A DNA stretch of 64,000 nucleotides from assembly GCF_006345805.1 (NCBI RefSeq), contig NW_021833018.1, positions 192,404 through 256,403 of the forward strand, in the 5' to 3' direction. Position 1 is the first letter of the stretch, and every line of letters starts with the position of its first letter. The notes beneath the pieces were generated by a model that saw only the letters and a list, made by a program, of their open reading frames with translations, was not told where the DNA came from and did no database searches. Positions 1-64,000 of the stretch are shown one piece after another. The translations under genes and the position numbers were made by a program. This DNA is from Octopus sinensis (lineage: Eukaryota).

Positions 1-178
1 TGCAGCTATCTCTGCACTTACGAGTATTTACAACTACTCGTGCAACTTCAATTTCATTCCAACATTATAAAAACTGACGTGCATTCACCCAATCCTGAAG
101 CCTGGAAAACCGAAGGAGCAACCTGGATCATACAGGCCACTGTCCCTTTTATGCGTCCAGGCACGAATTCTAGAGAGA

Positions 179-1310
179 ATGGTGATGACTTTGATTCGCC
201 CCCTCCTCCCAGAAGTCAGTTTCCAACATGGATTCAAAGAGGGGCGATCAACTGTCACACACCTAAATGCTTTAATGAAGTTTATATCAGACGGTCTAAA
301 CAAAAAACCTAAACAGGAAAAATCCATTGTCTGCTCGATCGACATAAAGAAGGCTTTCGATTCGGTGCCAATGAAAATACTCACAAAAGATCTATTCCTC
401 AAATATTGATACGAATCTAAAACTATGGCTTGGGAATTTCCTGAGCGGCCGTCGGGAAAGGGCTTGCTGTGGAAACAGATCTTCCATATCGAGACTATTA
501 CCAAATGGGGTCCCTCAGGGTTCTCCACTATCTCCACTTTTATTCAATCTCATGATGAACGACATGCCACAGCCAGAAGGGGACAACGATCTGTTATTAC
601 TATATGCAGACGATATTATCGTCGCATCAAGGGATGTGAGCATAATAAAAGCAACGGATAGAATACAGGATAACCTCAACAATCTGATTTCATGGCTATA
701 TAAAAACGAACTGGAGGCAAGTCCGGAAAAATCTATTTTGACTCTGTTTACGAAAAACAGAAGGCTTGGGAAAGTCTCAATTGAAGTGAAGTTAGACGGG
801 GAAATTATACCGCAGAGCAAAACCCAGAAGATTCTTGGAGTTACATTCGACACCTTTCTAACCTTTTCAACCCACGTCGAAAATGTAGTTATGGCGGGTG
901 CAAGAAAGGTTAACTTCCTGAATGCCTTCCTGAAGAACGCAGGAAAATGCAAAGGCCTATATGGCCTAAACAACATATATAATCAATACTTGGAACCTAC
1001 GATCGGCTATGCGTGCGGAATCTGAGGAACAAACTTAAGTGCAAAAAATCAATCAAAAATCGACAAAATTCGGTCGAAAGCGGCAAACCTGCTAAATACT
1101 TTTTCCGATAAAGAGATTATCCCAAAAGCCTGGAACATCTACGAGAGGTTCGTCCTGAAAATCCCCGTCCGTACTGTAAATGCGTCGGGACAACGGCGGA
1201 ACATCGGGAGAGCCTGCGCGAACTGCTGAGGGAGGCTGGGATCACCTGAATTCTTCTTTCTTTTGGCTATGACGGTGGTTTTCTGGTTCAATAAATAAAT
1301 AAATCCATGT
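179..1310 (+). mobile_element. 5'-truncated, frameshifted non-LTR retrotransposon (RT domain plus C-terminus ending ...LLREAGIT*)
   Basis: RT motifs IDIKKAFDSV (ORF 179) and LLYADD, then KILGVTFD (ORF 552). The frame continues to GIT-TGA at ~1248, followed by a short T-rich UTR and (TAAA)n. Confidence 0.85.
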
Positions 1311-1339
1311 GATCTAAGTGTGACATAGAAAAATTGCGT

Positions 1340-2260
1340 CAAAGATTAAAACGATGGGAACTATCTTGACAGTACCAAACCAATCTAAGTAGCCAAGAAA
1401 TCTTATTTGTGGAACTTCTCCACCTGCTTCAATGAAGCGGGTGAAGTTGTTCTAATTTCAATTAGAGTTATCGCGTTCCGCGCCTTTTCCAAGACGAATA
1501 AGTCCGGTTTTTGTTTTTTTACATCTGAGTCAGTCTTAAGAGTGTTTGTCCCACTGACTGAACAGAATAAGTTTTGAGCTTCTTTGACTTTTTTATTACA
1601 TAGATTTTGCATAGGTGCAAATGGATACATCTGACAACCTCAATGTGTCTCAGCAGGTAATGAGCATTCAGCATTCTTCCGCATTTTTTTTCTAGATAAT
1701 TTATTGGAGTGATACCACAGTCAATCCATAAATAAATTTTCGCCCTACAAATGAACAACATTGCTTCGCGAACCAAGGGGTTGTTTCTCTACTCTACCAA
1801 CCATGAAGGCTAGATAGTGTCTACTTCAAGTTCACTCAGACACTTACAGAGCATAAAGTGAATTGATTTCTTGTTAATGTTCTTACCAGAATTTTTTGGC
1901 ATTTCTAGGAGTTTGGGTTTACCTCAGCGGGAGATTTGAACAATATATTTTTGAGCAAAATACTCCACAATCATGTTTATACGGGTTTTTTGACATAACG
2001 AACTATAGAATCGATGCTCTTTTAATGCGAATTATTAATTTTTTCTGTCATTTTATTAAAAATAGTATCAACATACGGTCAGATTTTAGCTTGACGGACT
2101 CCAATTTCCTCTAAAGTGTATCCCTTTCAAAATAAAGCCCCTTCAAATTGGCAAGTGCGATATGAAGCCATTTTCCAGTAAAGATTTTTTGCACATTCTT
2201 GTCAATCTGCCAAAATTTTGTCAATTCTATGCCAATCAATCCGATTTAATAGTTGTATGA
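1340..2260 (-). mobile_element. Degenerate NeSL/R4-like (restriction-like endonuclease) retrotransposon remnant
   Basis: RHIEVVRCIHLHLC and QKPDLFVLEKARNAITLIEI match the RH..IH / PD..IE RLE region seen in the longer copy at 58.9-62.4 kb. Confidence 0.75.
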
Positions 2261-2341
2261 AGATAATGCACATCTTTGAAAAGGTTTAAAAAATTCAGAC
2301 TCGTATTGAATAGGAGCAACACTCTTTTTCTCACCTCTTTG

Positions 2342-2850
2342 TATATGAAATTCATCAATCTGTTCTATTTGGCTCTCATTTTACAACTAACTGAACTAGC
2401 CAACGCAAATTCAATAGGAGAACCTCAGTCTATAAGGATGTCGAATATAAAACAATTATTAAAATAGTTACTTAATTTTTAATTTATTATAATAAGTATT
2501 TTTATAAGTAAACACTTTAGTGGTTCTTTCCAGGATGACTCTTCAGTGGACGGTGATCGCATTGATATTATACATTCAAATAATGATAACCACTGCACTT
2601 TTATTACCGCTAATTACTCCAAAAAGGTTAAATATATCAATCATCGTTAAAGATGGAAGTCAATATTAAAGTCCGAAATAATGATTTATCTTTTCAAAAA
2701 AATTTCATACTACAAAGTCGTGGTCCTTGGAGTGAATATTGTCCTACTATTAGGTATTGCTGTTTATTTAAATTTGAAAAGATGCAAATTTCTCGATATG
2801 GCGGTTTAAGTACAACAGCGCCGATCCCCTCGAGTATTCCGCCGTTGAAT
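2342..2850 (+). CDS. Putative small secreted protein, multi-exon, function unknown
   Basis: Signal-peptide-like start MKFINLFYLALILQLTELANA; candidate introns gttaaatatatcaatcatcgttaaag (26 nt) and gtattgctgtttatttaaatttgaaaag (28 nt). Exon chain not fully resolved. Confidence 0.3.
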
Positions 2851-2987
2851 ACGTTAAACTTTTCCGTGCTCAGAGAAATCTATACATTCTTATATTCTCC
2901 ATATTTTTAAACTTGTAAGATGGTCTTTGGCTTAAAACGAGCGTAATCTCACGGGTGACTCAGAGACTGATCAAGTTCGGTGATTTG

Positions 2988-3575
2988 ATGACGAATTATG
3001 AAGTCCTCGTTAATCAGGTCGAGGCTAATTTTTCCTTCGGGTCTCGACTCATAGAATCTGCGTCTCCTAAGGTGTATTTACAAATATTTATCATCTGTAG
3101 ATTGACGATGATTTAGAGGATGCGAGAAAGAGTTTTAATTTGGATCTCAGAAGTTTAGAGCTTGATGAGGAGACAGCCAATTGTGAAGCGATGAGGAAAC
3201 AGTTGGAGAGCCTTACAGCTGAATATGATCGGCTCAACAGTGAATTTGCATCTCGAAGAGTATTACTTTTACTTATTTTTAGAACTTAGTCACTAATAAA
3301 CAAGACTGAGTTTACTAATTTTGCTTTACGGAATTATTTTTTGTTATTATTAATATACTAATTTGCGCAATGTCAGCGGGACTGCGTAGGAATGAGAATG
3401 AGTTATTTTTTGTGACAAAACATAGTTTTGCTGACTGTGATATATTTTAATTAACTCCTGTTAAGAAAATACTGTTATATATTGCTTTAATTATATTTAC
3501 ATTTTGTTGTGTTAATGTCTATAGAGTTCTGATTTTACTTAATTTACTCACCAGATTGTATCGTGGGATTTAGAT
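2988..3575 (+). CDS. Putative coiled-coil protein with possible C-terminal membrane anchor (weak SNARE-like architecture)
   Basis: MTNYEVLVNQVEANF...SPK | 29-nt intron | IDDDLEDARKSFNLDLRSLELDEETANCEAMRKQLESLTAEYDRLNSEF; hydrophobic KKILLYIALIIFTFCC near 3470-3520. Middle exons unresolved. Confidence 0.25.
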
Positions 3576-4489
3576 TTCTCTTCCCAAATGTTTATGCATC
3601 TTAACAGGGTTCTCTACTAATAAATCAATGCAGTTTGCCTTCAATCTAGACACTCTTAATTTTCAAATGGTAGGATATTTATTCGAACAGATTTTATTTT
3701 TTTCGCAGGAAAAATGCTAAAAAACTCTATCTATTTTCTTTCTAGAGATGCGTTCTAAGGTTATTTTAAATTTATCAAATAAATTAACTAACTAAATTTA
3801 AGCTTCCTATGTGAACCTCACATACTTCTGTCCATTCTTTTTCCTCTTCCGATGCTGTATATATTTTCACAAAGTTTAACCAAGCCTCCCTTGGACTAAA
3901 TTTTAGAAAAAGACAATCTTTAGGTTTAATCTTTGCAAGTTTCTATATGCGCTTGCAGGTTATTTGCTGACGAAGAAATTTCTTTGGGCTACTAATTAGT
4001 TTCTTCCTCGATTCCACCATCTTAGCATCAATTTTTACACGTTGGGCATACAGGTTATCGGATGATAATTTTATAGAAGTTACAGGTTAACTACTTTACA
4101 GGTTAATAAGTCACCACAATACATAAAATTCTGAAATCGAGCAAGAGGCATATATAAATTGTTTATTGGTCGACAAGTGGGATCATAGGATGGTTTGCAT
4201 TTTTTATGTCTTATCGGTCTAGCTGTCTTCAAGTCAAAAAGATAGGTTACGGCTTCATCAAACTTTTTTGGATGTTTAAACACGATGAGACTCGGTTATC
4301 AACAGTCCATCCGATCTAAAACATGGTGCATTCAAACAATCTATTATCACTATACTACATTTTATACTCGCAACAAAATATAATGTTGTGTTTAAAGCAC
4401 TTTCCTTAACATACGTGGAAGCATTAATCCTTTGAAAAAAGCTTTTCTGAAAAGGAAACATTTGAAACTTTTCAGCTAATTATTGGTAC

Positions 4490-4982
4490 TGCGGGATTAT
4501 TATTGAAACATTAATACCACAGTAAACCCAAAAAACGTCACGTGATCCCGATGCACTCAACCAGGGACCCCATTCTCGCTCGGTGATCTTTCCACGAGCC
4601 CACGCAAGATTGCACAGGACGGCTGGCTGCATTTTTTGGGGCATTTGCGAACAAACAGAAGTTCTGCTTGGTCAGGTCCTCCAGGGGGGCCAGACCGGAA
4701 CGTTTCTTATCGTGCGACCAACGTTCGGTTAATCTGTTGGCTCTTTGTTGGACCTTCTCGATTTGCCTCATGTTGGACCACGATTACTGCGATCCCTATG
4801 ATTTGCAGGCGTAAGAAATAAACGGTTCAAATTATTGACGGTAAATATTCTCCAATACCGGGTGGGAACCGTTCTTCCATAAACCGAATAGGCTTCTGAG
4901 CACGTTCAGTTTTTTATCACATTTACGAAGAAGGTTGTTCTGGACGCCTTAAACTTTTTTAGGTAAATAGTAGTGGAGGTAT
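4490..4982 (-). mobile_element. 3' fragment of the GIT*-ending LINE family
   Basis: Minus strand reads KKLNVLRSLFGLWKNGSHPVLENIYRQ...KVQQRA...SLVECIGIT*, homologous to 35130-35820. Confidence 0.85.
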
Positions 4983-7075
4983 AGCGGTCTCCGCCCTATT
5001 CATTTGAGTGACTTAATTTCCGCAACCGGTGATACCGGGAATCGCCTCTTGAATGCTTGCACTAACTTTTGCAATTTATTCCTAAGCGGCAAAATTTCTG
5101 ACCATGCTAGAATTCTGTTCTTTTCCGCGAATCTTACAGCCTTGGGCAAGAAAGATGGCGGTATCAGGCCTTTTGCTGTTGGAAATGTCTTTCGTCGTTT
5201 ATTTGCGAAAGTTTGTTGCAAGTCCGTTATTCCTTCTATTGGCGAGCAACTGCAGCCCATTCAGTTGGGTGTGGGTGTTCCTGGCGGCTGCGAGTCTTCT
5301 GTCCATGCCTGTCGTTGTTTTATCCAATATTCCCCTTGCCTTATTGCAACTGGATGTAACTAATGATTTCAATTTTCTGGACCGTGGATATTTGTTGGAG
5401 GTCTGTCAAGACCGTGTTCCACACTTGCTCCCCTTTATATCGCTTTCGTACTCGTTTCCATCACTTTTAATCGCCGGTGGTTCTTTCATTTCTTCGTCCT
5501 GTGGCGTCCAACAGGGTAATCCTTTGGGCCCATTATGGTTCGCTCTTGCCGTGGATGTCATTGCCCGCGTTAATGAATCACCCCTTAATCTGTGGTATCT
5601 CGACGATTGCACCCTGGTGTTTTGTTAAAGGACTTAGCCAGTCTAATTCCGGCTTTATCCGACATTGGTCTGGTTATTAATTCCAGCAAGTTCGAGATTG
5701 TCAATCTCTCCGTTGAGCCATCCCTGTTTAAGAACTCCTCTCTTTTGCGGACTCTTTCCTGAGTTGAGACAGACACCCTTGTCTGATCTGGAAATTCTGG
5801 GGTCACCGATTCTCGCCGTCTCAGCTACACGAATCCTCCTTGCCAAAAAAAATCTTATAGCATCTCTTTGTGAAAAACTTTCTGTCATTGATCCTCATCC
5901 TTCATTCTACATCCTCAAGAACTATCTTTTGATCCCAAAAATCGTTTATATCCTGAGGAGCTCACCTTGTTTTTATGCCACACAAGTGTTGGAATCTTAT
6001 GATTCCTTAGTTCGGAGGTCTTCCGAGAAAATTCTCAATGTGCATTTCGACGATATTGGCTGGTGTCAGGCTAAACTTCCTGTGAGTCACGGGGGTCTGG
6101 GCCTCCGTTCCCGTATTGATTTGACCCTTCCTGCTTTTCTTTTTTCAGCGTCTGGATCATATCTAATTGTCCAAAAGATTCTGGAAAAAACTACTGAATC
6201 ATTGTTGGACCTTGATATTGATTCGGCCCTCGCTCTTTGGAAACGCAATTTCTCTGAAGTCCCTTCCGATGTCTTTTCTCAGCGAGATGGGACAAAATTC
6301 TTTCTGTGCTGTCGATCTTCAGCTGACTTGGAACCACTCTTCGACCAACACAGACTGGCTTGTTTCCGTTCCGCCTGTCAGCCATACTCAGGCTCCTGGC
6401 TGAATGTACTCCCTTCTCAGCTTTTGGATACTGTTTTCGAAAGGGATTCACTCCGTTTGGGTATCTGTAATCGCCTTGGACTCCCTGTCTGCAGACCTCA
6501 CCCCTGCCGTTGTGGGGCTAAAGTTGACGCCTTTGGGCTACATCCTCTGTCTTGTCGAATGAGCGCCGGCCGATTTCCTCGGCACACTGAAATTAACAAT
6601 CTAATTCACAAAGCTCTGGAAAGAGCTGGTTTCCCTTCAATTCTGGAACCGACGGGCCTTGTTTTTGAAAACGCAAAACGTCCAGACGGCTGTAGACTTT
6701 TCGCTTTTGAATCCGAGAGGCATCTCGTTTGGGACGTCACCTGTGCCGACTCTTTCGCCAAGGGAGCCTTGAATAGCACAGCTTGTCGACCCTGTTCGTC
6801 GGCCGAATTCGCGAAACTAACGAAATATGAGGATTTACGCGATCGATTTTGCTTTTGGGCAATTGCCGTTGAGACTTCCTGTGTTTTTGGGGCCAAGACG
6901 CTTGCTCATCTTAAGAAACTTGGCCCCCTGTGCACCTACCGCTCCAGAGATCCCAGGGAATTTATATTCCTAATTCAGAGGATCTCGCTGGCTGTTTTAC
7001 GCGAGAATTGTCTTTCAATCCTGCGAGCCAGTACATAATAGCTAGATTTTTTAAATAATTTCCAATTATAAAAAA
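4983..7075 (+). mobile_element. 5'-truncated CRE-clade non-LTR retrotransposon (RT, CCHC zinc knuckle, RLE), copy 1
   Basis: LTALGKKDGGIRPFAVG, QLGVG, QQGNPLGP, WYLDD, CRCG..D..GLHPLSC, GRFPRH, KRPDG, VWDVTC, AVETS, QRISLAVLRENC; A-rich tail after 7040. Confidence 0.92.
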
Positions 7076-7131
7076 AATTGACATTAAAAAAGTAAATATA
7101 CATTTGAGCATACGTTTTTATGTTGGTTTAT

Positions 7132-7664
7132 ATGAAAAGATTACTGACAACGACATATCTTAAAGTTATTGGAGTATATTTTAAATTTAATACTAAATTT
7201 TAGTTGTCAAATTCTAGAACTTTTAAATCCAATAAATATGAACATAATGTTTTCACTGACATTCTCGATAAAACCTGTCCTGCCAATATTGTATACGAGG
7301 ACGAGCGGGTATATATTTACCGCTCCTCAATAATCAGTGCCTTGCTTTTCATGACATTTGCAAAACAGCACCTCTTCATATTTTAGTAATCCCCAAACAG
7401 AGAATCTCCTCATTGGCCGCCTGTCAGGCAGGGGTTGATGAAAATGTTGTTAAACAATCTATGAAAATTTCTAGATTTTGGGACATTTGTTGATTGTTTG
7501 TACAAGGATTGCTAAAAATAATGAATTGGGTAACGGCTACCGAATTGGTAAGGCTTTTCTTAATTTTTTTAGTAATCAATACTGGCCCTGATGGAGCTCA
7601 AACTGTTTATCATTTGCATGTGCATCTTATAGGAGGTCATAAACTATCTTCAAATTTTTCATAA
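7132..7664 (+). CDS. HINT: Histidine triad nucleotide-binding protein (HINT1/2-like), 4 introns of 30, 29, 29 and 25 nt
   Basis: Spliced: MKRLLTTTYLKVIG|LSNSRTFKSNKYEHNVFTDILDKTCPANIVYEDER|CLAFHDICKTAPLHILVIPKQRISSLAACQAGVDEN|ILGHLLIVCTRIAKNNELGNGYRIV|INTGPDGAQTVYHLHVHLIGGHKLSSNFS*. HIT motif HLHVH present. Confidence 0.92.
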
Positions 7665-7989
7665 ACAATTCTATGTTTAGACAATATAGATTATTTCTAA
7701 TATTTTAAATAAAATTTTAAAGAGTTTTTCTCTTGCACCCAACACTATTGCATAGAAAGGGATGGTAATAAATCAAATTTATTTGAACCAATCTTCTTTC
7801 TCTGCTCGTTGCTTTTTCTATTCGCATAGCGATTCAGCTAGGCATGGACACCGTTTTTTTCGAAGTGCTGACAGCCACTGGGGAAGTTGTACTCATACTT
7901 ATTTGATGATAAATCTCTTATTTTTTTCAGTTTAGCAGTTTTTTCTCACGGTTCAACTATGTTCCTATAAGAAACAATTATGTTCTCAA

Positions 7990-8870
7990 GGGTTTTATTT
8001 TTAGTAAATGGTTGTATGTATGAGTATGTTCTCTTACTGATGTTAAGCGGACGTGCATATTGTAGAAATTTTGGAGCCACAAGTCTATCCTATGTTAATA
8101 CAATGGGTACTATATTCACTCTTGCATGATAAATTAATTTCAAATTATTGGATGATAGGTCGTATTTTCATATTTTTTCAATCGCCACTTACTGTAAATT
8201 TCCTAAGTTCAACCGAGAAAATTTAATTTCTTATCTTGTCGAACACAAACGAATCAGACTTGTAATGTTCATAGACTATGTCAGTCTTTATGAATGGTTT
8301 GATTTTAATTCCGACTTTTTCATTCGTCAATACAGATTTACCAAATGTGTTATAAGCTTTCTGTCATCTTTGAGTCTAAATTCTTGACACAAATGAAAGT
8401 GAACGGATCTCACTACTTCACCATACCTTCTAACATTATCTCCATATAACATCTTTTCACATCTAGTGGCACAGTGATCGACGGTTTTTTTATTCTGATC
8501 GTTATGATTTGCAGAGAATAGATTTCTATCTTGAATGAGAGAGAATAAGCTTTCAGACCGTAAGGAGTTGTTATCTTTAGGAGGGTCTAAAGTTTTTAAA
8601 TTTACCAAATCCTTCATAGAATTTTTGTATATAATGGAATAAAAACTTTGAACAAGTCTGGTTCAATAGGTACTTGTTCATCGGTTTTTTAAGCAAAACT
8701 GATTCCTCAAATAGATTTTTGTTGCTTAAGTATTCTTTAATAGTTACCACATGAGTTTTCTTCAACATTTTAGCTTAAAGAATCGATAAGGTTCTTTTGT
8801 AGACATCACTTCTTCCTTTTAAATCCACAATGAATCCATGAAGCATACGCTTACTTATAAAAGAAATTGA
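7990..8870 (-). mobile_element. Degenerate NeSL/R4-like retrotransposon remnant
   Basis: LIQDRNLF...KTVDHCATRCEKML...RRYGEVVRSVHFHLC is homologous to the LLQDRNIF...TVDHLATRC..M..RHNEIV region at 61.6 kb. Confidence 0.8.
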
Positions 8871-8879
8871 ACGCAATTC

Positions 8880-9745
8880 TCTTCAAACTATATGTTTGGT
8901 TGATCTCTTTGTTCATTAATGCTTGTTCCTTTGCCCCCTGGCACAACTTACTTGTTCCCAATTAATTTTCTGAAAGAAGATCAGAGGCTTCAAAAAATTT
9001 TCCAAGTTTGTTATTTACAAAATGAGGATTTCGAGACTTGGACTGTTAGCCCTTCTATTCCAGTCATCTTTTTTTTCAATCTCAACACTCAACTGTTATT
9101 TCCGCTACATATTCTCCAAAAACAAAGCAGCAAACAATTATAGTTAAACAAGGAGAACAAGGGGCCAGGGCAAATGAAGCAGAAATGTAAACCCTGATTA
9201 AGATTAACTTGAGTTTACTACATCAAGGCTATTTGCTCTCCTGAGATGAACGATCGGATCCCACGACCAGAGGTTCAGTCGTTTCTTAGACATTTCGGAA
9301 GTCAGGAAAGTTAATTTCAAAAAAGAAAAATCAGTCGCCAGGGTTTAATTATTCTTTCCTTTTTTATTTCCTCGGCGGTGCTAACAGCAGGATACAAATT
9401 CTATGCAAACAAGATGAGATGACGTTTTACAATAGAAAGGAACTAGGTACAATAACAAAAAAATCAAGCAAAAGAGGAATAGTCTCTTTAAAACTTTTTG
9501 TTTTCCCTTAAACTAGTTTGTTTAGCAAGATTTTTCAAATTATCAGAATTGCAAAATAGACTGGTCTACAAAAGAAACTTATTACAAAATAAAGGAAAGA
9601 TTAAATAAATATTTTATAAATAATCAGCCGGACTGGTGAACTTTTTGACTAACCAGCATGTAGAGTACTATTAGCCCGAATGCAACCATGCTCAAGATTT
9701 CATTTATTCTACTGAGAGTAAATTCGTCAATCATCTATAAACGTA
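8880..9745 (-). CDS. Putative multi-exon membrane protein, unassigned
   Basis: Hydrophobic exon-like pieces MIDEFTLSRINEILSMVAFGLIVLYML and VYISASFALAPCSPCLTIIVCCFVFGEY, flanked by GT/AG-bounded short AT-rich stretches. No family recognised. Confidence 0.2.
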
Positions 9746-10172
9746 AAACAACAAATGACACGTAACCCCAAATTGAAATTAATAATTTTTTATTTAATTT
9801 TTAGATATTTCTATGATTATAAAAAAATATATTTAAAAATTAATATAAGGATACAAGACTAAGGTTTCGCCAAAAAGTCTATAGAACTAATATTCTACCC
9901 AGTACACTCCAGTATCATAAATTTTAAGGTTATTTTCATGAAAAATAAATCTAAACAATCACTTTTTATCCAAATAATTGAGGATCTATTGAAATTTTAT
10001 TCAAATTTAAGGTTCCAATTTTGTTTGGTGCTCCTACCTTTTCCGTCTTTTCGAGATGGTAATTCTTTAAAATACATCCACTCCAATACCGCAAATTGCC
10101 AAGATGTAAAAGTGTATAAAAATTAGAGTATTTTTAAAATCAAAGAAAAATATCTAATTCTCACCAGGAAAA

Positions 10173-12218
10173 TCATTTTTTATTACAAAAATATGTCATA
10201 GGAAGTGGTTTACGTACAGCAGTGGACGAAGTTGTCCTGTACTCGTATATCAATGAGTCTCTCGCAACATAGAAAGCCATTCGCTTTGGTTCCTATATAA
10301 AATAAACAGAAAAATAAAATTACGGAAGTTTTCAAAGGACTGGGAGGTTGTCTTACTGTTAAAGTAGTTCCACTGACCAATATTTCAAGCTACCCAATAC
10401 AAACGAATATTACCTGCTGATGTACTATTCTTCTAACCCTATTCAAATCAGATTGTGCGTCCAATTTCTCAAAAATACAAAAAGACTCAATATCTCTAAA
10501 TCTTATACAGCATTATCTACGGAAGGTAATTGATAGTCGTTATGTTGTCTTCCAAGCAACTAGTGGTCCACCCCAATCCGTAGTAGAGCATCGTAGATGC
10601 AATTGACTCCAATGAAGGCTGAATGTTTCCGCGGGGACTAGTTAAATTGGGAACCTATGAATTACAATGTCGGACATCAACCTGCTTGATCATTCTCTCA
10701 TTGAGGATCTTTAGCAAAAAAGGTAGCAAGTCGGCCAAACATTGGTGATATCTCCGAACAGATGGTTTCATTCCTCCCCTAAAGACAACGTCCACTCCCT
10801 ATATTCTCAGACACAATGCTCACATTTAAGTCTTGTTTATTCCAAATTAAAGTACTTTTTGCCTTTTTTAACTCAGAATTAAAATTCTTCACAAAAAACG
10901 GAACAAATTTAAGGAGAGAATAGTCCTGACTAGCCCGAGTAGTCACATTGAAAATATCACACATGCAAAGAGACTCCAACTTGGGAGAAATCTAACAATA
11001 AACTCACAGACTCCACCGAAGAAAGGGATCTGACGGAGTCGTATACTCCTTCATTTAATCGAGCCAAATAAGCTTCGTTAATGACCGAATAATGCTTGTC
11101 AAGGACAACTTGTCTCATAATTCTATCGACCGTAACTGACCCAAGGTGACTGAGCAACTACGTAATCAACAACAATAAAAAAGACTTGAATAACATTGAG
11201 TGACCGTCGAATGTCGCATTTAAACAATTCGAGAACTTGATAGAGAGCATTATGTTCAAACTCAACTTGTTCTGAAACACATATCTGCAAAACATATAAC
11301 AACGTCATTTATTACGGAAGAGAATCTGTCAACTAATCTCGTGACCAGTGGAGGTCTTACATACAAAAGAATGGCACTGTCCAACATGGAATACACTACA
11401 GACCTCGTATATTGAATGTAAGAGATTACAGATCGTTACATATGCATATCACGGGACACAAAAGACCAGGCTTCTTTGATTTAATAAGAGAACGTAGAAA
11501 GTTTGCAGCATTCTAAAATGTGAGAATTTATTCACTTTGGTTATTTCCTCCAAAATGATACAAACTGGCTTGTTAGAAATTAGATTATATTTCGATTGAG
11601 TTGTGTTTAAAAAGTTAACAGTAAATTGTGAGTGCTCAATACTAGTTTTAGTATGCAAGTTAGGGATACCAAGAGACGTTTATTTCGACTCCATGGTGCC
11701 CGGAATGACGAGAGCATACATTGGCGAGTGTAGTCTTCCCACAGCCGGTTGGGCCACAAATAACGGCAATCTTAAAATAAAATTTCCAAATGAGGACAAA
11801 AATATATGTATTTCAAATAAAAATCAACTTTATTTTTTTCGGGAATTTTAGTTTTCCACAAGGTGAGCCATTCTAATAGTCGTCGGTTTGCAGTCTAAAA
11901 TAACGTTCGTTCATTTACTTCGTCGCTAATAAGCTTGTGGTACCGACTAGAGGCGTACTGGTCAGCCCAAATCTGTCCACTCCCTTTTAAGTTAACGGAA
12001 GGAAATTTTTTATTAGAAAAAACGTCCTATAAACATTAAAACATATCCAAACCAATTGATTAACATCATATTTCATGAAATTTGAAAAATTTGTGTGTGA
12101 ATCTACCTGGGGGTTTTAAATAATGTTTTGGCTATACTGTCAAATTAACATTTCTATCTGTCGTTAGATAGAGGCGTTTTCCACTAAAGTTGGTGAGCGT
12201 CAAAATAGAGTCAGTCAT
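10173..12218 (-). CDS. CHTF18: Chromosome transmission fidelity protein 18 (RFC-like clamp loader subunit), many tiny introns
   Basis: Spliced segments in correct order: IWADQYASSRYHKLISDE|TANRRLLEWLTLWK, Walker A ICGPTGCGKTTLANVCSRHSG, KPVCIILEEI, LLCPVICICNDL, CDIRRSLNVIQ, LESIASTMLYYGL, C-terminal YEYRTTSSTAVRKPL. Confidence 0.85.
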
Positions 12219-12313
12219 TAAAATTCAACAACAAACGGTTTATATTATATAATAATTAATTGAATTAATAAAAAATCTATTGAACATTTTTTAAATAGAT
12301 ATTTTAAATTAGT

Positions 12314-12877
12314 TTAGTGGTCAGATATCTCCTCAAAGAGACTGTCATTGTAAGATACAACTGACCTATTATCGACAAATTCTTTCTCGACTTCTAAAAT
12401 TAGAAATCAGCGACAAACTTGAAGAAGTGGCATTATTCCAATTGTTTTGAACATCCTTATCTTCCTTGTGATCAAATAAGAGCATTCTTTTCCTTGAATT
12501 ACTCAATCTCCCTCTACTGCCAGTCGGCTGACTTACTTCTTGGTCTGATTAAAATATTTAAAAATATTACAATGAGTCTGGCTGAATTGTGTCTCCAAAC
12601 GCTAAAAGTAATATTCAGATTACTGACTCTGACTGCTTCAAGTCGTTCCATTATTCGACGCGCATTTTCTTCTGGTTTTTCTATTGAATAAAAGCATATT
12701 TATACTTTCTTCCGGACTGACTGTCCTTTTGAGCGAATATTGTTTTTTTACTTTAAGCTCTTCCTAAAAAATAATTAATATTTTAGTAACCTTTGCATTT
12801 AATTTTAATCTTCCTCGTAACTCTATTTCATACTCAGTTTCAGGACCAAAATCAAAATTAAAGCTGAATTTTCCCAT
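12314..12877 (-). CDS. Unassigned multi-exon gene (MGKFSFNFDFGPETEYEIELRGRLKLNAK...)
   Basis: ATG at 12877 followed by several clean 22-26 nt GT-AG introns (e.g. gttactaaaatattaattattttag, gtataaatatgcttttattcaatag) joining open frames. Confidence 0.45.
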
Positions 12878-13236
12878 ATCACCAATAACACACGTACTAG
12901 AAAATTTTTGATGAATTTTATTTGTTATTTTTAATTTTAATTATATAATTCAAATTTTAATTCATTAGTGTAGTTCAAAATATGATCTTTTAATAGCTGC
13001 TTTGATTCCTCTTAATTGACATCATAAAGTGCATTTGAAATAGCGATTAAAATTTTAATTTTGAAATTTAAATATTTTTTAACTGCGATTGATGAAACAG
13101 TCGACGTTATGGGAATTGCACCACGTTCGATTTTGAAATTGAATTCAAATATTTTTTCGAATTTTTTTCGAATTTTTTCTAAGTCCATAAGTGTAACGAC
13201 CTAGGCTCGGTAACACCCTAGGCTCGTGACATAATA

Positions 13237-14078
13237 TGTCACATGCCCTGTTCGTTACCATGCCCCGCTCGTTACCATTGCTCTAAATTTTTAAAATTTC
13301 AATTTAAAATATTTAAATGATTGAAATATATTTACTTATTAATTTAAAAATTAATAATATTATGGATTTTTATTTTTTCAATGCTTAACCATTATCATTA
13401 AAAAACAATAAATTAAGCATGCTGTTTTATCTCATGGTTATGGTTAGGTATAGGTTAGGGTTAGGGTATAGGTTAGGGTTAGGGTAGGTTAGGGTTGGGG
13501 GAAGGTTAGGGTTTGGGTGAAGGTTAGGTTTGGGTGAAGGTTAGGGAATTGGTTGGGTTTAGGGTTTGAAAAAATTTAAAGTAGAATTTTCGAATGGAGA
13601 TACAAAGATTGTTCACATGAAAAGAATCAAAAAAGGACAAATTTAATTTTTCGTTTTAAACTTCAGATCTATATATGATTTTAAACTAAAAAACTGGATA
13701 AAGTTTGAGTTTTTTATAAGAGATCTACAGATGATTTTAAACCTTTATCTAAAAACTGGTTAGAGTTAATTATAAAACTATCAAATTATGTGCCTTTAAA
13801 GCGTTTCACACAATTCACATTTTTAAAATATGTTTTAATGTGCTTATCAGTCAAAATGGTTTGTTGTATAAAAATATTATTTTAATTTATTTGTTTTAAA
13901 GCATCTTTTAGTATATCATTAAATTGTACTCTAATTAACCTAATATATAGGTTGAATTTTATGTCGTTGTGATTGATTATTAATTTTTCTAAAAAATTGA
14001 AAAATCATTAATCAATTATTTCTCAGAAATAATTCGGAGGTAACGAGTGGGGCATAGTAATCCCTGAGGCATGTGACA
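13237..14078. mobile_element. Non-autonomous TGT...ACA DNA element (Ginger/Tdd-like MITE) with internal telomere-like repeats
   Basis: Imperfect ~41-bp TIR (tgtcacatgccctgttcgttaccatgccccgctcgttacc / ggtaacgagtggggcatagtaatccctgaggcatgtgaca); perfect 5-bp TSD TAATA at 13232-13236 and 14079-14083; no ORF. Confidence 0.85.
13436..13568 (+). repeat. Degenerate interstitial (TTAGGG)n-like tract
   Basis: ggttagggttagggtataggttagggttaggggtaggttagggttggggg...; G-rich on the plus strand. Confidence 0.9.
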
Positions 14079-14084
14079 TAATAG

Positions 14085-14720
14085 ATGTATCAATAAAGAC
14101 TCTTTGTGTTTCGCTATTTAAGAAAATACAGATTTCTACACGAATTAAATATGCCAAATATCTTTTAAATAAAGAAAATGAATTCATAGACAATATTTTA
14201 TAATCAAACGAATCAAAAATACCACTTTTTTGACTGAACTACACGCCTTTAATTTGGTGTAAATTTAATCAGGCGTATAACCAAAAATGCAGCATACCTA
14301 TTATAAAGCAAGGGGAAGAAGTATCATGCTGTATGGCTGTTTTTCTTTAGCAGGCGTAGGTGAATTATTTGTAATAGATGAAATAATGAATTGCGAAATA
14401 TTGCGAAATTCTGGAAGAATGCCTTTCGTTCGGTCGCTAAATTAAATTTGACACAACAATGGAAATTCCAGTAGGACAACAAACCAACACATAAGTCAAA
14501 AATAACTGTTGAATAGTTACTAAGAAACAAAATAAATGTTTTGCAATCTAATCGAACACTTGGGAAATTTTAAACGTGAAAGTTGGTTTAAGAAAACCAA
14601 AAAAACATTAACAAATTAAAAAAAATTTGCCTTTAAGAATGGAAAAATATTACTCCATTTGAATGTTAGAAGCTTATTTAATAAAAGATTGGAAGCAGTT
14701 CTACTAGCAAAAGGGAATGC
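14085..14720 (+). mobile_element. Degenerate Tc1 transposase remnant
   Basis: Broken frames read IIKQG.RSIMLYGCFSLAGVGEL and EWKNIT...KRLEAVLLAKGNAIKY*. Confidence 0.7.
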
Positions 14721-14844
14721 AATTAAATATTAATTTGATTTCGTTTCGTTCCATGACTTTTTTTTCAATAAATTGATTTTTACATAAAAATCGCTAATTA
14801 TTGCAGTATAAACAACTCAAGTGAGTATAGCTTTTTTTCAACAA

Positions 14845-16060
14845 TTTTTATTTTATTTAACCGCCAAGACCACGATAAAAATCAGACAAAAGTCACGTGA
14901 TCCCGATGCACTCGACCAGGGACCTCATCTTCGCTAGGTGATCCTTCCACGAGCCCACACAAGATCGCACCGGACAGCAGGCTGTTTTTGACGGGGCATT
15001 TGCTGACGGACCGAGATTCAGCTTCGCACGAAGGCATGCCAGGCGGTGTTGGTCAAGTGTTACCGAGAGCTCAGACACACGCGCTCGGCATGCGATAGTG
15101 TCCCAGCCACGTTGAGAGGAGAAACCCAGGCCTCTCAGAAAAGGAGTGATCCCAGGTAGTAAGCCCATCCGACAAAGCACCGTCCAGGCAAGATCCGAAA
15201 GGTTTGTGTAGGATCTCAGAAGCCAGGTTGTGGCACATCGAAAGGGAGGATAGATATGCAAGAAGTGCCAAATCGGATGCAATATGGATTCCCGCACCTC
15301 TGAATCTCAGCGGGAGCAAACATTGGGCCCATCCCGGAGCATCGAGGTGGACGTTGAGGACGGATTCAGCAGCTTTTTTCAGAATGGCGTCGTATGCAAG
15401 GAGTAGATCTATATGCAAGAAACAGGGATTGCTTCTAAGGGTGAAGATAAGTTTCGGCATATGGATGCTGTTCCTCATGAGGAAAAAGGCAGTGTGTAAG
15501 TCCAGGATAGAAAGGTTGGTTAAAAGTCTTTGAAAGTGTTCGGTTTTGGCAGATAGCATGCATCGGAGCTTTGTGTCGGACAGGGATCCCCGAGTAAGGT
15601 GACGTCATCGATTGGGGTAACGTTGGCGCCAGGAAGGGTTGCTCTGAGGCGGGCCACAGCGGATTGGAAGTCCGCCTCCGAACAGGAGACATTGATGATC
15701 TCGGTCTTCTTTGCGTTGACCGAGAGGCCGAGGGTAGCCAGTGCTGTTACGATGTGTTCAACATCCCGAATAACGTGGTCAGCACGGCCACCCAATGTGG
15801 CATCATTAAGATACCAAAGATTGAATAGAGAGACAGCAAGTCGAGCTGCCTCATCGATTGTCATCGCGAAGAGGAGTGGCTCTAGCGGGTCACCCTGTTG
15901 CACGTCAGTTTCTGAACGGATGATCTCATTCCCATATACAAGACTGCTCTCAGAACCGTACGCAAGCGATACAAGATTATTTCTGGTGCTCTTCGAGAGC
16001 ATGTTTCCAAAATGGCATCGCGGCGCACGCTGTTGAAAGCGTTGGTGATATCCAGCTTAA
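14845..16060 (-). mobile_element. Chimeric retrocopy: CRE RT region fused to the 3' end of the GIT* LINE
   Basis: LDITNAFN, DVQQGDPLEPLLF, LWYLND and TLDQHRLACLRA (CRE) run in frame into KLNLGPSANAPSKTACCPVRSCVGSWKDHLAKMRSLVECIGIT* plus LINE UTR. Confidence 0.8.
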
Positions 16061-16204
16061 TTTTTATTATCTAAATATTTTTTATAAAGGTCATATTTTT
16101 TTCAAACGACTTCTATGTACATTTTTAACTAAATCGTCATTCATGTCCTTAATCTCGCACGTAACCTTAGCAACTTCGGATATTTGGAATATAGTTGAAT
16201 CGAT

Positions 16205-16524
16205 ACCAATTGGGGGGCCAAGGATGAGGAGGTTTTTTTATCGGTGATCCGCACGCCTTTTAAGATATCTTCCAGAACGACCATAGTTTCGACAAAAATT
16301 CCGTGTGAGCAGGGATAATTACGCGAACCCCTCTCATCTATTGGTCTTGAGATAAACTCTGCCAAATCCAAAGTTATAAATCTCAATATCCCACACGGAA
16401 TTTTTGTCGCAACTATGGCCGTTCTGGAAGATATCTTAAAAGGCGTGCGGATCACCGATAAAAAAGACCTCCTCATCCTTGGCTCCCCAATTGGTCGCGA
16501 GGCTTTTCCTCAAACTCTTATTAA
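16205..16524. repeat. Inverted pair of a CRE RT fragment (~105-bp arms, ~80-bp spacer)
   Basis: 16205-16310 is the near reverse complement of 16390-16495 (LEDILKGVRITDKKDLLILGSPIG). Confidence 0.8.
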
Positions 16525-18178
16525 TAGGGCAATTTTTTTTTAGCACTTAAAAAAAAAAATTTAGCGCTAAATCTAGCATTTATAATTAAAAAAATTAGCA
16601 CTTAAAATGATCAAATCTAGCATTTAAAATTGTAAAATCTATAACTTAAAATAATAAAAATTTATTTATTTAAAAACCAAGAGCACCGTCAGGCCAGAAA
16701 ACAAGATTAATTAGGTGATCCCGACATTCCCAATCAGACTACGCATCCTCTCTCTGTGTTCGATATGATCCCCAGGCGCCAAAATAATAAAAATAACATT
16801 TAAATTTTATCTCCGTTAATTTCAACTTAATATCGGGATTATTTACATGATGTTTAGCATTTGATACTAAAACTCCATCTGACTGAAATGCGTTAACAAT
16901 TTCACAAATTTTTTCAAAATTCGTGAAATAATATTTCGCTGCTTTAAACCAACTTCCTCATCTGCATAAATTAAGAAAAAGAATACCTAGTAATTACGAC
17001 ATCAGGTGGGTATCCAACATCCTTGAACAAATTACGACGTCTTCGGTTTTTTACTGTGGCAGCTTTAATGCTTGCAATTAAGCCATCTATTTCCGGATAT
17101 GCAGACTTTATACGTAAAACCGTATTGTGTAACAAATGAGAAACACAAGTCACATGATGCATGTTGTTATACATGACCATTAAAGTTTTACCGCCTATTT
17201 ATTTAGATACTTTTATATCACCAGAAATCATATAAGGAGCGGCATCTGAGATTAACAGATAAAAATTGTCACGAATAATCTTCATTTCTCTAATGACGTC
17301 ATCTATTATTTGGCAGATGACAGCAGCATTGGCATGATTTTCCAGTGGTTTGCATTCAACCAAATAGGATTTTGTTGGAAAGCGAATGCTTCCAATTAGA
17401 ATCACTACAAAACTTTTCCTTCGGATATCTGTTTCATCAATTATTATAAAAATCTTTTCGTTTTTAAAAGTTAAAAAATAAACTTTAATACGTTAATAAT
17501 TTTGTCAACTCATTTATCTTTTTTTGTGCAAGAAATTTAACCGTAGTTCTGCATGAAAATTCGGACGGAGTGTTAATGTTAAATGTTTTAAACATTTTTT
17601 TGATCGAATCATTTTTTAATTTGTATAGCGGGATGTTTGCTTGTACAAAAGTTTCCGTGATCGTTTCTTTAACCGAATCTACTTTGATTGATTCAGTTAA
17701 TCTCGTTTGAACTGAATCACATGAATGACCTACAATTGTATTACATTTATACGCATATTGTTCTGATGTTTTAAAGAAGAACAATGAGAATCGACAGAAA
17801 ATTTTTTTGCACAGTTGACTTTGGATAAACAAAGAGAACAAAATAGAAGGCCATGGTCAGCAATACAAAACTCATCTTTGAATTCTGAACTATACGCTTG
17901 GCTTTCTTAAGCAACGAACACTTGGGTTTTGGCATCACTCAAAATACTATATAGCGTGCTAAATTATTTTATTTAATATGGGTGGCATTAAAAAAATTTT
18001 AAATGCAATTTAAATTAGCATTTAAAAAAAATTAGCATTTAAAATTACAAATAGCATTTATAGCATTTATAATGTATGTTTTTTTTAACAAAATTAAAAA
18101 ATAATTATTCCAAATTCAATTTTATATTAAAAAAAATATAAAAAGTAAAAATAGCATTTTAGCACTTAAATTGCCCTA
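16525..18178 (-). mobile_element. hAT DNA transposon (CGGBP1-like/DUF659-type transposase, disrupted)
   Basis: TIR TAGGGCAATTT...AAATTGCCCTA; 8-bp TSD CTTATTAA on both sides; IIIDET, LLISDAAPYM, HVTCVSHLLHN. Interrupts a CRE fragment whose frame resumes at 18187. Confidence 0.9.
16660..16780 (-). mobile_element. Short divergent GIT* LINE 3' end nested in the hAT element
   Basis: Reads PGDHIEHRERMRSLIGNVGIT*, then a short UTR and (TAAA)n. Confidence 0.65.
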
Positions 18179-18205
18179 CTTATTAACAAGGCAGCTGTTC
18201 TGTCA

Positions 18206-20371
18206 TCTTAATAATAAAATGGTATGGTGTGTGTCTGTCTGTCTGTCTGTCTGTGTGTGCACACCAACTTCAAATTGGCAATACGATGTCCTCGACTTAC
18301 ATGATGAGGTCCTTAAAACCTTCCCCCCAAAAAAATAAAAAAAAAATTTCTGCATTTTGGTTAAAATGAACAACTACAATGTCCTCGACTTACATGATGA
18401 AGTCCTTAAAACCTTCCCCCCAAAAAAATTAAAAAAAAATTTTCTGCATTTGGTTAAAATGAACAACTACAATGTCCTCGACTTACATGATGAAGTCCTT
18501 AAACCTTCCCCCCCAAAAAAATTAAAAAAAAAATTTTCTGCATTTTGGTTTAAATGATAAAACAATACAATGTCCTCGACTTACATGATGAAGCCTTAAA
18601 ACCTTCCCCCCCAAAAAAAATTAAAAAAAAATTTTCTGCATTTTGGTTAAAATGAACACTACAATGTCCTCGACTTACATGATGAAGTCCTTAAAACCTT
18701 CCCCCCCAAAAAAAATTAAAAAAAAATTTTTGCATTTTGGTTAAAATGAACAACTACAATGTCCTCGACTACATGATGAAGTCCTTAAACCTTCCCCCCA
18801 AAAAAAATTAAAAAAAATTTTCTGCATTTTGGTTAAAATGAACAACTACAATGTCCTCGACTTACATGATGAAGTCCTTAAAACCTTCCCCCCCAAAAAA
18901 AATTAAAAAAAAATTCTGCATTTTGGTTAAAATGAACAACTACAATGTCCTCGACTTACATGATGAAGTCCTTAAAATCCCCCCCAAAAAAAATTAAAAA
19001 AAAAATTTCTGCATTTGGTTAAAATGACACAACTACAATGTCCCGACTTACATGATGAAGTCCTTAAAACCTTCCCCCCAAAAAAAATAAAAAAAAATTT
19101 TCTGCATTTTGGTTAAAATGAACAACTACAATGTCCTCGACTTACATGATGAAGTCCTTAAAACCTTCCCCCCCAAAAAAAATTAAAAAAAATTTTCTGC
19201 ATTTTGGTTAAAATGAACAACTACAATGTCCTCGACTTACATGATGAAGTCCTTAAAAACTCCCTCCCAAAAAAAATTAAAAAAAATTTTCTGCATTTTG
19301 GTTAAAATGAACAACTACAATGTCCTCGACTTACATGATGAAGTCCTTAAAACTTCCCCCCAAAAAATCAAAAAATTATTTTCTGCATTTTGATTAAAAT
19401 GAACAACGCGAATGTCCTCGACATTCATGATGAGGTCCATTAAAACTTCAAGGCAAAAATCTCACGTATTAAGAAATCCTTGATGAAAACGACAGCGAGA
19501 ATATAACAAATGATGAACTCCCAATTATTCGCGATAAAGAAATTCAATTCATCCTATGTTTTCTCTTTAAAATTAAATGCATATATCATTATCGACCATG
19601 AATCAAAATTAAAGCTATTTATATTTGACTTTGACAGAATGTGCAATCACAGATTGCACGACTTTGAATAGAGTGTGCAATTAACAGATTTTGAAAAAAC
19701 CACTTTGATAGTTGAAACCACATTAGCACAATCATTAACACAATTTACCACCAATTGACGCACGACCTTGAATAGAGTGTGCAATTAACAGATTTTGAAA
19801 AACACTTTGATAGTTGAAACCACATTAGCACAACCATTAACACAATTACCACCAATTGACAGCGCAATCAGAAGAATTTGCGTAAAAATATTAACTATTT
19901 ACTTGAGTTTTTCGTAAAGATAGAATTTATTTTCGGTATGCCTCTTTTCTAAACTTTTTTATTATTCAAAAATAATTTTTTAAATAGATAACCGAAGGAG
20001 GAAAAACGAAGCTGAAGAAAAAACGGTCAGCTTAATAAGGTAATTAATTAAATCTTTTTTGTGTGTCGCTTTCTTGCCTGCCGCATCTCCCCTGCCCCAT
20101 TTCCGCCAGTAAAAAAACAAAAAAATAAAAAAAAAAAAAAAAGGAAATTACAAGGAAAAATGAAAAAATTAAATATAAAAAAAATAGACCACAAAAAAAT
20201 GAAAAAAAAAGTTTGCAATGACAATAAACAAGGCCCAGGGACAGTCATTAAAGGTAGTTGGGTTATTTTTAGAGAGTGAGTGCTTTTCACATGGACAGCT
20301 GTATGTGGGATGCTCGAGGGTAGGCAGAAGAGAAAATTTATTCATATATGCCAAGGAAGGACGGACGACAA
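18206..20371 (+). mobile_element. Non-autonomous Helitron copy A (3' end missing)
   Basis: A|TC 5' end (TCTTAATAATAAAATGG), (CTGT)n microsatellite, satellite array, duplicated ~105-bp segment, helicase tail [12 protein letters not shown]...[13 protein letters not shown]. Same family as 44345-46965. Confidence 0.9.
18280..19430 (+). repeat. Tandem ~93-bp satellite, about 13 units, inside Helitron A
   Basis: Unit gttaaaatgaacaactacaatgtcctcgacttacatgatgaagtccttaaaaccttccccccaaaaaaattaaaaaaaattttctgcattttg; variation mostly in homopolymer lengths. Confidence 0.95.
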
Positions 20372-23287
20372 AGCGGTCTCCGCCCTATTCATTTGAGTGA
20401 CTTAATTTCCGCAACCGGTGATACCGGGAATCGCCTCTTGAATGCTTGCACTAACTTTTGCAATTTATTCCTAAGCGGCAAAATTTCTGACCATGCTAGA
20501 ATTCTGTTCTTTTCCGCGAATCTTACAGCCTTGGGCAAGAAAGATGGCGGTATCAGGCCTTTTGCTGTTGGAAAGTTTTCGTCGTTTATTTGCGAAAGTT
20601 TGTTGCAAGTCCGTTATTCCTTCTATTGGCGAGCAACTGCAGCCCATTCAGTTGGGTGTGGGTGTTCCTGGCGGCTGCGAGTCTTCTGTCCATGCCTGTC
20701 GTTGTTTTATCCAATATTCCCCTTGCCTTATTGCAACTGGATGTAACTAATGATTTCAATTTTCTGGACCGTGGATATTTGTTGGAGGTCTGTCAAGACC
20801 GTGTTCCACACTTGCTCCCCTTTATATCGCTTTCGTACTCGTTTCCATCACTTTTAATCGCCGGTGGTTCTTTCATTCTTCGTCCTGTGGCGTCCAACAG
20901 GGTAATCCTTTGGGCCCATTATGGTTCGCTCTTGCCGTGGATGTCATTGCCCGCGTTAATGAATCACCCCTTAATCTGTGGTATCTCGACGATTGCACCC
21001 TGGTGTTTTGTTAAAGGACTTAGCCAGTCTAATTCCGGCTTTATCCGACATTGGTCTGGTTATTAATTCCAGCAAGTTCGAGATTGTCAATCTCTCCGTT
21101 GAGCCATCCCTGTTTAAGAACTCCTCTCTTTTGCGGACTCTTTCCTGAGTTGAGACAGACACCCTTGTCTGATCTGGAAATTCTGGGGTCACCGATTCTC
21201 GCCGTCTCAGCTACACGAATCCTCCTTGCCAAAAAAAATCTTATAGCATCTCTTTGTGAAAAATTCTGTCATTGATCCTCATCCTTCATTCTACATCCTC
21301 AAGAACTATCTTTTGATCCCAAAAATCGTTTATATCTGAGGAGCTCACCTTGTTTTTATGCCACACAAGTGTTGGAATCTTATGATTCCTTAGTTCGGAG
21401 GTCTTCCGAGAAAATTCTCAATGTGCATTTCGACGATATTGGCTGGTGTCAGGCTAAACTTCCTGTGAGTCACGGGGGTCTGGGCCTCCGTTCCCGTATT
21501 GATTTGACCCTTCCTGCTTTTCTTTTTTCAGCGTCTGGATCATATCTAATTGTCCAAAAGATTCTGGAAAAAACTACTGAATCATTGTTGGACCTTGATA
21601 TTGATTCGGCCCTCGCTCTTTGGAAACGCAATTTCTCTGAAGTCCCTTCCGATGTCTTTTCTCAGCGAGATTGGGACAAAATTCTTTGCTGTCGATCTTC
21701 AGCTGACTTGGAACCACTCTTCGACCAACACAGACTGGCTTGTTTCCGTTCCGCCTGTCAGCCATACTCAGGCTCCTGGCTGAATGTACTCCCTTCTCAG
21801 CTTTTGGATACTGTTTTCGAAAGGGATTCACTCCGTTTGGGTATCTGTAATCGCCTTGGACTCCCTGTCTGCAGACCTCACCCCTGCCGTTGTGGGGCTA
21901 AAGTTGACGCCTTTGGGCTACATCCTCTGTCTTGTCGAATGAGCGCCGGCCGATTTCCTCGGCACACTGAAATTAACAATCTAATTCACAAAGCTCTGGA
22001 AAGAGCTGGTTTCCCTTCAATTCTGGAACCGACGGGCCTTGTTTTTGAAAACGCAAAACGTCCAGACGGCTGTAGACTTTTCGCTTTTGAATCCGAGAGG
22101 CATCTCGTTTGGGACGTCACCTGTGCCGACTCTTTCGCCAAGGGAGCCTTGAATAGCACAGCTTGTCGACCCTGTTCGTCGGCCGAATTCGCGAAACTAA
22201 CGAAATATGAGGATTTACGCGATCGATTTTGCTTTTGGGCAATTGCCGTTGAGACTTCCTGTGTTTTTGGGGCCAAGACGCTTGCTCATCTTAAGAAACT
22301 TGGCCCCCTGTGCACCTACCGCTCCAGAGATCCCAGGGAATTTATATCCTAATTCAGAGGATCTCGCTGGCTGTTTTACGCGAGAATTGTCTTTCAATCC
22401 TGCGAGCCAGTACATAATAGCTAGATTTTTTAAATAATTTCCAATTATAAAAAAAATTGACATTAAAAAAGTAAATATACATTTGAGCATACGTTTTTAT
22501 GTTGGTTTATATGAAAAGATTACTGACAACGACATATCTTAAAGTTATTGGAGTATATTTTAAATTTAATACTAAATTTTAGTTGTCAAATTCTAGAACT
22601 TTTAAATCCAATAAATATGAACATAATGTTTTCACTGACATTCTCGATAAAACCTGTCTGCCAATATTGTATACGAGGACGAGCGGGTATATATTTACCG
22701 CTCCTCAATAATCAGGCCTTGCTTTTCATGACATTTGCAAAACAGCACCTCTTCATATTTTAGTAATCCCCAAACAGAGAATCTCCTCATTGGCCGCCTG
22801 TCAGGCAGGGGTTGATGAAAATGTTGTTAAACAATCTATGAAAATTTCTAGATTTTGGACATTTGTTGATTGTTTGTACAAGGATTGCTAAAAATAATGA
22901 ATTGGGTAACGGCTACCGAATTGGTAAGGCTTTTCTTAATTTTTAGTAATCAATACTGGCCCTGATGGAGCTCAAACTGTTTATCATTTGCATGTGCATC
23001 TTATAGGAGGTCATAAACTATCTTCAAATTTTTCATAAACAATTCTATGTTTAGACAATATAGATTATTTCTAATATTTTAAATAAAATTTTAAAGAGTT
23101 TTTCTTTTGCACCCAACACTATTGCATAGAAAGGGATGGTAATAAATCAAATTTATTTGAACCAATCTTCTTTCTCTGCTCGTTGCTTTTTCTATTCGCA
23201 TAGCGATTCAGCTAGGCATGGACACCGTTTTTTTCGAAGTGCTGACAGCCACTGGGGAAGTTGTACTCATACTTATTTGATGATAAA
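20372..23287 (+). repeat. Near-identical direct duplicate of 4983-7913 (CRE copy 2, HINT copy 2 and flank)
   Basis: Both copies start at agcggtctccgcc and end at gatgataaa; in the parts compared by eye the differences are mainly 1-3 nt indels. Confidence 0.93.
22511..23038 (+). pseudogene. HINT: HINT copy 2 with 1-nt deletions (pseudogene or consensus error)
   Basis: Same exons and introns as 7132-7664, but tgtctgcc vs tgtcctgcc, caggcc vs cagtgcc, ttggac vs ttgggac. Confidence 0.7.
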
Positions 23288-23690
23288 CGGTCTATCGACT
23301 TTCCCGTTTGAGTTCGGCAAGTCTCTGTTATGGGATGCGACGTGTTCAGACACTTTCTCGGAGCTTAACCTTCCTTCTTCAGCTGTCGAGGCTGGCTCAG
23401 TCTCTCGCAAAACCGAGAAGATAAAGATTGGAAAGTACAAGGAGCTCTCCGAACGATATCTGTTCACTCCCATCGCCGTCGAGACTTCCGGCGTCATCGG
23501 CGAAAAGTCTCTTTCCTTTTTGAAAAAGCTTGGCCGCATGATTTCCCATAAACGGGGAGACCGACGCGAGTCCAAGTGGCTTCTCGAAAGGATTTCCTTG
23601 GCTATAGTACGTGGAAACTGTTTCCATTTACGAGGCCGGGAATTTAGTTAGTTAATAACTATTTGTCAATTATAAACTTCCATTTAGTAA
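23288..23690 (+). mobile_element. CRE-clade 3' fragment (RLE domain), different subfamily
   Basis: GLSTFPFEFGKSLLWDATCSDT...PIAVETSGV...WLLERISLAIVRGNC; A-rich tail. Confidence 0.88.
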
Positions 23691-24714
23691 AAAAAAAGTT
23701 GAATCGATTTGATCATAAAAAGGATATTCCCGATTATTCGGATTTGCATCAATATCATCTCTGAGTAATAAATGGTATTGATAAAAGTGTTAAAAGATTA
23801 ATCGAAAAGAGGGCCAGCAACCAGACAGATTGCCAAGTTGTTCCCCCGGATAACGGCAATAGAGAACCGCAGTAATTAATTATCTCCTACTTCTAAATCG
23901 TCATCAAATTTCCACTTCCGCTTCCATTTTTTCTCCGGCAAAAACATGGCTTTCTAAACAAATTGTTGATATAAACAATCGTGCTCCTTTCTAAGTAATT
24001 GGTTCTAATCCACCAATTGGTCCGAATCTATAACCACAACCAACTACAATTTATTTAGAAAAAATATTTATTTTTTTAAATAACGTTAAGGGTGCATTAT
24101 CCAACGCGTGGCATAGTATATTAAAAAAAATTAATTTTACAAATTACAAAGCACTAGCCATCAGATTACTAAAATTAAATCAAAAGAGAAAATTGTTGGC
24201 TATAAAATGAAAAGATAAGCCATAATTATGTTAGTCACTTGTACTTCACAACAACTCTATTATGTTGTGACCCGATAACGACTCTAAATCTCTTTATTAT
24301 TTGCCAACATCATCACATGGCTAGCGAAACACGACACAACGTGATTTTATTTAATTGTTTTTACGAAATTCTGTTAATAATATAATTTACTTAAAAATTA
24401 CCTTAATATATCTATATTAAATTTCCATCTCAATTTCTATATTTAAAATTCTGACCGCAGCCAAACGGCCTACTAAAACTTAAGTCCAGGCTTTCGGCTG
24501 ACACATCCGGATATTTTTCCAATAATTTCCTTCCTTTCCTTAAATCGCTGGCTCGCTAACTGATTTAGGAAAAAAATAGGATCGCCGAGAGATGGCAAGG
24601 GGCTTCGAGAGAATTCAGGAGATACTATCTTTAATGATTTCGATTTAGATATTAAAAAAATACAAAAACTATATAAGCCGAAATGTATTTCTAAAATTTT
24701 ACTGAAACGAATAA

Positions 24715-26004
24715 TTATAATTTTTTAACGAGTTGTACTACATCCTCATCGCACAAAACGTGTTCTTTTCCACATTTCTGAGGTTGGTGCTTGACAGAAT
24801 TCCCCCAAACAAAAGCACTAAAATATAGTAGAGACACTCACTAATTCAGCTCTCGAATAATAGACTTGTGTATCTTATTACAAAAATCCTCGATACTGCA
24901 CTTGGAAACCTTAAGAACCACAGGAGATCGATAGTCTGGGACCTCACCTTTGGGTCGTGTGTATCTAAGAATATTAAAAAGTCCGTACATTCTAACTAGT
25001 CCCAGTTTTTCCCACATCGTTTGCAACAACTCATCAAAATTCCACTTATTTTCCGAACTAATTGGCACACAATTAGGCAGTTGGCACACCAAATCCAACT
25101 CCTTTCAATAGACCCTAGAAAGAATAAACCTGAATGGATATTTTATCTATTTTATTAAGAACGTATATGCAGGGAATATATGTCCTATTCCCTTCCACAA
25201 TATCTATCAGGTCATCAAGGGAACAGTCCCCCTTCAGTAGAATGTCGGCGTGACATATTTTATACTCCGCCAGCAGAGTAGTGACTGTCTCTAAATCCAA
25301 TTCTGATTGATCCACCTATACTATTGACATTTCTGAACACGAAACCATAGTCTTATAGTTTATTCCACCCTTCTCCTTCTTTCGAAAACTTATGGGAGGG
25401 ACTGATTTGTTAAGACGAATTCCGAAGCCTTCTAACTCTCTTTCAATTATTTTTTTCTGTTCTAGTGGTCTGGTTACATCGAGGACCACAAAAATTAGCA
25501 TGCATGTTCGGGCTACTGATATGACCTGCCTTCCCCTTCCCTTTCCGTCATTAGCCCCTTCGATGATTCCCGGAAGATCCAATAACTGAATTTTTGCTCC
25601 TTTGTAACGAATCACTCCCGGAACTGTAGTCAGAGTAGTAAACTCGTATTCAGCCACTTTTGAATAAACTCCGGACAAATTTGAAAGTAAAGTTGATTTT
25701 CCAACAGAAGGAAAACCTAATTTATGAATTCTTTTTAACATTAATTAAAAATATTATTTATTACCAACAAAGCCGACTCGTGAATCTCCTGTCTTAGCCA
25801 CCTCAAAAGTCTCGTGGTTGGAACTTCCCCCGCATCCTTTTGGGTCGAGTAATTCGCGCTTTAGTTTAGCTTGACGAGCTTTGAGCATGCAAATGTGATG
25901 CATAGTAGCCTTATTTTTTTGTGTCCGATTAAGCTGTATATTAAATAATAACACTTGCTAACCTCGGCATCAATTTCATTTATTCTTTCTTGTATTTTTT
26001 GCAT
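24715..26004 (-). CDS. DRG1: Developmentally regulated GTP-binding protein 1 (OBG family), 6 introns of 24-49 nt
   Basis: RTQKNKAT..H...[62 protein letters not shown]-domain [35 protein letters not shown]. Confidence 0.96.
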
Positions 26005-26102
26005 CCTCGTGTCTGCACACCAACTACTTTCTTTAATTAATGAATAACAAAATTTAAATATTTTATATAAAAAAATTAGAAGATAAAATTAGTATCGAGA
26101 AT

Positions 26103-27354
26103 TTATTGAATAGGATTAATGATTTGATGTAAAATTATTACAAAATGGTTCCCAAATTCATCAAAAGTTATTTTAAAAATCGACTTAAGCCACATTATTT
26201 TCTGATTGGAAAGAATTACTCTATATTTTTCAACTTTAATCTCTCCCACTAACAGTACTATTGCAATTAGAAACAAAAAAACAACACTGGGAGTGAGATG
26301 AAGCAATTTTATAGAGATCCAATGGATGAACCATCGAATACAAATTTATGTCGGATTCAAGTTCGCGAGCTGACAACTGTAAAAAATACATTCCTCTACT
26401 AATCTTATTAAAATATAACATTTCGTTGATGTTTATAAATGAAAAATCAAGTCGATGGGAACTCTGGAAATTTCTATCTTCAAATTTCAAATGTCTATTC
26501 ATTGGACAAAGAGGGCGAGTTGTGCAGGTGAAAACTAGTATTTTGTTGCCAAAATCCATTTCTGTTAGTTTTCGACTTAGTTTGGCCGACATATAAATTG
26601 TCTAAATTATTATTAAATAAATACCTTTGTGGGAGTCTCGACCATGTTTAGCGTTCTAAAATTCAGTGTAAATTTCAAATTTAGATCCACACACATTTCT
26701 GCCCCTAATTGAAGTCCAAGTTCTCTAAATTTAATAATTGAGTTTGGACATAAAAATTCTTCGAGATTGTGATTTAAAAATTCCAACTAATTTAGAAAGA
26801 GTTAATATTACTTGTATAAATCCAAGATGGTCTTTTACTGAATTAGTGATAAACAAGATGTTTCCAGTGATGTCACAAATAAGGAAAAAGCCACCGAGAC
26901 ACTGTATAAATTTGCGTTAAAATTTACCTCAGAAATAATTAAATTAATTGAGAAACCGATATCTGTTTCGAAATGCATGCGGACTTCTTTTTTGTACAAA
27001 TCTTAAAAATTAGTCAGAAATTGTGATATAACATATGAATTGACGAGATTTGATGTAGGAAATAACTAATCTTAAAATCGAGAGTTTATCCAATTTTGCG
27101 ATTATTTTTTTGTTAAATGGAAGTTTTTGAGCCAGCAACTGAAGCTGAAGGTTTAATCTTTCTCGATGTCGTTTACTCGGACTCTGGTTTGATCTTTTTT
27201 ACTAAAAAAATTCAAGATAACTTTTGCATGCAATTCATGCTGGTTTGAGTGACTGTTTGATTGTTTCTTATCATTTCGTGCATATTTTGCACGATTGCTT
27301 TAATAGTTGTTAACCAATGCGCATGTCCACTCAATACTTTTGAGGCAGCTGCAT
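26103..27354 (-). CDS. AHR: Aryl hydrocarbon receptor/spineless-like bHLH-PAS transcription factor, no C-terminal activation domain
   Basis: bHLH SPSKRHRERLNLQLQLLAQKLPFNKKIIAKLDKLSILRLVISYIK; PAS-A CLGGFFLICDITGNILFITNSVKDHLGFIQ; PAS-B FQSSHRLDFSF...YSMVHPLDL..IASSH; PAC-like end then TAA at 26103. Confidence 0.85.
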
Positions 27355-28232
27355 TTTAGTTTAATTATATCTTTTAATAACTCGTGTATAAACACGAAAA
27401 AGTAACTCCAAATAAAATAACTTATATTGAGGTTCTATAAATAGATTTTGAAGTTTTGAATACTGGCACGATAGGGTTAATTTTTAGTAAAAATATTTAC
27501 AAAACTAATTGCTTAGTGTTATTCAGATCAAAAAATTAGAAGACACTTTCGGAAAAAAATACTTGGCAAAATATGACAAATTAAAATATTTTAAATACTT
27601 CGAAAACATAAATCAATATCATTAGTTTAACTTACTTTTATGAGTAAAGTTTCATTGGTTAAACTTACTTTTATGAGCAGAGAAACTAGCAAAAACTAGG
27701 TGGAGAATTTTTCTTAATATTGTTATTTTCAAAAATAAATCTAATAAATTAATTATCAAAATATCATTGAATATAAAGGAAAAAGTAAAATAATTTAAAT
27801 AATTTGTATAAAAAACATTAATCCAATACTATAAAATATGCATTTTTATCAAATAGAATTTTTGAAGTGCAAACAAGTTTATACTCGAATTCGATAATTA
27901 TTTTTATTCAATTAGATATTTAAAAGTATCGATCTCTAACAAAATTGATCCATTCTAAATAATAATTATTCAACAAATCATGAAAGTTCAAAAATAGCAA
28001 AATTTTTTTATAATTAACAAAATGTTTTGAAAATATCTCTAGAGCTGATGTCCCTGCTTTTATATCCTTACATGCTGACCACAAGAATCTTTTTTAAATA
28101 ATATTATGAAACCTTTCAGGAATGACTGAGGATACACAGATTGCAGGTCAGATAACCTTTAAGGTCTTCCTATTCATGCTATGCAGTATTTGTTATAAAT
28201 TATTATCATTTTGAAGTAACAAGATTAAAAAA

Positions 28233-29389
28233 TTAAGACATTTCAACAACCACTGGCATTTCTTCGTCGTCAACAACGTCAAAATTCCACGAAAAGAACT
28301 GCAAACAGAATTCTTTAAATTCACGGGCCTTTTCCTTTAATGGACATTCATCCAAATCAGAAATGTTGTCCATCAAGCGTCTGATATTGACAAATATGAA
28401 ATTCTCTCCATCTATAATATCCACGAACATATCTTGAGGAATTTTTTGTAAATGAAAGTACAAAACGCTCAAAAAACGTCCAAACATAATGTCATGTGTG
28501 TCTAACAGCTCTCTGCAGCTGCAAATGAGCTGAACGATTTCTCTCCACTGCTCAAGAGAAGCATAATTCAGTCCGCATAAAAATACAACAAAACACAATT
28601 GCAGTTCGCCAAGTACCGTGTTAGACCTTGTTCCAAACACTGAAAGAAACTCCTTGCTTCTATCGAGACCAGATTTTGTAACTGACGAAAAATCATTTTC
28701 GGAAATAAGAGCAGATATGTAAGAATTTCTTGATATATGTGTATATCTATATGCAATGAACATACAATAAATATGCCTCATGCAGGTTGACTTGAGTGGC
28801 GCTGATGTTGTTTGTTTACCAGATAATCTGTCTTCAGTCGTACTAGAATGACAATACAGCTGAGGCGATGAAAAAATAGTTTTTCCAGTAGGCTGCAGTA
28901 GAGAAACAAGCTCGGAGTCTAGATAGTTTGTTAATGAGACCCAGTTGCGGTGTCTGCATGATTAGTAATATTTACTCATCAAGGGGGTAGCATGCTAGTC
29001 TTTGGTCGTATCTTTCCATATTTCCAAAGAAAGAATCGTCAGAATAGTCCAAAAATTCTTGATTGATTAGAAATATACAAACCTTCGTTTTTAGAGTCCC
29101 ATTTCTTGCAAATAATCATATTTCCTGTAATATGGACAAAAAATCCTTTTCTAGATGAAGAATCCCCATGTTTGTTAGCAATGTTGTAATATATGAAATG
29201 ATTTCCGTCAGGTACCATTTTAAATCCCATAAAATTTAGTGTGGTGACCCACGATTTGCAGTTTATACCGATCTCAGTCTCTTTAGGGGGGTTCAGAAGT
29301 AAGATTATTCCATTCTTTCTAAATAGTTCTTTCGCTTTCTCTGAAGATAAAGGTAAAGTTAAGTCGTCACATTCATGTACTTTAGACAT
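28233..29389 (-). CDS. AAR2: AAR2 homolog (U5 snRNP assembly factor)
   Basis: N-terminus AKELF..GIILLLNPPKETEIGINCKSW...FMGFKMVPDGNHFIYY...RKGFF; C-terminus LGELQLCFVVFLCG..ASLEQWREIVQLIC, IPQDMFVDII, EEMPVVVE. Confidence 0.88.
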
Positions 29390-29873
29390 TTTATTTTTTA
29401 ATATGTTTTTTATTAAAAAAAGCAATTATTTTTTTTATAATTACGATAAAACAAAATTAGTAAATTAATTAAAGTAGAAAAATATCTTATTCAGATAATA
29501 TTGGTTCCAGCTTCCTCCTCTTTGCTTTTGATCTGACTCCTAGATTTTTGGGTAGAAAATTCATAGAGGACCTCATCATTTTGGGCTTGTTCTCTGTTTT
29601 TGGTTAATTATAAGTAAAACAATGATTTTCATAATTTAATCTGTATTTTGCTAAATTGAAGTTGGTTAAAGAAAGCATAAAAGTTATTCCTTTGACCATT
29701 CAGAGTTACAATGATCAGAAACTTTATTCACGGAATCCAATTAAGCCAATTGAGAAAATTGGAGACTGACTCCGAGAGGGTATGGAAAACATGCGGAAAT
29801 ACAGACCCTCATTACGAAAATTTCGATTGCTATAACCAGAGTAAAATCCTGCCAATAAAATAAAATTAAGATA

Positions 29874-30330
29874 TGTCACAGTCCGATAAAGAAACACGCC
29901 GTTAATGAAACGCCAACATCAAATTGACAAAAAATCATATCGAAAAAAGATAAATTATTAAAAATCGTCATTGGAGAAGATTAATTAGTTATTAATTTTA
30001 ATAAAATCCGATTTTTAAGGTTTAAATTAGGAAGCGTGATAGTATTTGGATAGTGAGACTAACTAAAGAAATTTTCAGTATTATACAAAATATCAAAGAA
30101 GAAAATGCAGAAATTGGATTTCCAGATAGCATGAGCCGCCTCGAAAGGTTCAGAATCAGAAAACTATCTGAATCTTTTACATTCGAAAATGGAGTTGTAT
30201 TCTACAATAGAACTGGTCTAAAATTGCATTTTTTTGCGAGGATGAAATGGAGCTGAAGCTTAAATTTATTGAAGTAGAATTTATCTCAATATAATTTAGG
30301 CGGAACATAATCTAGTTACCTTCAATATCA
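29874..30330 (+). mobile_element. 5' fragment of a Ginger-like element
   Basis: Begins TGTCACAG; the ORF is homologous to 36126-36368 (R.RIRK....F.F..G......G.KL.FF....ELKLKFIE) with a 26-nt intron at the same position. No right TIR found. Confidence 0.6.
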
Positions 30331-30707
30331 AAATTTCAAAGCAATGTAAAAATTTAGGTCAAAAGACGTATCATCGGATAATCAGATAATCGAATTGTTA
30401 GTTAACGAAAAATTTTCTTAATCGTTTATGAAACTGATTTCAAAAAAGGAAATTTTTTTAATATTCTTATTGGGGAAACAACGAATTTTTAAATCAGGTA
30501 TCTTACTAATTGTATGCCTCAAAAACAGTAGTCGAGGGAAACTATTTGCTGAAATAGGACTATTACCAGAACCTATTGTTATTAGATCGGAAAAAATGAC
30601 TCGGATCTAAAGAAAATATGTAACCGAAGTTCTTCTCTTGATGTTTTTAAATTTGGCCTTTTTAAATTAAAATAGAAATTTTTAATGAAATAGTTAATAA
30701 AGAAATG

Positions 30708-31615
30708 TTAAATCAACGAAACGAAAAATGTGCGGATTTTTCCAAAAAAAACAAAATTGGAAAGCTTTTTATAACTAAAAATGACGATTAGATTCGTTAA
30801 AAAATAAAATCCATAAAAACCTGTTTGAAAGAAATCCTTTTTGTTCAAAACCGTATTAAATTTTCCTTGAATGTTAAACTCGGATTGGTAGTTAACAATA
30901 AAATCAACAAGTTTTCGTGGAATAAGCATAATTGTCAGCCAAATCAAGACCAGAATAATTCGATCAGACTTATACGTAACCACCTCTCTGATTTGTTTGT
31001 TTTCAATCTCTATAAAAAGCTGCAATGGACCACTGTTCACTAAGGTAACAACACTTCCAACGATTCCAACAATTAATAATATCAAAAACATCAATGGCAC
31101 CTCAATTATTGGAAGTGCATAATATACATATTTCTGGTTAATACTTTCAAACTGTCAATGTTAAGAAATTAAATACTTTCTTAGGCAACGTCCAAAAACG
31201 CGGTAAAACCAAAAGTAGCGTTGAAAAGATGATCACTGTGAGAATAGTTACAATTTTTCGAGTTGTTAATAGTATAAAAGATCGACTTCTTACGTAATGA
31301 ATCCAGTAACTGCCAATAAATATCAAAGTAAATATGGATGAAAGCCATAACCAAGTAGACAATGCTGAGAAATAACGAAGAGTCGTCACTCCAAGAATAT
31401 CTAATAAATGACAAATTTAAAGGACCTCCAAAGTCGGGTTCATTCGTCACGAAATCGAAGATTAAAAAAATAGAAAAAAAACAAAATACAAATGAAAATA
31501 CAAAATCGAAAGAATTTTTATAAAAATAAAGAAAAGAAATGGCCAAAGAGAACGAAATCATTATTGTTAATAAAACCATAATAGTATTAAAATAATAGAC
31601 GTAGGTAAGGTCCAT
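30708..31615 (-). CDS. Divergent 7-transmembrane receptor (rhodopsin-like peptide/chemoreceptor type); one frameshift near 31390
   Basis: About seven hydrophobic segments over three ORFs; TM4 ends LLLVLPRFW as in FMRFamide/Srw-type receptors; TM7 followed by NFVFFGKIR. No canonical DRY. Confidence 0.5.
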
Positions 31616-32129
31616 ATTTTTTTAGGAATATTTTTTAACTATTTTACTACGCAAATAATTTTTATTTAAATAGCTTCAATAATTAAAGTGACCACAACGA
31701 AAACCGCATTTTTATCACAATGGTTAAATTTTATCGAATAAAAATTAAACTTTGTTTTAATTTTGTAGGATATTCAAAAACGCAAACCGGAATAAAACGA
31801 AATAAAGAAAGCCGTTATGGTTGCTGCACAGGCGTGTTCATGACCGATGAAATTGCGTATTGTTACTAATAATAAAAACGTGTCTATTTTTTGTTTAACC
31901 CAAAAAATTTTACTATCCAAAGCATCCAAAAATCTTTGTAAGTTTCTGTATAATTTTTGTTTTTCTTTTCTCAATTTGCAGATCTCTTCATTATGAGCGT
32001 TCCTGTTATTTGGATTTTTTAAAGATAACTTTTGGCAAATACGTTTCGAGAAAATCCAAAATTTGTTTTCTGAAAATCAGAATCGATTTTTTTAAAACGT
32101 TCTAATTATTTAATTGGTTCGATTTTCTT

Positions 32130-33391
32130 CACATCAAACTCAATGTTTATGTATATTTGGAAGAGAGCTCGGTCTGTTAATTTTGAATATAATCATCTCC
32201 CATCTTGTTCCATTCATCTTTTGCCATCTCCCATAGTTGCTTAACGTTCTGAGGGTTTCTATTTCTGATTTTGCTCTTTAAATAATGCCAGCAATTTTCT
32301 ATTATGTTAAGATCTGGCGATTGTGCAGGCCAATTGTTTAAAATATTCACTCCTTTTTCAAGCAAATAATTTTTTGTAGACCGTGAAGTATGACATGATG
32401 CACCATCTTGTTGGAAATAAAGTTATCATCATATATCTCAGAAAGCCCTTGTTCCAAGATTCGTTGATATTCTACGGAATCTACATTTCCTTCGCACAAT
32501 ATCAAGGCACTTTTTCCATCGTGTCTGATACCGCCCCAAACCATGATTGAAGGTGCGAATTTCTGAGTTTTCGTTGTGTAGTTCGAATTGAATCTATTTC
32601 CAGGAGGTCTCCTTACGAATTCTCGTGCTTTCGAAATTAATTCGATGCGGCACTCGTCAGTAAAAATGACCTTATTCCAATCGAATGAAATTTTCTAGTG
32701 CAGAATATTTTTCTCTTCTTGATATTATAGTTGAAAGTCTAGGTTTTTTGGCTGCTATTCTTACGAAAAGTTCATTTTTGCGTAAGATTCTTCGTACAGT
32801 TTCGACACTGACGGTTTCCGTAATATTTAGGTCTTTTCTGATTTCATTCGCTGTTTTTTTGGGAAAACGTCGAGACTCACGTACAAGATTCCTTTGAGCA
32901 CGTGCCGAAAGAATACAATTTCTTCCAGATTTTGGTCTGTCGTAAAACCCATTTCCATCCAAATACCGTTGGTAAGTGTGATTTACGGCGCATCTGAATA
33001 TTCCAAGTAAAATCGATATTTCCTGTACGGTATGACCATTTTCTCGCATAAAAACAATTCTATGACGCTGTTCAACAGAAAGTCGTGGCATACTGCTTTC
33101 AAATTAATTTAAAACACGTTTCCGATACGAAAAATAGAAAAAAAGTATAAATTTTATTGAAATATAATGAATTTAAATAAAATGTCTAAAACATATGACT
33201 GGGCCAATTTCGACAAAATCCTTAAACATATGAAGAAGTCGAAGATAAAGCGAAGATAAGATATGAAAATGATAAATATATAAATAATATAGATAATACT
33301 TACTAAAAAACTTTTATTTTATTGGATTTTTCTTTAGAAAAATCAAACACTGGGATTTTTTCAGAATGTCTAAAACATATGACCGGTACTG
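32130..33391 (-). mobile_element. Tc1 transposon, frameshifted
   Basis: HTH MPRLSVEQRHRIV, KVIFTDECRI, IMVWGGI, QQDGAS-like region, WPAQSPDLNIIENCW; TA|CAGTACCGGTC terminus at 33391. Other TIR not found. Confidence 0.9.
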
Positions 33392-34084
33392 TATATGATC
33401 ACTCTCAATTTTGTCCTCAAGATTGGGAGTTTCACAATATTTGATTAGCAAAACAAAGACAATGAATAACTCTAGGCATTCATTTTCATGCGCTGAATAG
33501 TGCTTCCTGTCTAGAAATGTTAAAATATGAAATCCATAATCTTCAGAAAGTTTTAGCTGAATCTGCCCATCTCGTTTTGTGTTTTTGCAGCCATAATCAA
33601 CGTAATTGGAGTTAAGATCGCCGACAATTATTCCGAAGTTATTTTATTCGAAGAAATCCCAAATAATTTGCGGGTATCTCCTGAGATTTTCCGAATACCA
33701 ATAGTAACCCATTTAATTTGTATTTTTAACTTAAACTGACCAATTCATAAAGTTTTTCTTCAAAAATTCTACAGTTTCTCGTCACTAGGTAATTCATGTA
33801 AAAGATTGATGTTCCATTTCCTACAATAGCGTCATCCATTCAAAGTATTTCAATTGACTAATAATTAATTTTACCAGTGTTGATGTCTCATCTAAAAATT
33901 ACAATTAAATGTCAATTAATTTTTAGAGTTCATGATTTTTAGAATCTGCCTATTTTAATTTATTACGTAGTTGTCATAATAACACGTAGAAAGACAATCC
34001 AAATACTAATTGGATAACTAGGGCGATTTTTTAACCCCAAAAATTAAAAATTTAACCTAAAAAATTAACTCAAAAATTTAATTT

Positions 34085-34370
34085 AATAACGTGTTCTGTC
34101 CGATTGTGGTCGAGACAACTGGAGGAATAAGTGGGAAATCGCTTCGCTTCCTAAAGAAGCTTGGACGCTTAGCCACATTAAAAAGCCACGACACACGTGA
34201 GACCCGGTGGCTTCTCCAGTTGATCTCCGTTGTTATCGTGAGAGGCAACGCAACGTCAATTATGTTGGCGGGGTCCACTTCAGACAGATGGCTTTATTAA
34301 CTAATTAGTTCCTTTTTTTTAACTGTTTTTGTTCATTGACAAATTGATAAAAAAAAATTTAATAACTAAA
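34085..34370 (+). mobile_element. CRE-clade 3' fragment
   Basis: FCPIVVETTGGISGKSLRFLKKLG...ETRWLLQLISVVIVRGNATSI. Confidence 0.85.
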
Positions 34371-34499
34371 TAATAAAAAAACTAAAACTTTTTGTTACAC
34401 ATACAATTTACATAATTTTCTAAATTGTATAAAAGAAAATTTCGGTTGGATCTTAGAAAACTCTTTATCTCAGAGAAATCTTTCAACAGAGCAAGAAGT

Positions 34500-34856
34500 T
34501 GGCTGACAATTCAGGAGTAATAAATAATCGGCTGGAGATGTATGTTAATTGATCCAGTTTTTTTGAATTTCTGAATCACATCTGATACAGTTGATTTTGG
34601 GACTCCTATACTTGCAGAAATCATTCGATAAGTCATATTATGATTATAAAATGCAATAATTTGTCCTTTCATGAAATCTGAAAGGTGACTTCTTCTTTGA
34701 CTATACATTTTTAGCTTCTTTTCAACGACTTTTAGATCTATAAAAGTTTTGTCCGGTTTTACATGTCATAACTAAATTGAAATTCTGCTTTATTTTTCGT
34801 ATTTAATTAATAAAATCATAAAAAATGGCTTGTCCGGTTTTCGGTGACGAGGGGTG
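34500..34856 (-). mobile_element. Tc1 5' fragment
   Basis: HLSDFMKGQIIAF...ISASIGVPKSTVSDVIQKFKKTGS (HTH), with TA|CACCCCTCGTCACC terminus. Confidence 0.75.
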
Positions 34857-35129
34857 TATGTGTAAATTAGTCATTTTAATTATGTCTGAAATAACATTTT
34901 TTGAAGCTTTTTATTTATGTATTCTTTAATAAATTTGTTCTCATTTTCAAATTCCAGCGATTCTAAACCATCATATGCTTGTTCAATTGTGAAACATGTA
35001 CTTTTTAATTTCGTAATAATATCTGCAATAGCGACATTATTTAGAAACCTGGAATGTTAAAATAGCTTCGAAAAAGTCACATGGACGGCTAACTAGCACA
35101 TGGTTTTTGAGACTCTTTAGCTGATCGAA

Positions 35130-35820
35130 CTAGATATCCATCATGGCGATGTTTCTGAATTTGAATATTAGTTTTCTTCTATTGTCCTTGTTAATTGCAG
35201 CTTGTATAGTAGCCATAATTAAATCTAACTTGGATTGGCTGAACCTATGGTTGACGAACAACCGGCTCGTGGTAAACGCGACGAAGTCCGTCACGTCCCT
35301 TTTCATTTCCGACAAAAGATTGGGAAGGACTTCTAGGGGTAACCCTCAACATGCACCTCTGTTTCTCCCCGCACGCAGAAAACATCCTTTGCAAAAAAAA
35401 TTGGAAATCCTCAGAACTCTATCCGGCTTATGGAAAAACAGGTCACACCCGGTACTGACAAATATCTACCGCCAATACTTCGAATCATCAATTGCCTACG
35501 CCTGCAGTTCATGGGGTCCGCAGTTATCGTGATCCAACAGGAGGCGAATCGAGGAGGCTAAACAAAGGGCCCTCAAATTAACCGATCGTTGGTCACACGA
35601 TAGCGAACGCCAAGGTCCAGCTTTTCTGGAAGACCTTATCAAACTGAACCTCGGTCTGTCAGTAAATGCCCCGTCAAAAACGGCCTGCCACCCGATGCAA
35701 TCTTGTGTGAGCTCGTGGAAAGCTCACCTAGCGAACATGAGGTCCCTGGTCGAGTGCATCGGGATCACGTGACTTTTGTTTGATTTTTACCGTGGTCTTG
35801 GAAGTTAATAAAATAAAAAA
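35130..35820 (+). mobile_element. 3' part of the GIT* LINE family
   Basis: NLDWLNLWLTNNRLVVNATKS, KLEILRTLSGLW, IYRQYFESSIAYACSSW, ...RSLVECIGIT*, short UTR and (TAAA/TAAAA)n. Confidence 0.88.
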
Positions 35821-35829
35821 TAATAAAAT

Positions 35830-37340
35830 CAATTTCAAGATAAGAGTTGCTTATTTTCTTAAAACAATTGTGTAATAGATGAACAGCACACGTGAGATGG
35901 AATAACTTGGGGTAAAAATTTTTAAGTATTTTGCCAGCTAAAACATAAACATTAAATGTCACCGTCCAGACCGGCCGGGGCGCCAAATCGGTCAGGTCAA
36001 TTATCTAAATACAAAACAAATATTTTTCCTACAAAACATTTCATTGCAAAAAAATATTGATAATAAAAAAATAAAATCTTATTAATAAAAAAGTTCTAAA
36101 AAGTTGAAAAGATTAGCATTAATCAATGGTTTTAGTTGAATTAACTCGAGACACCCTCGAAAAAATTAGGGAGTATTTGGAATCAGGCCACCTTGATAAT
36201 TCCTTGAGTTCGGAAGAAAGGGCACGAATACGGAAATATGCCAAAAAATTTAGTTTCAAGGAGAACAACACCTACATTTCTAAAAATGGCTCAAAGTTGC
36301 GTTTTTTTTGTATCGAAGACGCTGAACTTAAGTTAAAATTCATTGAAGTAGTATATTTGTCTATTTAAATTAGGTTCAACACAATCTTAATCACTTTGGA
36401 CGTGATAGGTTGTACAGTTTATTGACACTCACAATTTATGGTGCCATACGTACTGATGTGGCTTTGAAAATGGAAATATGATGAAGTGAAAAGTGGCGAT
36501 GAAGTATTAATACGGCATGATAGGGATGCAAACCCGGGTTATAGAAAATACCCATTATACGACGAAATATCTGCACAAAAATATATTGTGAAAAATAGGG
36601 ATCGAGAACTCGTAACGATAATTAATGAAGAGGATTAAAAAGGTCAAAGGATACATATTAGCAGAGTAAAAAAACTTTAACTGCAAATATTCATGGGGTT
36701 CGTTCTGTGTTTTTTCTCGTGTCATATTTACTTAATTGTGAAATAATTGTGCCATTGTTACAAATTCGACGCGGCCGAAGGGCGCATAGGGAAAAATATT
36801 CACATTGAATCATGCGGCCGTAGGCCGGATTGTGTTTTAGAGTTTTAATGATAAAAATAGAAATTTACAACATTTTTAAAAATTAAAAATGGATTTTTCT
36901 AATAAATTTTATTGTTGAGAATTGTTTGGCTAACCTTGGTTAAAGCGTTTTTAAATAAAATGCAAAATCAATACGGTAATTATCTGGAAATGACTGGATG
37001 TTGGTTTTTTATGAACCCAGTAACTTCAATATTTTGGCAAAAATAATATTAAAATCAACAAAAGAATGAACAGAAAAAGAAAATAACTTCCGAAAGGTAG
37101 TTTTTATTAAAAATTTTATACATAACCGATCTGGCGCCTCGACCTATCTGGACGGTGACATTAAATTTTACATAATTTCATATAATTTTCAGCATCCGAA
37201 ATTAACAAATTTCGAAGTGCATTGTCGACTATCTGAATAATACTGCTCTTGTTAAGTGTAGATTCTATCGCCTTAAACAATATCCGATATGTTGTTTGAG
37301 GAGAATTTAACGATCAAATCATCACAGCAACGTTAATTTA
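35830..37340 (-). mobile_element. Old CGGBP1-like hAT remnant split by the nested Ginger-like element
   Basis: IVDNALRNLLISDAENYMKLCKI (37165-37250) joins FYPKLFHLTCAVHLLHNC (35850-35950) when 35957-37160 is removed. Confidence 0.65.
35957..37160 (+). mobile_element. Internally deleted Ginger/Tdd-like DNA transposon
   Basis: TIR TGTCACCGTCCAGA...TCTGGACGGTGACA; 5-bp TSD TTAAA at 35952-35956 and 37161-37165; integrase N-terminal ORF, 26-nt intron, then HNLNHFGRDRL (start of the HHCC motif). Confidence 0.88.
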
Positions 37341-37790
37341 AAAAATTAATAAATTAAATCACTAATATTTTTCTACTAAGTGATACGTGCACCCTGTTTT
37401 GAAAAACATTGTTATAAAGAGTCTCTCTTTCCTCACTGATATACAAAAAGAGATTTTGTTTAAGCTCCATATAAAAAAATAAAAAGCATAGAAATATATT
37501 AAATAAGCTCCACGTAAATTAATGTCTTGTCTGTGAAAATTACTTTCAAGACTAATTCTGTTTCAGTTCTGATATCTTGTGTTGTGCCCCCTTGCTACTC
37601 AACAATCCAAATTACCTGAAAGGCAAGTTCACATAAGTCTTTACTAAGAGGTTTCAAAAAATTAATAGAACACACAATCGGACTGCCACTGTCTAACCAG
37701 AGTCCATAATTACGTAATCGTCTGTCTTGAACTGTACAGATACGGAGGTAGTATGTTCCTAATTTGAACTTAAGCCTGTGACCTGTTGTT

Positions 37791-38534
37791 GTTGTTGTTG
37801 TTACATAACCCCGGTCTCATATTAGGGTATGAGACCGGCGGCTAGCAGAAACAACAGCGCCTTCGCGGGTTGCTCCCAAAGGACCTCGGGGGAGTGGACA
37901 GCAAATTTCCTGCGGACAGGGAGGAGAACAGGGCAGCGGAAAAGGTGATCAGTTGAGTGATCTTCGGCACAGCAGAGGTTGCATACCGGGGAAATCGCGA
38001 CGTTCAATGAGTGAGCGTAGGAGTTTAGTGAGTGGTGGTGGCCCGAGCGGAAACGAGCAAGGTTGATCTGAGCGGAACGCTCCAGAAGCATTTCGGAGGG
38101 GTGAACTTCCGGAGGAAGTTTGTTGAGGACAGAGTTAGGCTTCAGCCTTAGAATGGACGACGTTGAAATGAAGTCGTGGATTTTTTTCATTGGCTGTGAA
38201 CATTGGTTTAGGCCATTGATTTTGGCAAGTACCCGGGAGTATAGTTTGGCAGGCGTGTTCTTCAATGCACGGCCGTTGTCATTTAGCGTGTTTAGGGCAG
38301 TGCAAGGGTGGTAGAATTTTCGCGAAGCGAATAGGAATTGTGCTCCTCTCATGTTTAGATGTTCCTCTATCGGGAGGAGGTTGTCGATGTGGGTCACCTT
38401 CTCGTGGTGGCAAATGATAGTTTCTCATGGAATTAACTGCCAAAAGACCCACAACCTCCCCCCTGTCGGATCGGATACCTTCCGTGACGTCGGTGGCAGC
38501 AGAGCAGGCGCGAAGCCGTTGCTCCCAAGGACCT
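37791..38534 (-). mobile_element. 5'-truncated I/Jockey-group LINE with (CAA)n tail and 15-bp TSD
   Basis: EHLNMRGAQFL, LARFRSGHH, C..C....H...HLFRCP zinc knuckle; TSD ctgtgacctgttgtt at 37776-37790 and 38535-38549. Confidence 0.88.
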
Positions 38535-38599
38535 CTGTGACCTGTTGTTTCATCAGAATCAGATCTTGACTGTAAAAAACAGAATTAACATAAAAATTA

Positions 38600-39175
38600 A
38601 AATTTTTTTGTCAATTCAAATTTATTTTATATTGTAAGGTATAGAAAACAAGTAACTAATTAGCAGCAGAGGATAAGATGGAATGAGAATTCCCACACAA
38701 GACGGCTATTGATATGCGTTGGAAAAGTAATGTCCGTTCTCGATGATCGTTTCTATTTCTGCTTGCCAGGTCCCCCAATTTAATAAGAAATTTTTTAATT
38801 CCGAAACCGTGGACTCCCGACGTCTCCACTGCGATTGGGGAAAAGATATAACGGTGCGATAATGCACTGTATTTGTTGACTTTTAGCGTTTCTGCCAGAT
38901 TAGCTGCGGACCCCGGCTCTGCAGCTGACGTAAAGATGTTTCCGGAGGAAGTGTCCGTACAAGTTGCGTCCCAGATGAGAGACTTTTCATTTTCAAAGGG
39001 GAAAATTGTTAGGCCATCTGGACGTTTACCATCCTTCTGAATCAGGCCGACAGGTTCCAAATGTGATGGGAATCCGGCAGTTTTGAGGAGAAATGAGCTG
39101 GCTCTTTCAGCGAATCTCGGTCGCCGTGCTCCCCGGAAACTGCCGTTCAATACACAGTGCGGCGTCGCTGAGCTG
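38600..39175 (-). mobile_element. CRE 3' fragment (minus, ~38600-39096) joined back-to-back to a second CRE 3' tip (plus, ~39096-39175)
   Basis: Minus: [39 protein letters not shown]. Plus: [18 protein letters not shown]. Confidence 0.82.
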
Positions 39176-39351
39176 ACCTTCAGGGTCCCGACTATTCTTT
39201 AAGTTACTTACTTTTTCTGTTTTTATAAATAATCTACTCATAAAAAAAATTTATCATAAAAACAGACGTCAGTAATTAAACTTTTGAGTACATGGAACAG
39301 TTATTTTGACGTCATTTTTGGATATAAAAATTATTTTTTTTAATTCAATAA

Positions 39352-40273
39352 ATGTTCGTCTTTATAATTTTATTCCACAATATTGTAACAAGTTTAATTC
39401 TAGCTTTAGCTTCTTACTTCGTCCGAGGATCGAAAAAAGTTTTTGGATGCACACAACAAATATCGATCAATCGTGAGCCCTCCTGCCTCTAATATGCTAA
39501 AAATGGTAATATGCCATAAACACAATTCAAAGAAATGGGATGAGAAGCTCGAAGCCATGGCTACAGAATCAAGTCAGAAATGTCTGTTTAAGCACGTCAA
39601 TGGAGGAGAAAATATTTATTACACAACATGTATCATTTTGTAACATTCCAAGACAAAGAAAATCCCCAAGATGCGATAAAATCATTTTATGAGGAACATC
39701 AACAGTATTCATATCAGACAAATAAATGTTCCTATATCTGTACTCATTACACTCAGGTCTTATTTATTTTAATTTAATAGATTGCATGGGCAAAAACTGA
39801 CCGAGTAGGATGCAGCACAACATTGTGTCGTAATTTAGATATCAATAAGAGGAAGGTAGAAAATGCTTATCTTACATTTTGCAATTATTTACCAATGTTA
39901 TTATTGAGTGTAAAGAGTTTTATTTAGAGGAAATCAAGGAAGAGTGCGGCCTTATATTGCAGGACTCTCGTGCAAACAATGTCCAGATTCTGCTCCATTT
40001 TGTGAAAATAAACTTTGCACCGGTTTCATAAAATACATTTTATTATTTTCTAGATGAGAAGAATAATACAAACACAGTAACAACGGAGAAAAGTTAGATT
40101 TTTAGAAAAAATCATTAGCCCACCACAGTAAAAATTCAAATGAAATAGCGACTAAAGTAACTGAGGAAAACTCCAACTCTGTGCCAAGTATAACTTTAAA
40201 TCGAAATATTGAAGGATTTAGTCTTATTAGATTTTTCATTATTCTAATAGTGGCACTTATCGTTCAGCAGTAA
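39352..40273 (+). CDS. CAP/SCP (CRISP/PI16/GLIPR-like) protein with signal peptide and C-terminal hydrophobic tail; 7 introns of 19-31 nt
   Basis: FLDAHNKYRS.V.PPASNMLKM|KWDEKLEAMA, GENI, CTHYTQ|IAWAKTDRVGC, FCNY, RPYIAGLSCKQCPDSAPFCENKLC, tail FSLIRFFIILIVALIVQQ*. Confidence 0.9.
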
Positions 40274-40399
40274 ATCTTCAATTTAACAAAATTTGATCTA
40301 TTATTAACTTTAGGATAACTGATGAAATAATTAGTTTATAACATTCATTATGACCTAATGTACTAATATTTCTCGGACATTTCTTTAACCATTGATCTA

Positions 40400-42340
40400 A
40401 TAAATCCAACTAAATCAATAAATTATTCAAAATTATTTTGTTTTTCCTCAGAGTATTCGTTTCCTGTCACCTCATCATGTCTCCTCTTCATCGAGTTAGC
40501 TTCCCTTTGGTGAGTGTTCTACACTGCATAATCTTTGTTGAGAATCAATGCTTTAGTCATTACGTCTTCGAAACCATGTTTATATTCTACGAACATTCCT
40601 TCCAACGTCTTCTTTAATGCAATTTAACGCCAGAACACTGTCTTTAATGCCAATCAAATCCATGTATGTTTTAAAATACTTGGAGGTGATCGCATCCCAG
40701 GTAATGACAATCGGAAGTATTTTGACTTTGGCTTTGAAAATGATTTCTAATTCACTTGCCAGGATATCATATTTATGAAGTTTTTCAACTTCAACTGCAT
40801 TTTAAATTATCCACACATGTCACTCCAATCTCTATTAGCCATATGTGGTTTAATTTTTGTCGTATAGAAAAATGTCCGGCTTATTATATTGAATTTTTGA
40901 TTCGGTAGGGATAGTAGTGTCAACTCGTAATTCAGCAGGATCATTGGTAATCACGCTTTGGATAGAGTGAGTCTTTAACCTTTTTGATTTTTTGAATCCA
41001 AATTTTCTGCATACGTGCATTTGTATGCATTTAACAATTTCATTATGTCGCCTTGTATACGCGGAATTAATCATTTTATTGCATCGAGTTGCCAAATGGT
41101 CGACTGTCTTATTAGAAGATTTGCAATGTGGGCATTTCGAACCAAGTTCGCGAAAGAAAATATTCCTGTCCTGCAGAAGGAAGAACATGGCTTCAGATTT
41201 AGGGGAAATATTTCCTTTTACAATTCATTTTGAAGATGTCTGTATATTGAAAGTCTCATTATCAAGTGATTCAAATAATTTTGAATGGAGAGTTTTCTTT
41301 TTAATGGCTGTTAAGAGACACTCAATCTGCAGACTCTTTAGTGTCTGTTCAATGTGCTGGGTTGATTCATATTTTATTCGCAAGAATTCTGTGATTGTGG
41401 CCATATGTGACTTTCTTTGTTGTTCAGCCCACAGAATTCCTGCACTCCTCAGAGAAGTAAGTTTTCGCCTTTCCAGACTTGTTTTGAAATCAAGCAACAT
41501 TTTCTCAGCTTTGAAAGTGATTGATATCAATCCCCTTCCAAACATATTCCTCGGTAAGTAAAGTCTTTCTTTGCAGGCTGGTTTCATATGCACATTCAAA
41601 ATCATAAGTATCTTTCTGACTAATTTATAAATTTTTTCAAATTCACAGGATTCTAAGTCAATGAGGCCAATATAGTAATTGCACAGTGATAGAGCATGTT
41701 CATTTTTTTTATTGATTGCTTTAAATAAATTGACGGAGTTTAATTTAGTTTCCGATAACTTTTCATTACGGTTTTGCATTTCTTCTTTAATATTTTTAAA
41801 CACGTCTTCTTTGAGTACATCTGTTTTCTAAAACTCCCAAATATCTGTAGCTGTCCAGAACATCCATCAATTTACCATCATTTGTTGCTGATTTATCGAA
41901 ATTCTTCTCCAGTCCAGATGATTCAAAGTAATAGTTCACCTCTTCCATCATCCACGCCAATGTCTCCTCTTCTTTGGATAATAGCTTCAAGTCGTCAATA
42001 AATAGGAAGTGATTTGTAGAAAAGGTTAAGGAATTAATGCCAACAGAATTTATTGTTTAGGATTCGAATCTGGTCTGTGATTGTTGTCGAGATTCTTTCA
42101 AATTCTCCCCTTTTGGATTTTTTGTAATTTTAAGAACATAAAATGTCAATGACTTTCTTCTTTTCTTCGTCTTTGATAGTAGACATAAAGTATTTTGATA
42201 TTAATATATCCTTTTCAGTCAAAGACTCAATTTTATTTTAGATTCTCTGCTTCCAATCCGTTTTAAATGTATCTCTCATTGTAATTTGTTGATACAAACA
42301 TTGCGCGAAATATAAAAGATTGAAATATCTTCAATACTTG
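40400..42340 (-). mobile_element. NeSL/R4-like retrotransposon, internally deleted copy of 58925-62480
   Basis: Reverse complement of 60770-62400 and 59575-59820; lacks about 0.9 kb of RT (59825-60765). Confidence 0.88.
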
Positions 42341-42372
42341 TAGGTAGATTGTTTGTTGTATATTCGGACAAT

Positions 42373-42944
42373 TTCTTGTGGTGTACGGATGGTTGGTTTA
42401 CAAAATGGAATAACCTATGGGCGCATCTACTCAAAATAATAGTTAAAATTGTAATGGAAGAATGGATTTAAATGTTCATGGTCGTCCTTATGCCTCCGGA
42501 AATTTACTCACTGGACCTCCCCAGCAGATATCAACCAGTCTGCTACCTCTGAAAGCTTTGTGTGACTTTGTCAACTCTTTGAATTCTGGTGAATGGATGA
42601 CTCAGCTCTTCGGGCTCGTCAAAGATCGGTTTAAGCGGATGCCTAGAGGAGGATGGCCTTTGACTGTGGATTACTTCAATCTGAAGTTTGGAAAGAAGAA
42701 CTCAATATCTGAACTAAAGAGGGTTATTGCTTCAATTAGAAATAATGCTTCTGTAAGAGATAACGCTAGGATTGATGCCCCCAGCAACGATAAAGGTGGC
42801 ACCAATTTAACCTTATATATTAAATGCTATGAAGAATTGTTGATTCAGATAGAAGAAAATAGTTCAATACTTTTGAAGAAAGAATGCCTACTCCGAAAGT
42901 CCCTGCTCAATATACACCCCTCGACAAAAAATTTGGTTATTTAA
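42373..42944 (+). mobile_element. 5' region of a diverged NeSL/R4-like subfamily
   Basis: DLNVHGRPYASGN...KDRFKRMPRGGWPL...KFGKK is homologous to 59030-59480; shares ttcttgtggtgtacggatggttggttt with 58926-58952. Confidence 0.75.
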
Positions 42945-43089
42945 TCTTTCCTGCTTTTTTTCATTTAAAAACGAATAAATTCATACTTTAAGATCCTTTA
43001 GATCTTCTAAAATAATATTTATTTTGTATTTATAATTAAAATAGATTTAAATTTTAATAATGCAAGAAATTTAAAGCATGTCGACAATT

Positions 43090-43305
43090 TTTTTTTTTAA
43101 ACGTATTTAACTAACAATTAACACCGAAAATAGTTAAGTTCCAGCGGCGAGGACGCAGTGTGCGTTGCCCCGAACAATGGCCAGGCCGATGCGCTGGCGG
43201 AACCAGAGGCTCTCTCTCGAGTCCTTGAGCCTTCTCCCGATGGACTGCCCGACCTCTTTGAGGAACGAGTCAGTCTCCTTTCCTGCAACTCCAGCGGTCT
43301 CCAGA
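43090..43305 (-). mobile_element. CRE 3' fragment
   Basis: IALETAGVAGKETDSFLKEVGQSIGRRLKDSRESLWFRQRIGLAIVRGNAHCVL. Confidence 0.8.
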
Positions 43306-43509
43306 GCAATGTATAGATTGTATCTTAAATGTGCGAATTCAGATCACAAGCTAGTGATTTGTCTAGAGCAGGGGTGCACAAGTGCGGCCGCGAGTCGATG
43401 AATGTGCGGCCGTGGGCACAATTAGGTCATCGAGCAACTAATCTTAATAATAAAATGGTATGGTGTGTGTCTGTCTGTCTGTGTGTGCACACCAACTTCA
43501 AATTGGCAA

Positions 43510-44000
43510 TACGATGTCCTCGACTTACATGATGAGGTCCTTAAAACCTTCCCCCCAAAAAAAATTAAAAAAAATTTTCTGCATTTTGGTTAAAATGAAC
43601 AACTACGATGTCCTCGACTTACATGATGAGGTCCTTAAAACTTTCCCCCCAAAAAAAATTAAAAAAAAATTTTCTGCATTTTAGTTAAAATGAACAACTA
43701 CGATGTCCTCGACTTACATGATGAGGTCCTTAAAATCTTCCCCCCAAAAAAATTAAAAAAAAATTTTCTGCATTTTGGTTAAAATGAACAACTACGATGT
43801 CCTCGACTTACATGATGAGGTCCTTAAAACCTTCCCCCCAAAAAAAATTAAAAAAAAATTTTCTGCATTTTGGTTAAAATGAACAACTACGATGTCCTCG
43901 ACTTACATTGTGAGGTCCTTAAAACCTTTCCGCCAAAAAATCAAAAAATTATTTTCTGCATTTGATTAAAATGAACAACGTTAATGTCCTCGACATTCAT
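43510..44000 (+). repeat. ~93-bp satellite, 6 units, G/G variant
   Basis: Units read ctacGatgtcc...gatgaGgtcc. Confidence 0.93.
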
Positions 44001-44344
44001 GATGAGGTCCATTAAAAATCTCACGTATTAAGAATATCCTTGATGAAAACGACAGCGAGAATATTAACAATAATGAACTCCCAATTATTCGCGATAAAGA
44101 AATTCAATTCATCCTATGATTTTCTCTTTAAAATTAAATGCATATATCATTCAAAATTAAAGCTATTATCATATTTGACTTTGACAGAATGTGCAATTAC
44201 AGATTGCACAACCTTGAATAGAGTGTGCAATTAACAGATTTTGAAAAACACTTTGATAGTTGAAACCACATTAGCACAATCATTAACACAATTTACCACC
44301 AATTGACAGCGCAATCAGAAGAATTTGCGTAAAAATATTAACTA

Positions 44345-46965
44345 CTAGCTCGGCAGCTCGCTTCGCTCACCGCGACCTAGCTCCTGCGGAGGGCCTGTTT
44401 CATCAAACAACTATAAGTTTATGTAGATGTATAAAACTACCTGGTTAAATGTAACCCTATTCTATCGCCTGTTGATAAACGATGTTTGTCGTCCGTCCTT
44501 CCTTGGCATATATGAATAAATTTTCTCTTCTGCCTACCCTCGAGCATCCCACATACAGCTGTCCATGTGAAAAGCACTCACTCTCTAAAAATAACCCAAC
44601 TACCTTTAATGACTGTCCCTGGGCCTTGTTTATTGTCATTGCACACTTTTTTTTTCATTTTTTGTGGTTTTTTTTTTTTATATTTAATTTTTTCATTTTT
44701 CCTTTGTTTTTCCTTTTTTTTCTTTTTTTGTTTTTTACTGGCGGAAATGGGGCAGGGGGAGATGCGGCAGGCGGAAATGCGGCAGGCAAGAAAGCGACAC
44801 ACAAAAAAGCGACACACAAAAAAGATTTAATTAATTACCTTATTAAGCTGACCGTTTTTTCTTCAGCTTCGTTTTTCCTCCTTCGGTTATCTATTTAAAA
44901 AATTATTTTTGAATAATAAAAAGTTTAGGAAAAGAGGCATACCGAAAATAAATTCTATCTTTACGAAAAACTCAAGTAAATAGTTAATATTTTTACGCAA
45001 ATTCTTCTGATTGCGCTGTCAATTGGTGGTAAATTGTGTTAATGGTTGTGCTAATGTGGTTTCAACTATCAAAGTGTTTTTCAAAATCTGTTAATTGCAC
45101 ACTCTATTCAAGGTCGTGCGTCAATTGGTGGTAAATTGTGTTAATGATTGTGCTAATGTGGTTCAAACTATCAAAGTGGTTTTTCAAAATCTGTTAATTG
45201 CACACTCTATTCAAAGTCGTGCAATCTGTGATTGCACATTCTGTCAAAGTCAAATATGATAATAGCTTTAATTTTGATTCATGGTCGATAATGATATATG
45301 CATTTATTTTAAAGAGAAAAACATAGGATGAATTGAATTTCTTTATCGCGAATAATTGGGAGTTTATCATTGTTAATATTCTCGCTGTCGTTTTCATCAA
45401 GGATATTCTTAATACGTGAGATTTTTGCCTTGAAGGTTTTAATGGACCTCATCATGAATGTCGAGGACATTCGCGTTGTTCATTTTAATCAAATGCAGAA
45501 AATAATTTTTTTTTAATTTTTTTGGGGGGGAAGGTTTTAAGGACTTCATCATGTAAGTCGAGGACATTGTAGTTGTTCATTTTAACCAAAATGCAGAAAA
45601 TTTTTTTTAATTTTTTTGGGGGGGAAGGTTTTAAGGACTTCATCATGTAAGTCGAGGACATTGTAGTTGTTCATTTTAACCAAAATGCAGAAAATAATTT
45701 TTTGATTTTTTGGGGGAAAGGTTTTAAGGACTTCATCATGTAAGTCGAGGACATTGTAGTTGTTCATTTTAACCAAAATGCAGAAAATTTTTTTTTAATT
45801 TTTTTTGGGGGGAAGGTTTTAAGGACTTCATCATGTAAGTGAGGACATTGTAGTTGTTCATTTTAACCAAAATGCAGAAAATTTTTTTTAATTTTTTTTG
45901 GGGGGAAGGTTTTAAGGACTTCATCATGTAAGTCGAGGACATTGTAGTTGTTCATTTTAACCAAAATGCAGAAAATTTTTTTTAATTTTTTTTGGGGGGA
46001 AGGTTTTAGGACTTCATCATGTAAGTTGAGGACATTGTAGTTGTTCATTTTAACCAAAATGCAGAAAATTTTTTTTTAATTTTTTTTGGGGGGGGTTTTA
46101 AGGACTTCATCATGTAAGTCGAGGACATTGTAGTTGTTCATTTTAACCAAAATGCAGAAAATTTTTTTTTATTTTTTTTGGGGGGAAGGTTTTAAGGACT
46201 TCATCATGTAAGTTGAGGACATTGTAGTTGTTCATTTTAACCAAAATGCAGAAAATTTTTTTTTAATTTTTTTGGGGGGAAGGTTTTAAGGACTTCATCA
46301 TGTAAGTCGAGGACATTGTAGTTGTTCATTTTAACCAAAATGCAGAAAATTTTTTTTTATTTTTTTTGGGGGGAAGGTTTTAAGACTTCATCATGTAAGT
46401 CGAGGACATTGTAGTTGTTCATTTTAACCAAAATGCAGAAAATTTTTTTTAATTTTTTTGGGGGGGAAGGTTTTAAGGACTTCATCATGTAAGTCGAGGA
46501 CATTGTAGTTGTTCATTTTAACCAAAATGCAGAAAATTTTTTTTTAATTTTTTTGGGGGGGAAGGTTTCAAGGACTTCATCATGTAAGTCGAGGACATTG
46601 TAGTTGTTCATTTTAACCAAAATGCAGAAAATTTTTTTTTAATTTTTTTTGGGGGAAGGTTTTAAGGACTTCATCATGTAAGTCGAGGACATTGTAGTTG
46701 TTCATTTTACCAAAATGCAGAAAATTTTTTTTAATTTGTTTGGGGGGGAAGGTTTTAAGGACTTCATCATGTAAGTCGAGGACATTGTAGTTGTTCATTT
46801 TAACAAAATGCAGAAAATTTTTTTTAATTTTTTTGGGGGGAAGGTTTTAAGGACCTCATCATGTAAGTCGAGGACATCGTATTGCCAATTTGAAGTTGGT
46901 GTGCACACACAGATAGACAGACAGACAGACAGACAGACACACACCATACCATTTTATTATTAAGA
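44345..46965 (-). mobile_element. Complete non-autonomous Helitron copy C, nested antiparallel in copy B
   Basis: Plus strand A|CTAG...AAGA|T = A/T target with no TSD; the B sequence rejoins across it as in copy A. Confidence 0.93.
45460..46885 (-). repeat. ~93-bp satellite, about 16 units, A/A variant
   Basis: Reverse complement of the array at 18280-19430. Confidence 0.95.
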
Positions 46966-48190
46966 TTTAGTTAAGTTTTTCGTAAAGATAGAGTTTATTT
47001 TCGGTATGCCTCTTTTCCTAAACTTTTTTATTATTCAAAAATAATTTTTTCAATAGATAACCGAAGGAGGGAAGACGACCTTAAGAAAAGAAGTTTTTCG
47101 TAAAGATAGAATTTATTTTCTGTATGCCTCTTTTTTCCTAATATTTTTTATTATTCAAAAATAATTTTTTAAATAGATAACCGAAGGAGGAAAAACGAAG
47201 CTGAAGAAAAAACGGTCAGCTTAAGGTAATTAAATCTTTTTTGTGTGTCGCTTTTTTGGCTGCTGCTACTCTGCCTGCCGCATCTCCGGCTGCCGCATCT
47301 CCGGCTGCCCCATTTCCGCCAGTGGTTTGTCTAATCAAGGTCACTAAGCTAAATCTCCGGACTATAAAGGCTCTTAAGCATTATCTTAACTGGCTGTTAA
47401 AAAAATTAGACAGGTTGTTGCCGTGGCGGCAGAGATTTTTTTTGTTTATACTTTTTTACAAATTTTTAAAGTTTTTTTTGTTTTTTCATTTCTTTTGTTT
47501 TTAAATTATTTATTTTTATTTGTTTTTTTTTATTTTTTTGTTATTTTCTACAAATTCAACCGGATTGAATTTTTAAACTCCTTAGATCCCTCTGGAATGC
47601 CGAATCATCTTTTAAAGTTAAAGATAGGCGTTCCAGTGGTTTTATTACGAAATCTTGCGCCACCTAAATTATGCAACGGAACGAGGTTAGTTATCAAAAA
47701 TTTGATGGCTAACGTAATAGAGGCGACGATATTAACAGGTAAGTATAGAGGTGAGGATGTTTATATTCCACGAATTCCGATAATTTCTGATGAATTACCA
47801 TTTAGATTTAAAAGGCTGCAATTTCCTTTGAGGATGAGTTTTGCAATGACAATAAACAAGGCCCAGGGACAGTCATTAAAGGTAGTTGGGTTATTTTTAG
47901 AGAGTGAGTGCTTTTCACATGGACAGCTGTATGTGGGATGCTCGAGGGTAGGCAGAAGAGAAAATTTATTCATATATGCCAAGGAAGGACGGACGATAAA
48001 CATCGTTTATCAACAGGCGATAGAATAGGGTTACATTAAACCAGGTAGTTTTATACATCTACATAAACTTATAGTTGTTTGATGAAACAGGCCCTCCGCA
48101 GGAGCTAGGTCGCGGTGAGCGAAGCGAGCTGCCGAGCTAGTCTTAAATATAATGCTCATAGTGTTAATTAATCAAGAAAAACCCTAAATA

Positions 48191-51100
48191 CAGTAGACTA
48201 TTCATTTAAAGAAAATGTAAATTGAGCATTCGTTAAATGAATTTAACGAAAAAAATTGTTTAATTAAAAATGTGTCATGTAATCGGTAATTTTAGGTTCC
48301 TTCTTTTTAATTTTTGCCAATATATTTCTCAAATTTGTAATTAGGTGAATATGTTCACCAGATTTTTGCAAAAAATATTTTTCAATATTTTCCAAATATT
48401 TAAGTGCATCTGCATGACCAATGGGATTGTCATTTGTGCTATCTATTTCTTCATGCTCATTTTCTTCCTCACATTGTATTGTATCAAAATACGCGTTTTC
48501 TTCGCAGACGACAGGTGCACAGACAGGAAACTCAATCATAATTTCACTTTTATTATCTTTAATTGTAAGCTGATTTAAATTTAATACCTTTTTCGTCAGT
48601 GGATTCTTCAAGTATTTTTTCATCTATCTTCGCCCAATTATTTAATGCCTTGTTAAAGCAATTTTTGATAGTGTCCACTGTGACTTCGTTCAAAGCCTCA
48701 ATAATTAAAGGTAGAGCATTCACTAATTTGAATTTGGTAAGTTCATCTGTATATGACAATGTTCCTATATTTGTTCCCATACTCAAATTTCTAGTCATTC
48801 CTTTTTTATACAACGATTTAAATGAATGCACAATCCCTTGATCAATTGGTTGAATCTTAGATGTTGTCTTTGGAGAAAGAAAATACAATTCGATATTACT
48901 GAATTCGCCATCAAAATAGTGAACTGGCGCATTATCTAAAAGAAGCAAAATCTTTCTATTTTCCACACTCATTTTGGAATTTAACCGTTCAACCCAGTTT
49001 TTAAAAATTAAACTGGTCATCCAAGATTTATTGCTATTTGCATATTGAATCCCAAGATTATTCATATTAATATTTTTGAAACCATGAGGATTTTTGAATT
49101 TTCCGATTACCAACGGATGCTCTTTATCTCCTTCCATATTTGTGCATAATAACTAGGGCAACCGCAAATATGGCCTAAAAAATTTCAAATATGACCGATA
49201 AAATATGACTTATATGACCTTAAACGAAAAAATATATGCCCTTAATATGACCTAATAAATTTTTTAGAACTAATCACTCAAATTTATTGTAATATAACGA
49301 AAAGTAATATTTAATGTTATAATTTTTAAAGTTTCTATCCTTCTCCAACATCTTTTGAAGCATAGAAAAACTTCTTTCAATGGAAATAGTTGTTGCTGGA
49401 CATTTCCATAATATCGAACAAATTTCTGGTGAACAATTATCAATCTTAGCAGTATAAATTTCTTTTAATCGATTTTTATATATTCTTTTACGGAAATATT
49501 TAGATATTCCACATGGATCATCCCCAAAATTTATCACATTAATAAATTTAACGGCATCCTCAATGGTAAAAAAAGTTTCTTGGCATTGATGTAATCCATT
49601 TAATATGTCACTATAACATGATTTTATCAATGAAAGGTTTCTTTCCAAATTAATTGAATCTAAAGCAGTTTTTACTTTATCTAAGATTTTCCCTTTTTTG
49701 TTAAATTCAGGACCAGAAACTATAGTGCGAACTGTATGCATGTTTTTCGAGTAGTAAAAGGCTGCACTAAGCCAGGTTCCCCATCTTGTAATTATTACTT
49801 CAGGTGGTAATTCTATATTGTCAAAAAGATCTCTTCGAGATTTTTTTTGAGCAATGCAGTTTTCATCGTGTCAATCAGATTATTAATATCCCCATAGTGT
49901 GTACTAATTTTTAAGGCACAATTATGTAAAAGATGAGCAAAACAAGTGATGTGTATAACATTGTTATACAGAATTGACAATGTTTCTGCAGCAGATATCA
50001 TGTATGATGCAGCGTCGGTAACCAATAAAACAAAATTAAATCGTTTGACGTTAAAATCCTTTAAAGTTTCATCGATTATCTGGCAAATAAATGAAGCATT
50101 ACATATTTCAACAGAAATGCAATTTAATAGATAAATTTTCGATGGATTACAAATAGTCCCCCCCAAAACATTCACAAATTTATTATTTGAAATTTGGGTT
50201 TCATCAACAATCAAAAATATTTTCAAATTTAAAATAAGATTTTTTATTCGTTCAAAATTTAGAAGATATTTATCATATACCAATTTGCGACAATGGGTTT
50301 CTGATGGAACAGAAAATCCCAAATCGTCGAAAAACTTAGAAAAAAGATTGTGACGAATCTTATAAAGAGGGATATTCACACCCGTCATCATCGAAACCAA
50401 TTTAAAACAAAAATCATTTGGAATTGCAATCAATTTCGATTGACGCAAGTCGTGTGTTTTACTTCTTTTTTTATGCATTTCCGTCTGTCTGTGTTGTTCC
50501 ACGTTAAAACTTTTTGAAAAGTTTACCGGAACACAACAGAACTTGCAATTAAGTCCCCCATTAGTACTTCTCGTAAATTCGTGCGGATATTTATTTAATA
50601 TTTTAGAGAGTTTGAATTCATTAGATTTTTTTGATTTAGGCATCTATTAATATACCTTTTTTATATAAAAACCTTTATCTCACTCAACAAAAAACCGATT
50701 ATATCTCACGTTATAAAAAAATAATTCAAATATTATTATTCAAATATTTATATTTAAAAAAATAAATATTAATCTAATTCATTAAAATATACAAAAATTT
50801 GAATATGACTTTATTTTTATAATATGACTTTATTATTGAATATGACTTATATGACCTATTAATAAGTGTTTAAATAGTTAAAAAATATAATTAAAATATT
50901 TAATTAATATAAACAAACACAAAATGACCTTATTTTGTGATAAGCATTATATGACTTTTGGTTGCCCTAATAATAACACTGTTATTCGTTCTTTAGAAAA
51001 TTTTCCTGAAGCCCTTGATTCGGAGTCAAGAACTAATGTTTTTTCTGGAGTACATTTGAAAAAAGGGCAGTTTCATCGCAGTTGTAAAAATTTTTGATCC

Positions 51101-51819
51101 ATATTTTTTTAACATGGCTGCAAAGCGTTCATATGAATCTATAAGCAAAACGGGATCCACTAATTGTTCTTCTCCAGAAATCGTGAGTGTTTTTATTTTA
51201 TACTCTTCCTTAAAGCGTGAAATCCATGGGTGAGATGCATTGAAATTTTCAATATAAAATCGTTGAGCAATTTTGAGTGCCATTTCGCGTACCATTTCAT
51301 TAGTTATGGTGTGATTACAGAAACGTTTGTTCTGAATCCATGCATATAGTGGTTCATATATCTTATCAGTACAACTTTTAAATGTAATATTCTTTTTTTG
51401 TTTGTGACGCCTTGATCCATACAATTGCATTTTCTTCAACGTTGAATTGATCACTCCAATAGGCATATTAAACCGCTGAGCCAAATTTTCTTGAGTAACA
51501 TCAGGATTATTTTTCTTGAAATCAATAACTTCCAGTTTTTGTTGAATTTGATAAGTTTTTCATTTTTTCTTCATATTGTTCACCCTTGCACACATGGTTT
51601 ACTACAAAGAAATAGCGAGGAAAAATTATTTTAAAATTTTATCAAAAATTTTAATTTTCGTTATTTAAATATTCGTTAAATATATTTAAATATTCACTAA
51701 TACAAAGAAAAAAATTTTTATTTTTGAATTTATCTAAGGAAAAACGTAAAAAAATATTTTGACTTTCGTAAAATGAATATTTTCGTTAATTTTTTTTTTG
51801 TTAAATGGATAGTCTACTG
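48191..51819 (-). mobile_element. pogo/Tigger-type transposon split by a nested hAT
   Basis: TA|CAGTAGACTA...TAGTCTACTG|TA; CENP-B-like HTH (51026-51590) and DDE_1 domain (48559-49137: KSWMTS, LLLLDNAPVH, TTSKIQPIDQGIV). Confidence 0.92.
49154..50969 (-). mobile_element. hAT transposon with nearly intact CGGBP1-like transposase
   Basis: TIR TAGGGCAACC...GGTTGCCCTA; 8-bp TSD ATAATAAC; ORFs 49813-50643 and 49274-49741 join by one frameshift in an A-run; IVDET, VTDAASYM, TCFAHLLHNC, TRWGTW, SIERSFS. Confidence 0.93.
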
Positions 51820-52812
51820 TAATAATTAAAAATATTCATATTAAATAAAATTCTATTTTTATATAATGGTTAACCTTTTTTAAAAGTAATTATCATAAAC
51901 GGCTTAATTTATTTATGTCATTACCTGTTAAAAGACGACGTTCTTTGAATGAAGAAAAAAAGAAAATTTAATATCAACTGGCAAAGTGAATACTTCGTAG
52001 TCGAAACAGACAACAATAGCATGCAATGCTTATTGTGCCATGAGATTGTGAAAACTATAAAACGGGACAATGCTAAACAATATTTTCAGAGACATTTAGA
52101 CCACCTAGTTGTCAAGTCCAAGTGTTCAAGAAAAGATTCCGTCGAAAATTTGAAATACAAATTAAGACAACAAAAAAATGTTTAAAAACTTTTTTAAATG
52201 TGGCAAATGCAAGAGTTGAAGCATCCTCTCGAGTTGCTCATATCCTTGGATCTGCTGGAAAACCTTTTTCAGACGGCGAACTTGTGAAAAGATGTATCAT
52301 GGAATCAGTTAAATGCATTGATCCCGACAAGGAGCATAACTTTGAAGCAATTCCACTTTCACGTGACACAATTCAGCAAAATGAAATATTTAAAAAGTCA
52401 ATATAGATCTCGGATACCGGATGCAAACTTAGAGTCATGTTTGCGCATAATGATATCTATCCTACCAGTGGATTTCAATAAGCTCACAAAAAATACTAAA
52501 GATCCTGGCCTTCATTAGAATAACTTGTATAATACATTTCTTTTAATTAATTTTCCTTCTTTCTTATCTTTTGTCCATGAAATAATTATTTATTTTAATA
52601 ATATGATTTCCCTGATGAACGAGAGCATTTCCTGTTCAAGAACTCATTCGGTCTCGATGACAATGGGCAACTTATGCGGTCACTTGTAATAATTAAAAAA
52701 AATTACTATATTAATATCGAAAAAATAATGCAGAAAATGTGCGGCCGTGGAAGAGAAGGAAAAAAAAATGCTATGCGGCCGCAAACCCGAAAAGCTTGCG
52801 CACCCCTCTAGA

Positions 52813-54060
52813 GTCTAGACAATGAACCCGAAATGGAGATCGTTGCTAAAAGTTTGCATGACTTCTCGCATGGAGGAGTTAACAAAATTGAATATGAATG
52901 TCGACAACGATATTTCCCAGTTAAAATGAGATTATTCGAAAAGTCATTCGAAACTGTGAAATTTGTAAATTTGCGCGACCCTTAAAAGTTTTAATTTTTC
53001 TAAATCCTAGATTGGAGATATAAATAACCATGTCTTTGCATCTTGCCCAAATGAAAGATTTCAGATAGATCTTATAGATCTGAAAAGTTTTTCTACTATA
53101 AATAAAAATTATAAATGGATTTTAACGGTCATTGACGTATATAGCAGGTTAGTTTTTTTTAACAATTTTTATAGATTTTCATTTGCGAGGCCGAGCTACA
53201 CTAAGTCCTCAAATGAAGTTTGTGAAAACCTCAGATCATTATTTTTCTTAAATGGTCCGTGTCAATTTCTTCAGTCCGATAATGGGACTGAATTCAAGAA
53301 TCGTGAAATGACCAATCTATTTGAGGAATTCAATATCAAACGAATTCACGGAAGGCCAAACAATCCCCGCTCACAAGGGATTGTCGAACGCTTCAACCAG
53401 TCAATTACAAGAAAAATGGCAAAAATGATCGACAATGATAATAAAAAGTGGCTGGAAAAATTAGAAAATGCAGTGTACAGTTATAACATTTCTGTCCACT
53501 CATCTTCTAATAAGAGCCCTTTTGAAAGATACCGGGGAATAAGTGGAATAAATACAATATTTTATGGTTGTAATTATAAAATTATTCCTTAGATAATTCA
53601 AGTAATGATTTGTTGAGTCCTGATCAAGTCGATGATGAAAACAATTGTCCGAGTCCAATTGAAAATTCATGTAATTTGAATTTCTATATGTAGATGATTG
53701 TAATTATTCGTTTACAAGTCCGAAAAAATTTTCAGTTCGAAATCAACCCCATTGATTCTAATTCTAATTATTACAAAGCGATGAACAGAAAAATGAATGT
53801 TCACAATATTAATGATGAATTTAGTGTTGGTGATAAATTATGCATAAAAATTAATGTTTAGGTTCGAGTTAAAAAAGACTTTGGAACAAATCCTTCGTTG
53901 CGACTGGATAAGTTTGAATCTCCATATTATCCATCTGCAGAAATTATCAGTATTTTATCAAACAATCGCGTTGAGGTAGTTTAAACATTTAAATTTAATA
54001 GATAAAAAATTCGATGAGCAAAATATCGATTGTGCCAATGTCCAGACTTAAAAAATAATT
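52813..54060 (+). mobile_element. Ginger/Tdd-like (retroviral-type) integrase gene with tiny introns; short 5' piece at 43310-43368
   Basis: HHCC (LHDFSHGG...CEIC), ERFQIDLID, LTVIDVYSR|F, LQSDNGTEF, GRP.NPRSQGIVERFNQS, KWL..L...VYSYN..VHSS...SPFE; introns of 23 and about 27 nt. The frame LVICLD is rejoined across the hAT insertion. Confidence 0.85.
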
Positions 54061-54099
54061 AACAAGTTATTATTCTTTGAAGTTTAATATTAATTACAA

Positions 54100-55280
54100 T
54101 ATTGAAGAATTTTTTATCCATTCCAAAAATTCTGTATATCCTCCGTTCATCTCCATGTTTCCTTCATCCTAAACATCTTGGGTCAATAGACTCGATCATT
54201 CGTCGTCATGCCGAACTTATTTGTAATGTGCAACTTGATAATCTCGCATGGAAACAAGCTTCCCTACCTATTCGTATGGGAGGTATCGGTCTCCGTTCAC
54301 CTACCGACTTGGCTCTTCCAGCCTATTTGGCCTCACAATCATTTTGTGGTCTCCTCATCGGCGTCATTCTCAAGTCTTTAAATGAATGTACCCCGTGTCG
54401 GTGGATGCAAAACGGCCTCGAGTCTTGGAGCAGTCATGGTCTGAGATTCCCCGAAGTGGAATCTTCACAGAGACATTGGGTCGAAATCTGGTGCAAGGAG
54501 ACTTACAGAGTTATCGAACTGTGCATGGACCAAGAACGGATCATATGTCTCAGATCGGGTGCACAACCCAATTCTGCTCCTGGATAAGCGCTTGTCCTAT
54601 TGCGTCTACCGGCTGTAAACTGGACGACGATACTATTAGGATCGGCCTATGTCTACGTCTCGGCTTACCGATGTGCACCCCACACCCCTGCAAATGTGGA
54701 AAGAGGATTGGTCCATTGGGAAGGCACCCACTTTCTTGCACTCGTAGTGCTGGTCGTTTTCCCCGACATTCCGCCGCCAATGACATCATCAAAAGGGCCA
54801 TGGACGCTGCCGGATTCCACTCTCAACTCGAACCAGCTGGTCTCGATAGAGGGGATGGCAAACGCCCAGACGGCGTAACCATCTACCCGTACACGAGAGG
54901 GAAAGCACTTGTTTGGGATTTTACCTGCCCTGACACGTTTGGACCTTCTTCATTCGGAAGTTCGGCATCCTTTCCTGGCTCTGCCGCAAAACGTTCTGAA
55001 GAGTTGAAGAAAAAGAAATACTCTTTCCTGGCAGACAGATATCTTTTCCAACCGATCGCTGTGGAGACTTCCGGAGTCTTTGGATCAGAGAGTTTTTCGT
55101 CCATTCGAAGATTGGGTGGTCTAATCACCAAAAAAACAGGTGATCCGCGGGAGACGTCGTGGCTCTTCCAGAGGATTTCGTGTGCAATTGTCCGCGGAAA
55201 TTCACACGCTATCCTAGGGTCATACTAATTAATTCAATCGATTTTTTTATTACAATATTGACATTAAGTTTTTTTTTTTG
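54100..55280 (+). mobile_element. 5'-truncated CRE-clade retrotransposon
   Basis: PKILYILRSSPCF, LPIRMGGIG, CKCG...GRHPLSC, GRFPRH, KRPDG, VWDFTC, PIAVETSG, WLFQRIS.AIVRGN. Confidence 0.9.
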
Positions 55281-56433
55281 AAGTTAAGCTTCAAGGTCAC
55301 GTCAGGTATTACGCGGCCCATAGGTGTCACAGAAACCATGTCACATAATGACACCTTGATTTAAAGATCGTCGAATTTCTTCCCAACTGGAAAGCTCCTG
55401 GCTGCGATGGAGTTTACAACTTCTTCATCAAAAAGTTGGACTCCCTACATAAGTTTCTATTTGATGAGATCAGAAATATCATTACTGGAAGCAGTCAACC
55501 CCAGAGTTGGTTTTATATCGGAATAACTTATCTTATTCCGAAAAAAGATAATTCCACTGAAGGCAGTGATTTCAGACCAATTACCTGTATGCCGTGCCTT
55601 TATAAACTCGTCAAAAAGTGTGTAAATGAGAAAATTTCTGAGTATATGGAAATATACAGTCTAATCTCTGAGTTTCAACTTGGCACTAAGAGGCATTGTC
55701 AAGGTGCAAAGGAGCAAGCACTTATTAACTGTTGTGTGAACAGGTCACATGAGTACAAATTATTTTCTTCATGGGTAGACTAAAAAAAGCCTTTGACTCA
55801 ATCAATCACGAATTCCTTGCAGTGATTCTGAAAAACTCCGGGCTTCCTGAATGGATAACAAAGTTTGTAATGTCAATAATTCCAAATTGGAAGGTCTCCC
55901 TCAAGTTAGGAAAGCAGCATCTAGGAATTGTTAACATAGAACGTGGAATATTCCAAGGAGATTCCCTGTCTCCTCAGTTGTTTATTTTGACTTTGGATCC
56001 GTTGAGCAGATTGTTGTCAGCTAAATACCCAAATTTATCAGTCAGTACCGATCAAGAAAATTCAGTCTTTTTTCTAAAAACAATTTTTTGTTTATTGATG
56101 ATTTGAAACTGCTCGCCAAAGATGAGGTCACACTCGGCTGTATGATGGAAGACGTGGATTTATTTTTTAAAGCATCGGGTTTGGAAAAGAATTGTGAGAA
56201 GTCGGCAACAAATAGTTGTTTATTGAGAAAAGATGCCAAACTGCTGGATGGACTGGATAGTTACCGTTATTTCGGTGTATTGGAAAATAAGTTTAGTCAG
56301 GTTGTTAAAGAAGTTTTAGAGAAAATTTACGGATTGAGGTTCAACAACGTATCGAAAAATTGTCTAAGACGAAACTAAATTCGGTAAATTTGTTTAAGGC
56401 AATTAATGAACATGCTTTATCTTTGTTAATTAT

Positions 56434-57097
56434 TGTGACCGGTTCATAATGAGATACGGTTGAATACGAGCCGTTAAAAAGATCGATAATTAATATACCG
56501 ATCAAAAGGCCATTACATAAAGGCAAACGTTCCGAACTAATGATTGAACTTTAAATTTTGAAAAAATGATGTTTTATATTTGAACCATGTTTGCTTTAAA
56601 ATAGTAAAATTATTTACAACATTGCAAATTATAATGTGAATTATTTTTATTTTTGATATTATAAATTGCAACATTAGCAAATTACAAGTTTGTAACAACT
56701 TTAACTCTAATCTTACTTTAACTCTAACTATAATGATTTCAACGTTATTTATAAACATATTCATCATAAAAAAGACACTAAAGAAAACAGACCCTAACCC
56801 TAATCCTGACCCTAATCCCTGACCCTGACGCTAACCCAGACGCTAACCCTAACCCTGACCCTGACGCTAACCCAGACGCTAACCCTAACCCTGACCCTAC
56901 CCTGACCCTAACCCTGACCCTGACCCTGACCCTAACCCTGACCCTACCCTGACCCTGACCCTAACCTGACCCTAACCCTGACCCTAACCCTAATATGATT
57001 TAACGGCATTCACGCCATTTAACGGCTCGTATAACGCCACTTTGACGGCTCGTTTAACGGCTCGTATTCAACCTGGGCTCGTATTCAACCGGTCACA
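56434..57097. mobile_element. Non-autonomous TGT...ACA element with internal telomere-like repeats
   Basis: TIR tgtgaccggtt...aaccggtcaca with ggctcgtattcaacc sub-repeats; 5-bp TSD ATTAT at 56429-56433 and 57098-57102. Confidence 0.88.
56791..56993 (-). repeat. Degenerate (CCCTAA/CCCTGA)n tract with a duplicated higher-order unit
   Basis: accctaaccctaatcctgaccct...gacgctaacccagacgctaaccctaaccctgaccct (x2)... Confidence 0.9.
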
Positions 57098-57102
57098 ATT
57101 AT

Positions 57103-58187
57103 TGTGGCGCGCCATAACTGAAACGGGCGCCAGACGTGTAACATTTTGACCCTGAGAAAACCGCATAATGACCTTGATTAGAAATTAACAAAACTTTGAA
57201 ATAATGTGGCGCGCCATAACTGAAACATCTAATGAACAACAACATCTAATGAACAACATATAATGTACTTAAATTTATTTAAAAAATAGTATTGGTTATC
57301 CATTAAATTTGATAAATTATCTTTAAAAAAATAATATTTATTTTAATGAATTCATTCTAAAAATTTGTTATTGTTTCCCTTTTAATTAGAACATAAAATG
57401 ATAGAAATAATGAAAATTCTTAAAGAATTATAAAGGCCTAGTCTACTTTAATTTTAAAAATGTAGTTTAAAATCTTTAAGTTTGTTATCATTCTCTTATT
57501 TGGACAATAGCTGAAGTTCCTTTAAATTTATTTTTAAGTTAATACAGAAGAGATTTTCTGATCAAATAAAGCCTTACCTACCTAACGGCCTTCGGCCGAA
57601 ATTTTTAAGATAGCTACTATTCCCTTATGCGGCCTTCGGCCGCGGCATTTTTGATACAGATACTATCTCAACATACTTTCAATCTACTATTTTTCAATTT
57701 GTACAGGGATTTATTAAAAATAATTTCAAAACAATTTATTTAAATTTTTTTAATTTGAAAGTAAAAAACCGTTTTTTCGATTCCATCTTCATTTTCTATC
57801 AAAGTGAAACTGAGAATGAATTCGATCACAATGATATTTCATTGTTTCGTGATCATTCAAACAAATTACATGCTTATTTTCACCATTTATTTCATTAAAA
57901 TAAAGTGTTCCTGAAATGAGATAGGAAAATGCCTCCGATTAAAATGAAATTCTTGCATTTTTGTAAAAATCTTGATCTTTGCGTTCTTGACAATCGCTCT
58001 GAAAATTTCTCATGTTGTAAATACTGAAGAATATCATTATATTCATTATCATCTTTGACTGCATTAGCTATTCTCATTTGCAAAAATAATAGTTACCGGC
58101 AGACAACAATTAAATGACATTTGAAGGTTAAAATGCAAGGCCAAATTGTTACACGTCTGGCGCCCGTTTCAGTTATGGCGCGTGACA
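57103..58187 (-). mobile_element. Internally deleted Ginger/Tdd-like element
   Basis: 40-bp TIR tgt(gg/ca)cgcgccataactgaaacgggcgccagacgtgtaac; TSD ATTAT; ORF 57895-58083 (YNDILQYLQHEKFSERLSRTQRSRFLQKCKNF) resembles the integrase N-terminus at 36126. Confidence 0.82.
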
Positions 58188-58924
58188 ATTATTATATCGG
58201 CCTTTTGGATTTGAAACCGTTCGCTTTTGATGAAATTGACAAATTTGTCAGGAAGCTGTTAATGGATCTAAATACAACAATTCTAACAGAGCTGAAAATT
58301 CAATATAAAAAACCCGACATTTTCATCTACGGCAAAAGAGAGAACCTAATATGGCTTATTGAAGTGGGTGTGACTTCAATAGATAACCTAAAGAGCGTGG
58401 AAGTAGAAAAACTGCACAAATACGACATTTTAGCTAGTGAATTACAACTGATTCACAAGGCTAAGGTGAAGCTTGTGCAAATTGTCATTACGTAGGATGG
58501 AATCGTCTCAACAATCTACCGCAAGTACATGGAGCTTCTCGGGATTGAAGAACGTGTTCGTTCTTACATCCAGACTGTAACGTTGAAGGCCACTCTGGAG
58601 AGCATGTTTGTCGAGTACAAACAAGGCTTCAGTGAAATTCTGGACTCTGCAAATTCCGTAAATAGAGACTGGCGGAAATATAATTTCTCTATGAAGATCA
58701 GCAAGTCCCTTAGGAGACTTAGAGACTGCACGCCCCAGGAGGAGATTGAGGATCATGGAGGAGAAGATCAAAATGGAGTCATGGGAAACTCGGAAAGCAA
58801 AAATTTGAGAGTCGTCTAATTACTAGTTTAGCTCAATTTTGATTAATTATTAATTTTATATTCGATCAATGATTTATTTATGATTTCGATAAAAATATTT
58901 TATTGTTTGTTGAATTGTAAAGAT

Positions 58925-61900
58925 TGTTCTTGTGGTGTACGGATGGTTGGTTTTTCGCAGTCTGAAAAAGTCATTCCCATGGACGGATCCACAGAAATTT
59001 TAACAAATGGAACTCAAGAAAGTGTGGACCTGACAGTTCATGGTCATCCTGATGCCTCGGGCAATTGCAATTACGGACCCCCACAGACCCCTTCAACTTT
59101 GATTCCCATGAAAGCTATTTGTGAGTCAATCGAATCTTCCAACCCTGGAGAATGGATGTCATCTCTATTGATTTGTGTCAAAGACCGTCTTAAACGAGTC
59201 CCCAGAGGAGGTTGGCCGCTCATTGCTACATATTTTAATTCTAAATTTGGAAAAAAGAAATCAATATATGAATTAAAAAAACTCGCTTCTGTCTTCGGAA
59301 ATAGAAGCGAAATTTCCAAAAATGAAAATAAAACGAATAATAATTCCCCTGATTTGGCACTTTACAACAAGGTGCATGAGGAATTATTAATTCAAATTGA
59401 TGCAAATAATTCTAAAACAATCGATGCGAGGCAACAGACAAGGAAGATACCGTCTCAATATGTAAATCACGAGTTAATCGAAATAATAAATAAATCATTG
59501 ATCGAATATACAACAAACAACCTACCTACAAGTATTGAAGATATTTAAACTCTGATATATTCCGCGCAATGTGTGTATCAACAAATTACAATGAGAGATA
59601 CATTTAAAACGGATTGGAAGCAGAGAATCTAAAATAAAATTGAGTCTTTGACTGAAAAGGATATATTAATATCAAAATACTTTATGTCTACTATCAAAGA
59701 CGAAGAAAAGAAGAAAGTCATTGACATTTTATGTTCTTAAAATTACAAAAAATCCAAAAGGGGAGAATTTGAAAGAATCTCGACAACAATCACAGACCAG
59801 ATTCGAATTCTAAACAAAAAGGTGTCTATTGCAGATTCAAGGCGACAATACGGAATTGATAATCGGAAGTTTGAGTTGAATCGAAGGTCGTTCTACAGAT
59901 ACCTCCATTCTAACTCTGATAATGCTCTGATTGATTGTTTCGACACATCTGATTGTCTCAAATTTTGGATGGACGTCTGGAAGAAAAAGGACAAAAATGA
60001 GTTAAGTTTTGGAGTGAATAAGAGAGTTACTGGTGCTCAGCACCATGACTCCGACATCAATGACGAGTTCATTTAAACTTAATTGAATCTCTTCCTAACT
60101 GGAGAGCTCTGGGATGTGATTGTGTATACAATTTTTTCATCAAAAAATTGGATTCTCTTCACAAATTCCTATTTCAAGAAATCAGAAATATTATTAACGG
60201 AACTAGTCACCCGCAAAGTTGGTTTTATACTGGAATCACTTATCTGATCCCAAAGAAAGCAACCTCTATTGACCCCAAGGACCTCAGACCGATCACATGT
60301 ATGCCATGTTTGTACAAACTGGTTACAAAGTGTGTGAATGAAAAAATTGCAATATATGCCGACACTTACAACTTGATAACTGAGTACTAGCTTGGAACTA
60401 AACGACATTGTCAAGGAGCAAAAGAACTTGCACTTTTAAGCAGATGCGTCAACAGACCGCACGATAATAAATTATTTTGTGCATGGATCGACGTCAAGAA
60501 AGCATTTGACTCAGTTAGTCATGACTTTCTTGTTGAAATCCTCGAAAACTCTGGACTGCCTAATTGGATAGCTAGTTTTATTATGTCAATTATTCTAAAC
60601 TGGAAAGTCTCTTTGAGATTGGAAAAAAAACAGCTGGGAACTGTTAATATAGAACGTGGTATACTCCAAGGCGACTCTCTGTCGCCCCAATTATTTGTAC
60701 TTTTTTTGGATCCGTTAAGTAGATTTTTATCTTCAAAATATCCAAATATATCGATAAATTCTGGTGGCATTAATTCCTTGACCTTTTCTACAAATCACAT
60801 CCTATTCATTGACGACTTGAAGCTATTGTCCAAAGAAGAGAAAGACATTGGCGTGGATGATGGAAGATGTGAACTATTACTTTGAATCATCTGGACTGGA
60901 GAAGAATTTCGATAAATCAGCAACAAATAGTTACCTATTAAGAAATGATGGTAAATTGATGGATGGTCTGGACAGCTAGAGATATTTGGGAGTTTTAGAA
61001 AACAGATGTAGTGAAGTACTCAAAGAAGACGTACTCAAAAATATTTAAGAAGAAATGCAAAACCGTATTGAAAAGTTATCGGAAACTAAATTAAAACTCA
61101 GTCAATTTATTTAAAGCAATCAATGAACATGCTCTATCACTGTGCAATTACTATATTGGACTTATTGACTTAGAACCCTGTGAATTGAAGAAATTGATAA
61201 ATTAATCAGAAAAATACTTATGAATTTGAATGTGCACATGAAACCAGCTTGCAAAGAAAGACTTTACTTACCGAGGAATATGTTTGGAAGGGGATTGATA
61301 TCTATCATTTTCAAAGCTGAGAAAATGTTGCTTGATTTCAAAACAAGTCTGGAAAGGCGAAAACTTACTTCTCTGAGGAGTGCAGGAATTCTGTGGGCTG
61401 AACAACAAAGAAAGTCACATATGGCCACAATCACAGAATTCTTGCGAATAAAATATGAATCAACCCAGCACATTGAACAGACACTAAAGAGTCTGCAGAT
61501 TGAGTGTCTCTTAACAGCCATTAAAAAGAAAACTCTCCATTCAAAATTATTTGAATCACTTGATAATGAGACTTTCAATATACAGACATCTTCAAAATGA
61601 ATTGTAAAAGGAAATATTTCCCCTAAATCTGAAGCCATGTTCTTCCTTCTGCAGGACAGGAATATTTTCTTTCGCGAACTTGGTTCGAAATGCCCACATT
61701 GCAAATCTTCTAATAAGACAGTCGACCATTTGGCAACTCGATGCAATAAAATGATTAATTCCGCGTATACAAGGCGACATAATGAAATTGTTAAATGCAT
61801 ACAAATGCACGTATGCAGAAAATTTGGATTCAAAAAATCAAAAAGGTTAAAGACTCACTCTATCCAAAGCGTGATTACCAATGATCCTGCTGAATTACGA

Positions 61901-62480
61901 GTTGACACTACTATCCCTACCGAATCAAAAATTCAATATAATAAGCCGGACATTTTTCTATACGACAAAAATTAAACCACATATGGCTAATAGAGATTGG
62001 AGTGACATGTGTGGATAATTTAAAATGCAGTTGAAGTTGAAAAACTTCATAAATATGATATCCTGGCAAGTGAATTAGAAATCATTTTCAAAGCCAAAGT
62101 CAAAATACTTCCGATTGTCATTACCTGGGATGCGATCACCTCCAAGTATTTTAAAACATACATGGATTTGATTGGCATTAAAGACAGTGTTCTGGCGTTA
62201 AATTGCATTAAAGAAGACGTTGGAAGGAATGTTCGTAGAATATAAACATGGTTTCGAAGACGTAATGACTAAAGCATTGATTCTCAACAAAGATTATGCA
62301 GTGTAGAACACTCACCAAAGGGAAGCTAACTCGATGAAGAGGAGACATGATGAGGTGACAGGAAACGAATACTCTGAGGAAAAACAAAATAATTTTGAAT
62401 AATTTATTGATTTAGTTGGATTTATTAGATCAATGGTTAAAGAAATGTCCGAGAAATATTAGTACATTAGGTCATAATGA
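58925..62480 (+). mobile_element. Near full-length NeSL/R4-like RLE retrotransposon with stops and frameshifts
   Basis: N-terminal region, RT (LRPITC, DVKKAFDS, RGILQGDSLSP, LFIDDLKL), CPHC..TVDHLATRC, RRHNEIV, NKPDI, EVEKLHKYD. Confidence 0.92.
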
Positions 62481-62551
62481 ATGTTATAAACTAATTATTT
62501 CATCAGTTATCCTAAAGTTAATAATAGATCAAATTTTGTTAAATTGAAGAT

Positions 62552-63473
62552 TTACTGCTGAACGATAAGTGCCACTATTAGAATAATGAAAAATCTAATA
62601 AGACTAAATCCTTCAATATTTCGATTTAAAGTTATACTTGGCACAGAGTTGGAGTTTTCCTCAGTTACTTTAGTCGCTATTTCATTTGAATTTTTACTGT
62701 GGTGGGCTAATGATTTTTTCTAAAAATCTAACTTTTCTCCGTTGTTACTGTGTTTGTATTATTCTTCTCATCTAGAAAATAATAAAATGTATTTTATGAA
62801 ACCGGTGCAAAGTTTATTTTCACAAAATGGAGCAGAATCTGGACATTGTTTGCACGAGAGTCCTGCAATATAAGGCCGCACTCTTCCTTGATTTCCTCTA
62901 AATAAAACTCTTTACACTCAATAATAACATTGGTAAATAATTGCAAAATGTAAGATAAGCATTTTCTACCTTCCTCTTATTGATATCTAAATTACGACAC
63001 AATGTTGTGCTGCATCCTACTCGGTCAGTTTTTGCCCATGCAATCTATTAAATTAAAATAAATAAGACCTGAGTGTAATGAGTACAGATATAGGAACATT
63101 TATTTGTCTGATATGAATACTGTTGATGTTCCTCATAAAATGATTTTATCGCATCTTGGGGATTTTCTTTGTCTTGGAATGTTACAAAATGATACATGTT
63201 GTGTAATAAATATTTTCTCCTCCATTGACGTGCTTAAACAGACATTTCTGACTTGATTCTGTAGCCATGGCTTCGAGCTTCTCATCCCATTTCTTTGAAT
63301 TGTGTTTATGGCATATTACCATTTTTAGCATATTAGAGGCAGGAGGGCTCACGATTGATCGATATTTGTTGTGTGCATCCAAAAACTTTTTTCGATCCTC
63401 GGACGAAGTAAGAAGCTAAAGCTAGAATTAAACTTGTTACAATATTGTGGAATAAAATTATAAAGACGAACAT
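62552..63473 (-). CDS. CAP/SCP gene, copy 2 (inverted duplicate of 39352-40273)
   Basis: Position x maps to 102825-x; the copy appears identical by eye. Confidence 0.88.
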
Positions 63474-63649
63474 TTATTGAATTAAAAAAAAATAATTTTT
63501 ATATCCAAAAATGACGTCAAAATAACTGTTCCATGTACTCAAAAGTTTAATTACTGACGTCTGTTTTTATGATAAATTTTTTTTATGAGTAGATTATTTA
63601 TAAAAACAGAAAAAGTAAGTAACTTAAAGAATAGTCGGGACCCTGAAGG

Positions 63650-64000
63650 TCAGCTCAGCGACGCCGCACTGTGTATTGAACGGCAGTTTCCGGGGAGCAC
63701 GGCGACCGAGATTCGCTGAAAGAGCCAGCTCATTTCTCCTCAAAACTGCCGGATTCCCATCACATTTGGAACCTGTCGGCCTGATTCAGAAGGATGGTAA
63801 ACGTCCAGATGGCCTAACAATTTTCCCCTTTGAAAATGAAAAGTCTCTCATCTGGGACGCAACTTGTACGGACACTTCCTCCGGAAACATCTTACGTCAG
63901 CTGCAGAGCCGGGGTCCGCAGCTAATCTGGCAGAAACGCTAAAAGTCAACAAATACAGTGCATTATCGCACCGTTATATCTTTTCCCCAATCGCAGTGGA
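63650..64000 (+). mobile_element. Inverted duplicate of the back-to-back CRE fragments at 38825-39175 (runs off the window)
   Basis: Reverse complement of 38825-39175. Confidence 0.85.

Follow-up and report, generated by a model that had tools for sequence, protein, structure and literature searches.

Two different TGT...ACA elements stacked in a single 5-bp target within a dead LINE of Octopus sinensis

In Octopus sinensis, a dead LINE holds two transposable elements (TEs) of unrelated families, placed head-to-tail in one 5-bp target, and we consider it likely that they arrived by two independent cut-and-paste insertions, one of a MITE (E1) and one of a Ginger2/TDD-like deletion derivative (E2). 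The locus belongs to the final 64 kb of a contig (VCDQ01005567.1:192404-256403 of GCA_006345805.1), a stretch of 64,000 nucleotides referred to here as the window, and positions are counted from its first letter. The arrangement reads ATTAT-[E1, 664 bp]-ATTAT-[E2, 1085 bp]-ATTAT. The first ATTAT (56429-56433) forms, together with a host A and the first T of E1, the heptamer AATTATT (56428-56434); the second (57098-57102) supplies the only bases separating E1 and E2 and again makes AATTATT with its flanking A and T; the third (58188-58192) is part of the same heptamer at 58187-58193. No strand is assigned to these target site duplications (TSDs). A preliminary description of this DNA had given the triple ATTAT and both element lengths exact to the base, and its reading of two distinct TGT...ACA elements in one 5-bp target within a LINE was borne out as well. 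The anatomy, the empty site, the mobility of E1, the ancestry of E2 and the target motif were all observed directly, and the locus is a real, tidy and essentially ordinary nested or tandem insertion in a TE-rich intergenic region.

The host, copy A of the LINE, is interrupted after its reverse-transcriptase (RT) part (55343-56433, plus strand), whose ORFs at 55436-56378 match RVT_1 and which is 71% identical to a paralogue at 60054-61138. It continues on the plus strand at 58193-58860 with a PD-(D/E)XK restriction-like endonuclease part, which has a weak Pfam match to a restriction-endonuclease domain. The architecture is RT, then CCHC finger, then PD-(D/E)XK restriction-like endonuclease, a layout common to all R2-group clades. 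The CCHC and KPDIF...E.GVT...EKLHKYD motifs are visible in paralogue B; the endonuclease motifs are present in copy A too, in which about 700 bp with the CCHC finger are deleted near 58290, about 100 bp downstream of the junction. The homologues found carry no clade names, and from its RT and endonuclease we classify the host as a dead restriction-like-endonuclease LINE; the label NeSL, given to it earlier, goes beyond these two features and is not supported. The empty site is a single 5-mer in two uninterrupted paralogues within the same window, namely B at 61138-61159 (plus strand; CACTGTGCAATTACTATATTGG, protein EHALSLCNYYIG) and C at 41667-41688 (minus strand, inside an intact 192-aa ORF), both of which read ...CTGTGCAATTACTATATTGG... 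without a break. With E1, E2 and all but one ATTAT taken out, the host DNA can be aligned continuously through the junction. The ORF had been said to rejoin there (EHALSL/NYYIG); the continuous alignment stands, but the reading frame is not exactly restored. It is shifted by one base because copy A has a 1-nt deletion, separate from the one near 58290, in a Cys codon just upstream of the junction, where the paralogues read EHALSLCNYYIG. Alleles or orthologous loci, sought by exact-product look-up of the window ORFs near the site, are not on record.

E1 (56434-57097, plus strand) is a 664-bp MITE with the ends TGTGACCGGTT...AACCGGTCACA and the terminus TGTGA on either side. Its inverted arms extend over 51 nt with 82% complementarity (56428-56478 and 57053-57103, with six flanking nucleotides counted on each side). 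The subterminal repeats are asymmetric, the unit GGTTGAATACGAGCC occurring once on the left and two to at least three times on the right, against a chance expectation of 0.04 matches. Its sole ORF is AT-rich and encodes 76 aa, and exactly this product is not on record in the gene collection searched. An Rfam search of 56300-58300 gave only a sub-threshold miRNA-like match; the shared CGGCCTTCGGCCG module therefore corresponds to no known RNA. Whether E1 ever stands alone had been raised as a question, and a second full-length copy answers it: L003:2758-3460, on another contig, is 703 bp long, has identical termini and its own TSD (GTTAT), differs from the window copy by 3 substitutions in 459 arm positions and is solitary, with no adjoining element. 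E1 is therefore a young multi-copy MITE family, short, TIR-bounded and non-coding, with near-identical copies in different TSDs at two loci, and it is demonstrably mobile on its own.

Within E1 lies a telomere-like array (56790-56993, plus strand) of the C-strand units CCCTAA, CCCTGA, CGCTAA and CCCAGA, with 18- and 36-bp higher order. The copy at L003 carries its array at the identical internal place, with 235 bp against 204 bp in the window and in the more regular form (CCCTAACCCTGA)n; altogether, higher-order units of 12, 18 and 36 bp have already arisen in the array. This internal, length-variable (CCCTAA/CCCTGA)n array belongs to the E1 family and moves along with it, and the earlier label of a telomere-tract MITE holds. 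Also upheld was the separation of E1 from another telomere-tract element at 13.2 kb: kinship of the two was rejected, their similarity being limited to the array and to the class-level terminus TGTSAC. All three telomere-like tracts in our 215-kb sample are MITE-borne. It is plausible, by analogy, that the array originated as filler at the deletion junction that made the MITE.

E2 (57103-58187), with its transposase remnant on the minus strand, is 1085 bp long and derives by internal deletion from a TIR transposon that encodes an integrase. Its TIRs of about 40 bp (57103-57142 and 58148-58187) match over 36 nt with one mismatch (0.00 expected), its 58-nt arms are 90% complementary and its termini are TGTGG and TGTCA. 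A relative at L008:9661-13051, on another contig, is 3.4 kb long, has the TSD ATAAT, stands alone and is homologous to E2 in its TIRs and in its left and right arms; an extra direct internal copy of the first 22 nt of E2 (57205-57226, plus strand) is missing from it. This relative encodes a decayed transposase with Integrase_H2C2 (1.8e-5) and rve (1e-16) matches in Pfam, and the core matches PFV integrase at 1e-11. The RT sequence that it contains comes solely from a nested LINE fragment on the opposite strand, and it has no RT of its own. By eye, no clear GPY/F motif follows the core in L008:11762-12031. Two ORF remnants on the minus strand of E2 align to this transposase. The first (57898-58092, 65 aa) corresponds to the N-terminal region and is 48% identical over 58 aa to L008:12739-12933 (E=1e-18). 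The second (57792-57938, 49 aa), frame-shifted relative to the first, is 44% identical over 45 aa (E=7e-13) to L008:12471-12782, the part that carries Integrase_H2C2. It reaches only as far as the first His pair of the H2C2 finger; a deletion with its breakpoint between 57778 and 57814 has removed all that follows, the DDE core included. E2 thus retains only the N-terminal ~100 aa of the transposase. The "integrase fragment" that had been noted in E2 is, through the relative at L008, a remnant of an integrase-type transposase, but only of its N-terminal, non-catalytic part. An intact transposase was not found in the 215-kb sample, both copies seen being decayed.

Pfam gave nothing relevant for the two ORF remnants of E2, a word-indexed search with the 65-aa remnant produced no candidates, and an exhaustive phmmer search with the 49-aa remnant against 1.84 billion representatives returned two spurious repeat proteins only. 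Exact TIR searches had 0 matches in metagenome and viral contig collections, which do not contain the octopus genome. Elsewhere in the window, a decayed integrase with H2C2 and rve (52812-53589, plus strand), 3 kb upstream of the stack, belongs to the same group as the E2-family transposase (45% identity to the core at L008, E=3e-50); no TIRs were found around it. Several other candidates were discarded. The flanks of 44450-48035 are also inverted, so that its repeat does not begin at TGT; AT-rich candidates with 10/12 TIRs in the window and in L002, L003 and L006 were treated as chance; and an ACA-N5-TGT at L007:12345, for which no TIR partners were found and which by eye lies within a calmodulin-like reading frame, was taken as chance as well.

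As for classification, Ginger2/TDD provisionally appears to be the best fit for E1 and E2, judging from termini, TSD and domains. Published members have TGTNR termini and 4-5-bp AT-rich TSDs (PMC2836005, PMC10045372). The likeness comprises TGTNR...YNACA termini in E1, E2 and their relatives (TGTCA, TGTCG and TGTGA in the latter), TIRs of tens of bp (about 40 bp in E2, 51-nt arms in E1), a short TSD, here 5 bp, in an AT-rich and roughly palindromic target, and the occurrence of deletion derivatives and MITEs; a transposase that combines an H2C2 finger with a retroviral-type DDE core, and that lacks its own RT and RNase H, is seen for the E2 family through L008:9661-13051 (PMC2836005). The TSD length is that of Dictyostelium TDD-4/5, whereas published metazoan Ginger2 has 4 bp within RTATAY (PMC2836005), compared with A/ATWAT/T here. 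Ginger1 is excluded, its TSD being 4-bp CCGG/CCGT while every TSD here is AT-rich and 5 bp long. LTRs, too, are marked by TGT...ACA ends and a 5-bp TSD (PMC2836005, PMC6839031), and E1 and E2 might then be solo LTRs of LTR retrotransposons rather than DNA transposons, or the junction might be an assembly artefact. We regard this as highly improbable. Inverted repeats as long as 40-58 nt, together with subterminal units in inverted orientation, are typical of TIR transposons and not of LTR termini, and the relative of E2 has an integrase between its TIRs, its only RT being the nested fragment on the other strand. In addition, a full-length E1 with precisely these ends was recovered from another contig, and a chimeric join would not have produced the exact rejoining of the host sequence.

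All TSDs are 5 bp long and AT-rich, being ATTAT, ATTAT, GTTAT and ATAAT for the two families and TAATA, TATTA and TTAAA for related ones. Both families integrate into the palindromic heptamer A/ATWAT/T with a 5-bp stagger, a preference that is poorly measured, with four insertion events of these families in 215 kb. The heptamers are AATTATT at the window locus, AATAATT at L008 and AGTTATT at L003. AATWATT covers 0.14% of positions, and its presence at two of three independent loci has P ~6e-6. At each of its three places in the stack the heptamer is an intact AATTATT, and the unoccupied paralogues read AATTACT, which in B is not the preferred form. With a T as their first and an A as their last base, the elements regenerate the heptamer on both sides at each insertion, and a second insertion in the same 5-mer is consequently not very unlikely. 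We infer the following order of events. The first insertion into AATTATT would have left two intact heptamers, one at each end, and the second element would then have entered one of these, giving the third copy of ATTAT. Such a shared, self-regenerating palindromic target would go a long way to explain the triple TSD, with target regeneration as the probable cause of the re-use and cut-and-paste as the presumed chemistry; the need for a special attraction between E1 and E2 is not supported.

The preliminary description had left two possibilities, a second integration exactly into the TSD of the first element, or co-mobilisation of both as a tandem unit. The evidence favours the former. If E1-ATTAT-E2 had moved as one composite by means of the left end of E1 and the right end of E2, the inner ATTAT would be the fossil of an earlier stacking, and the perfect duplication of ATTAT around the outer pair would be accounted for; an inner 5-mer equal to the outer one would not be very improbable either if both families strongly prefer ATWAT. 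However, the outer ends are non-cognate, sharing TGT[G/C]AC alone with a TIR score of 7 against 29-37 for true pairs. Moreover, E1 is young and mobile by itself with a TSD of its own, the relative of E2 is solitary, no second composite copy was seen in the 215-kb sample, and the original stacking event would be needed anyway. Co-mobilisation is accordingly given very little credence.

Among the points against independent insertion into a regenerated heptamer, which we prefer, is how seldom motif preference by itself should lead to re-use. About 1-2% of AATWATT sites flank such elements, and a stack is therefore expected for only a few percent of elements, yet there is another stack in the window (13192-14083), in which a stub (13192-13231) and an element (13237-14078) are separated by exactly 5 bp, TAATA. 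It is conceivable, though unlikely, that the insertions were sequential and that an active mechanism guided the second element to the terminus of the resident one: a transposase on the resident end would offer the phosphodiester between end and flank, the bond cleaved for excision, as target, and a head-to-tail junction with a spacer of TSD length would result. Two exact 5-bp-spacer stacks among about eight TGT...ACA elements in 215 kb speak for such steering, as does the motif GTSACA-N5-TGTSR, seen three times against 0.36 expected, two of the three being real element ends. There is bacterial precedent in the IR-targeting of IS30 and the similar "targeted" transposition of IS911, which insert beside a resident inverted repeat and make a new IR-IR junction (PMC9333248); IS911 is a member of the IS3 family, and the transposases of that family are relatives of retroviral-type integrases (PMC2836005). 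On the other side, E1 and E2 differ in their TIRs and so presumably in their cognate transposases, the other E1 copy and the relative of E2 are solitary, the sample is of limited size and its stacks were part of the reason why the window drew attention, and heptamer regeneration already brings the improbability to the percent range. Quite unlikely is a wider joint reading, in which octopus integrase-class (Ginger-like) transposons actively target resident ends as a eukaryotic counterpart of IS30/IS911 and build head-to-tail, TSD-spaced stacks, and in which, moreover, the arrays of two unrelated MITE families are telomerase-added filler at MITE-forming deletion junctions, these MITEs being the main vehicle of interstitial telomeric tracts in cephalopod genomes.

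For a poorly annotated part of the octopus repeatome, these results supply a curated anatomy that covers the exact element ends, the TSD and the target motif as well as an autonomous-type relative and a MITE; the recent repeat annotation of O. vulgaris has 49 families under "Unclassified TIR" and no mention of Ginger (PMC13282606). MITEs can carry TTAGGG-type tracts in octopus assemblies, which matters for telomere-motif scans, for scaffolding tools based on telomere motifs and for the interpretation of FISH. The stacking rule, by which elements that start with T, end with A and prefer A/N5/T regenerate their own target, may explain tandem stacking of TEs elsewhere.

Compared with known systems, E1 resembles the tandem-repeat MITEs of molluscs such as DTC84/pearl (PMC3879986), which are likewise high-copy, non-autonomous "cassettes" for an internal tandem array whose copy number varies among copies. 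Those MITEs differ in a putative AA target site duplication and in satellite-like core repeats with an unrelated microsatellite, whereas the array of E1 consists of a telomere-type hexamer and its variants within an integrase-class MITE. Short internal (TTAGGG)n-type tracts are also found as interstitial telomeric sequences at sites of double-strand-break repair (PMC8537989), but these are single-locus scars, while the tract of E1 is part of a mobile, multi-copy family. As in IS30/IS911 (PMC9333248), two element ends adjoin with a spacer of TSD length, a structure present twice in the window. However, IS30 and IS911 follow a copy-out/paste-in pathway and join like ends of the same element family, whereas E1 and E2 are of two different eukaryotic families, for which motif regeneration would be the simpler explanation.

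The stack of two transposable elements at 56429-58192 is real, and its structure is cleanly resolved. In order, it comprises ATTAT (56429-56433), the 664-bp MITE E1 (56434-57097), a second ATTAT (57098-57102), the 1085-bp element E2 (57103-58187) and a third ATTAT (58188-58192), and the triple target site duplication (TSD) claimed in the preliminary description agrees in coordinates and lengths. The host, copy A, is one of three paralogous LINE copies in the window with a reverse transcriptase and a restriction-like endonuclease; copy B (60054-62600, plus strand) and copy C (42900-40300, minus strand) have an uninterrupted ...GAACATGCTCTATCACTGTGCAATTACTATATTGG... at the position matching the insertion. 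If both elements and two ATTATs are left out, the alignment of copy A with its paralogues continues base by base over the junction, and therefore the 1759 inserted bases are exactly E1 + 5 + E2 + 5. The host reading frame had also been said to rejoin; the DNA does so exactly, but the protein frames do not, because one base is missing in the Cys codon just upstream of the insertion (TGTGCAAT vs TGT-TAAT). An unrelated deletion about 100 bp downstream has removed ~700 bp from copy A, including the CCHC finger region kept in copies B and C (58193-58860 compared with 61160-62600). Copies A and B lie head to tail with only ~1 kb between them. One paralogue ORF shows 92% identity to "uncharacterized protein LOC115228247 [Octopus sinensis]". 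The ORF itself is recorded on VCDQ01005567.1 (GCA_006345805.1), a contig of 256,403 bp whose final 64 kb is the window. An annotated protein of the microsporidian Pancytospora philotis (P0009) has 39% identity across 97% of the octopus LINE ORF, which may reflect horizontal transfer or host contamination of that assembly.

Beyond the window, we scanned seven regions of the O. sinensis assembly that surround LINE-derived proteins (L002-L008, ~151 kb non-redundant). E1 has the termini TGTGACCGGTT / AACCGGTCACA and a unit GGTTGAATACGAGCC(GTTAAA), of which one copy lies close to the left end and several lie close to the right end; the 15-mer occurs in three exact copies against 0.04 expected. A second full-length copy of 703 bp (L003:2758-3460) has identical termini, a left arm with 352 matches, 3 mismatches and a few indels, a right arm identical at 104/104 positions and its own TSD, GTTAT, with no adjoining element. 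The array of E1 (56790-56993) is a degenerate C-strand telomere-type tract (CCCTAA, CCCTGA, CGCTAA, CCCAGA) with 18/36-bp higher-order structure, while that of the second copy occupies the same internal position and is 235 bp long and more regular, (CCCTAACCCTGA)n. Since position is shared and length differs, the tract moves with the element and changes in length by slippage. E1 is a true, young MITE family to which the array belongs, and one extra copy in ~151 kb points to a genome-wide copy number in the thousands, the limits on this being very wide.

E2 has TIRs of ~40 bp (36 nt matched with 1 mismatch, 0.00 expected) and 58-nt arms that are 90% complementary. Its ORF remnants gave no useful match by Pfam, exhaustive phmmer or word-indexed search. 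A relative of 3391 bp (L008:9661-13051, TSD ATAAT) has homologous TIRs, TGTCACGCGCCATAA(C/A)TGAAACG..., left and right arms homologous to and collinear with those of E2, and a nested LINE fragment. Its minus strand holds a decayed transposase in which Integrase_H2C2 (1.8e-5) and rve (1e-16) are recognised; among solved structures, PFV integrase comes closest to the core (1e-11). Two E2 remnants align to the N-terminus of this transposase (48% over 58 aa, E=1e-18; 44% over 45 aa, E=7e-13), so the "integrase fragment" reported earlier was rightly named, although it lacks catalytic residues. The second alignment reaches only as far as the zinc finger's first His pair, the point to which the left arm is joined, with the breakpoint between 57778 and 57814. 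E2 is thus derived by deletion from a TIR transposon that encodes an integrase. At 57199-57226, E2 also repeats its first 22 nt internally in direct orientation, after AAATAA (true end: AATTAT); the L008 relative lacks this repeat. Moreover, a conserved module of ~40-60 nt with one or two CGGCCTTCGGCCG hairpins (TTCCCTTATGCGGCCTTCGGCCGCGG..TTTGATACAGA) and no Rfam match lies at 57586-57644 in E2, at 36770-36827 in the element at 35957-37160 and at the unrelated locus L005:11777-11816.

The stack had been attributed either to a second integration exactly into the TSD of the first element or to co-mobilisation of both as one unit. The latter is unlikely: the outer ends are not cognate to each other, E1 is found alone elsewhere, as is the E2 relative, and no second E1-E2 composite was seen in the 215 kb sampled. 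Sequential integration, the favoured reading, has a probable basis in the target. The sites are A-ATTAT-T at the stack, A-ATAAT-T at the L008 element (the same duplex read on the other strand) and A-GTTAT-T at the second E1 copy. AATWATT covers 0.14% of positions (303 sites in 215.5 kb), and its presence at two of three independent loci has P ~6e-6. The heptamer is palindromic around the central W, a pattern that a symmetric integrase complex cutting with a stagger of 5 bp would be expected to show. AATTATT is intact at all three positions in the stack (56428, 57097 and 58187); the uninterrupted LINE paralogues have AATTACT at the matching site. The elements supply a T at their start and an A at their end, so that AATTATT is restored on either side of an insertion; the first insertion would thus have left two good targets, into one of which the second element would have integrated. 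Given that about 1-2% of AATWATT sites adjoin such elements, a few percent of copies should be stacked, which is uncommon but not extraordinary.

A minority hypothesis is that resident element ends are actively targeted. A second exact stack at 13192-14083 speaks for it, comprising a 40-bp TIR-only stub (TGTAACGACCTAGG...CCTAGGCTCGTGACA, ending ...GTGACA), TAATA, an 842-bp array-bearing MITE and TAATA; on its left the stub is flanked by ATAAG, which does not match. Two stacks among ~8 elements exceed the prediction from motif availability, and there are precedents in IS30 and IS911, which insert beside resident ends and leave a spacer as long as the TSD (PMC9333248). It remains the minority hypothesis because the sample is too small and in part selected for these stacks. 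The regenerated target, this end-targeting question and the MITE-borne telomere-like tracts are the three points of interest of the locus.

All three telomere-like tracts in the 215 kb sampled lie inside TGT...ACA MITEs. The 842-bp MITE (13237-14078, TSD TAATA, starting TGTCACATGCC...) has a GGTTAG array at 13436-13565 and resembles E1 in the array only, which upholds the earlier statement that telomere-type repeats occur in two separate families. TTAGGG is the only cephalopod telomere motif determined by experiment (PMC13218726). Array-bearing MITEs are well known from molluscs (PMC3879986), and our literature search found no paper on a telomere-motif array within one. Plausibly, the arrays would have begun as filler that telomerase added at the break from which an internally deleted element arose, and would then have slipped into 12/18/36-bp units; ITS insertion at repaired breaks is analogous (PMC8537989).

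Besides this 842-bp MITE, the other members of the class in the sample are a 1204-bp element (35957-37160, starting TGTCACCGTCC..., TIRs ~38 bp, TSD TTAAA in A-TTAAA-T), whose TIRs share GGGCGCCAGA with those of E2, and a 10-kb TGTGACATGGGC... element (L003:7651-17765, TSD TATTA) filled with nested insertions (two LINE copies and a ZBED5-like hAT gene), with subterminal CGTTAC/CATGGGC repeats like those of the 842-bp MITE. TGT[C/G]AC is common to the termini of these three. A decayed integrase 3 kb upstream of the stack (52812-53589, plus strand; Integrase_H2C2 weak, rve 3.9e-11) belongs to the same group as the L008 transposase core (45% identical, E=3e-50); no TIRs were found around it, and it is closely preceded by a hAT-type zinc finger (51949-52182). 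Elsewhere in the window, 94-bp satellite arrays occur in both orientations (18282-19446, 43510-44017 and 45432-46881), and 44450-48035 has, as its boundaries, nearly identical inverted repeats at least 90 bp long, with a Pif1-helicase (Helitron-type) ORF at its end. Apparent host-gene exons on the minus strand encode a GTPase domain (25316-25741; MMR_HSR1, 1e-20) and an AAR2 C-terminal region (28233-28781; 6e-35), and this TE-rich stretch sits downstream of, or between, real genes.

As to class, Ginger1 is excluded by its 4-bp CCGG TSD, IS3EU/GingerRoot by TA..TA ends and a 6-bp TSD (PMC6839031, PMC10045372), and solo LTRs by the long TIRs. TGTNR termini, TIRs of tens of bp, a 5-bp AT-rich TSD and an H2C2+DDE integrase without reverse transcriptase match Ginger2/TDD (PMC2836005; PMC10045372), whose TSD is 4 or 5 bp (PMC10045372). 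The kinds of element, Ginger2-like elements and a derived MITE, are already known, and the individual members are new.
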